Positions 1 through 64,000 of a stretch of DNA of 64,000 nucleotides are shown here, piece by piece. The first letter of the stretch is position 1; the number at the start of each line of letters is the position of its first letter. The translations under genes were made by a program, and so were the position numbers. A model generated the notes under the pieces. That model had not been told where the DNA came from and did no database searches. It was given only the letters and a program-made list of their open reading frames with translations. Source of the DNA: an uncultured Corynebacterium sp. (lineage in GTDB: Bacteria > Actinomycetota > Actinomycetes > Mycobacteriales > Mycobacteriaceae); NCBI RefSeq assembly GCF_946222985.1, contig NZ_CAMIFY010000002.1, positions 21,938-85,937 on the forward strand. The letters run 5' to 3'.

Positions 1-10
1 CGCCCCGCCC

Positions 11-511
11 TCAGCCGCGCAGCGCGTTGTCGAGCAGGGTGCGAAACGCCGGGCGATCGCCGAGGTCGCGCTCGTGGCGGCTCAATGCCGACAGCTGCAT
101 CGCGTCGAGGGAGGGGATCAGATCCTCCAGGTCCTCGGCGTCCATGTCGGCGTACCCGACGTCGGCGGCGACCTGCGCGGGGGTACGGAGCTCGTCGGCG
201 TGGGCCGCGGCACCGTCGGCGGCCGCGGTGGCCGAGCGGGCGGCGGAGGCGGGGCCGGCGTCCTCGTCGAACGTCGCCCACGCGGGCTGCTCCTCGACCG
301 GCGTCGACAACTCCTCGATCACCATGTCCCCGCGGGCGACGAGATCCGTGGCGCCCTGGCGCGCGCGCATCGCCGCGCCGGCGGCGGAAGTGAACGCGGA
401 GCCCGCCAGCTGCCCGGGCAGTCGCCGGAGGCGATAGGGCAGGCGAAAGGCCTCTTCGGCGGTGGTCGCGGCGATGCCCGCCGCGAGGCGGAGGGGCAGC
501 GGTGCGGGCAT
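11..511 (-). CDS. hypothetical acidic protein (C-terminal 166 aa of the 443-aa track ORF; upstream part is antisense to ispH)
   Basis: Plausible composition (DMDAEDLEDLIPSLD...), ATG at 509-511, divergent from ispH as in the mycobacterial lytB2 neighbourhood; competing + strand ORFs are G/R-rich junk. Confidence 0.45.
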   Translation of the reverse strand: MPAPLPLRLAAGIAATTAEEAFRLPYRLRRLPGQLAGSAFTSAAGAAMRARQGATDLVARGDMVIEELSTPVEEQPAWATFDEDAGPASAARSATAAADGAAAHADELRTPAQVAADVGYADMDAEDLEDLIPSLDAMQLSALSRHERDLGDRPAFRTLLDNALRG

Positions 512-583
512 GTCAACGCTCCTGCGTTCGGGGACTGTGTCGGCTTTGGTCGATTGTAGGGCCCTTTGGCTAGGGTGGGGCGC

Positions 584-1561
584 ATGACGACTACCCAGAC
601 CGACGCAATCGCCGACGAGAAGAAGGTGCTGCTCGCCGCCCCGCGCGGATACTGCGCCGGCGTCGACCGCGCCGTCGAGACCGTGGAGAAGTCCCTGGCC
701 ATGCACGGCGCTCCGCTGTACGTGCGCAAGGAGATCGTGCACAACAAGTACGTGGTCGAGACCTTCGAGGAACAGGGGGTCATCTTCGTCGACGAGACCG
801 ACGAGGTGCCGCAGGGCGCGAACCTGGTGTTTTCCGCCCACGGGGTCTCGCCGGAGGTCCACGCCCAGGCCAAGCGCCTGGAGCTGCAGACCTTCGACGC
901 GACGTGCCCGTTGGTGACGAAGGTGCACAACGAGGTCAAGCGGTTCGCCCGTGACGGCTACCAGATCCTGCTCATCGGACACGAGGGGCACGAGGAGGTC
1001 GAGGGCACCGCGGGCGAGGCCCCGGACATCGTGCATCTCATCGACGGCGCCGAGTCCGTCGAGGCGCTGGACTTCGCCCCCGACGAGAAGTTGGTCTGGC
1101 TGTCGCAGACGACGTTGTCGGTCGACGAGACCATGGAGATGGTCGACCTGCTCCGCGCGAAGTACCCGCACATCCAGGATCCGCCGAGCGACGACATCTG
1201 CTACGCCACCCAGAATCGCCAGGTGGCGGTGAAGGCGATGGCGGCCCAGTGCGATCTGGTCATCGTCGTCGGTTCGCAGAATTCGTCGAACTCCAAGCGA
1301 CTGGTCGAGGTCGCGTTGCAGGCCGGCGCGGGCGCGTCGCACCTGATCGACTACGCCAACCAGATCCGCGGCGAGTGGTTCGACGGCGTGCGCACCGTCG
1401 GCGTCACCTCGGGTGCGTCGGTGCCGGAGATTCTGGTCAAGGGCGTGCTGGAGGACCTCGCCGAGCGGGGTTACGCCGACGTCGAAGAGGTCCGCACCGC
1501 CAGCGAGAAGATCGTGTTCTCCCTGCCGCGCGAGCTGCGCGAGGCCCGCGTCAGGCGCTGA
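584..1561 (+). CDS. ispH: 4-hydroxy-3-methylbut-2-enyl diphosphate reductase
   Basis: Full-length match to IspH/LytB conserved blocks ([40 protein letters not shown]); ATG 584 with GGGTGGGG RBS (track start 566 is TTG). Confidence 0.9.
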
Positions 1562-1611
1562 CGCTCAGGGGCGTCGTCGCCGATGTCGGCGGCGGCCCCG
1601 TACATGCCGAA

Positions 1612-1654
1612 GGCCCGGCCACCGCATCCTTTTTCCTGGATGGGTGGCCGGGCC
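1612..1654. terminator. bidirectional stem-loop between convergent ispH and membrane-protein gene
   Basis: Perfect 12-bp inverted repeat ggcccggccacc ... ggtggccgggcc with T-rich loop region. Confidence 0.55.
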
Positions 1655-1705
1655 TCGTCGTGCTTTGCGACGCCCCGGTTTCGCCGGAGCGGCGGACTGA
1701 AGCGA

Positions 1706-2992
1706 TCAGCGGCGTCCGCGCGGGTCCCGGGGATCCCTGCCGCGGTCGCCGCGGCCGTCGCGGTTGCCGAGGTCGCGGTCGTCGCGCAGGCGGCGCGCGC
1801 CACGGGGGTCGCGGCGCTCGTCGCGGGAGGTGTGGCGGGCGCGTTCGTGGCGCGGGGGCCATTCCTCGACGGGGCGGCGCGCCGCCGCTTCGCTGCGTTC
1901 GATGGCCCGGCGCTCGGCTTCGCGACGCCGCGAATCACGGCGGACGTCCTCGCGGCGACGGTCGTCGTGCCGGTCGTCGCCGCGGAAGTCGCGGACGATG
2001 CGGCGGCGGTCGTCGCGGCGGGCGGCGTCGCGGGGAATGTCGCGGGGTGCTTCGCGGGGGACATCGCGCGGGGCGTCCCGCGAAACGTCACGGGGGGCAT
2101 TGCGTGCGACACCGCGTGCGACGCCGCGGGCCGCGGGGCGCGCGGAGGGGCGTCCGGCCGCGGCGGCGCGCTGCTCCATCACGCGCTGCTCGGCGCGCGG
2201 ATCACGGCTCTGGACGGGCCGCTGCACCGGGCGTGCCGGCCGCTGCGGACGAGACTGTCCGTCGCGGGGATCGGCGGAGGCGGCGGCGGGCGGTCGGCTC
2301 TCGGCGTCGCGGCGGGCCTGCTGCGCCTGGCGGGCGCGTTCGGCGGCGCGGCGCCTGCGTTCCTCGGCGGCCTGGATGATCTCGGATGCCGGGCGGCGGG
2401 CCGGGCCCTCGCCACGGCCGTGGCGCACGCGGGCGTCGGATTCGGCGACCCGGCGGCGCGCCGCGGCGGCCGATTCCGTGGCCGTCTCATCGGCCTTCTG
2501 CAACCGCGCCTGCTCGCGGCGCGTCTGCTTCTCGGTTTTCGCGTTGACCCGCGTGATCTCCAGGTACCGCCAGCCGGCGATGAGCGCGCAGACGATCGTG
2601 ATGCCGATCATCCACGGGAAATACTGCACGATCGGGTACGCGGCCGTGATCAGGCGCGTTTTCGTCGGAGTGGTCTCCATCGCGCCGCCGACCGAGGGAT
2701 CGGCCCATGATGCCGTCAGCCACGCCGCGATCGGGGTGACGATGGTGAACAACAGCGGCTGCTGGGCCACCGTGACCACCAGTCCCCGGGGGACGACGAG
2801 CAGGGTGCCGATCACCGCGGCGGCGGCGAAGGCGAGCAGATAGGGCAGACCGATGTTGCCGGAACCGACGGCGAAGAGGATGCCGATGGCCGCCGCCGGA
2901 ATGAACAGCAACGGCGGCACCCACATGGGGAGCCGCCGGGACCCGGAACGACGGAGGGCGTTCGGGCGGGCTGAGGTTGCGGTATCGGACAC
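1706..2992 (-). CDS. membrane protein with 4 N-terminal TM helices and long Arg/Asp/Glu-rich repetitive cytoplasmic tail
   Basis: TM segments (AIGILFAVGSG..., IGITIVCALIAGW), then low-complexity tail with APRDV/ARGV repeats; position equivalent to Rv1111c; start GTG 2992 or ATG 2926. Confidence 0.6.
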   Translation of the reverse strand: MSDTATSARPNALRRSGSRRLPMWVPPLLFIPAAAIGILFAVGSGNIGLPYLLAFAAAAVIGTLLVVPRGLVVTVAQQPLLFTIVTPIAAWLTASWADPSVGGAMETTPTKTRLITAAYPIVQYFPWMIGITIVCALIAGWRYLEITRVNAKTEKQTRREQARLQKADETATESAAAARRRVAESDARVRHGRGEGPARRPASEIIQAAEERRRRAAERARQAQQARRDAESRPPAAASADPRDGQSRPQRPARPVQRPVQSRDPRAEQRVMEQRAAAAGRPSARPAARGVARGVARNAPRDVSRDAPRDVPREAPRDIPRDAARRDDRRRIVRDFRGDDRHDDRRREDVRRDSRRREAERRAIERSEAAARRPVEEWPPRHERARHTSRDERRDPRGARRLRDDRDLGNRDGRGDRGRDPRDPRGRR

Positions 2993-3070
2993 GTTTCGAG
3001 ACCTTACCGTCTGTCGTCGGTCGATCGACGGAGGCGGGGTGTGTCGGGGCCGAAACGGCCGCGCCGCCGG

Positions 3071-4753
3071 TCAGCGCTTGCGGAAGCGTCCCGACACCGC
3101 GTCGCTGATGCGGTTGAAGGCGGTGGTGGTCACTCCGCGCTTGCCGTCCTCGGTGACCAGCTTTCGGTCGGAGGCGGGCGAGGCGGTCGCACCGGTGGAA
3201 TTCGGGTCCGCCGCCTGGTTCTTGTCGCCGAAACCGGGGTTCGGGGCGAGATCATGGGCGTCGTCGGTGCTCGGGTCGTCGTCGGAGGAGTTCTTCGAAC
3301 CGCCGAGACGCAGCGCCATGAGGCGATCGCGCATCGCGCGTCCGGCCGCTTCGGTCTGCAGGCCCGAAATGGATCCCGCTTCGGTGGCGAACTTGATGTC
3401 CGCCGCGGTCTTGTCGCCGGTGCGCAGGTCGGTCAGGTCGCCGAGGTAGCGGGCCCACACCGCGATCATCGCCGCGACCGGCACGGCCAGGAAGGCGCCG
3501 GTGATGCCGAACAGCGTGCCACCGAGGGTCACCGACAGCAGGACGATCGCCGCGTGCAGGTTCATGGCCCTGGACTGCAGCATCGGCGACAGGATGTTGC
3601 CCTCGATCTGCTGGACCAGCACGATCAGCGCGAGGGCGAGCAGTGCGGTGGTGAAGCCGTTGGCCACCAAGGCGACGACGACGGCGATGAAACCGGCGGT
3701 GAAGGCACCGACGATCGGGATGAAACCGGCGAAGAAGGTGATGACGGCGAGGACGAGTGCCAGCGGAACGTCGAGAAGCCACAGGCCCAGGCCGATGAAC
3801 ACGGCGTCGATGAACGAGACGATGGCCTGCGTGCGGATGAATCCGCCCAGGGTGTTCCACGAACGGGTCAGGACCTCCGTGAGGTGCCAGCCGAGGCGAC
3901 GGCCCGTGATCGAGCGCAGCCACGGCAGGAAGTGGCGGCCGTCCTTGATGAAGAAGAAGGTCAGGACGAGCATGACCACCAGGGTCACCGTCGCGGTGCC
4001 GACGATGCCGATGCCCTGGATCACCGTGTTGGCGATGTCGCCGGAACGCTCCTGCAGCCACGTGGTGGCCTGGTCCATCAGGTCGAGGAGCTGTTCGTCC
4101 TCCACGTTGAAGGGCGGCCCCTGAAGGATCTCCTGCAGTTGGACGATGCCCTCGGTGAACTGGTCGCGCAGCGTCGGAAGCTGGGAGCGCACCGTGGGGG
4201 CGATCAGCGCGATGACGCCGCTGACCACGGCGAGGGCGCCGAGGATGGACAACAGCGCGGCCAGGGCGTCGGGGAACTTGCGCCGGATCAGCCACGCGGC
4301 CGGCGGGCCGAGGACGGTGGCGACGATCAGCGCCAGCAGGACGGGCAGGAGACCCGCCCACACCTTGCCCAGCGCCAGCCAGGCCACGTACGCCGCGGCG
4401 CAGACGATGAGGAAGCGCAGGCACCAGCCGGCGAACCAGCGGGCGCCTTCGCCGATGACGTCGGCGCGATCGACGAATTCGCCCTCCGATTCCTGCATCA
4501 GCTCGCCGAGCTCCTCGCCGTCCTCCTGCAGGGGCGGGGCCACGGCGGACTGCTGGTGCTCGTCGTCGGGGACCGACAGGGTCTCGTCGACGCGCATGGG
4601 TTCTGCGCCGATGACCTCGTCGATCATGTCGCGCTCGTCGCGGACCGGGCCGCCGTTGCGGGTTTCGTCGTCGTTGTTCACGCTGCCATTATGGGGCATA
4701 CGGCGAGGAAATGGGGCGTCGCATCGCAGGTTTTCGTGCGTTTCATCGACCAT
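3071..4753 (-). CDS. AI-2E family transporter (PerM/UPF0118)
   Basis: Conserved AI-2E C-terminal block (FFAGFIPIVGAF ... VLVQQIEGNILSPMLQS ... FLAVPVAAMI); start uncertain (GTG 4768, ATG 4753 or further in). Confidence 0.75.
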   Translation of the reverse strand: MVDETHENLRCDAPFPRRMPHNGSVNNDDETRNGGPVRDERDMIDEVIGAEPMRVDETLSVPDDEHQQSAVAPPLQEDGEELGELMQESEGEFVDRADVIGEGARWFAGWCLRFLIVCAAAYVAWLALGKVWAGLLPVLLALIVATVLGPPAAWLIRRKFPDALAALLSILGALAVVSGVIALIAPTVRSQLPTLRDQFTEGIVQLQEILQGPPFNVEDEQLLDLMDQATTWLQERSGDIANTVIQGIGIVGTATVTLVVMLVLTFFFIKDGRHFLPWLRSITGRRLGWHLTEVLTRSWNTLGGFIRTQAIVSFIDAVFIGLGLWLLDVPLALVLAVITFFAGFIPIVGAFTAGFIAVVVALVANGFTTALLALALIVLVQQIEGNILSPMLQSRAMNLHAAIVLLSVTLGGTLFGITGAFLAVPVAAMIAVWARYLGDLTDLRTGDKTAADIKFATEAGSISGLQTEAAGRAMRDRLMALRLGGSKNSSDDDPSTDDAHDLAPNPGFGDKNQAADPNSTGATASPASDRKLVTEDGKRGVTTTAFNRISDAVSGRFRKR

Positions 4754-4843
4754 TTCAACGGAATTCACCCCGCCACGCGCGGTGACGGGGTGAATCGGGT
4801 GCGGGGAAAGGCGCGGTGATCGGCACCGCGCCGGGGTCTGCGC

Positions 4844-5011
4844 CTACTGCTCCTCGAGGGAGGAGAGCACCTCGTTGGAGGTGTGGGGCGTCTCGGCGAG
4901 TTCGCCCGACGACTCGTCGGGATGGCGGACGAGGTTGGCCACGGAGGCGATGAAGCCTCCCCAGATGATGACGATGAACAACGCCATCATCACGATCGCG
5001 ATTCCGGACAT
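4844..5011 (-). CDS. MetS-like small membrane subunit of NSS transporter (55 aa; not in ORF track)
   Basis: ATG at 5009-5011 overlapping the TAG stop of the NSS gene, GGAGG RBS; translation MSGIAIVMMALFIVIIWGGFIASVANLVRHPDESSGELAETPHTSNEVLSSLEEQ = one TM helix plus acidic tail; same layout as C. glutamicum metPS. Confidence 0.55.
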   Translation of the reverse strand: MSGIAIVMMALFIVIIWGGFIASVANLVRHPDESSGELAETPHTSNEVLSSLEEQ

Positions 5012-5014
5012 GAT

Positions 5015-6658
5015 CTAGACCTCCCTGGTCTCGGTCACGACGGCCGAGGTGGGCTCGCCGGTGGAGTGCTTCCGCGGCAGGTGGGGTCGCTGACGCGATG
5101 CCGGGGTGACGCCGAAGTCGGTGCCGGGCGGGCCGTCGAGGGAATGGGTCCCGCGCCACGGCAGGATGGTCAGCACCATCGAGCCGAGGAAGATGACGCC
5201 GATGACGCCCCAGCCGAAGGTGTTGATCTGCGCGTTGCTGTAGCCCTCGTAGTTTTCGGACAACAGGCCGACCAGCTCGTTGAACAGGATCATGCCGAGG
5301 ATGATCGGCGTGACGTTGACGACGAAGATGCGCCACAGCGCCCCGACCTTGAACGACGACACGGCGTTGAGGTGCAGGCCGAACTCGTCCATCCGGCGCA
5401 TCACCCAGTCGAGGACGATGATGCTGATCAGCGCCACCGACACGATGCCGATGTTGTTGGTCCACTTGTCCATGATGTCCAGCGTGACCATGCCCGAGGT
5501 GGTCGGGAACAGCATGAGGGACAGGAAGGCCATCAGGCCGCCGATGCCCAGGGTCGCGGGCACGCGCGGCAGGTTCAGCTTGTCCTGCACGGCGGAGATG
5601 ACGACCTCGAGCAGCGACATCAGCGACGTGAAGCCGGCGACGGCCAGCGACAGGAAGAACATGACGCCGAAGATCGGGCCGATGACGGCGGGCATCTCGG
5701 AGATGACCGTGGGGAAGGCGACGAAGGCCAGGCCGATGCCGCCGGAGACGACTTCGTCGATGGGCAGGCCGGCCTGGGTGGCCATGAAGCCCAGGGTGGC
5801 GAAGACGCCGATGCCGGCGAGGACCTCGAAGGAGGAGTTGGCGAAGCCGGTGACCAGCGCGGAGCTGGTCAGGTTGGAGCGCGGCTTCAGGTACGAGGCG
5901 TAGGTCAGCATGATGCCGAAGGCCACGGACAGGGAGAAGAAGATCTGGCCGTAGGCGGCGATCCACACCGAGGAGTCGGCCAGCGCCTCCCAGTTCGGGG
6001 TGAAGAACGCGTCGAGGCCCATGGCGGCGCCGTTGAGCGTCACGGCGTAGATGACCACCGCGATGAACAGCACGGCGAGCAGCGGGATGAAGAACAGGGC
6101 CGTGCGGCCGATGCCCTTGTCCACGCCGAGCGCCAGCACGGCCAGCACCGCGACCCACACGAGCAGCAGGACGATGGCGATCGGCCAGACGAAGTCCAGC
6201 GACGTCACCGAGGTGGCGTCGAGCTCCAGGAAGTCGCCGAAGAAGTGGCCGTCGGGGTCGTCGCCCCAGGTCTGGCCGATGGACTTCCAGGCGTACATGA
6301 AGGCCCAGGCGACGATCACCGAGTAGTAGACGGTGATGAAGAAGGCGACGCCGACCTGGATCCAGCCGATCGGCTCGGCCCAGGGCTTGATGCGGCGGTA
6401 GACCTTGGGCGCGGAGCCGCGGAAGCGGTGGCCCAGGGCGTAGTCGAGGAACAGCAGCGGGATGCCCGCGGTCAGCAGTGCGACGAGGTAGGGGATGAGG
6501 AACGCGCCGCCGCCCGACTCGTACGCGACGTACGGGAATCGCCAGATGTTTCCGAGTCCCACGGCGGAGCCGATGGCCGCGAAGAGGAACGCGGCCCGGG
6601 TCGAGAACACCTCCCGACCCTGTTTGGTGCCGGTGGTGCCGGCCTTCTTGGTGCTCAT
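5015..6658 (-). CDS. sodium-dependent transporter, neurotransmitter:sodium symporter (NSS/SNF) family
   Basis: NSS signature GNIWRFPY near N-terminus, 11-12 TM segments, 547 aa. Confidence 0.85.
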   Translation of the reverse strand: MSTKKAGTTGTKQGREVFSTRAAFLFAAIGSAVGLGNIWRFPYVAYESGGGAFLIPYLVALLTAGIPLLFLDYALGHRFRGSAPKVYRRIKPWAEPIGWIQVGVAFFITVYYSVIVAWAFMYAWKSIGQTWGDDPDGHFFGDFLELDATSVTSLDFVWPIAIVLLLVWVAVLAVLALGVDKGIGRTALFFIPLLAVLFIAVVIYAVTLNGAAMGLDAFFTPNWEALADSSVWIAAYGQIFFSLSVAFGIMLTYASYLKPRSNLTSSALVTGFANSSFEVLAGIGVFATLGFMATQAGLPIDEVVSGGIGLAFVAFPTVISEMPAVIGPIFGVMFFLSLAVAGFTSLMSLLEVVISAVQDKLNLPRVPATLGIGGLMAFLSLMLFPTTSGMVTLDIMDKWTNNIGIVSVALISIIVLDWVMRRMDEFGLHLNAVSSFKVGALWRIFVVNVTPIILGMILFNELVGLLSENYEGYSNAQINTFGWGVIGVIFLGSMVLTILPWRGTHSLDGPPGTDFGVTPASRQRPHLPRKHSTGEPTSAVVTETREV

Positions 6659-6897
6659 GTCGTCTCCATTGGCAGGGGAAAAGTGTTTCGGATTTTATCA
6701 GGTGCACTTAAGGTCCGACGCATGTTCGGTGGGCCCATCATATTGTTTACACGGCTGAAATGTAATCCCCGTCACAGAAAAGAGATGCGTGACGACGTTC
6801 CGGCCCCCGCCCCACCCATGTCCGCCGGTCCGGAGGGTGCGGGGTGGACGGCGCACGTGGAGGACCCGTCGTCGTAAAGCCGAAGTGGGGCCGTAGG

Positions 6898-7986
<1,089 letters not shown>

Positions 7987-8061
7987 AAGGTGTGCAATCG
8001 AGCGGGTAGCTGAAAATTCCGATCAACGCTTGATTGAACGGCCGAAAGGCCAGTTCAGGGC

Positions 8062-8093
8062 GGTTCCGGGGAAGTCCGGGGCCGCCCTTTTCG
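8062..8093 (+). terminator. putative terminator after ychF
   Basis: Imperfect GC-rich hairpin ggcggttccgggg...ccggggccgcc followed by cttttcg. Confidence 0.3.
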
Positions 8094-8149
8094 TCTGCGT
8101 GGTGCGGCGGTGCGTTGCGGGCGTCGATGGGCTGGGGCCGGCGATCAGC

Positions 8150-8220
8150 GCAAACGCCTACGTTTGACGCAGACGCCTACGTTGCAACGTAGGTGTTTGT
8201 GCGCAGCGTAGGCGTTTGTG
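8150..8220. repeat. nested direct/inverted repeat cluster (acgcctacgtt x2, aacgtaggYg x2)
   Basis: caaacgcctacgtttg ... gacgcctacgttgcaacgtaggtg ... cagcgtaggcgtttg; central perfect palindrome cctacgttgcaacgtagg; lies just 3' of hydrolase gene stop (8222). Confidence 0.5.
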
Positions 8221-8221
8221 G

Positions 8222-9124
8222 TCAGGCGCCGTCGCCGGCGGCCGGGACGTGGCGTGCGAGGAAGTCCAGTTGCTGGGCGATGTTTCGCTCGAAGTCGTCG
8301 CCGACGTAGATGTCGAAATGACCGCCGGGCAGCATGTGCACCTCACCCTTCGGCGCCTTGCGAACGTGGCGCAGGGTGGGGCGCGGGGGAGCGACCGAAT
8401 CGTCCTCGCAGACGGCGACGTGCGCCGGGCACGAAATCTTCCGCGCGCTCCGCCCGGGGAAGTAGCGCACGATGTCCAGTCCGAACCGGGCCGTGATGTC
8501 CGAGCGGATGTCATCGCCCGGCGGCACGATCGCTTCGATGCCCGCCACGCAGTCCGGTGCCGTCATCAGGGCGGTCGAACCCGGCTCTCCGTACGCCGGA
8601 ACCATGATCGGCTTTCGGTTCCGCCACGCTGCGACGAGATCGCGCACGGCCAGCAGCCCGATCTTGACGAGAATCATGGGCGGCAGAGCCAGGGCGGAGG
8701 CCAATCCATCGGTGAACGGGCATTGTGCGATCACGGCGGCGAGCCTCGGATCGCGCGCCGCCGTCCGGATCACGTGGCCGCCGCCGAAGGACGTGCCCCA
8801 GATGATCACGCGGTCCGGATCGACCCCGTCGAGGCTCCGTGCGTGTGCGATCGCGGCGACCCAATCATCGAGCTGGCGTCGCACCGACAGAAGCTGACGG
8901 GGTTCCCCTCCGCTTGCGCCAAAGTGCCGGTAGTCGAACACCAGGCAGCGGTAGCCGGCGGCGGTGAAGCGCTCGGCGAAGGCGTCGAGACGCATCTGAC
9001 GCACCCCGGCGAGACCGTGGGCCATGACGATGATCGGCCCCGGGGCAGGGGCACCGTCGGGGACGTACAGCCATGCGGCGCAGGTGGCATCTCCGGACGG
9101 GAAGGTCACGTCAGTTCTGGTCAT
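8222..9124 (-). CDS. alpha/beta hydrolase
   Basis: HGxxG (MAHGLAG), nucleophile elbow GTSFGGG, C-terminal His; ATG at 9124 (MTRTDVTF), track ORF has 87-aa artefactual extension. Confidence 0.75.
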   Translation of the reverse strand: MTRTDVTFPSGDATCAAWLYVPDGAPAPGPIIVMAHGLAGVRQMRLDAFAERFTAAGYRCLVFDYRHFGASGGEPRQLLSVRRQLDDWVAAIAHARSLDGVDPDRVIIWGTSFGGGHVIRTAARDPRLAAVIAQCPFTDGLASALALPPMILVKIGLLAVRDLVAAWRNRKPIMVPAYGEPGSTALMTAPDCVAGIEAIVPPGDDIRSDITARFGLDIVRYFPGRSARKISCPAHVAVCEDDSVAPPRPTLRHVRKAPKGEVHMLPGGHFDIYVGDDFERNIAQQLDFLARHVPAAGDGA

Positions 9125-9201
9125 GCCAAAGACATTAGGGGAGACGCTTTTCGACGGATGGGGTTCGGACGGTGCCGGGCCGAAGCATCGCGTTTTCCGG
9201 A

Positions 9202-9585
9202 CTATCGACCGATCTTTTCGCCCTCGGACGCCTGGTCCATCGCGTCGATGTATCGGGTGAGGGCATTGCGCTTCTGCTCGAGGGCGGCGATGCGTTCGAC
9301 CATTTTGTCCCGTTGCTTCACGAGCATGGCGCGCAGCTCGGGATCGGGATCCGCCACGATCGTGCTGCTCGGGTCGTTCAGGCACGGGAGCATGTCGGCG
9401 ATGATGCGGGTGGGAATCCCCGAATCGAGGAGTTCTCGAATGACCTGCACCCGAGAGACGAGGTACTCGTCGTATTCGCGGTAGCCGTTGTCGAGCCGGC
9501 GCGGCGAGATGAGCCGTTGCTCCTCGTAGTACCGGAGCATGCGAGTGGGCACGCCGGTTCTCTTGGCCAATTCGCCGATGCGCAT
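9202..9585 (-). CDS. MerR family transcriptional regulator
   Basis: N-terminal HTH MRIGELAKRTGVPTRMLRYYE, coiled-coil dimerisation region; ATG 9585 with GGAGGAGAG RBS. Confidence 0.85.
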   Translation of the reverse strand: MRIGELAKRTGVPTRMLRYYEEQRLISPRRLDNGYREYDEYLVSRVQVIRELLDSGIPTRIIADMLPCLNDPSSTIVADPDPELRAMLVKQRDKMVERIAALEQKRNALTRYIDAMDQASEGEKIGR

Positions 9586-9620
9586 GCGACTCTCCTCCGC
9601 GTTCACGTCAAGGCTACGTG

Positions 9621-10337
9621 TCAGAACTGCCTTTCGGACACGGCCGCGCGCGTCGATTCGGCCAGGACCTCGCGGAGTCGATCAGCGGACAACGGACGCC
9701 CCTGGTCCGCCAGATAATCGGCATGGAAGACCTCGAGGTCGGCCACGTAGATCTGGGTGTAGGCGCCCGACTCCGGCTCGGTGCGCCAGGAATCGGCCAG
9801 GGCACCGGCATCGATCGGGTCAAAGCCGAAGTCGTCGATGATCGCCCCGACCTTCGCCTTGGCGTCCGCGTCGTCTCCGTAGGTGGCGAGGGCGGACCGA
9901 TCCGGGGACCCCGCGGTCCGCGCGAGCCGAGGGATGTGGTGGGCGAGGATGTTGTTGAAGGCCTTCACGATCACCGCCCCGGGGAGCAGCTTTCGTTCGT
10001 ACTCGGCCGTCGTCAGCTCGAGGGAATCGAGTTCTTCGATGCGCCCGTCGCGGCTGGGGTAGTAGTTGCCCGTCGACAGCACGACGCGGCCGGCGAGTTT
10101 TTCGGAGGGAAGATCCGCGTAGGCCGTCAGCGGGACGGAGAGGATCGTGAGGTCGCCGAACTCCGCGGCCTCGTCGACGGTCCCGGCGCTCGCTCCGTCG
10201 CCCAGATCGTCCACGAGCTCCGTGAGGCTCTCGGGTCCCCGTGAGTTCGCGACGAGCACGCGATGTCCCGCTGCCACCGCGAGACGGGCGAGGCCCGATC
10301 CGATCGCTCCGCTGCCGATGATTCCGATTTTCGTCAT
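9621..10337 (-). CDS. NAD(P)-binding oxidoreductase, NADPH-dependent F420 reductase (Npd)-like
   Basis: Rossmann GIIGSGAIGSGLA at N-terminus, family-typical length ~238 aa. Confidence 0.6.
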   Translation of the reverse strand: MTKIGIIGSGAIGSGLARLAVAAGHRVLVANSRGPESLTELVDDLGDGASAGTVDEAAEFGDLTILSVPLTAYADLPSEKLAGRVVLSTGNYYPSRDGRIEELDSLELTTAEYERKLLPGAVIVKAFNNILAHHIPRLARTAGSPDRSALATYGDDADAKAKVGAIIDDFGFDPIDAGALADSWRTEPESGAYTQIYVADLEVFHADYLADQGRPLSADRLREVLAESTRAAVSERQF

Positions 10338-10354
10338 GCAGACAGGCTCGCACG

Positions 10355-10370
10355 TTCACATGAATGTGAA
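10355..10370. promoter_or_regulatory. inverted repeat TTCACAT-GA-ATGTGAA in divergent promoter
   Basis: 7-bp arms, 2-bp spacer, between reductase-merR-hydrolase operon (-) and LLM monooxygenase (+); candidate MerR-type operator. Confidence 0.3.
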
Positions 10371-10441
10371 GGTCAATGTGCGCGCGTCGATGCGCGGGAA
10401 ATTTGACCTTGCCATTGGTGTGGAGGTTGGACGATGGGGGC

Positions 10442-11767
10442 ATGACGGAACGCAAAATCATTCTCGGCATGGCATTGACCGACGGATACGGATCGTTGCC
10501 CGGATCGTGGCGAGCCCCGAACGTCGACCCCGGCAACTACTCGAAGGTCGAAGCCAACGTCCGCTACGCCCAAGCGGCCGAGCGCGGCGGCTTTTCCTTC
10601 GTCTTCACTCCCGACTTCCCGGCGGTGCGGGGCAACGTCGAACACTCCAACTTCAACAACATCATGGATCCGCTGATGGAGGCGGCCGTGATCTCGCAGC
10701 AGACCGACAACATCGGCTTCGTGCTCACCGGGTCGACGACGTTCCAGGAGCCGTTCAACACCGCCCGGCAGTTCAAGACGCTCGACATCATGAGCCGCGG
10801 TCGCGCCGGGTGGAATGCGGTGACGACGTCCGATCAACTGGTCGCGGCGAACTACGGCAAGTCCGTCGCGGATCGCCCGGAGCGATACCAGCGAGCCCAC
10901 GAGTCGATTCAGATCGTGCAGTCGCTGTGGGGGAGCTGGGAAAAGGACGCATGGATCAAGGACCAGGAGTCCGGGCGCTTTGTCGATCCGCGCAAGTTGC
11001 GGTCCGTCAATCTCGGCGGCGAATACGTCGCCTCGCGCGGGCCCCTCGCGCTGCCGCCGTCGGAGCAGGGGCAGCCCGTCATCTTCACGTCCGGGGGACC
11101 GAGCCCGCACTTGCTCGAAATCGCCGGGCGCTACGCGAGCGGCTTCATCACGGAGGTGTGGACGATCGACGAAGCCCGCGCCTCGCGCACGGCATTGCGG
11201 AAGGCGGCGGAAGACGCCGGCCGCGATCCCGACGACGTGAAGTTCATCGTCGGCATCATGACCACGGTCACGCCGACGGTGCGGGAAGGGTTGGACCGTC
11301 GCATGGCGCTGTCGGGCGACGTCATCGAGGCCCGCCTGCCGCACCTGTCCGCGATGATCGGGGTGTCGATCTCCCCGCGGGACATCGATGTGCCGTTGAC
11401 AGCCGAGCAGCTCGCGGCCGCGCATCCGTCGCCGCAGGATCCCCGGTCCGAGATCGCGATCAAGGTGGCGCGCGAAGGGTGGTCGCCGCGCGACATCCTC
11501 GCGCACGGCGTGATCGACTACCACCCGGTGACGGTCGGCCCGGGGTCCGTGCACGCCGATCACATGCAGACCTGGTTCGAGGCCGGGGCCGCCGACGGGT
11601 TCTGGATGTCGCCGGACGTCTACGAAGACGGCGTCGATGCGTTCGTGGACGAGGTCGTGCCCATCCTGCGGGAGCGTGGCCTGTACCCGAAGGACTACGT
11701 GGGTTCCACGTTGCGCGAAAACCTCGGCGTTCCCGATCAGTACGGGCTGGGCGACTGGCTCAGCTGA
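10442..11767 (+). CDS. LLM-class flavin-dependent oxidoreductase (NtaA/SnaA/DszA-type monooxygenase)
   Basis: Luciferase-like TIM barrel, ~441 aa, typical NtaA/DszA family blocks; ATG 10442. Confidence 0.75.
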   Translation: MTERKIILGMALTDGYGSLPGSWRAPNVDPGNYSKVEANVRYAQAAERGGFSFVFTPDFPAVRGNVEHSNFNNIMDPLMEAAVISQQTDNIGFVLTGSTTFQEPFNTARQFKTLDIMSRGRAGWNAVTTSDQLVAANYGKSVADRPERYQRAHESIQIVQSLWGSWEKDAWIKDQESGRFVDPRKLRSVNLGGEYVASRGPLALPPSEQGQPVIFTSGGPSPHLLEIAGRYASGFITEVWTIDEARASRTALRKAAEDAGRDPDDVKFIVGIMTTVTPTVREGLDRRMALSGDVIEARLPHLSAMIGVSISPRDIDVPLTAEQLAAAHPSPQDPRSEIAIKVAREGWSPRDILAHGVIDYHPVTVGPGSVHADHMQTWFEAGAADGFWMSPDVYEDGVDAFVDEVVPILRERGLYPKDYVGSTLRENLGVPDQYGLGDWLS

Positions 11768-11920
11768 TCTGCCGGGCCGGGCCGCCACACGGCGCTGCCC
11801 CGGTGACGACGTCGAACGCCGGCCGCCGATTCTCGCGAAGCGCGCGGCGGTCGGTGCTCGGGTATGGTCCGCTGATGAGTTTCAGGCTAAGACTGCAGTC
11901 CAGCTAAGGGGAAGTCACCT

Positions 11921-12361
11921 ATGAGTTTCAACGTCTACCTGTCCGGCGAGATCCACACCGATTGGCGCGAGGAGATCCAGCGCGGCGCCGAGGCAGCCGG
12001 CCTCGACGTCGAGTTCAGCGCACCGGTGACCGATCACCCGGCCAGCGACGCCGCGGGCGACCACCTGGGCGAGACGCCGAGCGGTTTCTGGCGCGATCAC
12101 CAGTCGTCGAAGGTCAATTCCATCCGCACCCGCACGCTGATCGAGAAGGCCGACATGGTCGTCGTGCGTTTCGGCGACCAGTACAAGCAGTGGAACGCGG
12201 CCTTCGACGCGGGCTACTGCGCGGCGCTGAACACGCCGTACGTGACGCTGCACGATGAGTCCATCGTCCATCCGCTCAAGGAGGTCGACGCCGCGGCCCA
12301 GGCGTGGTGCACGACCACCGACCAGGTCGTGGAAATCCTTCGCTACGTCCTCAAGGCGTAG
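11921..12361 (+). CDS. YtoQ family protein
   Basis: 146 aa; MSFNVYLSGEIHTDWREE ... DAGYCAALNTPYVTLHDE matches YtoQ (nucleoside 2-deoxyribosyltransferase-like); good RBS AAGGGGAAG. Confidence 0.7.
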   Translation: MSFNVYLSGEIHTDWREEIQRGAEAAGLDVEFSAPVTDHPASDAAGDHLGETPSGFWRDHQSSKVNSIRTRTLIEKADMVVVRFGDQYKQWNAAFDAGYCAALNTPYVTLHDESIVHPLKEVDAAAQAWCTTTDQVVEILRYVLKA

Positions 12362-12397
12362 CGGGCGCGTTCTAGTGCTCGACCGCGTTCGAGTGCT

Positions 12398-13843
12398 TTA
12401 CGACGATCGTGGCGCGGCCGTGTCGATCCCCTCACCGTGGTCGGTCGGGGTCGCTTCGCGACGCGGGTGCATGGCCGACATCGCGGCGGCCGCCAGCATC
12501 GCGGCAGGTATGGCCGCTGCCGCCACGACGACGCCCGGTTCCCACAGCCAGAAGTAGCGCATCGGCACGCCCATCAGCATCGGCGCGGCGATGAGTACGA
12601 CGGCCACCACGACGACGGCGCCGACGATCCACGCGAGCGGTCGGATGGACCGCCGTTCGATCCATCCCGCGACGAGCACCAGCAGCGCGAGCCCGAACAG
12701 GGCGGACGGGACGATGATCGCCGGTCCGCCCAAGCTCCCGATACCGCCCGAGCCGCCCGCACCCTCCGACGAGCCGCCGTCGGCGGCCCGACCCGTGGCT
12801 TCGTCGAAGGCCAACGAGGTCAGCTCCACGAGTTCCTCTTCCCGCAGGTACCCGGACGCGTTGAGCAGAACCGCCGCCCCGTCGCCCGACTCCGGGTCGA
12901 GGTAGACGGCCGAGAAGTATCCCGGCACGGTGCCCGTGTGCCACACCGTGGGCGGTTCGTCGTCGTTCAGCGAGATGCGCCAGCCCGGGCCGTAGAGCTG
13001 GCCGGGGGTCGACGTCGGTTGCGCCTCCGAGAGCCCGTCGATGATGCCGTTCGCCGCATCCATCTGCGACGCCGCGAAAGTGGCGAGATCGTCGATGGTG
13101 CCGCAGACGTATCCGTAGGCCGCGCCGGCGCCGTCGTACCCGGTGTCCATCGGCCAGGCGAAGGGCCCGGCGAACCGGTGTCCGCGGGACACGTCGGCGC
13201 ACGCTTCGGCTGATGCTCCGACGTTCTCGGTGCCCGGCGTCGCCCGGACGGCGTCCTGGTACGAACCACCGGTGGCCGACTCGACGACCGCCTGCAGGAC
13301 CATGTACCCGAGGCTCGAGTACTGGTGGACACCGGTTTCCCCGCTTGCCCCGTCACCGGCCGCGTCGGCGCCGTCGTCGAGGTTCGCCTCGACGATGACG
13401 TCGGTGGCCGTGGCGTCTGGGCGGTCGACGTCGAGAAGCTGCGCTCCGAATTCCAATCCCGACGTGTGGTCGAGCAGGGTGCGCACCGGCACGTCCGGGG
13501 CGCCGTCGACGTATTCGCGGGCCGAGGCGTCGAGGTCGAGTGCGCCGTCGTCCGAGAGTCGCTTGACGACGGCCGCGGCCACCGGTTTGGACACCGATCC
13601 CCATAGGAAGGACGTGGTGGCGACCACGGGATTTCCGTCACCGTCCTGGCCGTATGCGTCGGTGCGCGTGACGACTCCATCGTCGATGTGGGCGACGGCG
13701 CCACCGGGGACTCCGAGCTCGGCCGCCGCGTCGGCGAAGTCCGAACCCGTCGCGGCGCGGGCGAGGTGCGGGGGAGCGAGGGCGAGCACGAGCAACATGA
13801 CCAGCAATGCGGCGGATGGTTTCGGTGGCGAGCGCATCTCCAT
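12398..13843 (-). CDS. serine hydrolase (beta-lactamase/PBP-like) with signal peptide and C-terminal TM anchor
   Basis: SxxK motif FLWGSVSKPVAA, signal peptide, three C-terminal hydrophobic helices. Confidence 0.7.
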   Translation of the reverse strand: MEMRSPPKPSAALLVMLLVLALAPPHLARAATGSDFADAAAELGVPGGAVAHIDDGVVTRTDAYGQDGDGNPVVATTSFLWGSVSKPVAAAVVKRLSDDGALDLDASAREYVDGAPDVPVRTLLDHTSGLEFGAQLLDVDRPDATATDVIVEANLDDGADAAGDGASGETGVHQYSSLGYMVLQAVVESATGGSYQDAVRATPGTENVGASAEACADVSRGHRFAGPFAWPMDTGYDGAGAAYGYVCGTIDDLATFAASQMDAANGIIDGLSEAQPTSTPGQLYGPGWRISLNDDEPPTVWHTGTVPGYFSAVYLDPESGDGAAVLLNASGYLREEELVELTSLAFDEATGRAADGGSSEGAGGSGGIGSLGGPAIIVPSALFGLALLVLVAGWIERRSIRPLAWIVGAVVVVAVVLIAAPMLMGVPMRYFWLWEPGVVVAAAAIPAAMLAAAAMSAMHPRREATPTDHGEGIDTAAPRSS

Positions 13844-14016
13844 GGTGTGGTTTCTACGGCATGGAGCGGGGGACCACCAGTGCTCGGCGAAGATCGCGGC
13901 GGGCTACTCCGTCAGCTCGAACGTGACCACGTCGGCCAGCCCGCATGCGGGCGCGGTGCGGTTACCCCTCGGCCGTATCCCCGATCGCCGGGGTCTGCTT
14001 CGAAAGGAACGGCACG

Positions 14017-14778
14017 ATGACCGAATTCGGCACACCCACCTGGCTCGACCTCGGCACCACCGATCTGGAGTCTGCGAAGTCGTTCTACCGGGACCTGTTC
14101 GGGTGGAACTTCACCTCCACCGGTGAGGATTTCGGCGGATACCTCATGGTCGACGTCGGGGTTCCCGTCGGCGGTGCGGCGCTGAACATGAACGAGAAGG
14201 GCGAGCTCGACCCGGCGATGCCCGCTTGGTTCACCACGTATTTCAAGGTGGACGACGTCGAAGCGTCATCCGCCGCGGTCACCGAGCATGGTGGCACCGT
14301 TTTCGTGCCGGCGATGCAGGTCGGCGAACTCGGCAGCATGGCGATCGTCGCGGCACCGTCCGGTGCGGCTTTCGGGCTGTGGCAGGCGGAGTCCTTCGAG
14401 GGGTTCGACACGTCCGGGCGACCGGGCACCGCGGCGTGGTTCGAGTCCTTGACCACCGATTTCGACGCCGACGCTGCGTTCTACCGCGACGTCTTCGGCT
14501 GGGACAACGTCCCGGAGGAACGGGCCGGCGCGCGCTACGTCACCAATGCGGCGGGCGACGCGGCCCGCGCCGGGCTCATGGACGGCCACGGCGTGCTTCC
14601 CGACGGCGTCCCCTCCCACTGGCAGGTGACCTTCGCCGTCGATGACGTCGACGCCTCCGTGGACACCGTGAAGGAGCTCGGCGGCGCCGTCCATCAACCT
14701 CCGATGGATTCGGCGCACGGCAGGTACGCCGTGGTCGCCGACCCGCAGGGCGCTCCCTTCGGAATCGTCGCGACGTAG
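14017..14778 (+). CDS. VOC family protein (tandem glyoxalase/bleomycin-resistance fold)
   Basis: Two repeated VOC modules (FYRDLFGW..., FYRDVFGW...); ATG 14017 with AAAGGAA RBS. Confidence 0.75.
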   Translation: MTEFGTPTWLDLGTTDLESAKSFYRDLFGWNFTSTGEDFGGYLMVDVGVPVGGAALNMNEKGELDPAMPAWFTTYFKVDDVEASSAAVTEHGGTVFVPAMQVGELGSMAIVAAPSGAAFGLWQAESFEGFDTSGRPGTAAWFESLTTDFDADAAFYRDVFGWDNVPEERAGARYVTNAAGDAARAGLMDGHGVLPDGVPSHWQVTFAVDDVDASVDTVKELGGAVHQPPMDSAHGRYAVVADPQGAPFGIVAT

Positions 14779-14811
14779 ACGACGAGACGTCCGGCGGCTT
14801 TCGACGGCGGG

Positions 14812-15522
14812 CTACTCCGTCAGCTCGAACGTGACCACGTCGGCCATGGCGTCGCGGGGCAGCCCCGGGTAGTGCGTGGCCAGGGCCCGGTGAAGTTCCT
14901 CCAGGGATGAGAATCCGTCACGGAGGGCCTGCTCCTCGGAGAGATCGCTGCACTTGCACGGCGACACCTCGGTGACGTGCGCTCCGATGACGACGACGTC
15001 GCCGTCGGCCTTCTCGAACACCAACTGCGCCGGCCCGGGCCGGAAAGGGTCGTCGATCCGGATGGTCTGACGCTTCGACCCATCGCGGATGAGGGGCTCG
15101 TATCCCTCCCACATGTAGATCTTCTGGGGCTGCCCGGCCGTGCGCGGGTCATGGGCGTGGGGCAGCAGCTCCGCGGCCGTGACGGCTTCGAGGCCGGCGC
15201 TGGTCCGTACGACGCACCGGATCCCCGGATCGAGGTCGAACAGTGCTTGCCGGGTCGCGCCGTCGGGCGCGATGACTTCTCCGGTCGTTCCATCGACGGT
15301 AACGGCCGCCACGACCTCGTCGTCGGGGCCCGAGGCATGATCGCGCAGAACCGACGTCTCGCTGTGTTGACCTCCCGCGGCGCCGGTGGATTCCGGACCG
15401 AGGATCGTGCGACCCGAACTGGTCAACAGCGCGGTCGCCACCGTTCCGCCCGCGTCGCCGCTGCGCCGGCGAGCATGAGTTTCGGCCGCCGAGACGAGGT
15501 CCCGGAGCGTTGGAGTGAGCAT
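14812..15522 (-). CDS. fusion of degenerate cytidine-deaminase-like domain and ASCH (PUA-like) domain
   Basis: N-terminal CDA fold with HSE in place of C/HAE and PDGATRQ in place of PCGxCRQ (both Zn-ligand Cys lost); C-terminal ASCH block IYMWEGYEPLIRDGSKRQTIR. Confidence 0.55.
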   Translation of the reverse strand: MLTPTLRDLVSAAETHARRRSGDAGGTVATALLTSSGRTILGPESTGAAGGQHSETSVLRDHASGPDDEVVAAVTVDGTTGEVIAPDGATRQALFDLDPGIRCVVRTSAGLEAVTAAELLPHAHDPRTAGQPQKIYMWEGYEPLIRDGSKRQTIRIDDPFRPGPAQLVFEKADGDVVVIGAHVTEVSPCKCSDLSEEQALRDGFSSLEELHRALATHYPGLPRDAMADVVTFELTE

Positions 15523-15612
15523 GAACCGAACGTAGCAAAGCCGGTGGCCGCCGATCGCCCGGCTTCTCACCGGTCCGGGGCCGCTCGCGACACCCCCGCT
15601 ATTCTCGGCTCA

Positions 15613-16683
15613 GTGAACACCCTGCGCATCGAACGCCACGACCGGCTCGGCACGCCGACCGATCCCGCTCCGGCCGCCATCGACGCCGCCCGCGTGTGGG
15701 AGCTGGCCGACGAGGCCGTCCTCGGCCACCCCGACTTCGCGTACCTCGCCGGAGAATTGGCGGCGTACGCCACGGAGGATGCGGCCGATTCGTCGGTGTT
15801 CCTCATGGCGTACGACGGTGGCCGTTGCATCGGCTTCCTTCGATCCGATGCGCCGCGCCACGACAACGTCCATCACATCCACGTCGAATTCCGCGTCCTG
15901 CCCGGCGTCGACCCCGCCGCGGTCCTCGACGCGGCCTGGCCACGTTTCCTCGACTACTGCCGCGAGGAAAACCGCACGTCGATCACGTTCTGGGAGCAAT
16001 CCCGGCAGGACCGGCCGACCATCGCGGCGGCCTCCGGTGATGGAGCGGTGGAGTCGACGCCCGTGACGGACTGGCTGGCGGACAGGGGATTCGTCCTCGA
16101 CCAAGTCGAGATCGCCGGCACCCTCGACGTGGCGGTCGCCGCCACTGAGGTGGAGCAGGCGGGGGAGGCCGGGGGCGTCGTCAAGCAGGGGCGGTACCTA
16201 CTGCGGACCTGGGCCGGCCCCACCCCGCCGGAGTTGATCGACGGCATGGCGCGACTGCGTGCGCGGATGATGATCGAGGCGCCGCACGGCAACCGGCCAG
16301 TCGAAGAGGAGAAGTGGGACGACGACCGCATCCGCCGCGAAGAAGTCGAGACGGTCGCCGCGGGGCGGATCGGCCTGTGGGCGGTCGCGGTCGACGGTGC
16401 CGGCGAACCCGTCGCGTACACCTACCTCGAGTGTCCGGGCGGACGTCCAGAGGTCGCCTTCCAGATGGACACGTTCGTGCGCCGCGCCGACCGCGGGCAC
16501 GGCCTCGGAATGGCCGTGAAAGCCGCCAACCTGCGGCAACTGCGTGCATCGCGGCCGGACGTGGCGCGGCTGCACACGTGGAACGCGAGGGAGAACCAGT
16601 GGATGCTCGCCATCAACCGGGCGCTCGGCTTCGCGCCGACGTCGGCGCTGGGCGCGTGGGAGGCGACTGCCGCGGTCACGTGA
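15613..16683 (+). CDS. GNAT family N-acetyltransferase, tandem two-domain
   Basis: Two GNAT cores, second with RRADRGHGLGMAVKAANL acetyl-CoA motif; GTG start. Confidence 0.7.
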   Translation: MNTLRIERHDRLGTPTDPAPAAIDAARVWELADEAVLGHPDFAYLAGELAAYATEDAADSSVFLMAYDGGRCIGFLRSDAPRHDNVHHIHVEFRVLPGVDPAAVLDAAWPRFLDYCREENRTSITFWEQSRQDRPTIAAASGDGAVESTPVTDWLADRGFVLDQVEIAGTLDVAVAATEVEQAGEAGGVVKQGRYLLRTWAGPTPPELIDGMARLRARMMIEAPHGNRPVEEEKWDDDRIRREEVETVAAGRIGLWAVAVDGAGEPVAYTYLECPGGRPEVAFQMDTFVRRADRGHGLGMAVKAANLRQLRASRPDVARLHTWNARENQWMLAINRALGFAPTSALGAWEATAAVT

Positions 16684-17518
16684 CCCGGCCGGTCGCGGTG
16701 ACGTCGTCGAGCAGCATCCCCGGCCACCGATCGACGTCGGCCCGCGTCGACGCGACGTGCAGCACCGAGCGCGGCAGCAACTTCACCAGGGCCTGCGCGG
16801 TCGTCAGCGGGTGGGCCGGATCCTCCGTCCACGCCAGGATCGTGGTGGGCACGTCGATGGCGGTCAGCGCCCGCTGCGCCGGCAAATCGCTCATCGACGC
16901 GCCGCGGAACACCCACGGCAGCAGCTCGTCGGCGATGTCCGGCCTGGTCACCGGCGCCCCGGCGATGGCGGGCGGGTCGACGTGATCGCGCTCGACGTCG
17001 AGCAGCGCCTGCGGGCCATGCTTTGCGACGAGGTCCGCCGTCCGCCGATATTCCGCCGCCTTGGCCACCCGCGAGCCCCACGCCGTCGGCGGGGCCATCA
17101 ACGTGAAACCGCTGAACCGCTCGGGATCGAGGAGGGCGGCGTGGAGCATCGTCGCGCAACCCATCGACGGGCCCACGCCATGGACGCGCTCGCCGGGGAA
17201 GCGGTCGTCGAGAAGCAGCAGGAGATCCTCGGCGAGATTGGGCCAGCGGTAATCCTCGGCGACGGGGCGGCCGGTGGACTCGCCGTGGCCGCGCGCGTCG
17301 TAACGCAGGAGCCTCGTGCCGTGCAGACCTCGACCCAAGTCGAGGTTGAGCAGGCGATCGCGCGCCCGGCTCGACGTCAGACCGTGGAGCTGGACCACCG
17401 GATGGCCGCCCTCGTCGCTGAACTCGGTGGCCAGCTCCGCGCCGGGCACGGCGAACCGGGACATGGCGGGGGCGGCGTGCGTCGAATTCGTGCTGTCGTT
17501 GCTGCCCGTCACGTTCAT
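16676..17518 (-). CDS. alpha/beta hydrolase
   Basis: HGLTSS (HG motif), GPSMGC nucleophile elbow; ATG 17518 with GGAGAACGAGGA RBS (alternative ATG 17557). Confidence 0.75.
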   Translation of the reverse strand: MNVTGSNDSTNSTHAAPAMSRFAVPGAELATEFSDEGGHPVVQLHGLTSSRARDRLLNLDLGRGLHGTRLLRYDARGHGESTGRPVAEDYRWPNLAEDLLLLLDDRFPGERVHGVGPSMGCATMLHAALLDPERFSGFTLMAPPTAWGSRVAKAAEYRRTADLVAKHGPQALLDVERDHVDPPAIAGAPVTRPDIADELLPWVFRGASMSDLPAQRALTAIDVPTTILAWTEDPAHPLTTAQALVKLLPRSVLHVASTRADVDRWPGMLLDDVTATGRVT

Positions 17519-17557
17519 TCCTCGTTCTCCGCCGATCGTCGCGCGTTTCCGTCGCAT

Positions 17558-17705
17558 TTCCGGCGCGTATCCATTAAATGTCGAATCCGCATTTCATGCC
17601 GCGCATCGACAATTGCGCCGTAGTGTCGAATGCGTGAGATTAACCAATGTAGCGCACCTGGGCCTGCCCTTCGGCAAACTCGTCGGATACGACGTTTCCG
17701 TGTCC
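17558..17705. promoter_or_regulatory. relatively AT-rich divergent promoter region with short direct repeats
   Basis: gtcgaatccgca / gtcgaatgcg direct repeats, ttaaat, lower GC than flanks; separates hydrolase (-) and C-GNAT gene (+). Confidence 0.35.
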
Positions 17706-19442
17706 ATGACCGGGCGCCGATTGCCGATCTCGTTCGACCAGCGCCGCCACGTCTCCCGCGGCGACCGGCCGGGGTCCTGGATGGCCATCGCGTTCACGCT
17801 GCCGACGGTGGTCGACTGCGACCGGCTCGAGGCGGCGTGGCTGGCCGTCATCGAACGTCACGGGGCCCTGAGGTCGGCGTTCGTGCGCGATGAGGGGGAG
17901 GGCGGCGGCGACGGCGACGGCGACGGCGATTTCCACCTCGAGGACATCGACGTCGCCGCCGGCGAATGGGTCGAGCATCTCGTCGAACCGGGCCAGGCGA
18001 TGAACGATGCGCTCAAGCGCGTCCTCGATGAGCGGTGCACCCCGTTTTCGGCGCCGTCGCACAGATTATGCGCCATTGAAACGGTGTCGGATACGACGGT
18101 GATCATCGGCATCGACCATTCGCACACCGACATGTGGTCGATGTTGGTGATATTGCGCGATTTGCTCGCGGCGATGGGCGAATCCGCCGGCGACGGGGTG
18201 CCGCAATTGGCGGAGGTGCCCGCATTCGCCGAACACACCGGTGCGATGCGGCGGCGCCGCCCCTCGCCGGAGGAGATCCATCGCCGGTGGGCGGAGGTGC
18301 TCGCGGCCAGCGGCGGGGTCATGCCGCGGTTCCCGTTGCCGCTCGGCGAGCCGGGCCCGCACGTCGAGCGCGTCGAGGTCCGCGACGTCCTCGACGTCGA
18401 CGACGCGGCGGCGTTTTCCGCGCAGGCCCGCGAGGACGGGGTGTCGTCGTTGTCGACGGTGGTCGCGGCGATGACGGCGGTGACCATGGATTTCGCCGGC
18501 GCGCCGTTGCGTGCGGTGTTCCCGGTCCACAGTCGCCACGAGCGCACGTGGCATGACTCGGTGGGGTGGTTCATCACCAACTCCGTCCTGGAATCGGCGG
18601 ACCCGGATCCGAAGGCCTGCGCCGCGGCGGTGAAGGAGGCGGTGCGCCTGGGGTCGTGGCCGTTGGAGGACGTCATGGAGCCGTGGGGAGGCATGCCGGA
18701 ATCGCCGGGGATGTTCGCCATTTCGTGGCTCGACCTGCGGCGGTTGCCGGTGCGCGTCGATTCGATCGGTCTGCGGGCCCAGTACGTCGGCGCCAGCGTG
18801 CGCCCCGACGGCGTGATGCTGTGGTTCATCCTCGACGACACCGGTCTTCATTTGCGGTGCCGTTATCCGGACACGGTCGCGGCCCGCCGCAACGTCGGCG
18901 GTTGGCTCGATGCGCTGGTCCGCGACATCCGCGGTCGCGCCCGCGAGTCGGTCGGTGGTTTGCTGCGGCGCGGCGACCGCACGTTCCGGGTGCAGCGGGC
19001 GGTGCGGTCGGATGTCGCGGACATCGTCACTTTGCTTTCCGACGGCGAGCTCGGCACCACGAGAGAGCGCCTCGCCCGTGAAAGCGGTGACCAGGCGGCG
19101 TACGAAACCGCCTTCGACGCCGTGAACCGTGATCCGAGCCAGTATCTGGCGGTGGTCAAGGACGAAGTCGGCGTGACGGTCGGCACGATGCAGTTGTCGA
19201 TCCTGCCCGGGTTGTCGCGCAGCGGGGCGACGCGGCTGCAGGTCGAGGGCGTGCGCGTCGCCCCGGAGGTCAGCGGCCTGGGGTTGGGCACGGCGATGCT
19301 GGAATGGGCGCACGAGCACGGGCGCGCCCGAGGTGCGACGCTGGCGCAGCTGACCACGGACCGCGCCCGGCCCCGCGCCCACGCGTTCTACGAACGACTC
19401 GGTTACGGCGCCAGCCACACGGGGTTCAAGCGGACGCTGTGA
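17706..19442 (+). CDS. condensation (C)-domain-like acyltransferase fused to C-terminal GNAT acetyltransferase
   Basis: HHxxxDG-type motif DHSHTDMWS within ~430-aa C-domain-like region; C-terminal GNAT motif VAPEVSGLGLGTAMLEWAHEHG; ATG 17706 (track ORF extends upstream over hydrolase gene). Confidence 0.6.
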   Translation: MTGRRLPISFDQRRHVSRGDRPGSWMAIAFTLPTVVDCDRLEAAWLAVIERHGALRSAFVRDEGEGGGDGDGDGDFHLEDIDVAAGEWVEHLVEPGQAMNDALKRVLDERCTPFSAPSHRLCAIETVSDTTVIIGIDHSHTDMWSMLVILRDLLAAMGESAGDGVPQLAEVPAFAEHTGAMRRRRPSPEEIHRRWAEVLAASGGVMPRFPLPLGEPGPHVERVEVRDVLDVDDAAAFSAQAREDGVSSLSTVVAAMTAVTMDFAGAPLRAVFPVHSRHERTWHDSVGWFITNSVLESADPDPKACAAAVKEAVRLGSWPLEDVMEPWGGMPESPGMFAISWLDLRRLPVRVDSIGLRAQYVGASVRPDGVMLWFILDDTGLHLRCRYPDTVAARRNVGGWLDALVRDIRGRARESVGGLLRRGDRTFRVQRAVRSDVADIVTLLSDGELGTTRERLARESGDQAAYETAFDAVNRDPSQYLAVVKDEVGVTVGTMQLSILPGLSRSGATRLQVEGVRVAPEVSGLGLGTAMLEWAHEHGRARGATLAQLTTDRARPRAHAFYERLGYGASHTGFKRTL

Positions 19443-19514
19443 GGGAAGCACCCGCGGACGGTCACCGGGGGTAATGCCCGGGAATGGGCTGGTGATCTCG
19501 GTAAATTGGGCCTC

Positions 19515-20264
19515 ATGAACGATTTCTGGGCCAGCTCGAAAACGGGTCTCGTGGGCGTCGCGGGGTCGTTGGTCGCCGTGATGGCGCTCCTCGCCGGTTG
19601 CGCCGACGATGGCGGGGACGCGCAGACGGATTCCGTGGATGCCGGGGCTGCTGCGTCCGGGGAAGACGGTGGCGAGGCGACGCCCGATCGGGCGAAGCCG
19701 AAGCCCACTCTCGACAACGGGACCGTGGTCGACCCGGGCGGCGCCGATCGGCGCTCCGGCGACGCCGAGGGGTCGTCGGATTCCGATGGAGGTGACAACC
19801 GGGGCTCCGGAGCCGGCCGGGAAGCCCCGCGCGGCGGCGCGAACGGCGCCATTCCCTCCGACCCGACGCCCGCCCGGACGGTGAAGCCGATTTCGGGCGG
19901 TACCGCGGTGTTCACCACCCCCTCGGGCAACATCAGCTGCGGCATCGACTCCAGTGGATTGCGCTGCGGCGTCGCCAGCTACAACGACGACGTCCCCTAC
20001 GGCGAAGCCGAGGTCGGCGGACCGATCGACACCATCACCATCCGCGACGGCGAGGCCTCGATGTACGCGAGCAGCGACGTTCCGCCGTGGGCGAAGGGCG
20101 TATCCGACCCCGGCGACACCATGGACCCGCAGGTCGTCGGCTACGGCGAAGCCATCTCGTACGCCGATTTCGTGTGCCTGTCGGAGCAGGCCGGTTTGAC
20201 CTGCTGGGACACCGCCAGCGGGGCCGGCGCGTTCATGTCGCGCGAGAAGACCGACCTCTTCTGA
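19515..20264 (+). CDS. secreted lipoprotein, unknown function
   Basis: Signal peptide plus lipobox LLAGC, Gly/Asp/Ser-rich linker, C-terminal Cys-containing globular region. Confidence 0.6.
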   Translation: MNDFWASSKTGLVGVAGSLVAVMALLAGCADDGGDAQTDSVDAGAAASGEDGGEATPDRAKPKPTLDNGTVVDPGGADRRSGDAEGSSDSDGGDNRGSGAGREAPRGGANGAIPSDPTPARTVKPISGGTAVFTTPSGNISCGIDSSGLRCGVASYNDDVPYGEAEVGGPIDTITIRDGEASMYASSDVPPWAKGVSDPGDTMDPQVVGYGEAISYADFVCLSEQAGLTCWDTASGAGAFMSREKTDLF

Positions 20265-20276
20265 TCGCGTTCGTCC

Positions 20277-20984
20277 CTAGAAGCCGTGCTCGCCGCCCGG
20301 CCCGTGCGCACCGCCCCAACCGTGCCCGCCGCCCGGCCCGTGCGCACCGCCCCAACCGTGCCCGGCGCCCGGCCCGGGCGCACCGAAATCACGCAGCGCC
20401 CTGTCGAGGAGCTCGTGCATGACCTTCGGGCCGCCGGCATAGCGTCGCAAGGCAACCGAACCCCGCCCGAACATCGGCGAATTCAACGATTCCACCGGAC
20501 GCATCGCCGGGTGCATGGCGTCGCGATAATTGCCGTGGGCCTCCGGCCGCAGATGAATGAACACGAGGTACTGGCCCTTCGCCGGCCACCACCCGCCGAC
20601 GAGATTGCCGCTGATCGCCTCGATGTCCGACCACGCGGTGGTGGCCGTGAGCACGCGCTCGCCCTTCTTCACCGTGTGTTCCTCGATGCCCGACCACGTC
20701 AACGTCAGGGTGCTCGAGCGGAACATCTGCAGGATCAGTGCCGGAATGCCGACCACCCCGAAGAACCCGATGCACGGCAGGCCGATCCATGTGCCCGGGT
20801 GGACGAGCCGATCCGCCCAATCGGGCGAATACGTGAACGCCGCATAGATGAACCCGGCGCCGATGGCCGTGAATGCCAACGCGCCGAGCAGCGCGAAGAC
20901 GAAATGGCCCATGGACTGCGGGATCTCCACGCGCCCGACGGTGCGCAACTGCCGGTACCGCTCCTCGGCGAGGTTTCGTGCCAT
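20277..20984 (-). CDS. membrane protein (2 TM + PH-like beta domain) with C-terminal Gly/His-rich repeat
   Basis: ATG 20984 (MARNLAEERY); two TM helices; tail GHGWGGAHGPGGGHGWGGAHGPGGEHGF encoded by ~36-bp tandem DNA repeat at 20287-20390. Confidence 0.5.
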   Translation of the reverse strand: MARNLAEERYRQLRTVGRVEIPQSMGHFVFALLGALAFTAIGAGFIYAAFTYSPDWADRLVHPGTWIGLPCIGFFGVVGIPALILQMFRSSTLTLTWSGIEEHTVKKGERVLTATTAWSDIEAISGNLVGGWWPAKGQYLVFIHLRPEAHGNYRDAMHPAMRPVESLNSPMFGRGSVALRRYAGGPKVMHELLDRALRDFGAPGPGAGHGWGGAHGPGGGHGWGGAHGPGGEHGF

Positions 20985-21150
20985 GCGGAAAGGGTACGTG
21001 GGGCCGGTGGCGAAGTGGCGCGGGCGCTGAGGGCCGTGGGCGTCGGGGAAGCGGGGGCTTTCGGTCTCGGCCAGTGGTCCGCATGGCGGCGCCGGCACGC
21101 GCGTCGTAGAGTTCATTTTGACGGCGAAGGTGAATGTGAGGGGAACCACG

Positions 21151-21411
21151 ATGGCGAACGACGAGAAGCTCGATCGGCAGCGCAACGGGCAGCCCAACGG
21201 AAAGTCCGCGGGAAAGAGCTCGGCGGCCTCGGTCATCGGAATGGCCACGGCGGTGGGGCTCGTCCTGGGGCTCGGTGCATGGCTGGTCACCACCTACGTC
21301 ATGGACGGTTCGAATTCGGAGGCCCTGCGAGCCGCGGCTTCCGCGTTCGGCCTGGCCATCTTCGCCGGCGCGGTCATCGCTCTGGTCCGGGAATTCGGCC
21401 AGGGACGCTGA
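21151..21411 (+). CDS. small membrane protein (2 TM)
   Basis: 86 aa, two hydrophobic helices; divergent from 20984 gene. Confidence 0.4.
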   Translation: MANDEKLDRQRNGQPNGKSAGKSSAASVIGMATAVGLVLGLGAWLVTTYVMDGSNSEALRAAASAFGLAIFAGAVIALVREFGQGR

Positions 21412-21446
21412 CGCTACGAAGGCCCGCGGCCGACGCGGCACCCCGC

Positions 21447-21893
21447 CTACCGGCCGGCGTCCGGGCGCCGACGCGTCGACTTCAAATCGGAGCGCCGCTT
21501 CTTCGCCGCCAACCGCCGCCGCACCGAACCGCGCGTGGGCCGGGTCCTGCGCCGGGGCGGAGGGGGCGGGGCGAGCGCTTCGCGAAGCAACGACGCCAAC
21601 CGCTCGCGGGCTTCGTTGCGATTGCGCAGCTGCGATCGCTGCGTCGACGCCGAGACCATGAGCACCGTGCCGTCCACGCGGCCGTCGAGATTGCGCAGAA
21701 CGCGGCGGCGCTGGGCGTCGGTGAACGCACCCGTGGCGGCGATGTCGATCGACAGCTGAACCTTGCTGTCGGTGGTGTTGACGCCCTGACCGCCCGGCCC
21801 CGACGACCGGGCGAATCGCTCCGTGAGGTCGGCGGCGGGGATGACCAGGCCACCGGGGATCCCGGGGCCTGGCGGAATGGTCAACGCGTCCAT
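21447..21893 (-). CDS. arfB: alternative ribosome-rescue factor ArfB (peptidyl-tRNA hydrolase)
   Basis: GGQ motif SGPGGQGVNTT, basic C-terminal tail (KKRRSDLKSTRRR). Confidence 0.85.
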   Translation of the reverse strand: MDALTIPPGPGIPGGLVIPAADLTERFARSSGPGGQGVNTTDSKVQLSIDIAATGAFTDAQRRRVLRNLDGRVDGTVLMVSASTQRSQLRNRNEARERLASLLREALAPPPPPRRRTRPTRGSVRRRLAAKKRRSDLKSTRRRPDAGR

Positions 21894-21983
21894 GGGGCCA
21901 ACCCTAATCGGCGCGATACCGCCGGAGCTCAGCTGTCCGGGCGAGCTCCGCGGAGCCGAGGGAGGGGCGAGCGGTGGGCGTCG

Positions 21984-23834
21984 TCAAGCGACGACGGTCT
22001 GCTCCGATCCGAGCCGACGATTCATGGCCGCCGCAAACTGCTCGGCGTCGGGGCCGACGATGAGATGCCAGACGTCGTCGCCGACACGGGCCGCGGCGGG
22101 CAACTCGTCGCCGGACAACGCGGTCGAATCGACCTTCGCGGAATCGGCGACGACCACCCGCAGGCGCGTCTGCGCGACCGGCTCGACGGAGACGATGTTG
22201 TCGGCGCCGCCCAGCGCGTCGATCCACGCGACCGCCCGGCCCTGCTCCGCATCGCCGACGACGATGACCTTCGGCTCGCCGGCATCGGCCCCCGGGTCGA
22301 CGCCGCCGCGCTCCCTTGCTTCACGACGCTGCTCCGGGGTCCGGTAATCCGTGACCACCACGAGGATCATCGCGGTGAAGAACGCCGCGGCGATCGCGAT
22401 CAGGTAGATCCACACGGGGTCGAACACCGGGATGGTCAACAGCGAAGTGAAGACGAAGGCGGTGGTCTGCACGCCACCGGTGCCCGCACCGAGCAGACCG
22501 ATGATCACGCCGCCGACGAAACAACCCACCAGCATCCTCGGGTAGATCCGCTTGAACCGCAGATGGATGCCGTACAGCGACGGCTCGGAAATGCCGCCGA
22601 ACAGGCCGGCCGCCAGCGCACCGGAGGCGGTCTGCCGCATCTGCCGGTCACGGTCGCGCATCGCCAGCACCAGCACGCCGGCGGTGGCGCCGAAGCACGC
22701 GAAGTTCCACACGCCCATCGGGCCCTGGATGAAGTCGTAGCCCAGCGTGCTGATGTTGACCAGCATCAGGGCGTTGAGCGGCCAATGCAGGCCCAGCGGC
22801 ACCAGGAACGGGAACAACATCGGGATGAGGATGGCGAAGATGATGGGGAAGCTCTCGTTGAGCACCGACAGCCCCGAGCCCAGGCCCGTGCCGAGCCAGA
22901 TGCCCAGCGGGCCGATGAGGAACGCGGTCAACGGGATCATGACCAGCATCGACAGGAACGGCACGAAGACCATCTGGATGTTCTCCGGGAAGATCCGCTT
23001 CCAGAAGCGGTACACCAGGGCGAGCACCGCGGCCATGATCAGCGGGACGAAGACCTGCCCGCCGTAGTCGTTGAGCTGCAGCGGGATCCCGAAGATGTTG
23101 GCCACGCACGACTCGGTGCCCAGGTCGGTGGTGGTGCACACCGTCGACGACACCTGCTGGACCTGCTCGTAGACGCCGCTGCCCGGGGCGGTTTCGTTGT
23201 AGGCCTTGGCGCCGAGGCTGATGAACTCCGGCGTCATCACCGCGCCCATCACCGCCGCGCCGAGCCACGGGTCGACGTTGAGCTTCTTGGCCGCGTTGTA
23301 GGCGACCATGATCGGCAGGAAGTAGAACACCGAGCGCCACAGCGCGTCGACGAAGATCCAGCCCGCCGGCTTGTCCTCCGCGCGGAAATCGACGAAGCCC
23401 AGCGCATCCATGATGGCGGCGAAGGCGATGATGAACGACGCGCCGAGCAGCACGCCCAGGATCGGGCGGAAGCTGTCCGACAGGTACTCGAAGAAGTTGT
23501 CCAGCCACGCGGACTTGCCGCGGGCCTTGGCCCGGGCGGCGGCCTTGACGTCGGCGTCGCTGCCGGCGGTGCCTGAACCGGACCCGCCGCCCTTCATCTC
23601 CGGCAGGTTGTTGATCTCGTTGTAGGAGTCCTGCACCGACCCGGCGACGATGATCTGCAGGCGGTCGCCGGATTGGGGCACGGCGCCGATCACCCCGTCG
23701 AGGTTTTCGATTTCGGCCGGGTCGACGCCCGAGGCGTCGGACAGCTCGAAGCGCAGTCGGGTGGCGCAGTGGGTGAGACTGACGATGTTGTCCGGGCCGC
23801 CGACGGCCGACAGGATTTCTTTGGCGGAACTCAT
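21984..23834 (-). CDS. PTS permease EIIB-EIIC with additional C-terminal Cys-less EIIB-like domain
   Basis: N-terminal EIIB NIVSLTHCATRLRF (phospho-Cys), EIIC core, C-terminal ALGGADNIVSVEPVAQTRLRVVVADSAKVD...IVGPDAEQFAAAM homologous to EIIB(Glc) but lacking the Cys. Confidence 0.8.
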   Translation of the reverse strand: MSSAKEILSAVGGPDNIVSLTHCATRLRFELSDASGVDPAEIENLDGVIGAVPQSGDRLQIIVAGSVQDSYNEINNLPEMKGGGSGSGTAGSDADVKAAARAKARGKSAWLDNFFEYLSDSFRPILGVLLGASFIIAFAAIMDALGFVDFRAEDKPAGWIFVDALWRSVFYFLPIMVAYNAAKKLNVDPWLGAAVMGAVMTPEFISLGAKAYNETAPGSGVYEQVQQVSSTVCTTTDLGTESCVANIFGIPLQLNDYGGQVFVPLIMAAVLALVYRFWKRIFPENIQMVFVPFLSMLVMIPLTAFLIGPLGIWLGTGLGSGLSVLNESFPIIFAILIPMLFPFLVPLGLHWPLNALMLVNISTLGYDFIQGPMGVWNFACFGATAGVLVLAMRDRDRQMRQTASGALAAGLFGGISEPSLYGIHLRFKRIYPRMLVGCFVGGVIIGLLGAGTGGVQTTAFVFTSLLTIPVFDPVWIYLIAIAAAFFTAMILVVVTDYRTPEQRREARERGGVDPGADAGEPKVIVVGDAEQGRAVAWIDALGGADNIVSVEPVAQTRLRVVVADSAKVDSTALSGDELPAAARVGDDVWHLIVGPDAEQFAAAMNRRLGSEQTVVA

Positions 23835-23913
23835 GTCCGTGTTTCCTCGGTTCTCTTCTTCGCTCGACGGGCCCGGTGGTTGGCGGGCCCGGTGGCTCAG
23901 TGGGCTCGGATGG

Positions 23914-26673
23914 TCAGACTGCTCGGTCGTCGTCGGCCGGGACCAGGGCCCGGACTTCGGCCGCCGTCGCGCACTCGAGCGCGGCGGAGGCCAGCTGCTC
24001 GCATTCGCTCCGGGAGCGGGAGCGGATCGCGGCCTTGACGGAGGGGATGACGGGCAGGGAACAGCTCAACTCGTCGACGCCGAGGCCGACGAGGATGGGC
24101 ACGGCCTGCGGGTCGCCGGCGATGCCGCCGCAGACGCCGATCCATTTGCCGTGCTCGTGCAGGGCTTCGGCGGCGTTGGCGATCAGTCCGAGCACCGCGG
24201 GGTCCAGGCCGTCGGCTTGGGCGGCGAGTTTGGGGTGGCCGCGGTCGATGGCCAGCGTGTAGCTGGTCAGGTCGTTGGTGCCGACGCTGAAGAAGTCGCA
24301 GCCGGGTTCGGCGGCGAAGCGCTTGGCCATGACGGCGACGCTGGGCACCTCCATCATGATTCCGACCGAGACCTTCGCGGTGAATCCGCCGGCGGCGCGT
24401 TCCTCGTCGAAGATGGCCTTGGCGCGGCGCCAGTCGTCGATGCCGGAGATCATGGGGAACATCAGGTGCAGGTCGGCGCCGGACGTGCGGCCGGCTTCGG
24501 ACGCGCCGTCTGCGCTGCCCGAGCCACCCGCACCATCCGCGACTTCCTGCGCCGCGGCGAGCACGGCCCGGCACTGGGAGCGCAGCAGGTCGGGTCGGTC
24601 GAGGCCGATGCGGATGCCGCGCATGCCCAGGAACGGGTTCTCTTCGGCGGGCATGGACACGTAGGGCAGCGGCTTGTCGCCGCCGACGTCGAGGGTGCGG
24701 ACCACCAGCGGGACGCCGGCGCCCAGGACCCGGGCGCACTCGGCGTAGATGCGGGCCTGCTCGTCGTCGGTGGGCGCCGATGCGCGGCCCATGAACGCGA
24801 ATTCGCTGCGCATCAGGCCGGCGCCCTCGGCTCCGACGGTGATGGCTTGGCGGGCGTCGTCGGCGCCGCCGATGTTGGCGGCCACGGCGATGCGGTGGCC
24901 GTCGGTGGTGACGGCGGGTTCGTCCTTGCGGGCGTAGTCGGCGGCCTTGCGTTCGGCGATGCGGCGCTGGCGGTCGCGGATGGCGGCGACGTCGGATTCG
25001 GAGACGCCGATGGTCAGGGTGCCGGCCGCGCCGTCGAGCACTGCGGTGGTTCCGTCGGGCACGTTGAGCGCCATGGTTTCGATGCCGGCGACGGCCGGGA
25101 TGTCGAGGGAGCGGGCGATGATCGCGACGTGGCTGCTGGCGCCGCCGCCGGTGGTGGCGAATCCGACGACCCGGTCGCGGTCGAGTTGCGCCGTGTCGGA
25201 CGGGGTCAGCTCCTCGGCGACGAGGATCGCGTTGTCCGGGAGTTCGGACTTTTCGCGGCGTTGGCCGGTGATTTCCTCCAGAACCCGCTTGCCGACGTCG
25301 CGGACGTCGTCGGCGCGTCCCGCCAGCACCTCGTTGTCGAGGCCCGCGAGGCGATCGGCGAACGCGGCGTACGCGCCGCGCCAGGCGAAGGCCGCGCTCT
25401 TGCCCTTGTCGATGCCGCTGCGCGCCAGGTCCAGCAGCTCGGGGTCGCGGAGGATCTCGCCGTGGGCGGCGAAGATGGCGGCCTTGCCCTCGTCGGAGTC
25501 GTCGGAGAGCTTCTTCTCCAGGGCCGACAGCGACAGCAGCGCGCGGTCGATGGCGGAGTTGAGCACGCGGGTCTCGGCGTGCCGGTCGCCGCCGAACTCG
25601 GCGACCTCGATGTCGTCGTGGCGCAGCTGAACGATGGTGCCGACGCCGAGGCCGGGGGAGGCCGTGACGCCGGAGAGGATGTTCGGGTCACCGGATCGGG
25701 GCGCGGTGGTGGCGCTGGTCTCGGTGCCGGAGGTCGCAGAGGTCGTGGAGGCCGCGGTGGCCGAGACGGCCGCGGCACCGGCGACGTCCGCGCCGGTTGT
25801 TCCTGTCGCGCCAGCCGCGCCTACTGCGTCTCCACCGGTGATCGAACCCGCGTCGAGCGCGCCCGCGTCGATCGGCGGGCAATCTTCGCCGAGGCCCTCG
25901 CGAATCGCGCGGGAGACCGCGTCGACGGCCTCCGCGGCGTCGGCGCCGTGGGCGGTGACGACGATCTTGTCGCCGTGATCGACGGACATCGCCATGATCG
26001 AGGTGATCGACTTCGCGTTGGCGGAGTCGTCGCCGCGCCGCAGCCGCACGTCGGCGGTGAAGGTCTTCGCCAGCGCCACCAGCGTCGCCGACGGCCGCGC
26101 GTGCAACCCCGTGGGGTTGGGCACGAGGATCGCGTCGGAGGCGACGGTGGTTCCGGCCGGGGCGGTGGTGGACTCGTCGTCAAGCACGGCCAGCTCCACC
26201 GTCGCCGCGACGTCGCGACCCGCGGCGACGACTCCCGTCGCGGGCGCCAGGACGGCGATGCGATCGGAGTTGGCGACGACGATCTGCGTCAGCAGGCTCT
26301 TGGCCTCGCGGGCGATGGCGTCGAGGTCGAAATCGATGAGCGCGTCGCCGACGGCGACCGCATCACCGACCGAGACGCGCGGCGAGAATCCCGCCCCCTG
26401 CAGGCGCACGGTGTCCAGGCCGATGTGCATGAGCACCTCGAGGCCGTGGGCGTCGCGCACCGTCACTGCGTGGCCCGACGACTGCAGATCGATCACCTCG
26501 CCGGCGACGGGGGAGACCAGGCGCCCCTCGATCGGGTCGATGGAGATCCCCTCGCCGACCATCTTCTTGGCGAAGACGGCGTCGGGCACCTCCTCTATGG
26601 GGATCATCACGCCGCTGAGCGGGGCGATGAGTTCGATTTTCTTCGTCGGTGAACCGTGTGGCACGTGCGCCAT
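23914..26673 (-). CDS. multiphosphoryl transfer protein EIIA(Glc)-HPr-EI (NagF/FruB-like fusion)
   Basis: EIIA-Glc (SGHAV, MHIGLDTV), HPr (GLHARPSA, AKSITSIM), A/T/G/S-rich linker, EI with GGGASSHVAIIARSLDIPAV; ATG 26673. Confidence 0.85.
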   Translation of the reverse strand: MAHVPHGSPTKKIELIAPLSGVMIPIEEVPDAVFAKKMVGEGISIDPIEGRLVSPVAGEVIDLQSSGHAVTVRDAHGLEVLMHIGLDTVRLQGAGFSPRVSVGDAVAVGDALIDFDLDAIAREAKSLLTQIVVANSDRIAVLAPATGVVAAGRDVAATVELAVLDDESTTAPAGTTVASDAILVPNPTGLHARPSATLVALAKTFTADVRLRRGDDSANAKSITSIMAMSVDHGDKIVVTAHGADAAEAVDAVSRAIREGLGEDCPPIDAGALDAGSITGGDAVGAAGATGTTGADVAGAAAVSATAASTTSATSGTETSATTAPRSGDPNILSGVTASPGLGVGTIVQLRHDDIEVAEFGGDRHAETRVLNSAIDRALLSLSALEKKLSDDSDEGKAAIFAAHGEILRDPELLDLARSGIDKGKSAAFAWRGAYAAFADRLAGLDNEVLAGRADDVRDVGKRVLEEITGQRREKSELPDNAILVAEELTPSDTAQLDRDRVVGFATTGGGASSHVAIIARSLDIPAVAGIETMALNVPDGTTAVLDGAAGTLTIGVSESDVAAIRDRQRRIAERKAADYARKDEPAVTTDGHRIAVAANIGGADDARQAITVGAEGAGLMRSEFAFMGRASAPTDDEQARIYAECARVLGAGVPLVVRTLDVGGDKPLPYVSMPAEENPFLGMRGIRIGLDRPDLLRSQCRAVLAAAQEVADGAGGSGSADGASEAGRTSGADLHLMFPMISGIDDWRRAKAIFDEERAAGGFTAKVSVGIMMEVPSVAVMAKRFAAEPGCDFFSVGTNDLTSYTLAIDRGHPKLAAQADGLDPAVLGLIANAAEALHEHGKWIGVCGGIAGDPQAVPILVGLGVDELSCSLPVIPSVKAAIRSRSRSECEQLASAALECATAAEVRALVPADDDRAV

Positions 26674-26820
26674 CCTCAACTCGTGGCCCTGTGTTCAGGT
26701 TCGCCCGAGATTGGCCGAACCAGATCCCTAATGAGATTCACAGTACGCCCGAAGTTTCGGGTGGCCCAGTACTTTTTCCGCCCGCCGGCGGCCCTGTCCG
26801 AAACCCCGCGGACCAGGTGA

Positions 26821-26834
26821 CTGCATCGATGCAG
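26821..26834. promoter_or_regulatory. 14-bp perfect palindrome CTGCATCGATGCAG upstream of PTS operon
   Basis: Located ~150 bp upstream of MTP start; candidate operator. Confidence 0.3.
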
Positions 26835-26867
26835 AACATGGCCGCCGACGTGCGCGGACGCGCCCGC

Positions 26868-26896
26868 GGAGGGGGTGGGAAACTGCCACCCCCTCC
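26868..26896. terminator. stem-loop downstream of VOC gene
   Basis: Perfect 11-bp inverted repeat ggagggggtgg-gaaactg-ccaccccctcc. Confidence 0.5.
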
Positions 26897-26903
26897 GTGT
26901 GGG

Positions 26904-27335
26904 TTATGCCCGATTGGGCTCCACGTTGAACGCCCACATCACGCCGAACTTGTCGAAGACCTGCCCGTAGTGCGCGCCCCACGGCGCCTGTTCGAAGGGC
27001 ATGTTCACGGAGCCGCCTGCATCGACGAGGGCGGTGATCTTGGCCTTCGCATCCTCGACGTCGTCGCATTCGTACAGCAGGGAGTAGATCGTGCCCTTGA
27101 CGGCGAATTCCTCTTCCTCGCCGGGCATGCCGTCACCGCCGGTGATGGTGCCGCCGGGCAGATCCAGTCGGGCGTGGGCGACGAGGTTAGGGTCGGGATC
27201 GAAGGGCAGATCCTCCATCGGGGCCCCGTCGCCGTACTTCATCATGTCGAGGTTTCCGCCGAAAACCTCGTGGTAGTGGGTGAATGCCGCGGCGGCGGTG
27301 CCGGGGAACGCGATGTAGGTCGAAAGATTGGGCAT
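26904..27335 (-). CDS. VOC family protein (PhnB/glyoxalase-like)
   Basis: 143 aa, VOC fold signature; ATG 27335 (MPNLSTY). Confidence 0.65.
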   Translation of the reverse strand: MPNLSTYIAFPGTAAAAFTHYHEVFGGNLDMMKYGDGAPMEDLPFDPDPNLVAHARLDLPGGTITGGDGMPGEEEEFAVKGTIYSLLYECDDVEDAKAKITALVDAGGSVNMPFEQAPWGAHYGQVFDKFGVMWAFNVEPNRA

Positions 27336-27449
27336 GACGGACTCCTTCGTTCGGTGCGCGTGCGTGACGACGGCCACCGTGGCTCATCGACCGGGCCGCA
27401 GGCGATCCTCGAGGGGAGGCAGTGCCCGTTGAAAGTGGCCCACCTCACA

Positions 27450-28253
27450 TCATGCACCCGGTTCGGGTCTTTCGACGGTGATGGAGTCGGATCCGGTGGC
27501 GACGCCGGCCTCGCGGAAGGCGACGAGCACGGCCTCGATGACCTCGCTGCGCGCGGCGACGGTGTCGAGCTGGCGGGCACCCGACCAGAAGCGGACCTCC
27601 ATGTCGACGGTGCCGGTGCCGACGGAGATCAGGTGCGCCTGGGGCGCCGGGGAGGTGTAGACCGTCGGCACGGTGGACGCGGCCTCGACGGCGGTGCGCC
27701 GCGCCAGCGACAAGTCGGTCGCCGCGTCGAGGGCGATGACCACCGACGTGCGGACCTTCTCGTATCCGGTCCGGACCGTGACCACCTCGCTGTGCAGCAC
27801 GGTGTTGGGCAGCACCACCAGGCGCCCGTCGAAGGTGCGGATCGACGTCGAGGTCGATCCGATCGAGGTGACTTCGCCCTTCACGTCCTGCACGCCGATC
27901 TGATCGCCGACGCGGTAACGGTCGCGGGCCAGGATCACCAGGCCGGCGAACATCGAACCGAGCACCGTTTGAAACGCGATGCCCGCGGCGATGGAGATGA
28001 TCGTGATGCCGCCGAGGATGTCGACCGGCCGCACGGACGGAAAGACGACGGTCGCCGCCGCCATGAACGCGATGATGCAGATGATCCACTGGATCACCCG
28101 CGAGAACACGTTCGCGGCGGAGGGGCCGCGATCGCGCCACAGCAGCAGCCGGCGGGCGATCCAGCGCACGGCGAAGGAAATCACGATGCCGGCGATGAAG
28201 ATCTGGCCGGCGAGGATCGCTCCGTCGAGGGTGATGTTGGTGGCGTCGTTCAT
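27450..28253 (-). CDS. mechanosensitive ion channel, MscS family
   Basis: Three TM helices then MscS beta domain (GDQIGVQDVKGEVTSIGSTSTSIRTFDGRLVVLPN). Confidence 0.8.
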   Translation of the reverse strand: MNDATNITLDGAILAGQIFIAGIVISFAVRWIARRLLLWRDRGPSAANVFSRVIQWIICIIAFMAAATVVFPSVRPVDILGGITIISIAAGIAFQTVLGSMFAGLVILARDRYRVGDQIGVQDVKGEVTSIGSTSTSIRTFDGRLVVLPNTVLHSEVVTVRTGYEKVRTSVVIALDAATDLSLARRTAVEAASTVPTVYTSPAPQAHLISVGTGTVDMEVRFWSGARQLDTVAARSEVIEAVLVAFREAGVATGSDSITVERPEPGA

Positions 28254-28314
28254 CGCGTCGTCCGCTTTCGTCCGGTATCGGCCGTTTCAGTTCGTGGGCG
28301 GTCTCGGCCGTGAA

Positions 28315-29007
28315 TCAGGCCCCGAGGGCTTCCACGATCTTCTCGGCCGTCTTCTTCGCCGACGTCGGATTCTGGCCGGTGATCAGATTGCCGTCGACCA
28401 CCGCGTACGGCGCGAACGGGATCGGCGTCTTGGCGTAGTTTGCGCCGCGCGACTTGATCTCGGCTTCCACGTCATAGGGAACGAGCTTGGACACACCCGC
28501 GACGACCTCTTCGCGCCAGGAAAAACCGGTCAGGGCGCGACCATCGACCAGGTGGGAGCCGTCGGAAAGCGTCGTTTCCAACAAACCGCAGTAGCCGTGG
28601 CACACGGAGCCGACGACGTCACCGCGCTCGAAGATCTCGCGGGTCAGGCGCTGCAGGCCCTCGCTGCCGGGGAAGTCGAACATGACGGCGTGGCCACCGG
28701 TGAAGTAGATGGCGTCGAAATCCGCCGAATCGACGTCGTCGGGGGAGGCGGTGTCGGCGAGCAGCGCCATCTTGGCCGGGTCGTCGTGCCACGCCTTGGC
28801 CGAGGAATCGTAGAACGGGAACTTCAGCGACCGCGGCTCCAGCGGAACCTTGCCCCCGGCGGGGCTGACTAGCGTCTGCTCGAACCCGTGCTCGGCGAAG
28901 ACGTCCCATGCGTGGGTGAGCTCCGACAGCCACAGGCCGGTCGGGTGCGACGGGTCGGATTCGTAGTGGTCGACGTTGGTGACGACGTGGAGGATGCGCT
29001 TGGTCAT
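28315..29007 (-). CDS. DJ-1/PfpI (type 1 glutamine amidotransferase-like) family protein
   Basis: Nucleophile elbow GSVCHGY, class I GATase fold, 230 aa. Confidence 0.75.
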   Translation of the reverse strand: MTKRILHVVTNVDHYESDPSHPTGLWLSELTHAWDVFAEHGFEQTLVSPAGGKVPLEPRSLKFPFYDSSAKAWHDDPAKMALLADTASPDDVDSADFDAIYFTGGHAVMFDFPGSEGLQRLTREIFERGDVVGSVCHGYCGLLETTLSDGSHLVDGRALTGFSWREEVVAGVSKLVPYDVEAEIKSRGANYAKTPIPFAPYAVVDGNLITGQNPTSAKKTAEKIVEALGA

Positions 29008-29074
29008 GGGAACTCCCGGGGATCGGTTGTGGAGTGGTGGGTTGTTCGAGTCGTGGGGTGTTCGGGGTGGTGAG

Positions 29075-29659
29075 TCAGGCGGGGTTGAAGTGGGGTTGGA
29101 AGACGGCGAGGAATGACGAACGGACGCGCTCGTCGATCTCGGCGGGGTCGTGATTGTCGAGCTTGCCGTCGAGGTGGAGGAAGGCCAGCCCGTGCGCCAG
29201 GGCCCAGCCGGAGGTCGTCAACGGCTCGGGGTCGGCCTCGGGCAACACGGCCGTGACTGCGTCGGCCAGCATGTCGTGCAGGGCACCGGCCGCGCGCACC
29301 CGCTCGTCGTCGCGGTCGTCGCATTCGCGGCCGAACATCAACTTGAAACCGGCGGGATGGCGCAGTGCGAAACGGACGTAGATCACGCCGAATTCGGCGA
29401 TGTCCGCCACGGTGGCAGGCGGCGACGGGAGGGCGGACAGGGAAGCGCCGAGCTCACGGAAACCCTCGACGGCGATGGCCGTCTCCAGGGCCTCGCGGTC
29501 ATCGAAGTGGCGATACGGGGCGGTCGGGGAAACTCCGGCGCGCCGGGCCAGCGCTCGCAGCGAGAAGTTCTCGCCGGCTTCGAGCATCTCGATGGCGTTG
29601 GAGATCAACGCCGCACGCAGGTCCCCGTGGTGATAGCGCGTCTTCAGTTCCTTCGGCAT
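29075..29659 (-). CDS. TetR/AcrR family transcriptional regulator
   Basis: N-terminal HTH YHHGDLRAALISNAIEML ... FSLRALARRAGVSPTAPYRHF; ATG 29659. Confidence 0.85.
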   Translation of the reverse strand: MPKELKTRYHHGDLRAALISNAIEMLEAGENFSLRALARRAGVSPTAPYRHFDDREALETAIAVEGFRELGASLSALPSPPATVADIAEFGVIYVRFALRHPAGFKLMFGRECDDRDDERVRAAGALHDMLADAVTAVLPEADPEPLTTSGWALAHGLAFLHLDGKLDNHDPAEIDERVRSSFLAVFQPHFNPA

Positions 29660-29850
29660 GCGGCGGGGTCCTCCTTCTGCGAACGATGTCGTCGCTCCAC
29701 GATAACCGCCGACGATGATCGGCCGTTTTCGGAGATCGCTCCCGGGCGGTTGGGCGGGAGGTTCGTGGGATGGTTGCGGGGTGTTCACGGGCGCCGCGGG
29801 CGTCGTGGGCGCCGTGGAGCGCCGTGGATCGACATGGGTACGCCGTCGAA

Positions 29851-31119
29851 TCAGCGACGGGCGGCCAGCCAGCGCCGGTAGCGACGCAGGGCCCGGCGTT
29901 GGCGCAGGGCTTCGCCGGTGTAGGCGAGAAGGGGGTGGATGGAGGGCCGGGTGGGCTTGCTCGCGCCCACGCGCCGCAGCTGATGGCGGATGCGGGCCAT
30001 GGACAGGGCCGAGGCCACGGCCTTGTCCTTCATCGACACCGGGGTCAGCTCCACCTCGGCGTCCGGGTCGTGGCGCCACGTGTCGGGCAGGTCCGGGTCG
30101 ACGGCGAGGGCGCTGCCGATGCCCACGACGTCGACGCCTTCGGCCAGCGCGCGTTCGGCGACGTCCCGGCGGGTGATGCCGCCGGTCAGCATCAGCGGCA
30201 GGGGACTCGTTTCGGCCAGTTCGGTGGCCAATTCGAGGAAGTACGCCTCCCGGGAACGGGTTCGTTCGTCGCCGGATTGGCCGGTCATCGCGGGGCTTTC
30301 GTAGCTGCCGCCGCTGAGCTCGACGAGATCGACGCCGAGGGGTTCGAGCATCGCGATGACGCGCCGGGCGTCGTCGGAATCGAAACCGCCCCGCTGAAAG
30401 TCGGCGGAGTTGAGCTTCACGGCGACCGCGAATTCCGGGGCTACTTCCGCGCGGACCGCGCGGACGACGTCGAGGAGAAGTCGGGCACGGTTGTCGAGCG
30501 AGCCGCCCCACTCGTCGGTGCGGCGATTGCTCAGCGGGGACAGGAACTGCGACAGGAGGTACCCGTGGGCGGCATGGACCTCGACGCCGTCGAATCCCGA
30601 TTCCTGGGCCAGGCGGGCGGTGGTGGCGAACCGGGCGATCGTCTCGCGGATCTGCGCCTCCGTCATCGCGGTGGGTTCGGCGAATCGGCCGCTGTTCCTG
30701 CCGATGTCGATGCGTTGCGCCGACGGGGCCCAGGCCACGCCCGGCATGCCGGCTTCGACTTGGCGGCCCGGGTGATTGATCTGCATCCAGACCGCGGCGC
30801 CGCCGCTCTTGGCGTCGGCCGCCCAGCGTCGGTACGGCTCCAACGGGGAGCGCTCGTCGAGGACGACGCCGGCCGGGCCGGTCATCGCGGCGTCGTGGAC
30901 CATGACGTTGCCTGTGATCAGCAGCCCGGCGCCGCCGTGGCCCCAGGTGCGGTACAGGGTGCGCAGCTCATCGCCGGGCAGTTGGCCGGGGGCGGCCATG
31001 TTCTCCTCCATCGCGGCTTTGGCGATGCGGTTGGGCAGCGTGGAACCGTTGGGGAGGGTGAGGGGTCGGAAGATGGGCGAGGTGGCGTCGGTGTCGTCGC
31101 CGGAATGTGTGCGGTGCAT
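29851..31119 (-). CDS. NADH:flavin oxidoreductase / Old Yellow Enzyme family
   Basis: OYE TIM-barrel motifs (MQINHPGRQ, HAAHGYLLSQFLSP, RTDEWGGS); ATG 31119; co-directional with downstream TetR. Confidence 0.8.
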   Translation of the reverse strand: MHRTHSGDDTDATSPIFRPLTLPNGSTLPNRIAKAAMEENMAAPGQLPGDELRTLYRTWGHGGAGLLITGNVMVHDAAMTGPAGVVLDERSPLEPYRRWAADAKSGGAAVWMQINHPGRQVEAGMPGVAWAPSAQRIDIGRNSGRFAEPTAMTEAQIRETIARFATTARLAQESGFDGVEVHAAHGYLLSQFLSPLSNRRTDEWGGSLDNRARLLLDVVRAVRAEVAPEFAVAVKLNSADFQRGGFDSDDARRVIAMLEPLGVDLVELSGGSYESPAMTGQSGDERTRSREAYFLELATELAETSPLPLMLTGGITRRDVAERALAEGVDVVGIGSALAVDPDLPDTWRHDPDAEVELTPVSMKDKAVASALSMARIRHQLRRVGASKPTRPSIHPLLAYTGEALRQRRALRRYRRWLAARR

Positions 31120-31275
31120 ACATTGGAACGTAGGTTGATGAGTGAGCATTGTCAACATCGTGTCGCGGATCCGGTGCGCGGCATTGTGCCGCGCACCGGA
31201 ATCCACGCCCGGCCATGGTCGCGCAGGCGGTGCGTGCGGGGGTTTTTCGGGCGTGGGGCCGCTACGACTGGGCCG

Positions 31276-32076
31276 TCAGTTCGACGGCTGCTCCCGCGCC
31301 TCGCGGCTGCGGATCAGTCGGGGAGCGGTGGTGAACAGCAGACCGCCGAGGATGTTGAGCGGGATGACCCACCAGATCCACCCGAGCCAATCCAGGTAGC
31401 CGATGCCGGGGGCGTCGGCGTGGATGGCGCCGAAGATGATGATCGAGTCGAGCACCGAGTGGAACAGCGACGCCCCGGTGAGGATGAACGCGCCGGTCAC
31501 GGACGCGGCGATGATCGCGCTGGGGTTGTCCGTCCCGGCGTGCATCCTGGTCATCAGCGTGATGGCCAGGCCCGCGAGCACGGCCAGTGCCGCGCCCTGC
31601 CAGCTCAGGCCGATGTCGAGGAAATGGTGCGCCTTCTCGGTAAGCTTCGGCACCAGCTCGGGCAGTCCGACGACGACCAACCAGATGGTGAGCCAGCCGC
31701 CGACGAGGTTCGACAGCAGCGTCACCACCCACAGGCGCACGAGTTCGGTCCACGTCCCGCGGCCGTCGAAGATCGCCATGAACGGGTAGTAGAACCCCTC
31801 GGTGAACAGCTCGGAATGCGCGAGGTAGAGGGCGATGAATCCGACGGAGAACGCCAGTCCAGCCAGCAGCGGGCTGCCGGTTTCGTGCAGCGTGAGGATG
31901 TACGCCAGGACGCCCACGGAAATCTCGACGCCACCGAGGAAACCGGTGGTGATGAGCGCGCGCCAAGATCGGTGCAGGCGTTCGGCCCCTTCTTCCGTGG
32001 CGGCCGAGTAGGTCTCTTCGACGGGATCTTCGACGCCGTCGACGTGATGGTCATGGGTGTGCTGATGTTCCGGCAT
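31276..32076 (-). CDS. formate/nitrite transporter (FNT) family channel
   Basis: Six TM segments, FNT-like LAHSELFTEGF motif, His-rich N-terminus. Confidence 0.7.
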   Translation of the reverse strand: MPEHQHTHDHHVDGVEDPVEETYSAATEEGAERLHRSWRALITTGFLGGVEISVGVLAYILTLHETGSPLLAGLAFSVGFIALYLAHSELFTEGFYYPFMAIFDGRGTWTELVRLWVVTLLSNLVGGWLTIWLVVVGLPELVPKLTEKAHHFLDIGLSWQGAALAVLAGLAITLMTRMHAGTDNPSAIIAASVTGAFILTGASLFHSVLDSIIIFGAIHADAPGIGYLDWLGWIWWVIPLNILGGLLFTTAPRLIRSREAREQPSN

Positions 32077-32224
32077 GGGACCTCGAATCGTGGATGGGTC
32101 CTTCGATAGTAAACGCCCGTCACGACCGGGAATGCGCTCGGTGGCGCATCGGGTGCGCGCACCCCGTCACCGCGGCACGGTCGTGGTCATCGGGTCGCTT
32201 CCGTCGCCGCTTCCGCACCCGCCC

Positions 32225-33301
32225 TCACCCCGTGAACGGTGGCGCGTGGGTGAGCGTGTCGTCGAGGCCGCGGCGGCGCAGTTCGGCGCGGGCGCGTTCG
32301 AGGCCGCCGTGCTCGAGTGCGGCGAGCGAAGTCGTGCCCGTCCACACGTGCTTGCCGAACCGCGACACCGTGACCTTCAGGTCGCCGACGAGATGCTCCA
32401 GATCGCCGGGGGTGTTGCGATGCTCGGAGGGCAGGGGCACGGGCAACACGAAGGCCTGGTCGAGGGGCGCGGAGGCCTCGACCTCGATGCGCCAGCCGAA
32501 GCCACGGCCCGACAGCCGCCATTCCTCGTCGGAGGTGGTCGTGGTCACGGGGCTGACGACGGGGTCGCCCAGGCGCACGACGCGCCCGTCGGGAAGCATG
32601 ACCACCAAAGCCGTGACCTCCACCTTCAAGGGCCCTGAGGTGACCAGGCCTCCGGCGAACGCCAGCGACGCGCCGGGTTCGTCGAACCCCTGCGCCTGCC
32701 CCCACCACCACGACTCCGGGAAGCCCTCACGGCCCCAGTTCTTCTCCGAATAGACCTGGGCGCCGTCGAACTCCCAGGTCTCGTCGCCGATCGTCGCGAT
32801 GCCCGACGCGCGGCCGCCCGGCAGCCACGGGTGCCAGTACTGGTTGAGGGCCGGGATCGACTGGAAGACGCTCGACCCACCGGCCAACCGGTGCGGCCAC
32901 GGGGCCAGATCGTGGAAGGTGACGTCGAGCTTTGCATCGTCGCCGAGGTTGACGTGCAGCTCGCGGTCGTTGCCTTCGAATGCCGCGGCACCCGCGCCGC
33001 CTGCGTCTCCGCCGTCCGAACCGGAGAAACCGCCCCGCACGCCGAGGCCATCCGGGTCCGTCCACGAACCGTCGAGGGCTTCCGTTCGCACGAAACCGTT
33101 GGGCCACGACGCCAGGCCGATCGTCGACCACGTTCCTTCCGGACCCTCGTTCGCGCCGCACAGGGCGATGACCACCCTCCCGGTGTCCGGGTCGGTGATG
33201 CGCCAGAAGTATCCCTCCATGGCGACGCCGCGATGTGCGCGCCGGGGATCCCCGAAGAGGGGATCGGCGCCGGTGGAACGGTATCGGTCTAGGATGCCCA
33301 T
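32225..33301 (-). CDS. tocopherol cyclase-like family protein
   Basis: Trp-rich beta protein resembling bacterial tocopherol-cyclase-family hypotheticals (EGYFWRITDP ...); assignment from memory of family pattern only; ATG 33301. Confidence 0.4.
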   Translation of the reverse strand: MGILDRYRSTGADPLFGDPRRAHRGVAMEGYFWRITDPDTGRVVIALCGANEGPEGTWSTIGLASWPNGFVRTEALDGSWTDPDGLGVRGGFSGSDGGDAGGAGAAAFEGNDRELHVNLGDDAKLDVTFHDLAPWPHRLAGGSSVFQSIPALNQYWHPWLPGGRASGIATIGDETWEFDGAQVYSEKNWGREGFPESWWWGQAQGFDEPGASLAFAGGLVTSGPLKVEVTALVVMLPDGRVVRLGDPVVSPVTTTTSDEEWRLSGRGFGWRIEVEASAPLDQAFVLPVPLPSEHRNTPGDLEHLVGDLKVTVSRFGKHVWTGTTSLAALEHGGLERARAELRRRGLDDTLTHAPPFTG

Positions 33302-33399
33302 GCCGTCAGTGAAGCACGGGGGAGGGCATCCGGGAAGGGGGCGGCGCGAAAACTCAAGGAGGAGAAATAACCGCTTCTCTTCGCCCGTACACTGCGGGC

Positions 33400-34641
33400 A
33401 TGCGACGACTTCTCGCCCTGACGGCCGCCGCTTCACTTCTGTTGGCGGCGTGCTCCGATGATTCCGGCGGGCCCGGAGGCGCGTCCGACGCCGATTCCGC
33501 CGGTGGGACCGGGGCCGCATCGCCCGATCGTGCGGGCGGCGATGGTGGCGACGGTGGGGCCGGCGTCGTCGGCGAGGTGTCCGAGGACTTCACCGTCACC
33601 GAGCAGGGGACCTTCGATGAAGGCTGGGCGATGGCGTTTCTGCCCGGCACGGATCATCTGCTGATCACCGAGCGCGGCGGCGGGTTGAAGTTGCGGAACC
33701 AGAACTCCGGCGAGGTCGTCGACGTCGCCGGCGCCCCGGAGGTCCACGCCGCGGGCCAGGCGGGAATGCACGACGTCATCCCCGGCCCGACGTTCGACGA
33801 GGACGGCACGGTCTACCTCAGCTGGGTGCGCGATGACCCCGACGGTGCGCAGGGCGTCGTGGGGCGGGGGAGGCTGGACGTCGACGGTGGGCGGTTGAGC
33901 GACCTCGACGTCATTTGGGAGCAGACCCCCGCTGCGGGAGACGGACACCTGTCGTTGCGGATGCTCGTCCAGGGCGAGCATCTGTTCGTCACGTCCGGCG
34001 ACCGACAGGAATTCACGCCGGCGCAGGACACGTCCGACAACCTGGGGTCCATCGTCCGGCTCACCCTCGACGGCGAGCCCGCGCGGGGCAATCCGTGGGC
34101 GGGGGAGGGCGGTTCGGAAAACGGTGCGGAAAACGGCGCCGCCCCGGAGAACAAGGCCGCCGAATTGTGGACCATCGGCCACCGCAATCCTCTGGGCATC
34201 GCCGAGGACGTCGACGGCAACATCTGGTCGTCCGAGATGGGTCCGCAGGGCGGCGACGAGCTCAACCGCATCGACGCCGGCGCGAACTACGGCTGGCCGG
34301 AGGCATCCATGGGCGTCCATTACGACGGTGAGGACATTCCCGACCACGCCGACGGTGACGGCTTCACCGCTCCGGAAGCGCATTGGGTGCCCGCGATTTC
34401 TCCCGGCAACCTGATGATCTACCGCGGCTCGCTTTTCGACGGCTGGTCCAACTCCGCATTGCTCGGTGGATTGTCCGGGCAGAAGATCGTCCGCGTCGAA
34501 CTCGACGGCGATGCCGCGACCATCGCCGAAGAGTGGGACATGGGCGAGCGCATCCGCGCCATCGACGAGGCCCCGGATGGTTCGCTGTGGGTCCTCGAAG
34601 ACGGCGCCGGCGGCCGGCTGCTGGAGCTCCGCCCGAAGTGA
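33400..34641 (+). CDS. PQQ-dependent sugar dehydrogenase-like beta-propeller lipoprotein
   Basis: Lipobox LLLAACSDD, soluble glucose/sorbosone dehydrogenase family blocks (WTIGHRNPLGIA, GGDELNRIDAGANYGWP). Confidence 0.7.
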   Translation: MRRLLALTAAASLLLAACSDDSGGPGGASDADSAGGTGAASPDRAGGDGGDGGAGVVGEVSEDFTVTEQGTFDEGWAMAFLPGTDHLLITERGGGLKLRNQNSGEVVDVAGAPEVHAAGQAGMHDVIPGPTFDEDGTVYLSWVRDDPDGAQGVVGRGRLDVDGGRLSDLDVIWEQTPAAGDGHLSLRMLVQGEHLFVTSGDRQEFTPAQDTSDNLGSIVRLTLDGEPARGNPWAGEGGSENGAENGAAPENKAAELWTIGHRNPLGIAEDVDGNIWSSEMGPQGGDELNRIDAGANYGWPEASMGVHYDGEDIPDHADGDGFTAPEAHWVPAISPGNLMIYRGSLFDGWSNSALLGGLSGQKIVRVELDGDAATIAEEWDMGERIRAIDEAPDGSLWVLEDGAGGRLLELRPK

Positions 34642-34649
34642 CCGGGCGG

Positions 34650-35261
34650 CTAGGAGCTGACGCCCAGCACCGTGCCGATCGTGGCGTCGTCGCCGAGCAC
34701 GTCGAGCATGCAGGCGGCGAGGTCGGCGCGCGGGATCGACCCGGACAGCGTGCCCTCGTCGGAGACCTCGAGCGCGCGCCACGTTCCGGTGGCGGGCTTG
34801 TCCTTCAAGCCGGTGGGGCGCACGACGGTCCAGTCCAGGCCGGAGGCGAAGACGGTGGCTTCCTGCCGGTCGTGGTCGGCGAGCGGCTTGGCCAGCACGG
34901 CCTTCATCAGCACCCGCAACAGCGCGGGCATCTGGGATCCGGAATCGCCGGCGCCCAAGGACGACTGGACGACCAGGCGACGCACGCCCGCGTCCTTCAT
35001 CGCCGCGATGGCGGCTTCGGTGACCTTCGTCCGCTGGTGCTCGACGCCCTTCGCACCGCCGACGGTGACGACCACGGCGTCGGCGCCGGTGATCGCCTCG
35101 CGCACGACGTCGACGTCGGTGGCGTCGCCCGCGACGATCGTCGCGCCGGCGGGGCCCGTGCCGCTGCGGGAGACGACGGTGACGTCGTGGTCGGCGGCCA
35201 TCGCCACCGAGGCCAACTGGGCTCCGGTGCCCTGCGAACCGCCGATGATGGTGATCTTCAC
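34650..35261 (-). CDS. NAD(P)H-binding protein (NmrA/atypical SDR-like)
   Basis: N-terminal Rossmann KITIIGGSQGTGAQL; GTG start 35261. Confidence 0.65.
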   Translation of the reverse strand: MKITIIGGSQGTGAQLASVAMAADHDVTVVSRSGTGPAGATIVAGDATDVDVVREAITGADAVVVTVGGAKGVEHQRTKVTEAAIAAMKDAGVRRLVVQSSLGAGDSGSQMPALLRVLMKAVLAKPLADHDRQEATVFASGLDWTVVRPTGLKDKPATGTWRALEVSDEGTLSGSIPRADLAACMLDVLGDDATIGTVLGVSS

Positions 35262-35402
35262 GTGTGCTCTCCCGTGGTTGCTGATTGGTCGCCGAATCGG
35301 GCGTAATCTGCCAGGGTAATCGGGCCCCCGGGGCGTCGTCGACGTGGCCGTCGCAAAGCGGCGCCGGGGCCCGGCGAACCCGACCGACGCGAGCGAAGGA
35401 CG

Positions 35403-36491
35403 ATGATGAGCGACGCCGATGCGACCATGCGATCGGACTGGAGCCGCATCTGGCGGCTCGGCCCGCCGGTGATGCCCGTGGCCGACCGGTTGCGCCTGGG
35501 CATGCCGACGATCCTCATCCTCGTCGTCGGCGCTTTGATGGGCCGCTACCTCGACGCGTTGCTGGTGGGTCTGGGCACGTACACGGTGCTCTTCGGCGGC
35601 ATCCCGGGGCGGCGTCATCGCGCGATCGTCATGGCGGCCGGGGGCGTCGGATTGGTCGCGGCGGTCAGTGCGGGAGTGGCGGTCGCCGGTTCCCTGCCCT
35701 GGACGCTGGTGGCCTTCGTCGGTGCGTCGTTGCTGGCGGTGGTCCTTGATTCGGCGGTGCGGTTGGGCCCGCCGGGCCCGTACTTCTTCACGCTGATGGT
35801 CGGTGGCGGCGGCATCATCGGCATCGCGGGGTTCACGGTCGCCGACGTCGTGCCGCAGTTGGCCGCCGGCGCCGTCGTCGCCTTCGTCGCCGCGGTGGCG
35901 GGCGCGGATCGTCCCGAGCCCACCGCGGGCGACGGGGAGGGGACCGAGTCGCTTGACGACGGACCCGCGTCGACGTCGTCACGCGTTTTCTCCGACGTGC
36001 TCGCTCGCCTGACCTGGCCGCACCCGGACTCCGTGACGTTCGTCCGCGTGGTGGTGGCCACCCTGGTGACGTTCGCCGCCCTGACCCTGGCCAACGACTC
36101 GCACCCGTTCTGGGCCGTGCTGGTCGTCGTGCTGGTGCTGTCGTACCCCGGCGACCAGGGCACGCTGATGCTGCGGACGTTCCATCGCGTCGTCGGCACC
36201 GCGATCGGGTTCTTCGCGTTCTGGGCGTGGACCCTCGTCGCCCCGCCGGCGTGGGTCGCGTTCGTGGCCATCGGCGTGCTGCTGTGGATCACCATGGGGC
36301 TGGCGCCGCGCAACTACGGCTACGCCTGCGTCGCCATCACGCTGCTGGCGCTGCTGATGACGCAGGCCCTGATGCCCGACGCCCCGCCAGGTCAGCTGGC
36401 CACGGCGCGCGTGATCGACACCGTCGTCGGTGCCGTCGTCGCGATCGGGTGCATGCTGCTGATCCGGCCGTGGGGGCGGGTGCGGGCCTAG
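35403..36491 (+). CDS. FUSC family protein (aromatic acid exporter-like inner membrane protein)
   Basis: Multi-TM protein with FUSC-like architecture, 362 aa. Confidence 0.55.
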   Translation: MMSDADATMRSDWSRIWRLGPPVMPVADRLRLGMPTILILVVGALMGRYLDALLVGLGTYTVLFGGIPGRRHRAIVMAAGGVGLVAAVSAGVAVAGSLPWTLVAFVGASLLAVVLDSAVRLGPPGPYFFTLMVGGGGIIGIAGFTVADVVPQLAAGAVVAFVAAVAGADRPEPTAGDGEGTESLDDGPASTSSRVFSDVLARLTWPHPDSVTFVRVVVATLVTFAALTLANDSHPFWAVLVVVLVLSYPGDQGTLMLRTFHRVVGTAIGFFAFWAWTLVAPPAWVAFVAIGVLLWITMGLAPRNYGYACVAITLLALLMTQALMPDAPPGQLATARVIDTVVGAVVAIGCMLLIRPWGRVRA

Positions 36492-36901
36492 AGCGAGGCC
36501 TGCATGAGGATGAACATCCCGGCCAGCACAAACGCCACGCCCGCGGCGCCGAGCAGTCCGTTGAGCAGGAACCGGGGGTCGGCCTGCCGGGGCACGCGGA
36601 CCCGGCCGGGCTCGCCGTCGTCGGTCGGCGGATCGATGTCGACCTCGATGACCTGGCCGACGCGGGAGGCGGCGAAGTTGCTGTAGAAGGTGTCGGTGAC
36701 CCGGCGCACCGTGCCGTCGCGGTCGGTGACCTCGAGGACCAGGGCGCGCAGATCATCGCCCGGGCGGCCGATGGAGCCGGTGACGGCGGCGGTGGTGCGG
36801 AAACGGCGCTGGTCGCGCTGCCATCGCAGGGCGGCCCACCCCACCGCCGCCGCGATCGCGACGACGCCGATGGCCAGCAGCACCGAGGCCACGAGCATCA
36901 C
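36488..36901 (-). CDS. DUF3592 domain membrane protein
   Basis: N- and C-terminal TM helices flanking beta domain typical of DUF3592. Confidence 0.55.
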   Translation of the reverse strand: MMLVASVLLAIGVVAIAAAVGWAALRWQRDQRRFRTTAAVTGSIGRPGDDLRALVLEVTDRDGTVRRVTDTFYSNFAASRVGQVIEVDIDPPTDDGEPGRVRVPRQADPRFLLNGLLGAAGVAFVLAGMFILMQASL

Positions 36902-36948
36902 CGATCACCTCCGTCGTCGTGGATCGAGCGTCGTTCAGCGCGTCGCCG

Positions 36949-37827
36949 TCAGGCTACCGCTCGCGCGGTCGTGCGCTTGGCGACGGCGGCGACGAGAACG
37001 ACGACGGCCGCGCCGGCGGCGGTCCACGTCAACAGTTGGCTGTCGAAGGTGCCCTCGGTGCGGGCGACGGCGACCCAGGCCAGGTCCCACGCCGTGGCCA
37101 GCGCGGGGGCGATGCGGCCGCCGTCGCGAATCGCGGCGAGCACCGCGACTCCCGCGGCGACGACGATGCCGACGACGCCGACGGAGATCTCCTCGAAGGC
37201 GGTGATGCCCTCGGCGGCGAAGGTGGCGTAGACGTTGGCGAACGTCGCCACGAGCACCCAGCCGAAGTACAGGCCGAAGGTGCCGTCGGTGAGCACGAGC
37301 TCGACGGCGCCGCCGGTGCGCGGGCGTCCCAGGACGTACATGATCCGGACGAGCACGGCGAGCAGCACGAGGATCACGGCCACCGACAACCAGAGGGCGT
37401 CGAGCTGGACGGTCCACAACCACGCGCCGTTGAGGAACGCGGACAGGATCGCCCACGGGCGCAGCACGCGCTGGCGCTCGGAACGGCGGGCGACGGGAGT
37501 CAGCTGCCAGATCGCGTAGGCGGCCAGTCCGACGTAGATGACGCTCCAGATGCTGAAGGCCGTCCCGGCCGGAGCCAGGGGAGTCGCGTCGGCGGACAGG
37601 GCGCCGCCGGCGGCCTCGGCGACGGGCGTGCCGCCGAGTGCGCCGCTGCCGATGAAGGCCATGACGATCGCGGCGGCGACGCCGACGACGGTGATGATGG
37701 CCATCGGCCAGGGGTTGTGGTCGGGGTCGTGGGTGGCGGAGCGATCGGGGTCGCGATCGGGTCCGCGGCCGGAACCGTCGTGCGGGTCGGAGTGGCGGGC
37801 GCTGTGGGCTGAGGCGTTGTTGTTCAT
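36949..37827 (-). CDS. TspO/MBR (tryptophan-rich sensory protein)-like membrane protein with His/Asp-rich N-terminal extension
   Basis: Trp-rich TM helices (FSIWSVIYVGLAAYAIWQ, LNGAWLWTVQ) resembling TspO; real start may be internal (MAIITVV). Confidence 0.45.
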   Translation of the reverse strand: MNNNASAHSARHSDPHDGSGRGPDRDPDRSATHDPDHNPWPMAIITVVGVAAAIVMAFIGSGALGGTPVAEAAGGALSADATPLAPAGTAFSIWSVIYVGLAAYAIWQLTPVARRSERQRVLRPWAILSAFLNGAWLWTVQLDALWLSVAVILVLLAVLVRIMYVLGRPRTGGAVELVLTDGTFGLYFGWVLVATFANVYATFAAEGITAFEEISVGVVGIVVAAGVAVLAAIRDGGRIAPALATAWDLAWVAVARTEGTFDSQLLTWTAAGAAVVVLVAAVAKRTTARAVA

Positions 37828-37873
37828 GTCGTTGTCCCAGCGTACGGAAAAAACACGAACCCCGTGAGTGGCG

Positions 37874-38761
37874 TTAACCTGCCGTCGGCAGATCCCCGCG
37901 GCGCTCCAGCTCCCCGCGGTACTTCGCCATCCCCCTGCGTCCCAGCGGCTCGAGCCGGGGCAGGACGTGCGGCAGCAGCCCCGGGGCCAGCATCGCGACC
38001 CGGGCCAGCCACCCGTCGACCCGATTGGGGAACACCTCGGGCACGTGGCGCCCGATCACGTCGATGACCCGCGCGGCGATGTCCTCCGGCGACTGCGGGG
38101 GACCGAGGAACTGCAGCGCATTGCCGTCTTCGGCGACCTCCCGCCACAGCATGGGCGTGTCCACGGAACTCGGCAGCACCGTCGTCACCGCGATGCGCTC
38201 GTCGCGCAGGCTCATCCCCAGCGACAGCATCGCCCCGCGCAGCCCGAATTTGCCGGCGGCGTAGACCGCCTGATCGGGCATCGGCATCACGCCGCCGAGC
38301 GAGCCGAGAACGATGACGTGCGAGCGCACCCTCTTGGCCCGAGGCCGAGCCCGCATCTTCGCTCGGGCCCGCGACTTCACCCGGGCCCGCGCGCGTGATT
38401 CGTCCAACCGTCCGTTGCGCAGCAGCGGCAGGGCCAAGCGCACCAGGTGCATGGGGGACGCCAGATTGACGGCGAGTTCGGCGTCGACGTCGTCGGTGGT
38501 GCGATCGGCGAAGTTCTCGTTCGACACCATCCCCGCCGCATGGACGAGGACGTCGATGCGTCCGTGACGGTGCGAGACGTCGTCAAGCAACGTCCGCAGC
38601 GACGCGGGATCCGAGACGTCGACGTCCGGCAGGTCGGCCTCGACGACGATCGCCCCGGCGTCTCTCAGCGTCGCGACCATCGCCGTGCCGATGCCGCCGC
38701 GCGCGCCCGCGACCACGGCGACGGCGCCGGTGAGATCGATGTCGCCTCGCGTGGGTGCCAT
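37874..38761 (-). CDS. SDR family oxidoreductase with basic Arg/Lys-rich insertion
   Basis: TGAVAVVAGARGGIG cofactor motif, YAAGK active site; 25-aa insert RARARVKSRARAKMRARPRAKRVRS; ATG 38761. Confidence 0.75.
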   Translation of the reverse strand: MAPTRGDIDLTGAVAVVAGARGGIGTAMVATLRDAGAIVVEADLPDVDVSDPASLRTLLDDVSHRHGRIDVLVHAAGMVSNENFADRTTDDVDAELAVNLASPMHLVRLALPLLRNGRLDESRARARVKSRARAKMRARPRAKRVRSHVIVLGSLGGVMPMPDQAVYAAGKFGLRGAMLSLGMSLRDERIAVTTVLPSSVDTPMLWREVAEDGNALQFLGPPQSPEDIAARVIDVIGRHVPEVFPNRVDGWLARVAMLAPGLLPHVLPRLEPLGRRGMAKYRGELERRGDLPTAG

Positions 38762-38792
38762 GGACGCACAGGTTACCGTCGGCCCAGGCTGA

Positions 38793-40289
<1,497 letters not shown>

Positions 40290-40344
40290 CGATCGGCGGG
40301 GACGGGCGGCGTCGCACAGCAGCCGTCGGCCGTAGCATGGTGAC

Positions 40345-41127
40345 ATGACAGCTTCGGATGCCCCCGCCACCACCGACGACACCGGAATCGCCGTCCTCGA
40401 CTGCGGGCAATGGCGTCGCGTCCTGTGCGTCGTCGCGCACCCCGACGACACGGAATACGGCATCTCCGCGGCCGTCAGCGCCTGGAGTCGCTCGGGCATC
40501 GACGTGTCCTACCTGCTGCTGACCTCCGGCGAAGCGGGGATGCAACGCGATCCGGCCGAGGTCGGGCCGCTGCGCGCGAAGGAGCAGGAGGCCGCGTGCG
40601 CCCGCGTCGGCGTCGACGCCGACGACCTGGTCATCCTCGACCACCCCGACGGCCACCTCGTCGAGGGGCTCGACCTGCGCCGCGACATCGCCCGGCGCAT
40701 CCGCCAGTTCCGGCCCGACGCCGTGGTGACGTTGACCTTCGAATTCGAAGCACCCCACGGCCTCAACCAGGCCGACCACCGCGTCGCCGGCCGCGCCGCC
40801 ATCGACGCCGCACGGGATGCGGCGAACCGGTGGGTCTTCCGCGAGCTCGCCGAGGACGAGGGCCTCGAGCCGTGGGAGCCCGACGTGTTCCTGGTGGGGC
40901 AGGTGAACAACCCCACCCACGTCGTGCCGGTGGCCGCCGACGACGTCGACGCCGCCGTCGAGTCCCTCGCCTGCCACGAGCAGTACCTCGCCGACCTGCC
41001 GGACCACCCGAAGCCCGCGGATTTCATCCCGCCGATGCTGGCCGACGCCGGCGCACTCGTCGGCGAGCCGCACGGCGTCGCCTTCCGGGTTCACGAGCTC
41101 GGCGGCGTGGCCAAGTCCCGCGACTGA
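40345..41127 (+). CDS. PIG-L family deacetylase (LmbE/MshB-like)
   Basis: AHPDDTE zinc-binding motif near N-terminus, 260 aa. Confidence 0.8.
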   Translation: MTASDAPATTDDTGIAVLDCGQWRRVLCVVAHPDDTEYGISAAVSAWSRSGIDVSYLLLTSGEAGMQRDPAEVGPLRAKEQEAACARVGVDADDLVILDHPDGHLVEGLDLRRDIARRIRQFRPDAVVTLTFEFEAPHGLNQADHRVAGRAAIDAARDAANRWVFRELAEDEGLEPWEPDVFLVGQVNNPTHVVPVAADDVDAAVESLACHEQYLADLPDHPKPADFIPPMLADAGALVGEPHGVAFRVHELGGVAKSRD

Positions 41128-41278
41128 CCCCGGGGCCCGCATCCCCGCTGGGTCGGTTGCACCCGTTCTTTGTCGGCCCCGGGTTATTCGCGTTAAATCA
41201 GTGAGGGATCACGCACGCGCCCGGGTGATCGATGACCGACACACGCAACTACCGACTCGACGTGAGGGGGAGCGCCGG

Positions 41279-41629
41279 ATGGTGGAGCTCGCGGCCCTGG
41301 CGGTCGTCGTCATCCTCGTCCTCAACCTCGTCGTCGCCACGGTCATGACCTGGCGCCGGCATCCCCGCGACGGGTGGTTGCCGGTCATCCTCCTCGGCGG
41401 CACCTCGATGATCGCCGTCGTCGCGGTGGGCACGATGCTGCTGCCCGAAACCGCCCTCAACCGCGATCGGGGGATCGACGTCGCCCTCGTCGTGGCGTTC
41501 ATGGCCGCCGTGGCGGCGGTGGTTCCTGCGGTACTGGTGCGGGCCGCCGCCAAGCAGGATGCTGCGGGCCGGACTCCGGGCTCCGACTCCGACCCCGAGC
41601 CCGCGCAGGACCCGGAGGCCGCGTCGTGA
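41279..41629 (+). CDS. monovalent cation/H+ antiporter subunit F-like (MrpF/MnhF)
   Basis: ~116 aa, three TM helices; immediately precedes mrpG with GTGA overlap. Confidence 0.5.
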   Translation: MVELAALAVVVILVLNLVVATVMTWRRHPRDGWLPVILLGGTSMIAVVAVGTMLLPETALNRDRGIDVALVVAFMAAVAAVVPAVLVRAAAKQDAAGRTPGSDSDPEPAQDPEAAS

Positions 41630-41961
41630 GCTTCCTCCTCGACCTCCTCACGGTCGTGCTCCTGCTGGTTGGCTCGGCGTTTTTCACCGCCGGGACGATC
41701 GGCCTGATCCGGTTCCCCGACATCCGCAGCCGCCTGCATGCGCTGACCAAGGCCGACGGGCTCGGGTTGGGGTTCATCGTGCTGGGCGTCGTCCTGCAGG
41801 CGCCGTCGGCGGCGGTCGGCGCCCTGGCGGTGTTCGCGTGGGTGGCCGCGTTGGCGGCGGCGTCGGCCTCCGCGCGGGTGATCGCGGCGAGGGCCGCGCA
41901 CCGCGAGCCCGGGCCCCGTCGTGATCCGCAGCGGAAGGCGGTGACCGATGTTGATGGCTGA
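41626..41961 (+). CDS. mrpG: monovalent cation/H+ antiporter subunit G (MrpG/MnhG)
   Basis: Signature GTIGLIRFPDIRSRLHALTKADGLG; GTG start overlapping upstream stop. Confidence 0.75.
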   Translation: MSFLLDLLTVVLLLVGSAFFTAGTIGLIRFPDIRSRLHALTKADGLGLGFIVLGVVLQAPSAAVGALAVFAWVAALAAASASARVIAARAAHREPGPRRDPQRKAVTDVDG

Positions 41962-42970
41962 GCCCGCTTTCCGTGAGGTGGACCGCGTCCTCGGCGTCGC
42001 CGACATCGTCGTCGGGGTGGGGCTGCTCGCACTGGCGTTGGGTGCGCTGTTCGCCCGCACGCGCCCGGTGGCCGTGATGCTCTTCCTCTGCACGGGCGCG
42101 CTGATGATCCCCACGTGGCTGCGGCTGGGCACCGTCGACATGGCGCTTGCCGAGGGCGCGTTGGGCACGGGCATCCTCACCGCGCTCCTGCTTGCGGTCA
42201 CCGTCGACCGGAGGTCGCTCGACGACGCCGACGGTGCCACCGGCCACGAGAACGGTTCCGGTGGCGGGGGCACTCGATTGCGGTGGTTGGCCGGGGTATC
42301 GCGGGTCGCCGTGATGGCGACGTCCATCTCCGTCGTCGCAGTGCCGGGTGCGGCGCTGCTGAGCACCATCGACGCCCGCGACCCCGCTTTCACCTGGTCG
42401 GAGCCGATGGCGGCTGCGATGCCGCACTCCGGGGTGGACTACGCCGTCACAGCGGTGCTGTTGAACTTTCGCGCCGTGGATACGCTGCTCGAATCCGCCG
42501 TGCTTCTGTTCGCGGCGATCGCCGCGGCGTCCATCGCCTCCGCCGCCCTCGGCGAGGACGCGGCCCCGCTTGCACCGACCGCGGTGCCCGGCGTCTCGTG
42601 GTTCGGCAACATCCTCGGCCCCATGGCGCTGCTCCTCGGCGGCTGGCTGCTCTACGCGGGCGCGAGTTCCGCGGGCGGCGCGTTCCAGGCCGGGGCCGTG
42701 TGGGCCGGTGGGTTGGTCATGCTCCACGCCGCCGGCGCCGGGTGGCTCATGCGGTCGCGGCGGGCGCTGACCATCGTCGCCGTCTCCGGGGTGGCGGTGT
42801 TCCTCGCCGCCGCGTTCGTCGGCCCGATCACCGGCGACGCATGGCTCGCCCTCGACCCCGCATGGGCCGGGGCGGTCGTCGTCGCCGTGGAAACCGCTCT
42901 GGCCCTCGGCATCGCCGCCGCGCTGGTGCAGTTGTACCTCGTGCTCATCGGGCGGGAGGTGCGCCCATGA
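41948..42970 (+). CDS. MnhB domain protein (DUF4040 + MrpB-like; corresponds to MrpA C-terminal region fused to MrpB)
   Basis: MnhB-like block GVDYAVTAVLLNFRAVDTLLESAVL, multiple TM segments, 340 aa. Confidence 0.6.
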   Translation: MLMAEPAFREVDRVLGVADIVVGVGLLALALGALFARTRPVAVMLFLCTGALMIPTWLRLGTVDMALAEGALGTGILTALLLAVTVDRRSLDDADGATGHENGSGGGGTRLRWLAGVSRVAVMATSISVVAVPGAALLSTIDARDPAFTWSEPMAAAMPHSGVDYAVTAVLLNFRAVDTLLESAVLLFAAIAAASIASAALGEDAAPLAPTAVPGVSWFGNILGPMALLLGGWLLYAGASSAGGAFQAGAVWAGGLVMLHAAGAGWLMRSRRALTIVAVSGVAVFLAAAFVGPITGDAWLALDPAWAGAVVVAVETALALGIAAALVQLYLVLIGREVRP

Positions 42971-43281
42971 TCGGAGACGTCGGGGCCATCCCGGTCATCA
43001 CGTGGTACCTCGTGCTGGGCGCCGTGCTCTTCGCCGCGGGCCTGGGACGGTCGATGACGGCCCGCGACCGGGTGGCGCAGATCATCGGGTTCAACGTCAT
43101 GGGCTTGGGCTCCCTCATCGTTCTCGTCGCCGTCGGAGCCCGCGCGGGAGCACCGGACCCGTCCCTGACGGCGCTGGCAATCACCGGGCTCGTCATCACC
43201 GTGGCGTTCACCGGAGTCGGCGTCGCACTCGTGCGCGCCATCGAAACCGACGACGAGGAGGCCGACGATGAACGCCGGTGA
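42967..43281 (+). CDS. mrpC: cation:proton antiporter subunit C (MrpC, NuoK-like)
   Basis: 104 aa, three TM helices, NuoK/MrpC-like; ATGA overlaps with both neighbours. Confidence 0.7.
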   Translation: MIGDVGAIPVITWYLVLGAVLFAAGLGRSMTARDRVAQIIGFNVMGLGSLIVLVAVGARAGAPDPSLTALAITGLVITVAFTGVGVALVRAIETDDEEADDERR

Positions 43282-44902
43282 GATCGTCCTCGGATTGGTG
43301 ATTTTCCTGCCGCTGCTCGGTGCGCTGGTCAGCGCGGTCGCGCCGACGACGCCCATCCGCTCGCTCGTGCGCATCCCGGATTCGGGCAACGGCTCGCACA
43401 CCGGGTCGGGCAGCGTCGGCCACGGTGCCGTCGCCGGAGTCCGCCGCCCCGACTGGCGGGGACTGTCCGGGGTCTTGTTCGCCATCGCCACCGCCGCCGC
43501 CTCCATCGCCCTGGCCGTCCACGTCGGCGCGGCCGGCGAACCCGTGGAGCTCGCGCCGGGAGGGTGGGGCGCCCCGTTGGGCGTGCGCTGGATCGCAGAC
43601 GGCCTCGGCGTCATGTTCGTGGCGCTGACGGGCGTCGTCGGGTTGGCGGCCTCCATCGTCGCCGCCGTGCTGCCCGGTGCCACCGGAGTCGACGGGCGAC
43701 CCGCCCCGGCCTTCTGGCCGCTGTGGCTGGGTTGTTGGACGGGCCTGAATACCGTCCACGTCTCGGGTGACTTCTTCAACATCTACGTCGGGTTGGAGCT
43801 CGCCGGACTCACCGCCGTCGGGCTGGTGGCCCTGGGCGGCCGCGAAGCCTGGGCCGCGGCATTCCGGTACCTCATCGTCACCGTCGTCGGCTCGATGCTG
43901 TTCCTGCTGGCCGTGGGCCTCATCGCCTCCGACACCGGCACCCTCGACTTCCGCATGGCCGTCGAGATCATCGGCGCCCACGAGACCATGCCCCCCGCCA
44001 TCACCATCGCCGTATTGCTGGGCACGGCGGGCATGGCATTGAAGTTCGCGCTCGCCCCGCTGCACGGGTGGCTCATCCCCGCCCACTCCTCGGCGCCGTC
44101 GGTGGTGTCGCCCCTGCTGTCCGCTTTGGTCATCAAGGCGCCCGTCGTGGTGCTGCTGCGCCTGTGGACCGGCATCGCCGACGATTCCGCCGCACACGCC
44201 GCCGCCTCGTGGATCCTCGGGGCGATGGGCGTCACCGCCCTGCTGTGGGGCTCGATCATGGCCATCCGGCAAACCAGTCTGAAGAAGCTCATCGCGTACT
44301 CCACCGTCGCCCAGGCCGGGTACTGGGTCGTCGCCATGCCCATCATCGGCGACCCGGACGTCGTCGAGCAGGGGCTCACCGGCCCCGACGCCGATCACAC
44401 GGTGCTGTTCTGGGTGCTCACCGGCACGGTGGCGCTGATCGTCGCCCATGGTCTGGCCAAGGCGGCGCTGTTCCTGGTCGCCGGATTGCTCAAGGAGCAT
44501 TACGGCACGGACGACATGGACGAATTGTCCGGCGCGGGCCGGGAGCACCCGATCCTGGCCATGACCGCCGGCCTGTCCGCCATCGCCCTGGCGGGCATGC
44601 CGCCATCACTGGCGTTCGGCGGCAAATGGCAGGTGGCCACCGGCGCGGTGATGGAACGCCAGTGGTGGATCCTCGCGGTCGTGGTCGTCTCCACGCTGCT
44701 CAGCGTCGCCTACCTGCTGCGAATCCTCGCCCCCATGCTCCGCGACACCGGTGAAACCCGCCGCGCTGCCATCCGCCCCACCGGCCCGGCCATCCCGCCG
44801 ATCGCCGCCGGGGCCGCACTTGCCCTGGCCGTCGCGGCCGTGGCGTCCGGATTCGTCGTCGTCCACTTCGACGCCCTGCTTCAGATCGGGGGCCAGGCAT
44901 GA
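43268..44902 (+). CDS. proton-conducting membrane transporter, complex I ND5/MrpA/MrpD family (subunit 1 of 3)
   Basis: Antiporter-like signature ALAPLHGWLIPAHSSAPSVVSPLLSA, 14+ TM. Confidence 0.8.
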   Translation: MNAGEIVLGLVIFLPLLGALVSAVAPTTPIRSLVRIPDSGNGSHTGSGSVGHGAVAGVRRPDWRGLSGVLFAIATAAASIALAVHVGAAGEPVELAPGGWGAPLGVRWIADGLGVMFVALTGVVGLAASIVAAVLPGATGVDGRPAPAFWPLWLGCWTGLNTVHVSGDFFNIYVGLELAGLTAVGLVALGGREAWAAAFRYLIVTVVGSMLFLLAVGLIASDTGTLDFRMAVEIIGAHETMPPAITIAVLLGTAGMALKFALAPLHGWLIPAHSSAPSVVSPLLSALVIKAPVVVLLRLWTGIADDSAAHAAASWILGAMGVTALLWGSIMAIRQTSLKKLIAYSTVAQAGYWVVAMPIIGDPDVVEQGLTGPDADHTVLFWVLTGTVALIVAHGLAKAALFLVAGLLKEHYGTDDMDELSGAGREHPILAMTAGLSAIALAGMPPSLAFGGKWQVATGAVMERQWWILAVVVVSTLLSVAYLLRILAPMLRDTGETRRAAIRPTGPAIPPIAAGAALALAVAAVASGFVVVHFDALLQIGGQA

Positions 44903-46428
44903 TCGACGGCGGACTCGTCGCCCCCTTCCTGGTGCTCCTGTCCTTCGCGGTGGCGCTTCTCATCTTCCCGCTGGCCAACCACCGCACCGTGACGCGTTCG
45001 GCGATCAACGTGACGGCGGCCGTCGTCAAGCTCGGTTTCGTCATCTATCTGATCCCCACCGTCATCGGCGATGGCGTCCACCCCGAATGGTCGATGGGCT
45101 TCCTGCCCGGAATCGACCTGGTGCTGCGCGTCGACCGGTTCGCACTGTTCTTCGCCGGTTTGTCGGCCCTGCTGTGGCTGCTGACCACGCTGTACGCCAT
45201 CGGCTACCTCAAGGGCACGGAGCACCGGAGCCGGTTCTTCGGGTTCTTCAGCCTCTGCGTCACCGCCACCGTCGGCATCTCGTTTTCCGGCAACCTGATC
45301 ACCTTCCTGGTCTTCTACGAACTGCTCACCCTGGCCACCTACCCGCTGGTGGCGCACAAGGGCGACGCGAAATCGCTGGCCGCCGGCCGCGTCTACCTCC
45401 GCTACGCCCTGTCCGGCGGGCTGGCGGTGCTGTGCGGCGTGGTGTGGCTGACCGTGCTGGCCGGGCCCGTCGACTTCTCCGAAGGCGGCGCCGCGGGACT
45501 CGCGGAACTGGTGCCCGAGCACCCGGTCGCGCTGACGGTCATCTTCGCGCTGCTCGTCGGAGGCATGGGGGTCAAGGCGGCGCTGGTGCCGCTGCACGGT
45601 TGGCTGCCCCGCGCCATGGTCGCCCCCGCGCCGGTCAGCGCCCTGCTGCACGCCGTCGCCGTCGTCAAGGCCGGCGTGTTCGGCATTTGCCGCGTCGTCG
45701 ACGACGTCTACGGCATCGAGGTCGCCGAGGAGCTCGGGGTGCTCGACCCGCTGCTGGTCCTGGCGTCGATCACCATCGTTTACGGTTCATGGGTGGCGCT
45801 GCGCCAAACCGACCTGAAGGCGCGGCTGGCGTATTCGACGGTGTCCCAGGTGTCCTACGTCGCGCTGGGCCTGGCCATGGCCGACGTCGTGGCCACCAGC
45901 GGCGGCATCCTCCACCTGGTCCACCAGGGCATCATGAAGATCACCCTGTTCTTCTGCGCCGGTTTGTTCGCCGAGGTGATGGGTCGCAAGGCGATCGCGG
46001 AGCTGCGCGGCATGGGGCATCGGATGCCGTTGACGTCGGTCGCCTTCACCGTGGCGGCGTTCGGCATGATCGGGTTGCCGCCGACGGCCGGGTTCATCTC
46101 CAAGTGGCAGCTGGGGCAGGGCGCACTGCTGTCCGGCAACACGTGGGTGCTGGGCGTGCTCGTCGCGTCGACGTTGCTCAATGCCGCCTACTTCCTGCCC
46201 ATCGTCTACGACCTGTGGTTCCGCGAGGACGATCGTGACGGCGACGACGATGGGTCGGGCCCCCGCAACGAGGCCCGGCGCGGTTCCGGTGACGTCCGTG
46301 CCCCGCGCCTGATGCTCGTGCCCGCACTGGTCACGACCACCGCGGTCCTCGCGCTCGGCGTCTTCGCCGCGGCGCCGTACTCGCCGCTGCAGGTCGCCGA
46401 GGTCATTTCCGAGGGGGTCTTCCGATGA
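44899..46428 (+). CDS. proton-conducting membrane transporter, MrpD/NuoM-N family (subunit 2 of 3)
   Basis: ALVPLHGWLPRAMVAPAPVSALLHAV signature; 4-bp overlap with neighbours. Confidence 0.8.
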   Translation: MIDGGLVAPFLVLLSFAVALLIFPLANHRTVTRSAINVTAAVVKLGFVIYLIPTVIGDGVHPEWSMGFLPGIDLVLRVDRFALFFAGLSALLWLLTTLYAIGYLKGTEHRSRFFGFFSLCVTATVGISFSGNLITFLVFYELLTLATYPLVAHKGDAKSLAAGRVYLRYALSGGLAVLCGVVWLTVLAGPVDFSEGGAAGLAELVPEHPVALTVIFALLVGGMGVKAALVPLHGWLPRAMVAPAPVSALLHAVAVVKAGVFGICRVVDDVYGIEVAEELGVLDPLLVLASITIVYGSWVALRQTDLKARLAYSTVSQVSYVALGLAMADVVATSGGILHLVHQGIMKITLFFCAGLFAEVMGRKAIAELRGMGHRMPLTSVAFTVAAFGMIGLPPTAGFISKWQLGQGALLSGNTWVLGVLVASTLLNAAYFLPIVYDLWFREDDRDGDDDGSGPRNEARRGSGDVRAPRLMLVPALVTTTAVLALGVFAAAPYSPLQVAEVISEGVFR

Positions 46429-48236
46429 TGTCCTGGGCCCCCATGTACGCCGCGCCGCTGGCGGTGCTGTTCGGGTTGCTGTTCTCCGGCTTGACGACGG
46501 TCCGCGCCCGACCCCGCTCCCGCGAGGTCCTGGCGGTGCTCGCGCCCCTGACCACCCTGCCCGCCCTCGTCCCCGCACTGTCGCCGCCCGAGCAAGGGGC
46601 GCACGTCGAGTGGCTGCTTCTGGGCACCCGCCTGAACATGGACGGGCTGGCCAGGCCATTGGTCGTCGTGGCGGTCATCCTCTACTTCACGGCCCTGGCG
46701 GCCATCGGCTGGCGTCGCAAAGCAGACGGGGACCGCAGGGCGGGAGACGACCGCCGGGCCGTGCTGGCCGGCTTCCTGCTCGCTGCGTACCTGGGCAACG
46801 TCACCGTCTACGTCGCCGCCGACACCGCCACGTTCTACCTCGCCTTCGCCGTGATGAGCTTCGCCGCCTTCGGCGCGATCATCCACGATCTGTCGAAGAA
46901 GGCGCGGTTCGCGTCGAAGGTGTACATCGTCATGTCGGTGGTCAGCGAAGTGTCGGTGCTGTCGGCGATGCTCATCATCACCGCCGCCTCCGGGCCGCTG
47001 ATCGCCGACGCGCCGGCCGCCGTGGCAGAGCACCCGTTGTCCGGGTTGATCATCGCCCTGCTCATCGTCGGCTTCGGCGTCAAGGCCGGCACGGTGCCCC
47101 TGCACGTGTGGCTGCCGTTGGCGCACCCCGCCGCCCCACCTGCAGCGTCGGCCGTACTGTCCGGCGCGATGGTCAAGGCCGGCGCCCTGGGCTGGCTGCG
47201 GTTCCTGCCGCTGGGGGAGGGGCCCGACCGCACCTGGGGCATGGTCCTGCTTGCGTTGGCGCTCTTCGGTGCCTTCGCGGCCCTCGTCGTCGGCGCGGTG
47301 CAGAAGGACCCCAAGGTCGTCCTCGCGTACTCCACGATCTCGCAGCTGGGTTTCATGGGCGCGGTCATCGCCGTGGGCATGCTGGAACCGGCGCTGGCCG
47401 CCGCGTGCGCCTGGGCGACCGTCGTCTACGCCGTCCACCACGGCATCGCCAAGGGGGCGCTGTTCCTCGGCGTGCAAATGTGGCGGGAACTGCACCGCGG
47501 CCCGTGGAAGTGGCCGGTCATCGCCGGTATGGCAGTGTCCGCCGCCGCGGTGGCGGGCGCTCCGTTCACCTCCGGCGCGCTCGGCAAATACGTGTCCAAG
47601 AAGGCCGTCGAGGACCTCGGCGTCGACTGGTTGCCCCTCGATTCGCTGCTGCCGCTCATCGCCACCGGCTCGACGATCCTGCTCATCCGCGTCGCCATGC
47701 TGCTCCACCGGGAAGACACCGTCGAGGAACCGGGCGGCACGCCGGTCACCGCCGCATGGCTGGCGCTGGCACCGCTCGGGGTGGCGGTGCCGTGGCTCAT
47801 CGCCCGAAAATGGGTGCCGCTCGACCCACCGTCGCCGGAACCGGCGGTGCTGTGGGACTCCGTGTGGCCCATCGGGTTGGGCGTGCTCATCGCCGTCGGC
47901 TCGTGGTGGGTGATGACGCGCAAGCGATGGTTCGGCGAACGACTCGACTCCGTGTTCGCCGACCCGATTTTTCCGCCGGGCGATGTGCTCGGCCCGGAAC
48001 TGGTGGCCGCCCGGTCCGTGGCCCGCACCGTCCGCCGCGGTGACGACCGCGTTCGGGCGGCCGGCGGTGCGGTCGGCGATGCGGTCGCCGCTGGTGCGCG
48101 GTCGGGGGCGCGGGCCACGGTGCGGGCGGTCGGCACCGCCGACTCGAAGCTGGCCGTCTCCGCCGTCTCGGGGTCGGTGCTGCTCGTACTCGTCGTCGTG
48201 TTCATGGCGATCGTCGTAATCACCGGAGGTGCCTGA
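46425..48236 (+). CDS. proton-conducting membrane transporter, MrpD/MrpA-like family (subunit 3 of 3)
   Basis: GTVPLHVWLPLAHPAAPPAASAVLSG signature; 603 aa with C-terminal extension. Confidence 0.75.
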   Translation: MMSWAPMYAAPLAVLFGLLFSGLTTVRARPRSREVLAVLAPLTTLPALVPALSPPEQGAHVEWLLLGTRLNMDGLARPLVVVAVILYFTALAAIGWRRKADGDRRAGDDRRAVLAGFLLAAYLGNVTVYVAADTATFYLAFAVMSFAAFGAIIHDLSKKARFASKVYIVMSVVSEVSVLSAMLIITAASGPLIADAPAAVAEHPLSGLIIALLIVGFGVKAGTVPLHVWLPLAHPAAPPAASAVLSGAMVKAGALGWLRFLPLGEGPDRTWGMVLLALALFGAFAALVVGAVQKDPKVVLAYSTISQLGFMGAVIAVGMLEPALAAACAWATVVYAVHHGIAKGALFLGVQMWRELHRGPWKWPVIAGMAVSAAAVAGAPFTSGALGKYVSKKAVEDLGVDWLPLDSLLPLIATGSTILLIRVAMLLHREDTVEEPGGTPVTAAWLALAPLGVAVPWLIARKWVPLDPPSPEPAVLWDSVWPIGLGVLIAVGSWWVMTRKRWFGERLDSVFADPIFPPGDVLGPELVAARSVARTVRRGDDRVRAAGGAVGDAVAAGARSGARATVRAVGTADSKLAVSAVSGSVLLVLVVVFMAIVVITGGA

Positions 48237-48807
48237 CGTGGCCGAAATCGGATCCAACGCCGCCCACGCCGTCGGTGCGAGCGGCGGCACCAATTCCATA
48301 GGCAAGGGAACCTACGCCGTCGCGGCGATCCTGCGGGGCCTCGTCTTCGCCGTGACCTGGGCGCTGCTGACCCGCGCCGACGCGTCCTACCTCGGCTACG
48401 GGTTGGTCCTCGTTCCGTCGGCGACCGCGCTGAGCCTCGCCGTGTCCCGGCCGCGCATGGCCCCCGCACCGCGCACGTGGCTGCCGCGGGCGGGACGGTT
48501 CCTCCTGCTGCTGGGCTGGTTCGCCGGGCAGGCGTTCAGCGGCGGCGTGGATGTCGCCACGCGTGCCCTGCGTGGGCCCGCCGACATCGACCCGTACGTC
48601 GCCACGTTGCCCGCACGCCTGCGGCCGGGCCCAGCACGCGAGCTGGCCGAGGCGATGATCAACCTCATGCCGGGCACGGTCGTCGAGGCGAGCGACGAGG
48701 ATTCCGTCGATTTGCACGTTCTCGGTTCCGATCTCGACGCCGCCGCCCAGTGGGCCGAGTTGGAGAATCGCGTCGCCGCGGCGGCGGGCATCACGCTATC
48801 GTCGTAG
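48229..48807 (+). CDS. mrpE: Na+/H+ antiporter subunit E-like (MrpE/MnhE)
   Basis: MnhE pattern: two TM then PGTVVEASDEDSVDLHVL...; overlaps upstream gene. Confidence 0.65.
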   Translation: MPDVAEIGSNAAHAVGASGGTNSIGKGTYAVAAILRGLVFAVTWALLTRADASYLGYGLVLVPSATALSLAVSRPRMAPAPRTWLPRAGRFLLLLGWFAGQAFSGGVDVATRALRGPADIDPYVATLPARLRPGPARELAEAMINLMPGTVVEASDEDSVDLHVLGSDLDAAAQWAELENRVAAAAGITLSS

Positions 48808-48868
48808 GCGGATTCTCAGACGCCGTTCAGCATCGTCGATCCCGTCCCGGAAGGAGCCCCCGCCCAAC

Positions 48869-49666
48869 GTGGAAAACCTGTGGTTCGCCTTCGGCCTGAC
48901 CCTGGCCGCGGGTTTGGCGACGGGCATCGGCGGCCTGATTTCGGTCAGCCGACGCAACCCCGGCCCGAGGTTCATGGCCGGGGCGCTGGGCTTTTCCGCC
49001 GGCGTCATGCTCTACGTGTCGTTCCTCGAGATCCTGCCCAAGGGCGTTGAGGAACTGTCCGAGGCGTGGGGCACCGCCGGCGGATCGTGGGCGGCGATCG
49101 GGGCCTTCTTCGGCGGCATCGCGGTCATCGCGATCATCGACCGCCTGGTCCCGGAGCCGATCAACCCGCATGAGCCGGGCACCATCGACGACCCGGAGGT
49201 CTCCGCGCGGCGCCGGCGGATGATGAAGATGGGCACGATGACGGCGGTGGCCATCGCCATCCACAACTTCCCCGAGGGCTTCGCGACGTTCATCGCGGCG
49301 CTGGAGGACCCGCAGCTGGCCCTTCCGGTCGCCATGGCCATCGCCATCCACAACGTGCCCGAGGGAATCGCGGTGGCGGTGCCGATCCACCAGGGAACCG
49401 GGAGCCGTCGCAAAGCACTGTCGTGGTCGTTCTTGTCCGGCCTGGCCGAACCGGCCGGCGCCCTGATCGGTTTCCTGGTGCTGATGCCGTTGCTCGGCCC
49501 GGTGACCATGGGCATCGCCTTCGCGATGGTCGCCGGCGTGATGGTGTTCATCTCCCTCGACGAGCTGCTGCCGGCCGCGGAGTCGACGGGGCGCCATCAC
49601 ACCGCGATCTACGGCCTCATCGCCGGCATGGCGGTGATGGCCGTGAGCCTGCTGCTGTTCCAGTGA
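48869..49666 (+). CDS. zupT: ZIP family zinc transporter ZupT
   Basis: ZIP signature HNFPEGFA / HNVPEGIA in TM4/TM5; GTG start with GGAAGGAG RBS. Confidence 0.85.
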   Translation: MENLWFAFGLTLAAGLATGIGGLISVSRRNPGPRFMAGALGFSAGVMLYVSFLEILPKGVEELSEAWGTAGGSWAAIGAFFGGIAVIAIIDRLVPEPINPHEPGTIDDPEVSARRRRMMKMGTMTAVAIAIHNFPEGFATFIAALEDPQLALPVAMAIAIHNVPEGIAVAVPIHQGTGSRRKALSWSFLSGLAEPAGALIGFLVLMPLLGPVTMGIAFAMVAGVMVFISLDELLPAAESTGRHHTAIYGLIAGMAVMAVSLLLFQ

Positions 49667-49706
49667 TGGGCTACCGTGACGGAATGAACCGGGGGACGGG
49701 AGGACG

Positions 49707-50147
49707 ATGGTGAGCGCGGGAGCATTGTTCAGGCGAGTTCGGCTTGACGACGCCGCGGCGTGTCCCTGCGGCGGCGTCGCACGCGGGGGCGGGGCGCCGA
49801 CCTACGGGCGGTGTTGCGCGCCGTTGCATCGCAGGGAACGCCTGGCGGAGACGGCCGTGGAGCTCATGGCCGCCCGCTACAGCGCCTACGCCGCGCACGA
49901 GGCGGACTACATCTGGATGACGTGGCATCCGCGGCGCCGCCCCGAGGTGGTCACCTTCGACCCGGACGTGGAGTGGCGCGGATTGGAGATCGTCGACGTC
50001 GTCGACGGCGCCGAGGGCGACCGCGAGGGGATCGTGGAGTTCCGGGCGCGCTACGCCGACGCCGACGGGCCCGGCGAACTGTGGGAGCGCTCGACGTTCA
50101 TCCTGCGCTCGAAGCGCTGGATGTACGTCGACGGGGAGTTCCGCTAG
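49707..50147 (+). CDS. ychJ: YchJ family protein (SEC-C motif, UPF0225)
   Basis: CPCG ... YGRCC SEC-C-like metal motif, NTF2-like C-terminus. Confidence 0.7.
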   Translation: MVSAGALFRRVRLDDAAACPCGGVARGGGAPTYGRCCAPLHRRERLAETAVELMAARYSAYAAHEADYIWMTWHPRRRPEVVTFDPDVEWRGLEIVDVVDGAEGDREGIVEFRARYADADGPGELWERSTFILRSKRWMYVDGEFR

Positions 50148-51253
50148 CTCTCGCGGGCCTTGCGCGCCGCAGATTTGGCGTCGCGGTCGACCAGCAGGCC
50201 ACCCGGGGTGGCGGAGCCGGCCGAGGCGCGGATGCGCGACGACCGGTTGGAGTCGTCGCCGTGACCGTCGTCCTTGGCGGTGCCGTGGGAATCGTCGTGG
50301 TCCCCGCCGTGGCCCTTGCCGTGACCGAAGGGCAGGAAGTGCATGACGGCGACGAGGATCGCGCCCCAGATCGCGCCGATGACCAGCGAGCACAACGTGT
50401 TGACGCACCAGGCGAGGAAGCCCGCCGGCACGAGGGTTTCGAGGTGGTGGACGAACTCGTAGGGCGCGTGCCAGCCCAGCTCGTCGACGCCGACGAGGAT
50501 GATGTGGCCGCCGACCCACAACATGGCGAAGGTGCCGATGATCCCGATGATCGACAACACCACCGGCATCGCCTTGACCAGGCCCGAACCGAACTTGCCG
50601 GCGGCGCCGTCGCTGCGCTTGGCCATCGCCAGGCCGATGTCATCCATCTTCACCAGCAGGCCGACGACGCCGTAGACCAGCAGCGTGATCGCCAGGGCGA
50701 CGACGATGAGGATGATCGCGCGCCGGACGAACGGCTCGTTGGCCACCTCGTTGAGCGAGATGACCATGATCTCCGCCGACAGGATCAGGTCCGTGAAGAT
50801 CGCCGACTTCACCAGCGAATCCTCGTCCGCCGGCTCGCGGTCGAGGGCCTCGGCCTCGCGGGCGGCCTTCTCCTCCGGCGTCTCCTTCGACAGCTTGTGG
50901 GAGATCTTCTCCCACACCTTCTCCATGCCCTCGAAGCACAGGTAGGAGCCGCCGAGCATGAGGATCGGGGTGAGCACCCACGGGAGGAACTGCGACAGCA
51001 GCAGGGCGATCGGCAGGATGATCACCAGCTTGTTGACCAGCGACCCCTTGGCGATGCGCCAGATCATCGGCAGCTCGCGCTTGGGCTCGATGCCCGTGAC
51101 GTACTGCGGCGTCACCGCGGCGTCGTCGATGACGACGCCGGCGGCCTTCGCCCCGGCCTTGCCGGTGGCCGCGGCGATGTCGTCGGCCGATGCCGCGGCC
51201 GCGCGCGCGAGGGCGGCGACGTCGTCGAGCAGTGCCGCGAGACCGCCGCTCAT
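50144..51253 (-). CDS. DUF808 family membrane protein (YedI-like)
   Basis: Architecture and conserved N-terminal LAALLDDVAALA block of DUF808; His/Gly/Asp-rich C-terminal tail. Confidence 0.6.
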   Translation of the reverse strand: MSGGLAALLDDVAALARAAAASADDIAAATGKAGAKAAGVVIDDAAVTPQYVTGIEPKRELPMIWRIAKGSLVNKLVIILPIALLLSQFLPWVLTPILMLGGSYLCFEGMEKVWEKISHKLSKETPEEKAAREAEALDREPADEDSLVKSAIFTDLILSAEIMVISLNEVANEPFVRRAIILIVVALAITLLVYGVVGLLVKMDDIGLAMAKRSDGAAGKFGSGLVKAMPVVLSIIGIIGTFAMLWVGGHIILVGVDELGWHAPYEFVHHLETLVPAGFLAWCVNTLCSLVIGAIWGAILVAVMHFLPFGHGKGHGGDHDDSHGTAKDDGHGDDSNRSSRIRASAGSATPGGLLVDRDAKSAARKARES

Positions 51254-51388
51254 CGGATCGCTCCGCGGACGCAAACCTGAGTGCTTCGCAAGTTCATGCA
51301 CGGCAGTCTATGCGGGCGGGGGCGACGAGGCCGGATTGCCGCGTGATTCGAACGCGTGGGATGTCGAGGCTCGGTAACGTGGGCGCCC

Positions 51389-51883
51389 ATGCGATGGACC
51401 CCCGCTCAGTTGAAGCGCTTCATGTGGTTGTGGCCCCCGTACCTGGGTGCCGGCGTGCGCATCGAGGAAGCCGCCGACGACGGCACGAAGATCGTCGTCA
51501 AGCACCGTTTGCGGCCGTGGTACACCAACGCCGTGGGCACCGTCTTCGGCGGCACGATGCAGTCGATGACGGATCCCTTCTTCATGATCCTGGCGCTGCA
51601 CCAGCTCGGAAAGGGCTACCGGGTCTGGGACGTCGAGGCCGGCATCGAGTTCCTCAAGCCCGGTCGCGGCACCGTTCGCGCCATCATCGAGATGCCCGCC
51701 GAGGTCATCGAGGAGGTTCGTCGCGAGATCGCGGGCGGTGACAAGCACCTGCGCTGGTTCGAATGCGACATCGTCGACGAAGAAGGCGATGTCGTGGCGA
51801 AGGTGCGCAAGCGCCTGTACTTCCGGAAGTCGAAGCCGAAGGCTCAGCCGGGGCCGAAGCCGGAGCCGGGCCAGGCCGCGTAG
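51389..51883 (+). CDS. DUF4442 (hotdog-fold thioesterase-like) protein
   Basis: PaaI-like hotdog fold pattern ... NAVGTVFGGTMQSMTDP. Confidence 0.55.
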   Translation: MRWTPAQLKRFMWLWPPYLGAGVRIEEAADDGTKIVVKHRLRPWYTNAVGTVFGGTMQSMTDPFFMILALHQLGKGYRVWDVEAGIEFLKPGRGTVRAIIEMPAEVIEEVRREIAGGDKHLRWFECDIVDEEGDVVAKVRKRLYFRKSKPKAQPGPKPEPGQAA

Positions 51884-51941
51884 GCGGCGTAGACGTCGCG
51901 GCCGGGTGAATCCGCCGCGGATCATGGCATGATCGGGAACC

Positions 51942-52757
51942 ATGAACGAGCAGGAGAACCAGCCCGAACGCCTTGACCTGCAGCCGGGGCCGCAGCCCGG
52001 CTCGCAACCCGACCCGCACGGGGCCCCCGAAGCCGATCCGCTGCGCGTCCCCGACGACCCGTCGCAGATGACTTCGCGCCGCCCGTCCTTCGCCGACACC
52101 TACCGGTCGGTGCAGACGGCCAACGAGGAACAGGTCGTCGACGACCCCGAGGAGCGGCCCACGACCGCGTTCGTCGTCGTCGACGCCCAGAACGACTTTT
52201 CCGAGGGCGGATCGCTCGCCGTCGACGGTGCGATCGCGGCGTACCGCGCCACGAACACGCACCTGGCCGGCCGCGCGGGCAAGTACGCCGTGCTCGCGAC
52301 CACCCGCGACAACCACATCGACCCCGGCTCGCACTGGTCGGACGAGCCCGACTTCGTCGACTCCTGGCCGCGTCATTGCGCGGCCGGGGAGTCGGGCGCG
52401 GAGATCCACCCGGAGATGATCCGGGCGCTCGACTACTTCGCCAGGATCAACCCCCAGGCGGTGCGCATCGACGTCACCAAGGGCGAGTTCGAGGCCGCCT
52501 ACTCCGGATTCGAGGGCAAGACCGAGGCGGACGTGTCGCTCGCCGACGCCCTGCGGGCGGCCGAGGTCACGCACCTGGAGGTCGTCGGCGTGGCCACCGA
52601 CCACTGCGTGCGGGCCACCGTCCTCGATGCCCTGCGGGAAGGCTTCGAGGTCACGGTGCACGCGAACCAGATCGCCGCGGTCGACGAGAACCGCGGGATC
52701 GCCGCACTGCGCGAGATGGAAGAGGCCGGGGCGGACATCGTCGGAGCCCAGCTCTGA
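51942..52757 (+). CDS. pncA: isochorismatase-family cysteine hydrolase, nicotinamidase/pyrazinamidase-like
   Basis: VVVDAQNDF start of fold, catalytic Cys in VATDHCV, Lys in triad; N-terminal Pro/Gln-rich extension. Confidence 0.7.
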   Translation: MNEQENQPERLDLQPGPQPGSQPDPHGAPEADPLRVPDDPSQMTSRRPSFADTYRSVQTANEEQVVDDPEERPTTAFVVVDAQNDFSEGGSLAVDGAIAAYRATNTHLAGRAGKYAVLATTRDNHIDPGSHWSDEPDFVDSWPRHCAAGESGAEIHPEMIRALDYFARINPQAVRIDVTKGEFEAAYSGFEGKTEADVSLADALRAAEVTHLEVVGVATDHCVRATVLDALREGFEVTVHANQIAAVDENRGIAALREMEEAGADIVGAQL

Positions 52758-52881
52758 CGGCGGCCTCATCGTTTCGCCGTTAAACTGATCCGGAACCCGC
52801 GGCGCGGTCGGTGAACGGCGGCACCCGGGCCACCCCGGATCCATCCCGGCTCCACCCCGACGGAAACGAAGGAAACCATTC

Positions 52882-53541
52882 ATGACCACTCCCAACGACG
52901 GTTCCCGCGACGGCGCGGGCGACCCGTTCAACAACGATCCCTTCGGCGACTCGAACTCCCCGGGCCCGAACTCGAATGGCCCGGACGGCGCCGGCTCGGG
53001 CTCCGGCTCCGGAGGTTTCGAGCAGGGGGGTTACGGCCAGGGGAGCTACGGCCAGGATGGTTCCGGCCAGGGTGGTTACCAGCAAGGCGATTACGGCCAG
53101 GGCGGTTACGGCCAAGACGGCTACGGCCAGAGTGGCTACGGCCAGGGTGGTTACGAGCAGGGCGGTTACGGTGCGGCCGGAAACGGTGGCGCCGGGTACG
53201 GCGGCGGTTACGGCGCGGGCGGATTCGCGCAGGGCGGTTACGGCGCCCCGGGGCCCGCGGGCGAGAAGCCCCCGAATCACCTCGTGCCCTCGATCTTCGC
53301 CACCATCGGCGGGTTCCTGTTCTGCTGCCTGCTCGGCCTGCCCGCCGGCATCGCGGCGATCATGTTCGGCAACAAGGTCGATTCGCTGTGGAACATGGGC
53401 GATCGGCAGGGTGCGCAGGCGGCCTCGGAGAAGGCGAAGCTGTGGATGATGGTCGCGGCCGGCCTCGCCGCCCTGGGCCTCATCGCCAACATCATCATCT
53501 TCGCCTCCGGCGGATTCGACGTGTACATGAACACGTACTGA
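52882..53541 (+). CDS. CD225/dispanin family membrane protein with N-terminal (Q/D)GGYGQ repeat region
   Basis: C-terminal two-TM CD225 core (FATIGGFLFCCLLGLPAGIAAIMFGNKV); N-terminus of ~20 GYGQ-type repeats encoded by tandem DNA repeats 52990-53260. Confidence 0.7.
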   Translation: MTTPNDGSRDGAGDPFNNDPFGDSNSPGPNSNGPDGAGSGSGSGGFEQGGYGQGSYGQDGSGQGGYQQGDYGQGGYGQDGYGQSGYGQGGYEQGGYGAAGNGGAGYGGGYGAGGFAQGGYGAPGPAGEKPPNHLVPSIFATIGGFLFCCLLGLPAGIAAIMFGNKVDSLWNMGDRQGAQAASEKAKLWMMVAAGLAALGLIANIIIFASGGFDVYMNTY

Positions 53542-53545
53542 CCGA

Positions 53546-54073
53546 ATGATGGACCACCGCCCCGACGATCACGGACACGCGCACGCGACCGGCCACGCGC
53601 ACGCGCCCGATCACGCTCACCCGCATGCCCATGTCGGCTCGGTGAGCGCGGCGGATCGGGCGGGAACCTGGCTGGCGACGTCGCCGGCGGGGCCGCTGCT
53701 GGTCGGCGCGGGCGCGGTGTGCGGTTGCGCGGCATTGGCGATCGCGGACCCGACGACCCCGGGCGGCCCGACCCCGGTGTGCCCGACCAAGGCGCTGCTG
53801 GGCATCACCTGCCCCGGGTGCGGCACCGCGCGGATGCTCTATTCGCTGGTGCACTTCGACCTGACCGGTGCGATCCGATACAACGCGGTGGCGCTCGTGT
53901 TCGTCGTGCTGCTGGTCTGGGCGTGGGTCACGTGGTTGGCGCGGACCCTGGGCAAACGCTTGCCGACGTGGACCCGGTGGAAGTGGTTGCCCCACGCCGT
54001 CGTCGGCGTTCTCGTGGTGTGGATGATCGTGCGCTTGCTGCCGTTCGCACCGTTCACGGCGCTACACGTCTGA
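53546..54073 (+). CDS. DUF2752 domain protein with His-rich N-terminus
   Basis: CPTKALLGITCPGCGTAR motif typical of DUF2752; HGHAHATGHAHAPDHAHPHAH N-terminal. Confidence 0.7.
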   Translation: MMDHRPDDHGHAHATGHAHAPDHAHPHAHVGSVSAADRAGTWLATSPAGPLLVGAGAVCGCAALAIADPTTPGGPTPVCPTKALLGITCPGCGTARMLYSLVHFDLTGAIRYNAVALVFVVLLVWAWVTWLARTLGKRLPTWTRWKWLPHAVVGVLVVWMIVRLLPFAPFTALHV

Positions 54074-54117
54074 CGGCTGCCCGCGGATTTGCGGGAGGGG
54101 GCGGGGCATTCCCCGTT

Positions 54118-54687
54118 TCAGTCGAACAGGACGTCCGACAGCGCCACCGGGGAAATGTCCCCGTGCAGGCGAGAGGTCTCCACGTACTTCGCGGCGTGGT
54201 GGATGAAGCCCTCCACCGTGGCGTCGTCGAGTTCGCGGCGGACCTTCGCCGGCACACCGGCGGCCAACGATCGCGGGGGAATCTCCTGGCCCTCCAGGAC
54301 CACTGCGCCGGCCGCGATCAGGGAGCCAGCTCCGACCACCGAATGCGACAGCAGCGCCGACTTCATGCCCACCAGCGTGCCGTCGCCGACCGTCGTGCCA
54401 TGGATCAGGGCCATGTGACCGACGGTGACGTCGTCGCCGAGCACGGTTTCGGCGTCGGCGTCGACGTGGATCGTCGAATTGTCCTGGATGTTGGTGCGGG
54501 CGCCGATGCGGATCGAATTGATGTCGCCGCGAAGCACCGATCCGTAGAACACCGACGCATCGGGGCCGATTTCCACGTCGCCGATGATGACGGCGCCCGG
54601 GGCGATCCACGCCGACCGGTGGATGCGCGGGGTCTTGCCGTTGCAGGGGAGGATCAGGGGGCTCGGGGAGTGGGAATGCTCGTTCAT
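54118..54687 (-). CDS. gamma-carbonic anhydrase family (hexapeptide-repeat, YrdA/PaaY-like) protein
   Basis: Left-handed beta-helix hexapeptide repeats, His ligands (IHVDAD, HMALIHG); ATG 54687. Confidence 0.8.
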   Translation of the reverse strand: MNEHSHSPSPLILPCNGKTPRIHRSAWIAPGAVIIGDVEIGPDASVFYGSVLRGDINSIRIGARTNIQDNSTIHVDADAETVLGDDVTVGHMALIHGTTVGDGTLVGMKSALLSHSVVGAGSLIAAGAVVLEGQEIPPRSLAAGVPAKVRRELDDATVEGFIHHAAKYVETSRLHGDISPVALSDVLFD

Positions 54688-54818
54688 GGGGCCAGTGTGC
54701 CGCAGAACGATCGCCCGGCGGCGGGAGACGAACCAGGTGGGGGAGGGCGAGACCCCGGCCGGACCCGTGGGGGACTCGGCCGACACTCGGCCCGGACCCG
54801 GACCCGGACCCGGCCCGG

Positions 54819-55481
54819 CTACACCGGCAGGCCCGCGCTGCGGCGGCGGTGCCGGTTCCACAGGGCAGCGGCCGTGCCTCCGATGATCATCACCGTGACC
54901 ACCCACACCGCCTTGAGCCCGATGACGGTGAACGCCCAGCCGCCGAAGATCGCGCCGAGGGCGAGCGACAGCCAGAGCAGGAAGTACCCGATCCAATCGG
55001 AATGCGAACCGCCGAAGAAAGCCCCGACGAACCGCTGGGACATCTTCACCAGGGTGCCGGTCATGTAGGTCAGCGAGACGGAGACCTCCCCGTTTCGTTC
55101 GAAGATGCTGTTCATGGCGCCGACGGTGAACGACAGGCTCAACACGGCCGGAAGCTCCGCGCCGGTGACCACCCACACCGAGGCGATCGTCGCGGTGAGG
55201 CAAATGAACAGCAGCACCGCCTCGCGCGGACGGGTCGGCGGCAGATGACGGTGAGCCAGTCGGCTGATCAGAGCGCCGATCATGACCCCGACGAGGAACA
55301 GCGCCATCACCCCGGCGGCCTTGCCCGCGACGGGCCAGGCGCCCTCGGCGGCCGCCGCGGTCATCCGCGTGGTGTTGCCGGACATGAACGACAGGAAGAA
55401 TCCGCCCAGGTACAGGAAGCCGAGCGCGTCGATGAACCCCGTGATGGATGACAGGTACACGGCGAGCGCCCGCTCGCCCAT
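54819..55481 (-). CDS. YoaK family (DUF1275) membrane protein
   Basis: Six TM, conserved FMSGNTTR motif; ATG 55481. Confidence 0.65.
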   Translation of the reverse strand: MGERALAVYLSSITGFIDALGFLYLGGFFLSFMSGNTTRMTAAAAEGAWPVAGKAAGVMALFLVGVMIGALISRLAHRHLPPTRPREAVLLFICLTATIASVWVVTGAELPAVLSLSFTVGAMNSIFERNGEVSVSLTYMTGTLVKMSQRFVGAFFGGSHSDWIGYFLLWLSLALGAIFGGWAFTVIGLKAVWVVTVMIIGGTAAALWNRHRRRSAGLPV

Positions 55482-55659
55482 GCGATAACCCTCCACTGCC
55501 GCCTCGTCTCCCTTCGAAGATGTTCGCTCCACCTCCGGATCCTCGCGCCCGGAACATGCGGACCTTATCCCACCGGAAGACCGTGGGAATACGATTTCCC
55601 GGCGCACCCCGCCCGCTAAAGTCGTCATGCAACCATCACTTTCAGGGAAGGCTCTCCGG

Positions 55660-57546
55660 ATGAATCCGCAGGATTCCGATACCGCGACACCACCGACGTC
55701 CGCATCCGCGCCGTCCGCCTCTACGCCCGACACGGCGACCGGCGCGACGCCCGACACGACCGCCAAGAAAGAGAAGAAGTTCGGCTGGCTGAAAACCGAC
55801 CCGCTGATCTTCTTCGCTTCGGTCGGTTTCATCCTTCTGTTCGTCGTCGCCACCGTCGTGCTCGGCGAGACCGCACGTGAGGCGTATTCCACGGCCTCCG
55901 AGTGGGTCACCGGCAACCTCGGCTGGCTGTTCATCGGCGGCGTCTCGGCCGCGTTGATCTACCTGATCGGCGTGTTCGTCTCTCGCTACGGCAATCTCAA
56001 GCTCGGCGACGACGACGAGGAACCGGAGTACTCGATCACCGAGTGGTTCGGCATGCTCTTCGCCGGCGGCACCGGTTCGATGCTGATGTTCTGGGGCGTC
56101 GCCGAGCCGATGAACCACGCGATCAACTCGCCACGCAACCTCGAGCCGATGAGCATCGAGGCCCGCCAGGAGGCGATGGCCTTCACCATCTACCACCTGG
56201 GCGTCCACATGTGGGTCATCATGACGCTGCCGGGACTGGCCCTGGGCTACTTCATCTACAAGCGCAAGCTGCCGCCGCGGGTGTCGTCGATCTTCGCACC
56301 GCTGCTGGGCGAGAAGATCTACAAGTGGCCCGGCAAGCTCATCGACGCCGTCGCGATCATCGGCACGGTCTTCGGCATCGCCGTGTCGGTGGGCATGGGC
56401 GCGATGCAGATCAACTCGGGGGCCTCGCGCGTGCTGGGGTTGCCGGAGAACTCCATGATCCAGTTGCTGCTCATCGCGGCGATCATCATCGTCGCGTCGA
56501 TCTCCGTCGCCCGCGGCCTGGACAAGGGCATCAAGCTGCTGTCCAACGTCAACATCTGGATGGCCGTCGTCCTGATGGCGTTCGTCCTGCTGGCGGGCCC
56601 GACGCTGACGTTGCTCAAGCAGGTCGTCGACACCGTGGGCATCTACGCACACGAGCTGCCGCGGATCATGTTCTGGACCGATTCCTACGACCTCAACCCC
56701 GAGTGGTCGCAGGGCACGTGGACCGTCTTCTACTGGGCGTGGACCATCTGCTGGTCGCCGTTCGTCGGCATGTTCCTGGCCCGCATCTCGCGGGGCCGCA
56801 CGGTGCGCCAGTTCATCGCCGGCGTCATCGCCCTGCCGACGATCTTCGTGATCGTCTGGTTCTCCGTCTTCGGCCGGGCCGGTTTCGAGTTGGAGGCCTC
56901 GCAGCCGGGCGTGCTGTCCGAGCCGGTCGTCGAGGGCGGCGACCCGTCGCCGGCGTTGTTCATCCTGCTCGAGCAGTACCCGTTGGCGACGCTGATGAGC
57001 GTGTTCGCGTTGCTGATCATCATGATCTTCTTCGTCACCTCCATCGACTCGGCGGCGATGGTCACCGACATGATGTCGACCGGCGAGGAGAACAAGGCGC
57101 CGACGACGTACCGCATCCTGTGGGGCGTCATGATCGGCGCGGTCGCCGGCGCGATGCTCGTCATCACCGGCGAGGGCGGGATCCTGGCGTTGCAGGAGGT
57201 CGTGATCCTCATCGGCGTGCCGTTCTTCTTCATGCACTTCGTCATGATGTGGTCGCTGGTCAAGGGAATGAGCGACGACCACATGGCCGTCCACCGGCCG
57301 AAGACGCGCCGGTGGAAGAAGACCGACACTCCGGAGAAGCTCGCCGCCCACGAGGCGGCCCCGGCCCCGGGTTACGACGAGGACGGCAACGAGCTGCCGC
57401 CCATCGAGTACACCTACGACGAGGACGGCACCCTGGTCATCGCCGGTGACGTGCGCATCGAAGGCGACCTGCGCCGCGACGAGGGGGACCCCGACGAGGA
57501 CACCCCGCCGACCGTTCCCGCGGATCGCCTGGAGCCCCCGAAGTAG
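55660..57546 (+). CDS. BCCT family betaine/carnitine/choline transporter
   Basis: BCCT conserved Trp-rich segment (FYWAWTICWSPFVGMFLARISRGRT), 12 TM, acidic C-terminal tail. Confidence 0.85.
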   Translation: MNPQDSDTATPPTSASAPSASTPDTATGATPDTTAKKEKKFGWLKTDPLIFFASVGFILLFVVATVVLGETAREAYSTASEWVTGNLGWLFIGGVSAALIYLIGVFVSRYGNLKLGDDDEEPEYSITEWFGMLFAGGTGSMLMFWGVAEPMNHAINSPRNLEPMSIEARQEAMAFTIYHLGVHMWVIMTLPGLALGYFIYKRKLPPRVSSIFAPLLGEKIYKWPGKLIDAVAIIGTVFGIAVSVGMGAMQINSGASRVLGLPENSMIQLLLIAAIIIVASISVARGLDKGIKLLSNVNIWMAVVLMAFVLLAGPTLTLLKQVVDTVGIYAHELPRIMFWTDSYDLNPEWSQGTWTVFYWAWTICWSPFVGMFLARISRGRTVRQFIAGVIALPTIFVIVWFSVFGRAGFELEASQPGVLSEPVVEGGDPSPALFILLEQYPLATLMSVFALLIIMIFFVTSIDSAAMVTDMMSTGEENKAPTTYRILWGVMIGAVAGAMLVITGEGGILALQEVVILIGVPFFFMHFVMMWSLVKGMSDDHMAVHRPKTRRWKKTDTPEKLAAHEAAPAPGYDEDGNELPPIEYTYDEDGTLVIAGDVRIEGDLRRDEGDPDEDTPPTVPADRLEPPK

Positions 57547-57601
57547 CGCATCGATTGCTTTTCGACGCGCGCGTTCCCGACCGAGCCGTTAGGTTTCGGG
57601 C

Positions 57602-58618
57602 GTGCGTACGACGATCGAGCCCGAACCGCCGTTGACCGACGGAGTGCCCTTCTCCGTCCGGGCGACCGTGGCGGCCGAGGCGATCGGCCGCCTGCCGGGG
57701 GAGCGTCGCTTCGAGCAGATCAAACGGCACGCCCGCGACGAGAGCGGATTGCGCCCGGTCCTGGTGGGGCCGGGCGATCGCTATGCCGCCATGGACCTCA
57801 TCGGCCGGCGCGCGGACGCCACCGTCATCTTCGTGCCGGGGGCGCGGGCGTTTCTGTCCAACGTCGACAAGTACCTCGACAACATCTTCGCGGTGCGTCG
57901 GTCGATGCGCCGCGAGGTCGGGCCGACGGTGCGCGTGGTCGCCTGGGTCGGCCACGACGTTCCCGGCACCGCGTTCATGTGGACCCACGACGGCACCCGC
58001 GTCTGCGGCGGGGGAGCGGCCCTGGCCGATTTCATCGCCGCGCTGCGGGCCGAGGAGGGCCCGGATCATCGCATCATCCTCGACGGGTTCAGCTTGGGGG
58101 CGTCGATCACCGCGATGGCGGCGATGGTCCTGCGGGCCCGCGGCGAGCCTCCCGTCCACGCGGTGATCATGGGCGGCTGCCCCGGCGTGCCCTACGACGA
58201 CGTGGCGCAGCTGGGCATGCCCGTCGACCGCGTCTTCTCGCACCGCAGCGCCAACGACGTGTGCGGGTGCGGGGTGCTCGGGCACGACCCCCACGACGAC
58301 CGGTTGTCCGTGTGCCTGGACATCCCGATCACCGGCGTCCGCCACGTCCCGCCGAGGGCGATCGAGGGAGGGCCGTTCGAGCGATACGTGGATTTTCTCT
58401 CGGCATTGATCACCGACGGCGACGGTGGCGCGTTCGTCGCAAAGCATCGGCGACGCAGCCGAGTCGAACTCGGCGGAGTCGGATTCCGCCAGCTCAGGCG
58501 ATCGAGGCGCCGCAATCTCGCCCTGTACGGGCCGTTCCTGGAAATGCAGGCGACCCCCGGTGCCCGCAATGTGGTGCCCGTGGCGCGACGGCGGCGCGCA
58601 CGTATGCTGGCGACATGA
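57602..58618 (+). CDS. alpha/beta-hydrolase-like protein (DUF1023-type)
   Basis: GxSxG nucleophile elbow DGFSLGAS; actinobacterial-type hydrolase of unknown function; stop overlaps next start (ATGA). Confidence 0.4.
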   Translation: MRTTIEPEPPLTDGVPFSVRATVAAEAIGRLPGERRFEQIKRHARDESGLRPVLVGPGDRYAAMDLIGRRADATVIFVPGARAFLSNVDKYLDNIFAVRRSMRREVGPTVRVVAWVGHDVPGTAFMWTHDGTRVCGGGAALADFIAALRAEEGPDHRIILDGFSLGASITAMAAMVLRARGEPPVHAVIMGGCPGVPYDDVAQLGMPVDRVFSHRSANDVCGCGVLGHDPHDDRLSVCLDIPITGVRHVPPRAIEGGPFERYVDFLSALITDGDGGAFVAKHRRRSRVELGGVGFRQLRRSRRRNLALYGPFLEMQATPGARNVVPVARRRRARMLAT

Positions 58619-58938
58619 TTTTCATCGTCGTCAAGTTCCCCGTGAAGCCCGAATACGCCGACGAGTGGATGACCCACGTCGCCGACTTCACCGCCGCCAC
58701 CCGCGCCGAAGCCGGCAACAAGTGGTTCGAGTGGTCCCGCTCCGTCGAGGACGCCAACGAGTACGTCCTGGTGGAGGCGTTCGAGGACGACGCCGCCGAG
58801 GCGCACGTCAACTCCGACCATTTCAAGGCGTCCATGGACACCATCCGGCCGCTGCTCACCGAAACCCCGCGCATCGTCTCCCAGACCCTCGAGGGCAAGG
58901 ACGGCTGGGACCGCATGGGCGAGCTGGAGATCAACTGA
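58615..58938 (+). CDS. antibiotic biosynthesis monooxygenase (ABM) family protein
   Basis: 107 aa ferredoxin-like fold MIFIVVKFPVKPEY...; translationally coupled on both sides. Confidence 0.7.
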   Translation: MIFIVVKFPVKPEYADEWMTHVADFTAATRAEAGNKWFEWSRSVEDANEYVLVEAFEDDAAEAHVNSDHFKASMDTIRPLLTETPRIVSQTLEGKDGWDRMGELEIN

Positions 58939-59480
58939 TGCGCGCCACCGGTTTCCGCGCCCGCCGCGGTGCACTGGCCGCCGCGCTCGCCGCCGGCCTG
59001 GCGTTGGCCGGCTGCGGATACGATCCCGGCACCGCCGGCGACCAGCCGGACCTGTCGAACGTCGAGGCCCCGACGGCGGAGGATCCGGACTACGCCCGGC
59101 AGCAGGCCGAACACCTGCTCGCCGACGCCCAGGCGCTGCTGCCGGCCGTCGAGCACATCCAGGAACACGGCGCGGTCACCGGTGAGACGAAATCCGTCGC
59201 CGGTGAACTGCGCGGAATCCTCGAAGCCCAGGACGGTCGGCTCGGCGACGGCGGCGATGGCGCCGCGATGATCACCGACGAGGAAGTCGAGGCGGTCACC
59301 TCCGCGGAAGGCGAGGAGGCCGCGAACGCGTTCGTGGAACTGCTGCGCCGGCAGCTGCCCCGTCTCGAGAGCTCCTGGTCGGATCTGTCGGAGGCCGGGG
59401 ACGCGGAGGTCGCCGACGTCGCCCGCGATTCCGCCGAACGCCTCGGCGCCCTGCGGCCGAAGGTCGACGCGCTGGGCTGA
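58938..59480 (+). CDS. lipoprotein, unknown function
   Basis: Signal peptide with lipobox LALAGCGYD, acidic helical mature region. Confidence 0.55.
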   Translation: MRATGFRARRGALAAALAAGLALAGCGYDPGTAGDQPDLSNVEAPTAEDPDYARQQAEHLLADAQALLPAVEHIQEHGAVTGETKSVAGELRGILEAQDGRLGDGGDGAAMITDEEVEAVTSAEGEEAANAFVELLRRQLPRLESSWSDLSEAGDAEVADVARDSAERLGALRPKVDALG

Positions 59481-59638
59481 TCGCGATGCCCCCGCGGATT
59501 CGGCGCCGGGGCCCGTGCCGTTCGCCGGGGGCGATCGCCATGATTTCATCACCGGTTTTTGCGCGGGGCCGATGAACCGTCGGTAACGTGGTCGGTTGCA
59601 CGTGATCACGATCACCAATTACGGGAGTGAAGCAAAAA

Positions 59639-60505
59639 ATGGCGAACGAAATCACCCGCGTCGGCGTCGTCGGCGCCGGTCAGATGGGCTCCGGAATCAT
59701 CGAGGTCTGCGCCAAGGCGGGCAGCGACGTCCTGGTCTGGGAGGCCAAGCAGGAGTACCTCGACGGCGGCAAGGCGCGCATCGAGAAGTCGCTGGACAAG
59801 GCCGTCTCCAAGGGCAAGCTCGAGGAGTCGGCCCGCGACGAGATCCTCGGCCGCATTTCCTGGACGACCTCCTTCGCCGATTTCGCGGACCGCCAGCTGG
59901 TCATCGAGGCGATCGTCGAGAACCCCGAGGTCAAGGCCAGCGTGTTCTCGCAGCTCGACGAGGTCATCGAGGACCCCGACGCCATCCTGGCGTCGAACAC
60001 CTCCTCGCTGCCCATCCAGTCGATCGCCGCGGCCACCAAGCGCCCCGAGCGCGTCATGGGCCTCCACTTCTTCAACCCGGTGCCGGTGCTGCCGCTCGTC
60101 GAGCACGTCGTCACCCTGTCGACCGGCGAGGTCCAGGCCGAGCGCGCCCACGCCTACGCCGCCGAGGCGCTGGGCAAGACGGTCATCAAGGCCACCGACC
60201 GGTCCGGCTTCATCGTCAACGCGCTGCTGGTGCCCTACATCCTCGGCGCGATCCGCATGCTGCAGGACGGCGTGGCCACCAAGGAGGACATCGACGCGGG
60301 CATGGTCAACGGCTGCGCCCACCCGATGGGCCCGCTGACCCTGGCCGACATGGTGGGCCTGGACACCGTCAAGTTCATCGCCGACGCCATGCACGACGAG
60401 TACGCCGAGCCGACCTACGCCGCCCCGCCGCTGCTCAAGCGCATGGTCGAGGCCGGACGCTTCGGCCGCAAGTCGGGCATCGGCTTCTACGACTACTCGA
60501 AGTAG
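59639..60505 (+). CDS. hbd: 3-hydroxybutyryl-CoA / 3-hydroxyacyl-CoA dehydrogenase
   Basis: N-terminal Rossmann VGVVGAGQMGSGIIE, HFFNPVPV, full-length family match. Confidence 0.85.
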   Translation: MANEITRVGVVGAGQMGSGIIEVCAKAGSDVLVWEAKQEYLDGGKARIEKSLDKAVSKGKLEESARDEILGRISWTTSFADFADRQLVIEAIVENPEVKASVFSQLDEVIEDPDAILASNTSSLPIQSIAAATKRPERVMGLHFFNPVPVLPLVEHVVTLSTGEVQAERAHAYAAEALGKTVIKATDRSGFIVNALLVPYILGAIRMLQDGVATKEDIDAGMVNGCAHPMGPLTLADMVGLDTVKFIADAMHDEYAEPTYAAPPLLKRMVEAGRFGRKSGIGFYDYSK

Positions 60506-60532
60506 TCCCGGCGGTTCGATGCTTCGGTCGGC

Positions 60533-60572
60533 GGCCGGGGCGGGGTGGAAACCCCGTCCCGGCCGCTTTTGC
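60533..60572 (+). terminator. rho-independent terminator after hbd
   Basis: ggccggggcggggt-ggaa-accccgtcccggcc hairpin followed by gctttt. Confidence 0.6.
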
Positions 60573-60747
60573 GTTGCCTTTCGTTCACTTTCGGTTTACC
60601 GGGAGGTTGACGAATTGCCGCCATTCGGAAATGAAACCGGGATACGGTGCCGGGGATCCCATGATGACGTCCGCGCACCGTGACGGTGGCGCGAGGCGTC
60701 GGCCGCCCTTCGAGTGATCGAAGCCCCGCAACAGGAGTACCCGCACA

Positions 60748-62187
60748 GTGAAGATCGGTTCCCGCCGTTTCGTCCGCGCCGGCCTGCGTTCCACCGCCGC
60801 CGCGTCCGCCATCGCCCTCACCCTGCCGCTGGCGCCCGTCGCCATCGCCCAGGAAGGGATCCCCGGCCTTCCGTCCGGCGACTCCGCCTCCGGCATCGCC
60901 GACGTGATCCCGGGCATCCCCGGTGCCGTCGCCCCCGAAACCGAGGGCGACGCAGTGCCGGGCGAGGCCGGCGATGCGGTGCCGGGTGCGACCGGTGACG
61001 CACTGCCGGGCATCACCGGCGTTCCCCCGATGGGGCCGCCGAGCTTCCTTCCGTCGGAGATGCGGCCCGAGGTCGACGCCGACGGCGCCCCGGTGCCCGA
61101 GCCGTTCCCCGCCGACTTCATCGCGCGCCCGTTCCAGTCCGACGTCTCCGGAGAAGGCTGGTTCTACCACTCGGTGGTCGATCCCTTCGTCGAGCTGCGG
61201 GAGTCCCATCCCGAGGTCATGGAGCAGAACCTCGACATCGTCGTCGAGATCAACAACGCGGCGAAGGACGATCGCGCCGCCCAGCTCCTGGCGCTGCAGG
61301 ACGATCACGATGATCCGCTGGTCAATCTTTCCGCCGGCTTCGGCGAGCAGCTCGGCGCGCACTTCCGTGCGGCGGTCGAGGAGGGGCGCCTGCCGAAGAT
61401 GACCGCCCTGATGTCGGGCAACCTGGCCCGCGCGGGCGGAGTGGCGTCGTCGACGTTCGCCGAGAAGTACACCTACGGCTACGACCGCCCGTTCGTCGTC
61501 GCCCCCGACCGCATCGAGCGCTACTACCGCGATCAGCCCGGTGACGACGACCCTTACTCGGAGACCCCCGCGTATCCGTCGGGCCACACCAACAAGGCGG
61601 CGTGGACGGCGACCCTGATGTCGCTGATGCTGCCCGAGTTGGCGCCGCAGATTCAGGCGCGTTCCTCCGAGGCCGGCCAGTCCCGCCTCGTCATGGGCGT
61701 GCACTACCCGCTCGACGTCATGGGCGGCCGCATGATGGGCAATCAGGCCGCCGCCGACCGCTGGGCCGACCCGGAATTCCGTCCCCTGATCCAGGCCGCG
61801 GCCGCCGAAGTCCGCGCCGAGCTCGAATGGCGCTGCGGCGGCACGCTGGCCGAGTGCGCCGCCAACGACACCCCGTACATGGATGATGCCGCCGCGGTCG
61901 CGCAGTACACCGAGCGCATGACCTACGGTTTCGACCGCGTCGGCGAGGCCGGCGTCCCGGTGACGGTTCCGGCCGGCTACGCGGGCCTGCTCGAGACGAC
62001 GCACCCGGACCTGACCGAGGAGCAGCGGGTCAAGGTCCTCGAGGCGACGGCGATCGATTCCGGTTTCCCGCTCGACCGCACCGACGGCCGCGCGGCGCAC
62101 GTCCGCATGAACATGGCCGCCGCGATGACCGCCGACGTGACGGTCAACGCCGACGGTTCGCTGACCGTCAACGGCGTGACCGTCTAG
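60748..62187 (+). CDS. secreted PAP2-superfamily acid phosphatase
   Basis: Signal peptide; PAP2 tripartite motif KYTYGYDRP ... PSGHT ... SRLVMGVHYPLDV; N-terminal Pro/Gly GDAVPG repeat linker. Confidence 0.8.
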   Translation: MKIGSRRFVRAGLRSTAAASAIALTLPLAPVAIAQEGIPGLPSGDSASGIADVIPGIPGAVAPETEGDAVPGEAGDAVPGATGDALPGITGVPPMGPPSFLPSEMRPEVDADGAPVPEPFPADFIARPFQSDVSGEGWFYHSVVDPFVELRESHPEVMEQNLDIVVEINNAAKDDRAAQLLALQDDHDDPLVNLSAGFGEQLGAHFRAAVEEGRLPKMTALMSGNLARAGGVASSTFAEKYTYGYDRPFVVAPDRIERYYRDQPGDDDPYSETPAYPSGHTNKAAWTATLMSLMLPELAPQIQARSSEAGQSRLVMGVHYPLDVMGGRMMGNQAAADRWADPEFRPLIQAAAAEVRAELEWRCGGTLAECAANDTPYMDDAAAVAQYTERMTYGFDRVGEAGVPVTVPAGYAGLLETTHPDLTEEQRVKVLEATAIDSGFPLDRTDGRAAHVRMNMAAAMTADVTVNADGSLTVNGVTV

Positions 62188-62262
62188 CCCGAGCCAGTTC
62201 GGGCTGGTCCGGGCCCGTTTGGCCCGGTCCGGGCCAGTTTGGCCCGGTTCGGGGCTCCGGCC
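62188..62262. terminator. three tandem stem-loops between convergent genes
   Basis: gcccga-gccagt-tcgggc, ccgggcc-cgttt-ggcccgg, ccgggcc-agttt-ggcccgg (last two form a direct repeat). Confidence 0.5.
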
Positions 62263-63420
62263 CTAGTTGCCCAACGCGGCCGCGATCCGGTCGAGGGCCT
62301 CGCCGAGGATCTCCGGCGACGTGGCGAAGTTCAGGCGCACGTGACCGGCGCCCTCCTCACCGAAGGCCGGCCCCGGGTTCAGGGCGACCTTCGCGTTCTT
62401 GAGCAGCCACTTCTGCGGTTCGACGGGCGCACCGTCGGCGTCGACGATGCCCTCGACGTCCCGGAAGTCGATCCAGGCCAGGTACGACGCGCGCGGGGCG
62501 ACGATCTTCGCGCCGGGGGCGATCTCCGGGAGCCGGCGGACGATCGTGTCGCGGTTGGCGCGCAGCACCTCGCGGAACGAATCCAGCCAGGCGCCGCCGT
62601 CGCGGTAGGCGGCGGTGGCGGCGACGAGACCGAGCGTCGACGCGCCCTCCTTGATGACGTGGGCCAACCCGCGCCAGGTGGCGTCGTCGGATTCGTTGAG
62701 GATGATCTGCGCGCACTTCAGGCCGGCGGTGTTCCAGCCCTTCGACGTCGCGGTGACCGTGACGGTGACCTTGGCCGCGGTGTCGGAGACGGAGGCGGTG
62801 GGCACGTGCCGGCCGTCGAGGACGACGGGTGCGTGGATCTCGTCGGAGATGATCCGCGCGTCGTGGCGGTCGGCGATCTCGGCGAGTTCGCGCAGGACCT
62901 CCGGGTCGTAGGTGAAGCCCAGCGGGTTGTTCGGGTTGCACAGGATCAGGCAACCGGCGCCATCGGCGAACGCCTTCTCCACGGCGGCGGGGTCCGGCCC
63001 CGTCGGGGTGGTGGGCACGTGCACGGTGTCGCGGTCGGCGGCGGGGCCGACCTCGAAGAACGGCATGTAGGCCGGGGTCGGCAACACGATCGCCGATCCC
63101 GGGCGGGTCAGGTACCGCACGGCCAGGACCACGCCGCGCACGACGTCGGCGACCGGGTGGATGAAGTCCGGGTTGATCTCGTGGCCGTAGCGGTCGGCCG
63201 ACCAGGCGGCGGTGGCCTCGGCGAGATCCGCGACGCTGCGGCGCGGGTAACCGAGGTACTCGCGGTCGACGGCCTCGCGCACGGCCTCGAAGACCGCGGG
63301 GCACGTCTCCGCGTCGGATTCGGCGACCCACAGGGGCAGGACGTCGTCCGGGTAGGTGGTCCACTTGAGCGTGCCGCGGGCGCGCAGGGTGTCGATGTCG
63401 GGGAAGGTCACGTCAGTCAT
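62263..63420 (-). CDS. MalY/PatB-type pyridoxal-phosphate-dependent C-S lyase (aminotransferase class I/II)
   Basis: Fold-type I aminotransferase with PLP Lys region TVTATSKGWNTAGLKCA; ATG 63420. Confidence 0.75.
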   Translation of the reverse strand: MTDVTFPDIDTLRARGTLKWTTYPDDVLPLWVAESDAETCPAVFEAVREAVDREYLGYPRRSVADLAEATAAWSADRYGHEINPDFIHPVADVVRGVVLAVRYLTRPGSAIVLPTPAYMPFFEVGPAADRDTVHVPTTPTGPDPAAVEKAFADGAGCLILCNPNNPLGFTYDPEVLRELAEIADRHDARIISDEIHAPVVLDGRHVPTASVSDTAAKVTVTVTATSKGWNTAGLKCAQIILNESDDATWRGLAHVIKEGASTLGLVAATAAYRDGGAWLDSFREVLRANRDTIVRRLPEIAPGAKIVAPRASYLAWIDFRDVEGIVDADGAPVEPQKWLLKNAKVALNPGPAFGEEGAGHVRLNFATSPEILGEALDRIAAALGN

Positions 63421-63466
63421 GCGGGCCACGATACACCCGGAAAAAGCGCGAAGTAGACCGAGGGGT

Positions 63467-64000
63467 CTAGTTGCTTGCGCCGCGCAATTCGAGCGCCTCG
63501 AGGGCCGCATCGACGGCCGCCTCGCGGTCGGATTCGACCAACCCGATCCGGCTGCGGCGATCGAGGACGTCGCCCACGTCGAGTGCGCCTTCGCGGGTGA
63601 CGTGCCAGGCGAACTCCGCCCGCACCACGTCGATGCCCGGGGCCACGGGGTCGAGGGGCCGATCCAGCGGGCAGGCGGCGACGACCGCGGCGGCTTCCGC
63701 GCCGTGCCGGAGGATCAGGGACTCCGGAATCGGTCCGTCGGCGGCGGGGCCGCTCTCGTCGTCGGCGCCCGGGGCGCCGACCAACGGCACCGTCGCCGTC
63801 GTGCACTCGGCGAAGGAGCCGCCGCGGCCCGCGACGACCCGCTCGACGACCCGATCCACCGCCTCCTGCGCCATCAGCCGGTACTCGGTGAGCTTGCCAC
63901 CGGTCACCGTGATCAGGCCGTCGTCGCCGACCAGGATCGCGTGATCGCGGGAGAGGTCGGCGGTGTCTCCGTCGCCGGCGTCGATCAGCGGGCGCAATCC
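63467..64000 (-). CDS. glpD: glycerol-3-phosphate dehydrogenase (FAD-dependent), C-terminal part; gene continues beyond window
   Basis: GlpD C-terminal alpha-glycerophosphate oxidase domain; ORF open at window edge. Confidence 0.6.
   Translation of the reverse strand, partial: GLRPLIDAGDGDTADLSRDHAILVGDDGLITVTGGKLTEYRLMAQEAVDRVVERVVAGRGGSFAECTTATVPLVGAPGADDESGPAADGPIPESLILRHGAEAAAVVAACPLDRPLDPVAPGIDVVRAEFAWHVTREGALDVGDVLDRRSRIGLVESDREAAVDAALEALELRGASN

What the first reader, a model, noticed from the sequence alone, without database searches (positions are those of the whole stretch)
21984..23834. PTS permease with an active N-terminal EIIB, an EIIC and an extra C-terminal EIIB-like domain that has lost its phosphorylatable cysteine
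The N-terminus carries a canonical sucrose/trehalose-type EIIB (NIVSLTHCATRLRF). The C-terminal 95 aa align very well to EIIB(Glc) (ALGGADNIVSVEPVAQTRLRVVVADSAKVD ... LIVGPDAEQFAAAM versus ALGGKENIVSLDACITRLRV...IIGPKAEQLA), but the Cys of the DACITRLR loop is replaced (EPVAQTRLR). This is a B-C-B' architecture whose second B cannot be phosphorylated on Cys. It could be a regulatory or docking pseudo-EIIB. In E. coli, dephospho-EIIB(Glc) sequesters the repressor Mlc, so a Cys-less EIIB resembles a permanently dephospho mimic.
Basis: seen in the sequence. Interest (0 to 1): 0.55.

Follow-up and report, generated by a model that had tools for sequence, protein, structure and literature searches.

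The report
Cys-less second EIIB docking domain
This sugar-uptake (PTS) permease ends in a well-conserved copy of its phosphate-carrying EIIB domain that has lost the phosphate-accepting cysteine; the same domain type is found in many bacteria, in its core family always next to a gene fusing the three upstream phosphate-relay proteins, so it most likely anchors that fused protein to the transporter.

Summary
ORF 21984-23834 (minus strand, 616 aa) is EIIB (Cys23), EIIC, then a second EIIB-fold domain (B', residues ~528-616). B' passes Pfam PTS_EIIB alone (43.6 bits, cutoff 27) and its model superposes on E. coli EIIB(Glc) at 1.2 A. Ala554 replaces the Cys, the loop is one residue longer, and B' contains no Cys.

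It is not a remnant. In 90 full-length homologues the position is Ala 89, Gly 1. dN/dS is 0.18, against 0.21 for the catalytic EIIB and 0.17 for EIIC.

B' is a distinct EIIB subfamily ('A-x-T-R-x-R' loop; His or Asp in beta4 instead of Gln). It also ends EIIC-EIIB-B' permeases in Burkholderiaceae, Competibacteraceae, a cyanobacterium and Elusimicrobia.

The window, 45 of 45 informative actinobacterial loci and 6 of 6 C-B-B' loci have a fused EIIA-HPr-EI gene directly upstream. The closest sister permease (72% identical) has EIIA where B' sits, with separate HPr and EI.

Best explanation, inferred: B' docks the fused protein, like IIB' of fructose permease FruA. The Mlc-mimic idea found no support. 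Exceptions: a Ralstonia sucrose EIIBC uses such a fusion without B', and two divergent B'-like proteins show none nearby. I found no publication describing this domain.

The parts
23914..26679 (-). Fused EIIA(Glc)-HPr-EI multiphosphoryl transfer protein (MTP), 921 aa. It is the upstream partner gene, separated from the permease by a 79-nt gap.
   Evidence: Pfam finds PTS_EIIA_1 at 16-140, PTS-HPr at 183-260, and PEP-utilisers_N, PEP-utilizers and PEP-utilizers_C at 337-888. The relay residues are intact: His70, His85, His193 and the EI His in 'GGGASSH'. An orthologous fusion lies directly upstream of the permease in 45 of 45 informative loci.
23601..23834 (-). N-terminal catalytic EIIB domain (residues 1-78), with Cys23 in 'THCATRLRF'.
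   Evidence: PF00367 scores 60.4 bits. Cys is present at this position in 90 of 90 homologues.
23499..23600 (-). Flexible Gly/Ser/Ala-rich linker between EIIB and EIIC (residues 79-112).
   Evidence: pLDDT is 53-59 in the full-length model.
22350..23498 (-). EIIC membrane domain (residues 113-495), beta-glucoside/sucrose branch of the Glc family, with the 'GISEP' motif at 414.
   Evidence: PF02378 scores 110 bits. TIGR01995 scores 333 bits and TIGR01996 248 bits, both below their cutoffs. It is 72% identical to the sister EIIBCA protein P0118.
22254..22349 (-). Linker from the last membrane helix to B' (residues 496-527). It includes 'DYRTPEQR', which is shared with the EIIBCA sister, and the conserved but unstructured 'EPKVIVVGD'.
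   Evidence: Homology to P0118 ends at residue 505. pLDDT is 48-71 and the segment is coil. The motif is conserved in the alignments.
21987..22253 (-). B': a Cys-less EIIB(Glc)-fold domain (residues 528-616).
   Evidence: PF00367 scores 43.6 bits alone. The AF2 model has pLDDT 86 and matches 1o2f_B at rmsd 1.2 A by Foldseek. dN/dS is 0.18.
22158..22187 (-). B' loop 'VEPVAQTRLR' (residues 550-559). Ala554 sits at the canonical Cys position (-2 from Thr556) and Val553 at -3. Thr556, Arg557 and Arg559 are retained.
   Evidence: T556 and R557 are invariant; A554 and R559 are conserved in at least 90% of sequences.
22065..22067 (-). Codon of His590 in beta4 ('VWHLIVG'), replacing the canonical Gln. 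It is the only His in B'.
   Evidence: His in 90 of 90 actinobacterial B' domains. His 117 and Asp 119 in C-B-B' type B' domains. Gln in at least 354 of 361 canonical EIIBs.

Best explanation
The two adjacent minus-strand genes form a self-contained PTS. The 921-aa EIIA-HPr-EI fusion (MTP) passes phosphate from PEP through EI His, HPr His and EIIA His to Cys23 of the permease's N-terminal EIIB, and from there to the sugar bound in EIIC. The C-terminal B' is a non-catalytic paralogue of EIIB(Glc). It keeps the fold and the Thr-Arg-x-Arg loop but has Ala in place of the acceptor Cys. It hangs on a flexible linker of about 30 residues, at the exact position where the sister permeases carry a covalently attached EIIA.

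I propose that B' is the docking site that holds the bulky fused phosphoryl-transfer protein at its own transporter, most likely through that protein's EIIA domain. A covalent EIIA tether would thus be replaced by a non-covalent one. This would work like the duplicated, non-phosphorylated IIB' domain of the fructose permease FruA, whose partner is also a multidomain phosphoryl-transfer protein.

Shown here: the architecture, the fold, the absence of Cys, purifying selection, the subfamily status of B', its co-occurrence and co-transfer with the fusion gene, and the domain swap relative to the sister clade.

Inferred: that B' binds the fusion protein, which of its domains it binds, and the effect on transport. 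The sugar is not identified. The EIIC belongs to the beta-glucoside/sucrose branch, and no catabolic gene is linked.
For: 1. Fold and motif. B' has the EIIB(Glc) fold. It retains T556, R557 and R559. From my memory of the 1O2F complex, the equivalent arginines in E. coli EIIB(Glc) contact EIIA and the phosphoryl group.

2. Selection. dN/dS is 0.18 for B', against 0.21 for EIIB and 0.17 for EIIC. The Cys position is Ala 89 and Gly 1 of 90, and His590 is 90 of 90.

3. Synteny. The window itself, 45 of 45 informative actinobacterial loci and 6 of 6 C-B-B' loci have an EIIA-HPr-EI fusion directly upstream on the same strand. The C-B-B' loci come from Cyanobacteria, Gammaproteobacteria, Elusimicrobia, a metagenome and two Burkholderiaceae. 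Nothing else is conserved around the pair.

4. Sister-clade contrast. The EIIBCA relatives are 72% identical up to the shared 'DYRTPEQ[KR]' linker. They then carry EIIA instead of B', with separate HPr and EI and a BglG-type antiterminator.

5. Co-transfer. The window's fusion is 51-55% identical in EI and 49-57% in HPr to the fusions of C-B-B' cassettes. It is only 36% identical to the EI and HPr of the actinobacterial sister operon. B' domains of both architectures are closer to each other than to any canonical EIIB (HMM scores of 65 against 24-30 bits; distances of 1.36 against about 1.9). So B' and the fusion gene moved together onto a different permease core.

6. Precedent. [quoted passage not shown] 1996). 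IIA(Glc)-type fusions are thought to derive from FruB-type ones (PMC2405797).
Against: There is no binding or activity data, and no complex model could be made with the tools available. A Ralstonia solanacearum sucrose operon pairs an EIIA-HPr-EI fusion with a 465-aa EIIBC that has no B', so such fusions can work without it. Two divergent B'-like proteins (P0181, P0261) show no fusion gene in their short flanks. If B' binds the active face of EIIA, it would compete with the catalytic EIIB, and the benefit is then not obvious. Part of the co-occurrence could reflect inheritance of one cassette, since the all-B' clade has only 145 of 300 bootstrap support. The conserved 'EPxVIVVGD' motif and the His/Asp position in beta4 are not explained by this model.
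Confidence: 0.5

Rival explanations
1. B' is a regulator-sequestering pseudo-EIIB. As a permanent dephospho mimic it would hold an Mlc-like repressor or another regulator at the membrane.
For: The B' model matches the EIIB chain of the Mlc/EIIB complex (3bp8_C, rmsd 1.3 A). The domain is membrane-tethered and cannot be phosphorylated on Cys.
Against: No regulator gene is conserved near the module in 52 loci. The window has no ROK signature. A constitutive mimic would sequester its target regardless of sugar supply, which removes the signal. This idea does not explain the link to the fusion gene. The sister clade is regulated by a PRD antiterminator, which the B' clade lacks.
Confidence: 0.08
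2. B' is a pseudo-substrate brake or sensor. It binds phospho-EIIA in competition with the catalytic EIIB, either to throttle flux or to insulate the private relay from other PTS proteins. On this view it is not a recruiting anchor.
For: The Thr-Arg-x-Arg loop, which in canonical EIIB surrounds the phosphoryl group, is retained while the acceptor is absent. In R. eutropha the NagF/NagE system 'functions independently from' the general EI and HPr (PMC3222305). Some fusion-dependent permeases work without B', which fits a modulatory role rather than an essential one.
Against: There are no kinetic data. The replacement of a covalently tethered EIIA by B' at the same linker suggests recruitment more directly than inhibition. 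This rival overlaps with the best explanation, because both require B' to bind the fusion protein.
Confidence: 0.17
3. B' is still a phospho-carrier that uses a different residue: His590 in this protein, or the Cys at -3 found in about 40% of the C-B-B' relatives sampled.
For: His590 is invariant in 90 of 90 actinobacterial B' domains and replaces a conserved Gln on beta4. From the strand register and my recollection of the EIIB(Glc) structure, I infer that beta4 lies beside the loop-bearing hairpin. 97 of 239 C-B-B' type B' domains have 'C-A-x-T-R'.
Against: The beta4 position is Asp in 119 of 239 C-B-B' type B' domains, and the -3 position is Leu, Val or Ile in most. A catalytic residue would not vary like this within one domain family. 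The window's B' has no Cys. The system already has a complete relay ending at Cys23.
Confidence: 0.05
4. B' has a structural role within the permease itself, such as dimer stability, folding, or positioning of the N-terminal EIIB. It would not contact the fusion protein.
For: The domain is conserved and under purifying selection. The full-length model folds it confidently.
Against: B' sits on a low-confidence flexible linker, with no packing evident from the confidence profile. The same domain serves two unrelated permease layouts, B-C-B' and C-B-B', yet always has the same neighbour gene, and it moved with that gene. The 72%-identical sister core works without B'.
Confidence: 0.1
5. B' is a functionless relic of a duplicated or captured EIIB, or of a frameshifted neighbouring gene.
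For: Loss of the catalytic Cys is what one would expect of a decaying domain.
Against: dN/dS of 0.18 equals that of the catalytic domains. The domain is conserved across at least five bacterial phyla. It has its own invariant positions. The reading frame is continuous in 90 homologues.
Confidence: 0.02

Closest known systems
IIB' domain of the E. coli fructose permease FruA (IIB'-IIB-IIC), partner of FruB or FruB-type multiphosphoryl transfer proteins
   Same: It is an extra copy of the system's own IIB domain that is not used for phosphoryl transfer. It is reported to act in protein-protein interaction (PMC6872149, citing Charbit et al. 1996). Its partner is a multidomain phosphoryl-transfer protein encoded next door (PMC2405797). 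Competibacteraceae locus L054 carries both kinds of system side by side.
   Different: The fold and family differ: FruA IIB is PF02302, whereas B' is PF00367, the EIIB(Glc) fold. The resemblance is therefore analogy, not homology. IIB' is N-terminal in FruA, while B' is C-terminal here. [quoted passage not shown] The function of B' has not been tested.
Canonical EIIB(Glc) domain of E. coli PtsG (PDB 1O2F, 3BP3, 3BP8)
   Same: It shares the fold (rmsd 1.2-1.3 A, about 30% identity), meets the Pfam model, has the Thr-Arg-x-Arg loop, and is tethered to an EIIC.
   Different: B' has no acceptor Cys (Ala554), a loop one residue longer, and His instead of Gln on beta4. It is a second copy alongside a functional EIIB.
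EIIC-EIIB-B' permeases annotated 'PTS glucose / N-acetylglucosamine transporter subunit IIBC' (about 590-620 aa) in Burkholderia, Paraburkholderia, Caballeronia, Competibacter, Nodosilinea and others, with their EIIA-HPr-EI partners (NagF/PtsA type)
   Same: They have the same B' subfamily at the C-terminus, the same upstream fusion gene (EI 51-55% identical to the window's) and the same two-gene cassette layout.
   Different: The domain order is C-B-B' on a Glc/Nag-type EIIC, rather than B-C-B' on a beta-glucoside/sucrose-type EIIC. Many have Cys at -3 or Asp on beta4. I did not check whether the experimentally studied NagE of R. eutropha or P. aeruginosa carries B'.
Actinobacterial EIIBCA beta-glucoside-type permeases (for example Propionicimonas P0118) with a BglG-type antiterminator and separate HPr and EI
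   Same: They are 72% identical through EIIB, EIIC and the 'DYRTPEQ[KR]' linker.
   Different: They carry a real EIIA where B' sits, have separate HPr and EI genes and a PRD antiterminator, and have no fusion gene.

Membership tests
PTS EIIB type 1 (Pfam PF00367, EIIB(Glc) fold) | The sequence matches the family model above the curated threshold. | tested here: met
   The C-terminal fragment alone scores 43.6 bits (cutoff 27, E 2e-11).
PTS EIIB type 1 (Pfam PF00367, EIIB(Glc) fold) | It has a four-stranded sheet plus three helices superposable on EIIB(Glc). | tested here: met
   The AF2 model has pLDDT 86. Foldseek finds 1o2f_B at E 3e-7, rmsd 1.2 A over 76 residues, TM 0.88. This rests on a prediction, not an experimental structure.
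PTS EIIB type 1 (Pfam PF00367, EIIB(Glc) fold) | It has a phosphorylatable Cys in the beta1-beta2 loop, two residues before Thr-Arg. | tested here: not met
   Ala554 is at -2 and Val553 at -3, and the domain has no Cys. The position is Ala 89 and Gly 1 of 90 homologues, against Cys in 361 of 361 canonical domains. B' is therefore a fold member but not a catalytic member.
PTS EIIB type 1 (Pfam PF00367, EIIB(Glc) fold) | It has the conserved Thr-Arg-x-Arg after the acceptor. | tested here: met
   T556 and R557 are invariant and R559 is conserved in at least 90% of sequences.
B' subfamily (defined here) | It has an 'A-x-[TS]-R-x-R' loop one residue longer than canonical, His or Asp instead of Gln on beta4, and scores at least about 55 bits on the B' HMM against 19-47 bits for canonical EIIBs. 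| tested here: met
   The actinobacterial B' median score is 141 bits. The HMM was built from these same actinobacterial sequences, so this score is partly circular. The independent result is the C-B-B' set, with a median of 65 bits.
B' subfamily (defined here) | The gene lies directly downstream of an EIIA(Glc)-HPr-EI fusion gene. | tested here: met
   In the window the fusion gene is at 23914-26679, 79 nt upstream. The same holds in 45 of 45 and 6 of 6 other loci.
FruA-type IIB' docking domain (functional analogy only) | It is an extra copy of the system's IIB that lacks the phospho-acceptor. | tested here: met
   The fold differs from FruA IIB (PF02302, seen in L054), so B' is not a homologue.
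FruA-type IIB' docking domain (functional analogy only) | The partner is a multidomain phosphoryl-transfer protein encoded next door. | tested here: met
FruA-type IIB' docking domain (functional analogy only) | It binds the partner and is needed for PEP-dependent activity but not for transphosphorylation. | not testable with these tools
   This needs biochemistry. No multimer prediction was available.
Mlc-sequestering EIIB(Glc) | A ROK/Mlc-type repressor partner is present. | tested here: inconclusive
   The 64-kb window has no ROK signature, and no regulator is conserved in 52 loci. However, mlc is not linked to ptsG in E. coli either, so absence nearby is weak evidence.
Beta-glucoside (TIGR01995) or sucrose (TIGR01996) specific EII | It scores above the NCBIfam cutoff for the equivalog or subfamily. 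| tested here: not met
   The scores are 332.8 against a cutoff of 614.7, and 248.2 against 559.3. The branch is clear but the sugar specificity is not assigned.

The most novel reading that the evidence does not exclude
B' defines a second, independently evolved class of non-phosphorylatable 'IIB-prime' anchor domain, this time in the Glc superfamily. It would assemble the fused EIIA-HPr-EI protein and its permease into a stable, membrane-bound, insulated PTS machine: a private phosphorelay that does not exchange phosphate with the general PTS. [quoted passage not shown] It would also explain why these two-gene cassettes move as complete units between phyla and can be grafted onto different permease cores.
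Probability: 0.35. Interest if true: 0.7.

Novelty: new variant of a known kind. Interest (0 to 1): 0.55.

Why it matters
PTS domain logic is textbook material, and the extra non-catalytic IIB' of FruA has been treated as a peculiarity of the fructose system. PMC6872149 says so explicitly.

That gives a concrete, easily tested hypothesis for how multidomain phosphoryl-transfer proteins find and stay with their own transporter.

It also has practical uses:
- **Annotation.** These proteins are currently labelled only 'IIBC' or 'EIIC'.
- **Cross-talk prediction.** It helps predict which PTS modules exchange phosphate with the general PTS.
- **Engineering.** It is relevant to organisms such as Burkholderiaceae, whose glucose/GlcNAc PTS permeases carry this domain. 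I did not verify it in Cupriavidus necator NagE.

Tried and rejected
1. The first context scan with the 38-sequence B' alignment failed because it had no conserved seed. A 9-sequence subset worked.

2. My first regex for the second domain missed it, because the loop is one residue longer than canonical.

3. The first phylogeny script timed out. The first bootstrap was invalid because of a distance cap that produced NaN values. The corrected run gives only 145 of 300 support for an all-B' clade, so I rely on distances, HMM scores and shared motifs rather than on the tree.

4. Seven literature searches found no description of a Cys-less second EIIB in Glc-family permeases. The 'EIIB-like domain' hits concern PRD regulators such as AtxA and MafR, which belong to a different family. 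Barabote and Saier 2005, where unusual domain orders might be listed, is not held. The absence of prior description is therefore not proven.

5. The frameshift or remnant explanation was rejected on conservation and dN/dS.

6. A strict two-way rule between B' and the fusion protein was rejected. Ralstonia ScrA lacks B', and the divergent P0181 and P0261 show no fusion gene in their short flanks.

7. The idea that His590 is a relocated acceptor was downgraded, because the position is Asp in half of the C-B-B' set.

8. The full-length AF2 model did not reveal a partner for the 'EPKVIVVGD' segment.

9. I did not attempt a chimeric B'+EIIA chain for AF2.
Full report
**1. The observation**

The finding's coordinates are exactly one ORF, 21984..23834 on the minus strand. 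It is 616 aa, with the codon-position GC pattern of a real gene in this roughly 70% GC window.

Pfam finds three things:
- PTS_EIIB at residues 5-38
- PTS_EIIC at residues 119-431
- a second PTS_EIIB stretch near the C-terminus

Scanned on its own, the C-terminal 122 aa still passes the Pfam threshold, at 43.6 bits against a cutoff of 27.

Against PDB sequences the best hits are the E. coli EIIB(Glc) chains. 'NIVSVEPVAQTRLRV' pairs with 'NITNLDA-CITRLRV', so Ala554 stands where Cys421 should be and the loop is one residue longer. MAFFT prefers to put the canonical Cys opposite Val553. Either way there is no Cys. The permease has Cys only at 23, 233, 243, 380 and 438, and B' has a single His, H590.

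An AlphaFold2 model of the domain (mean pLDDT 86) superposes on EIIB(Glc) from the EIIA-EIIB complex 1O2F at 1.2 A over 76 residues. In the full-length model (mean pLDDT 80.9) B' folds the same way, at the end of a low-confidence linker.

**2. Not a remnant**

The 120 best database homologues include about 90 full-length B-C-B' proteins of 577-617 aa. They come from Janibacter, Arachnia, Tessaracoccus, Actinotignum, Actinomycetaceae and other Actinomycetota. One entry, labelled uncultured Corynebacterium, is 100% identical.

In all 90 the position two residues before Thr-Arg is Ala (89) or Gly (1). The position three before is Ile, Val or Leu in 87 of 90. 88 of the 90 domains have no Cys at all, and the beta4 His is invariant.

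Nei-Gojobori dN/dS was computed on 64 gene pairs:

| Region | dN/dS |
|---|---|
| B' | 0.18 |
| Catalytic EIIB | 0.21 |
| EIIC | 0.17 |

**3. B' is a distinct and widespread EIIB subfamily**

A profile of 38 B' domains was searched against 1.84 billion representative proteins. It found 439 proteins at E<1e-10.

Many of these carry a canonical EIIB ('DAC[IT]TRLR ... Q[AV][IV].G') followed by a B'-type domain. The B' type has the loop '..A.TR.R', one residue longer than canonical, and '.[HD][LVI]..G' on beta4.

Full-length examples are EIIC-EIIB-B' permeases of about 590-640 aa. They are annotated only as 'PTS glucose transporter subunit IIBC' or 'N-acetylglucosamine-specific IIBC'. They occur in Burkholderia, Paraburkholderia, Caballeronia, Competibacteraceae, the cyanobacterium Nodosilinea, Elusimicrobia and others.

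Domain counts:

| Domain group | n | Residue at -2 | Residue at -3 | Beta4 residue |
|---|---|---|---|---|
| Canonical EIIB | 361 | Cys, all 361 | His, Tyr or Ala | Gln in at least 354 |
| C-B-B' type B' | 239 | Ala 237 | Leu 118, Cys 97, Val 17 | Asp 119, His 117 |

The actinobacterial B' HMM scores canonical EIIBs at 19-47 bits (medians 24-30) and C-B-B' type B' domains at a median of 65 bits.

Mean distances put the two B' groups closer to each other (1.36) than to any canonical group (about 1.9). A neighbour-joining tree joins all B' domains, but with only 145 of 300 bootstrap support. Shared derived characters support one origin: the loop insertion, Ala at -2, the beta4 change, and an 'ADQYA' helix motif.

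**4. The neighbour gene**

Directly upstream on the same strand, 79 nt away, lies a 921-aa EIIA(Glc)-HPr-EI fusion at 23914..26679. All its relay residues are intact.

A scan of one genome per species returned 52 loci encoding B'. Seven of these are cut inside the permease gene and are uninformative. In all 45 others the same fusion gene sits immediately upstream. No other gene family is conserved around the pair, whether regulator, hydrolase or kinase.

The same arrangement holds for six of six C-B-B' permeases examined:
- Nodosilinea
- Competibacteraceae
- Elusimicrobia
- a JGI metagenome contig
- Caballeronia insecticola
- Burkholderia sp. YI23

**5. Controls**

The closest sister clade consists of EIIBCA permeases. 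They are 72% identical to the window protein from the N-terminus through the post-membrane linker 'DYRTPEQ[KR]'. At that point they carry a real EIIA instead of B'. Their neighbours are a BglG-type antiterminator and, in L058, separate HPr (88 aa) and EI (561 aa) genes, with no fusion gene.

The window's fusion protein was compared with other systems:

| Compared with | EI identity | HPr identity |
|---|---|---|
| Fusions of C-B-B' cassettes | 48-55% (51-55% in four of five; Elusimicrobia 48%) | 49-57% |
| Separate EI and HPr of the sister operon | 36% | 36% |

So the module is a chimera. A local beta-glucoside-type B-C core acquired B' together with the fusion gene. This ties B' to the fusion protein rather than to the permease core.

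The reverse test gave a counter-example. The sucrose operon on the Ralstonia solanacearum megaplasmid has an EIIA-HPr-EI fusion, but its EIIBC is 465 aa and has no B'. This operon is present in 134 records.

Two divergent B'-like proteins on short contigs show SIS and phosphoglucomutase genes in the available flanks, not a fusion gene.

So in the core family B' implies the fusion gene, but the fusion gene does not imply B'.

**6. Mechanism**

The relay is PEP, then EI His, HPr His, EIIA His, EIIB Cys23, then the sugar. This follows from established PTS biochemistry and from the intact residues.

B' keeps the EIIB fold and the Thr-Arg-x-Arg loop. It lacks the acceptor and sits on a flexible tether exactly where relatives have EIIA. 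From my memory of the 1O2F work, the two arginines of EIIB(Glc) contact acidic residues around the EIIA active site and the phosphoryl group. I could not retrieve a paper to confirm this.

The most economical reading is that B' binds the fusion protein, probably through its EIIA domain, and so keeps the large dimeric EI-containing protein at its own permease.

The precedent is FruA. [quoted passage not shown] 1996), and its partner is FruB or a FruB-type fusion. IIA(Glc)-type fusions are thought to derive from FruB-type ones (PMC2405797). In R. eutropha the NagF/NagE system works independently of the general EI and HPr (PMC3222305), which fits a private, docked relay.

Binding itself, the partner domain and the physiological effect are all inferred. 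The rivals are a pseudo-substrate brake, an alternative acceptor, an intramolecular structural role and regulator sequestration. They are weighed in the rival-explanations section.

**7.

The fold match includes the EIIB chain of the Mlc complex. However, no regulator is linked. A constitutive mimic would carry no signal. The idea also leaves the association with the fusion gene unexplained. I rate it low but not excluded.

**8. Novelty**

The sequences are in public databases, and Pfam already marks PF00367 on them. Annotation nevertheless calls them 'IIBC' or 'EIIC'.

Seven full-text searches found no description of a Cys-less second EIIB in Glc-family permeases or of its link to fusion proteins. 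[quoted passage not shown] Subscription literature, notably Barabote and Saier 2005, could not be read, so prior mention cannot be ruled out.

I class it as a new variant of a known kind: a Glc-superfamily analogue of FruA IIB'.

**9. Unexplained**

- The conserved 'EPxV[IV]VVGD' segment just before B' remains unstructured in both models. It may be a contact motif.
- The His/Asp alternation on beta4 and the Cys at -3 in about 40% of the sampled C-B-B' proteins have no assigned role.
- The transported sugar is unknown. The EIIC scores below the NCBIfam cutoffs, and no catabolic gene is linked.

Noticed in passing
L064:1862-3784 (protein P0162): A 640-aa ORF reads EIIA-HPr-EI (N-terminal domain only)-EIIB-B', with no EI catalytic domain and no EIIC. 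It lies next to phosphoglucomutase and glucosamine-6-phosphate isomerase genes. It looks like an in-frame deletion between an adjacent fusion gene and a C-B-B' gene, or a misassembly.
   Followed up: partly
L047 (Tessaracoccus coleopterorum), about 6800-10255: The fusion gene and the B-C-B' gene give broken tblastn hits in several pieces, and most of EI is missing. This suggests the module is decaying in this species.
   Followed up: no
Proteins P0121, P0168, P0156, P0130, P0146: These are small proteins made of 3-4 tandem canonical, Cys-bearing EIIB(Glc) domains with no EIIC. They are a different kind of multi-EIIB protein from B'.
   Followed up: no
window 22254-22280 (residues 519-527, 'EPKVIVVGD'): This is a strongly conserved short hydrophobic motif between the linker and B' in the actinobacterial family. 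It stays coil with low pLDDT in both AF2 models, so it may be a contact motif for a partner.
   Followed up: partly
window 17316-19442 (+): A 708-aa ORF combines a Condensation-type domain (residues 155-428) with a C-terminal GNAT acetyltransferase domain, which is an unusual pairing.
   Followed up: no
window 21447-21893 (-): A 148-aa RF-1-domain protein (ArfB-like peptidyl-tRNA hydrolase) lies 90 nt downstream of the permease on the same strand. It is not conserved next to the module in other loci.
   Followed up: partly
L054:983-8779 (Competibacteraceae): A FruA-type permease with duplicated PF02302 IIB domains and a GH1 glycosidase lie immediately upstream of the Glc-type fusion gene and its C-B-B' permease. 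Both kinds of extra-IIB system therefore sit side by side.
   Followed up: no
window 23914-26679 (-), fusion protein residues about 270-335 and about 735-765: The window's fusion protein is 921 aa, against 843-858 aa in other phyla. The extra length appears to be an Ala/Thr/Gly-rich HPr-EI linker and a Gly/Ser/Ala-rich insertion in the EI C-terminal domain. This is read from the translation and the lengths.
   Followed up: no
L062 and L063 (proteins P0181, P0261): These are divergent C-B-B'-like permeases whose second EIIB also lacks the Cys ('TATSQTRIC', 'YIALTRIR'). Their short flanks hold SIS-domain and phosphoglucomutase genes rather than a fusion gene.
   Followed up: partly

What the first reader, a model, noticed from the sequence alone, without database searches (positions are those of the whole stretch)
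41279..48807. Non-canonical eight-gene Mrp-like cluster: F-G-(DUF4040/MnhB)-C-D-D-D-E with three ND5-type subunits and no classical MrpA
All seven Mrp subunit types are recognisable, but the order is unlike the canonical mrpABCDEFG. MrpF and MrpG come first, a 340-aa MnhB-domain protein stands in for the MrpA C-terminus plus MrpB, and three consecutive antiporter-like subunits (544, 509, 603 aa; each with a VPLHxWLPxAHxxAPxPxSAxL-type motif) precede MrpE. Nearly every junction is a 4-bp ATGA/GTGA overlap, which suggests tight stoichiometric co-translation. Three complex-I-arm-like subunits plus a NuoK-like MrpC recall the respiratory complex I membrane arm and cyanobacterial multi-D Mrp/NDH modules more than a standard actinobacterial Na+/H+ antiporter. 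I do not recognise this arrangement as a characterised system. A ZIP zinc importer (zupT) follows directly.
Basis: partly seen in the sequence, partly recalled or inferred. Interest (0 to 1): 0.6.

Follow-up and report, generated by a model that had tools for sequence, protein, structure and literature searches.

The report
Three-pump group 3 Mrp antiporter operon
This is a real eight-gene operon for a multi-subunit sodium/proton-type antiporter (Mrp "group 3") with three proton-channel subunits instead of two; the layout is already noted in genome papers and is common in salt- and alkali-tolerant bacteria, but nobody has tested its function.

Summary
Window 41279-48807 (+) carries eight tightly packed genes: mrpF-like, mrpG, an MbhD+MnhB fusion, mrpC, three Proton_antipo_M subunits (D1, D2, D3) and mrpE. 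zupT follows.

The claim of novelty does not hold. The 2017 Mrp review lists the same order, mrpFGBCDDAE, as a group 3 Mrp in Microbacterium sp. TS-1. MrpEFGBCD1D2D3 or similar clusters are annotated in Nitrospira, Verruconatronum and a Solemya symbiont.

I found the identical order in Corynebacterium, Dietzia, Hoyosella, Nesterenkonia, Kocuria and Nocardioides. A variant with mrpE first occurs in many other phyla.

D1, D2 and D3 are old paralogues (28-33% identity), each with its own orthologues across phyla. D1 is MrpD-like and D2 is MrpA-core-like. D3 is divergent but carries a lateral amphipathic helix and a C-terminal anchor helix, as in NuoL/MrpA.

MrpA is therefore split, not missing. 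D3 supplies its pump and lateral helix. The fusion protein supplies its C-terminal domain plus MrpB.

The D3 tail is about 30 residues longer in three-pump clusters than in two-pump relatives, which fits a linear D3-D2-D1 arm.

No redox partner lies nearby. The most likely function is a stand-alone electrogenic cation/H+ antiporter. This is a new member of a known kind, not yet characterised by experiment.

The parts
41279..41629 (+). Diverged mrpF (116 aa, three hydrophobic segments, acidic C-terminal tail).
   Evidence: No Pfam MrpF hit. The gene in the same position in other phyla hits PF04066 above its cut-off. hhalign of the actinobacterial set against the true MrpF set gives probability 97.7%, E 2.5e-12.
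41626..41961 (+). mrpG (111 aa). GTG start in a 4-bp GTGA overlap with mrpF.
   Evidence: PF03334, E 4.4e-19. NCBIfam subunit G families match below their cut-offs. R29, D32, R36, H38, K42 and D44 are conserved across 33 orthologues.
41948..42970 (+). Fusion of an MbhD/MbhE-like part (MrpA C-terminal domain) with MnhB (MrpB), 340 aa.
   Evidence: PF13244 at residues 25-84 and PF04039 at 220-326. PDB sequence hits to MbsE and MbhD. The AF2 model (pLDDT 76) has one significant Foldseek match, Dietzia fused MrpA' 7d3u_A, over 355 columns. Invariant residues: D19, D64, E69, R175, D178, E182, G243-G244, F246-Q247, E315.
42967..43281 (+). mrpC, NuoK-like (104 aa). ATGA overlap with the B fusion.
   Evidence: PF00420, E 2.4e-11. 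Weak NCBIfam MrpC, NuoK and FpoK hits.
43268..44902 (+). D1: MrpD/NuoN-type antiporter-like subunit (544 aa), with a lineage-specific Gly/Ser/His-rich insert of about 30 aa in the TM1-TM2 loop.
   Evidence: PF00361, E 1e-45. Best PDB hits are MrpD 7qru_D, MbhH, MbsH and NuoN. In the NJ tree it is sister to canonical MrpD. Conserved E177, K259, K290, H394/K398 and K453. Insert shown.
44899..46428 (+). D2: the best-conserved pump (509 aa). Its core resembles MrpA-N/MbhH, and it has no lateral helix. This is the subunit missing from two-pump relatives.
   Evidence: PF00361, E 1.6e-59, plus a sub-threshold PF00662 hit. NF005561 scores 463 bits, below its cut-off. PDB hits: MbhH, MbsH, NdhF, MrpA. 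It is 53-57% identical across phyla. Conserved E141, K226, K257, H339/H342/K347 and K402.
46425..48236 (+). D3: divergent pump (603 aa) carrying an amphipathic lateral helix (about residues 521-575) and a C-terminal anchor helix (581-600). It is the equivalent of the MrpA N-terminal module.
   Evidence: PF00361, E 1.9e-29. The best NCBIfam hit is HyfB, below its cut-off. AF2 model pLDDT 83, with helix 522-558 and helix 581-600. Foldseek top hits, aligned full length, are NuoL, NdhF, MrpA, ND5 and HycC. Hydrophobic moment 0.5-0.7 and net charge +5 in the lateral helix. Conserved E175, K220, K251, H339, K343 and K388.
48229..48807 (+). mrpE (192 aa from the GTG at 48229; 189 aa from the GTG at 48238, as called in the public record).
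   Evidence: PF01899, E 4.7e-15. The public gene call is 189 aa. D105, R109, R134, H160 and E176 are conserved.

Best explanation
The locus encodes a stand-alone group 3 Mrp (CPA3-family) monovalent cation/proton antiporter in an uncultured Corynebacterium.

MrpA is split into two proteins. D3 provides the distal pump, the cytoplasmic lateral helix and the anchor helix. The 340-aa fusion provides the MrpA C-terminal (NuoJ/MbhD-E-like) domain joined to MrpB. An extra pump, D2, is inserted between D3 and the MrpD-like D1.

Proposed assembly in the membrane: D3 - D2 - D1 - [MrpC + MbhD/E part of B] - [MnhB part of B + MrpF + MrpG] - MrpE. The D3 lateral helix runs over D2 and D1.

Proposed working: protons enter through three Lys/Glu-lined pumps, driven by the membrane potential. 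This is coupled electrostatically to Na+ (or K+/Li+) extrusion through the small-subunit module. One more pump than canonical Mrp (proposed 2 H+ per Na+) would make exchange more electrogenic, which suits cytoplasmic acidification and Na+ export at high pH and high salt.

Shown here: subunit identities, the split of MrpA, conservation of the charged residues, the lateral helix and its length difference, the conserved gene order, and the absence of redox partners.

Inferred: the order of assembly, the stoichiometry, the ion specificity and the physiological role.
For: - Subunit assignments.
- Each of the three pumps keeps the full TM5 Glu, TM7 Lys, TM8 Lys, TM11 His/Lys and TM12 Lys axis in 34-37 orthologues from several phyla. 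This axis is the hallmark of active antiporter-like subunits (Yu 2021; Steiner & Sazanov 2020).
- D3 has a NuoL/MrpA-type lateral helix and anchor helix.
- The D3 tail after the conserved PxGD motif is 85 aa (median, n=86) in three-pump actinobacterial proteins. It is 55 aa (n=108) in the Hyphomicrobiales relatives; the four clusters of that lineage I examined (L027, L036, L085, L086) have no D2. The 30-residue difference is about 45 A of helix, roughly one subunit width. This fits the published rule that lateral-helix length follows the number of pumps spanned.
- The same eight-gene order occurs in seven actinobacterial genomes from at least four orders. An E-first version occurs in about 30 loci of Proteobacteria, Verrucomicrobia, Dehalococcoidia, Planctomycetes and others.
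- No hydrogenase or NuoH/B/D-like gene is present anywhere in the 64-kb window.
- No flanking gene family recurs in more than 4 of about 35 loci. Recurring neighbours are other cation transporters: canonical Mrp and P-type ATPases.
- Many host organisms are halo- or alkaliphiles: Nesterenkonia, Dietzia, Halomonas, Thioalkalivibrio, Desulfonatronum, Wenzhouxiangella and soda-lake MAGs.
- The related stand-alone group 3 Mrp of P. furiosus has been tied to Na+-coupled pH homeostasis.
Against: - There are no experimental data for this subtype. I found no paper that tests it.
- The lateral-helix part of the D3 model has low confidence (pLDDT about 45-55).
- The tail-length contrast rests on essentially one two-pump lineage, the Alphaproteobacteria, so it is one or two independent comparisons.
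- One three-pump locus (L010) has a 495-aa D3 ORF without the tail.
- No multimer model was possible, so the order D3-D2-D1 is inferred.
- All three pumps have Lys on TM8. None has the TM8 His of MrpA/NuoL, so D3 is not a plain MrpA N-module.
- The MrpF here is strongly diverged, and the conserved Asp of the RGPxxxDR motif does not align cleanly.
- The apparent enrichment in haloalkaliphiles was seen by eye and not tested statistically.
Confidence: 0.7

Rival explanations
1. The cluster is the membrane arm of a redox-driven, complex-I-like or hydrogenase-like pump. The electron-input module would be encoded elsewhere in the genome.
For: It has three pumps, a NuoK-like subunit and a long lateral helix, which copies the distal membrane arm of complex I. 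D3's best family hits are HyfB, HycC and MbsH', subunits that sit next to redox modules.
Against: No NuoH, NuoA, NuoB, NuoD or MbhJKLMN-like gene is present in the 64-kb window. None lies next to the cluster in any of about 40 loci from many phyla. In known MBH, MBS and Hyf systems the redox genes are contiguous with the Mrp-like genes. The complete Na+-module subunits E, F, G and B are present, as in free-standing Mrp.
Confidence: 0.05
2. It has the same architecture but a different job. It could be a K+/H+ (Pha-like) or Ca2+/H+ exchanger, or it could run mainly in reverse, using a Na+ gradient to expel protons as proposed for the P. furiosus stand-alone Mrp.
For: Mrp family members with K+ or Ca2+ specificity exist (review). 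The P. furiosus group 3 Mrp was proposed to import Na+ and export H+. The diverged MrpF and the all-Lys TM8 set differ from characterised Na+/H+ Mrp systems.
Against: Acidic residues of the small-subunit module are invariant, as in Na+-transporting Mrp. The hosts are mostly aerobic halo- or alkali-tolerant bacteria, where Na+ extrusion with H+ uptake is the expected need. There is no direct evidence either way.
Confidence: 0.15
3. The eight products do not form one complex. D2 and/or D3 would be accessory or alternative subunits that swap into a two-pump Mrp, possibly with the canonical Mrp encoded next door in some genomes.
For: In Dietzia, Anammoxibacter and Alcanivorax a canonical Mrp cluster lies directly upstream. 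Two-pump relatives without D2 exist.
Against: The translationally coupled junctions and the strict co-occurrence and order of D1-D2-D3 across phyla argue for one assembly. The window organism has no canonical Mrp within 64 kb. The D3 tail is longer exactly where D2 is present.
Confidence: 0.07

Closest known systems
Group 3 Mrp cluster 'mrpFGBCDDAE' of Microbacterium sp. TS-1 (MTS1_02374-02382; Ito, Morino & Krulwich 2017, PMC5703873)
   Same: It has the same gene order letter for letter: F, G, B, C, two D, an 'A'-labelled third large subunit, then E. The host is also an actinobacterium.
   Different: I took the comparison from the review's text only and did not align the TS-1 sequences. The function of that cluster is stated to be unknown.
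MrpEFGBCD1D2D3-type clusters annotated in Verruconatronum alginivorum (PMC13274419) and Ca. Nitrospira alkalitolerans (PMC7784846); MrpEFGBBCDD in the Solemya velum symbiont (PMC4287430)
   Same: They have the same subunit set, including three large subunits after mrpC (two in the Solemya symbiont). I found orthologous D1/D2/D3 clusters in about 30 non-actinobacterial loci.
   Different: mrpE is first instead of last, and B is often split into two genes. These are genome annotations only, with no biochemistry.
Stand-alone group 3 Mrp of Pyrococcus furiosus (mrpEFGBB'CD; Haja et al. 2021, PMC8415708)
   Same: There is no mrpA gene. MbhD/E-type and MnhB-type B proteins replace the MrpA C-terminal domain and MrpB. 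There is no redox module. It is the only stand-alone group 3 Mrp in the papers I read that has genetic data, linking it to pH and Na+.
   Different: It has one pump only and no subunit with a lateral helix. The host is an archaeal anaerobe.
Canonical group 1/2 Mrp (B. pseudofirmus 7QRU, A. flavithermus 6Z16, Dietzia 7D3U)
   Same: All subunit functions are present. D1 is closest to MrpD. The B fusion superposes on the C-terminal part of Dietzia MrpA'. The charged axis is conserved.
   Different: Canonical Mrp has two pumps, not three, and MrpA is one polypeptide with a TM8 His. Gene order is ABCDEFG. No chain in the PDB is a close relative; the best hit is 151 bits to MbhH.
Membrane arm of respiratory complex I (NuoL/M/N/K/J)
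   Same: It has three antiporter-like subunits in a row, a NuoK-like subunit, a NuoJ-like domain, and a long lateral helix with a C-terminal anchor on the distal subunit.
   Different: NuoH, NuoA and the Q/N modules are absent, while the Na+-module subunits E, F, G and B are present. The middle pump keeps the TM12 Lys (NuoM has Glu) and the distal pump keeps the TM8 Lys (NuoL has His).

Membership tests
Mrp / CPA3 multi-subunit cation:proton antiporter | All subunit functions A-G are encoded in one contiguous operon. | tested here: met
   G, C, E and three PF00361 subunits are found by Pfam. F is supported by profile-profile comparison. MrpA-C plus MrpB functions lie in the fusion protein. MrpA-N functions (pump, lateral helix, TM16) lie in D3.
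Mrp / CPA3 multi-subunit cation:proton antiporter | Antiporter-like subunits keep the charged axis: TM5 Glu, TM7 Lys, TM8 Lys/His, TM12 Lys. | tested here: met
   D1 has E177, K259, K290, K453. D2 has E141, K226, K257, K402. D3 has E175, K220, K251, K388. Each is at least 94% conserved in 34-37 orthologues.
Mrp / CPA3 multi-subunit cation:proton antiporter | Conserved acidic residues in the small-subunit (Na+) module: MrpA-C E687/E780, MrpB D121, MrpF D38 in B. pseudofirmus. | tested here: inconclusive
   D64, E69, D178, E182 and E315 of the fusion are invariant, and the 'FRxxDTLxE' motif is present. I did not map them residue by residue onto 7QRU. The Asp of the MrpF motif does not align cleanly.
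Mrp / CPA3 multi-subunit cation:proton antiporter | Measured cation/H+ antiport activity. | not testable with these tools
   This needs expression in E. coli KNabc and vesicle assays.
Group 1/2 (classical) Mrp | A single MrpA polypeptide of about 800-1000 aa (pump, lateral helix and MrpB-like C-terminal domain), with gene order A(B)CDEFG. | tested here: not met
   There is no such ORF. The largest subunit is 603 aa and ends at TM16. The order is F-G-B-C-D-D-D-E.
Group 3 Mrp (Ito 2017; Haja 2021) | No mrpA gene, one or more mrpD-type genes, irregular gene order, and all other subunits present. | tested here: met
   The order equals the 'mrpFGBCDDAE' quoted for Microbacterium sp. TS-1.
Group 3 Mrp, three-pump subtype (D1-D2-D3) | One-to-one orthology of each large subunit with the D1, D2 and D3 of clusters in other phyla. 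| tested here: met
   Best-hit assignment in about 35 loci. The NJ tree has three separate clades (no bootstrap).
Respiratory complex I / NDH-1 | NuoH and NuoA membrane subunits, and a Q-module (NuoB/C/D/I) in the same locus. | tested here: not met
   No such Pfam family appears among the window's genes or in the called genes of related loci.
Respiratory complex I / NDH-1 | TM12 Glu in the middle pump (NuoM) and TM8 His in the distal, helix-bearing pump (NuoL). | tested here: not met
   D2 has K402 and D3 has K251 at these positions. Reference residues are from Steiner & Sazanov.
MBH / MBS / Hyf energy-converting hydrogenase-type complexes | A contiguous NiFe-hydrogenase-like module (MbhJKLMN, HyfG-I and similar). 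| tested here: not met
   It is absent from the window and from all related loci examined.

The most novel reading that the evidence does not exclude
The three-pump group 3 Mrp may be a free-living counterpart of the whole distal membrane arm of complex I. In this reading it has a lateral helix that lengthened when the middle pump (D2) was inserted, and a higher H+ per Na+ ratio (about 3:1) than canonical Mrp. That would make it a specialised high-pH, low-pmf antiporter and a tractable redox-free model for how three pumps are coupled in series.
Probability: 0.3. Interest if true: 0.6.

Novelty: new member of a known kind. Interest (0 to 1): 0.33.

Why it matters
As a finding it is mostly ordinary. 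The gene order is already catalogued as group 3 Mrp and is common in Actinomycetota and many other phyla.

Its remaining value is as a pointer. This widespread three-pump Mrp subtype has no solved structure and no transport data.

Canonical Mrp has two pumps and complex I has three. A redox-free three-pump Mrp could therefore help test how antiporter-like subunits are coupled in series, and whether adding a pump raises the H+/Na+ ratio.

The observation made here that the D3 lateral-helix tail is about 30 residues longer when D2 is present gives a simple, testable prediction about the architecture.

Tried and rejected
- An Rfam scan of 40000-50500 for a Na+/Li+ or other riboswitch found only a spurious sub-threshold miRNA hit.
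- The promoter and terminator scan gave nothing above chance.
- A search for a conserved neighbour or redox partner found no flanking family in more than 4 of about 35 loci.
- zupT adjacency is limited to the closest relative, so I rejected it as part of the system.
- I tried to read Cheng et al. 2016 (Halomonas sp. Y2 Ha-Mrp) to see whether a homologous cluster has been characterised. The paper is not held, and a follow-up search was unproductive.
I recovered actinobacterial context through the look-up of encoding contigs instead.
- Simple tandem duplication of mrpD is rejected.
- I considered a correlation between overall D3 length and pump number, but it is noisy (D3 ranges from 495 to 620 aa). 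Only the tail length after the PxGD motif separates the two groups cleanly.
- Literature searches for MrpD2/MrpD3 and 'three antiporter-like subunits' found no study of this subtype.

Full report
**What is in the sequence**

Window 41279-48807 (+ strand, about 70% G+C) holds eight closely packed ORFs with coding-type GC3 of 0.87-0.92. Family scans give the following:
- 41626-41961: MrpG (PF03334, E 4e-19).
- 41948-42970: a 340-aa protein with an MbhD/DUF4040 domain (residues 25-84) and an MnhB domain (220-326).
- 42967-43281: an MrpC/NuoK-like protein (PF00420).
- 43268-44902, 44899-46428 and 46425-48236: three PF00361 antiporter-like subunits, called here D1 (544 aa), D2 (509 aa) and D3 (603 aa).
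- 48229/48238-48807: MrpE (PF01899).

zupT follows after a 61-bp gap (NF003243, 365 bits against a cut-off of 252).

The first gene (41279-41629) hits no MrpF model. However, the gene at the same position in related clusters of other phyla matches PF04066 above its threshold. A profile of the actinobacterial proteins matches a profile of those MrpF proteins with 97.7% probability, E 2.5e-12. It is therefore a diverged MrpF.

Four of the seven junctions are 4-bp overlaps. Two are 14-bp overlaps. D3/E is an 8-bp overlap or a 1-bp gap.

**Where it comes from**

The window matches an ENA metagenome contig exactly. Its B protein is 100% identical to an NCBI protein from 'uncultured Corynebacterium sp.'. 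The closest genome, Corynebacterium sp. NPDC060344, is syntenic from the IMPDH-like gene through zupT and beyond.

**The three large subunits**

They share only 28-33% identity with one another. In about 35 loci from many phyla, each has its own best-hit orthologue in the same position. A neighbour-joining tree resolves three separate clades (no bootstrap).

- D1 is sister to canonical MrpD. Its best PDB hits are MrpD, MbhH, MbsH and NuoN.
- D2 lies near the canonical MrpA N-terminal core. Its best hits are MbhH, MbsH, NdhF and MrpA. It is the most conserved subunit, at 53-57% identity between phyla.
- D3 is the most divergent. Its best hits are HyfB, MbhH, Nad4, MbsH' and HycC.

No NCBIfam model reaches its curated cut-off for any of the three.

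All three keep the TM5 Glu, TM7 Lys, TM8 Lys, TM11 His/Lys and TM12 Lys axis in at least 94% of orthologues. This is the published signature of proton-conducting antiporter-like subunits. They are therefore ancient, functional paralogues, not recent tandem copies of mrpD. They are also not uniformly 'ND5-type'.

**MrpA is split, not absent**

An AlphaFold2 model of D3 (pLDDT 83 overall) shows the 14-15-helix core. After the core come a long helix at 522-558, a short helix at 566-575 and a final hydrophobic helix at 581-600. The tail has low confidence, as expected for a helix that packs on neighbouring subunits.

Its best full-length structural matches are the subunits that carry a lateral helix: NuoL, NdhF, MrpA, ND5 and HycC, with MbsH' further down the list. 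Residues 521-565 have a high helical hydrophobic moment (0.5-0.7) and a net charge of +5. This fits an amphipathic helix on the cytoplasmic face.

In three Chromatiaceae genomes the D3 ORF continues beyond the last helix. Pfam scans of two of them (L015, L017) show that the extension ends in a peptidoglycan-binding domain. That agrees with a periplasmic C-terminus.

The 340-aa fusion has sequence hits to MbhD and MbsE. Its model has a single significant Foldseek match, the fused MrpA' of Dietzia (7d3u_A), over its whole length.

According to the Mrp structure papers, MbhD plus MbhE correspond to the MrpA C-terminal domain, and MbhF corresponds to MrpB. So D3 is the MrpA N-module, and the fusion is MrpA-C plus MrpB.

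**The arrangement is already known**

The 2017 Mrp review lists a third cluster in Microbacterium sp. TS-1 with the order 'mrpFGBCDDAE' and classes it as group 3. Haja et al. define group 3 as lacking mrpA and having one or more mrpD genes.

- Daebeler et al. noted two extra NuoM/NuoL-like genes after mrpD in a group 3 Mrp of Ca. Nitrospira alkalitolerans.
- A 2026 paper annotates 'Mnh/MrpEFGBCD1D2D3' in a soda-lake verrucomicrobium.
- A 2014 genome paper lists 'MrpEFGBBCDD'.

I found the identical F-G-B-C-D1-D2-D3-E order in Corynebacterium, Dietzia, Hoyosella, Nesterenkonia, Kocuria (with B and D1 split) and Nocardioides. I also found it in a Dehalococcoidia MAG, Desulfonatronum and an Opitutia MAG.

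The E-first version occurs in Halomonas, Nitrotoga, Anammoxibacter, Rubrivivax, Thioalkalivibrio, Marinobacter, Verrucomicrobia, Desulfobacterales and others.

I found no paper that tests the function of this subtype. No solved structure is closer than about 150 bits.

**A two-pump sister form and the lateral-helix length**

Hyphomicrobiales genomes (Bosea, Chelatococcus, Ancylobacter) carry E-F-G-B-C-D1-D3 with no D2.

The D3 tail, measured from a conserved P-x-G-D motif to the C-terminus, has these medians:
- 55 aa in the Hyphomicrobiales D3 set (n=108).
- 85 aa in the three-pump actinobacterial set (n=86).
- 70-89 aa in three-pump loci of other phyla.

Thirty more helical residues amount to about 45 A, roughly the width of one pump. 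Yu et al. state that lateral-helix length follows the number of pumps it spans. The difference therefore supports a linear D3-D2-D1 arm with D3 at the distal end.

Two caveats apply. The two-pump set is one lineage, and one three-pump locus (L010) has a short D3 ORF.

**No redox partner**

None of the genes I scanned across the 64-kb window belongs to a hydrogenase, NuoH, NuoA or Q-module family. Flanks differ between genomes, and no family recurs in more than 4 of about 35 loci.

The recurring neighbours are other cation transporters. Canonical Mrp lies directly upstream in Dietzia, Anammoxibacter and Alcanivorax, and P-type cation ATPases lie nearby in three loci. No riboswitch or notable promoter or terminator signal was found.

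**Most likely function**

It is most likely a stand-alone, pmf-driven, electrogenic cation/H+ antiporter. Three proton pumps in series would be clamped by the D3 lateral helix and coupled to the Na+-module formed by MrpC, the fusion protein, MrpF, MrpG and MrpE.

Canonical Mrp is proposed to exchange 2 H+ per Na+. A third pump could raise that ratio. This would suit the many halo- and alkaliphilic hosts.

The assembly order, stoichiometry, ion specificity and role are inferences.

**Verdict**

The arrangement, however, is a catalogued group 3 Mrp type that is widespread and routinely annotated. It is a new member of a known kind with moderate residual interest, because the three-pump subtype remains uncharacterised by experiment.

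Noticed in passing
L015:11239-13746, L016:10132-13674, L017:10975-13569: In three Chromatiaceae genomes (Thiohalocapsa, Thiorhodococcus and a MAG) the D3 orthologue ORF runs 250-300 aa past the anchor helix. Pfam scans of L015 and L017 show that the extension ends in a PF01471 peptidoglycan-binding domain (E 1e-15). An Mrp pump tethered to the cell wall would be unusual. I have not excluded a missed stop codon or a gene fusion artefact.
   Followed up: partly
L003:1-11794 (Dietzia kunjamensis); also L007 and L012: A canonical group 2 Mrp (A'CDEFG) and mgtE lie directly upstream of the group 3 cluster in Dietzia. Canonical MrpA/C/D genes also sit directly upstream in an Anammoxibacter MAG and an Alcanivorax MAG. 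The two Mrp types therefore co-occur side by side in three phyla.
   Followed up: partly
L085:5102-10632 (Bosea sp. 124), L086:5136-10632 (Ancylobacter terrae), L027, L036: Hyphomicrobiales carry a two-pump version, E-F-G-B-C-D1-D3, with a D3 of about 543 aa and a tail about 30 aa shorter. It looks like a split-MrpA equivalent of canonical Mrp.
   Followed up: yes
window 43355-43455 (D1 residues about 30-62): D1 of the window has a Gly/Ser/His-rich insert of about 30 residues in the TM1-TM2 loop. The insert is absent from all orthologues examined, including the closest Corynebacterium relative.
   Followed up: partly
L006:1868-4597, L009:11678-14410, L022:11809-14556: A type II P-type cation ATPase of about 910 aa lies next to the three-pump Mrp cluster in Nitrotoga, Rubrivivax and a verrucomicrobial MAG.
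   Followed up: partly
L088:2675-10333 (Kocuria marina): The same cluster is present, but B is split into separate MbhD (184 aa) and MnhB (139 aa) genes, and D1 is called as two pieces (269 + 285 aa). The D1 split could be a frameshift or pseudogenisation, or an assembly error.
   Followed up: no
window 55627-57546, 27450-28253, 5015-6658: The window also encodes a BCCT betaine/choline transporter, an MscS-type channel and an SNF-family Na+ symporter. This fits an osmotically challenged, Na+-cycling lifestyle.
   Followed up: no
window 17316-19442: A 708-aa ORF combines a Condensation-like domain (PF00668, E 2e-8) with a C-terminal GNAT acetyltransferase domain. I did not examine this unusual pairing further.
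   Followed up: no
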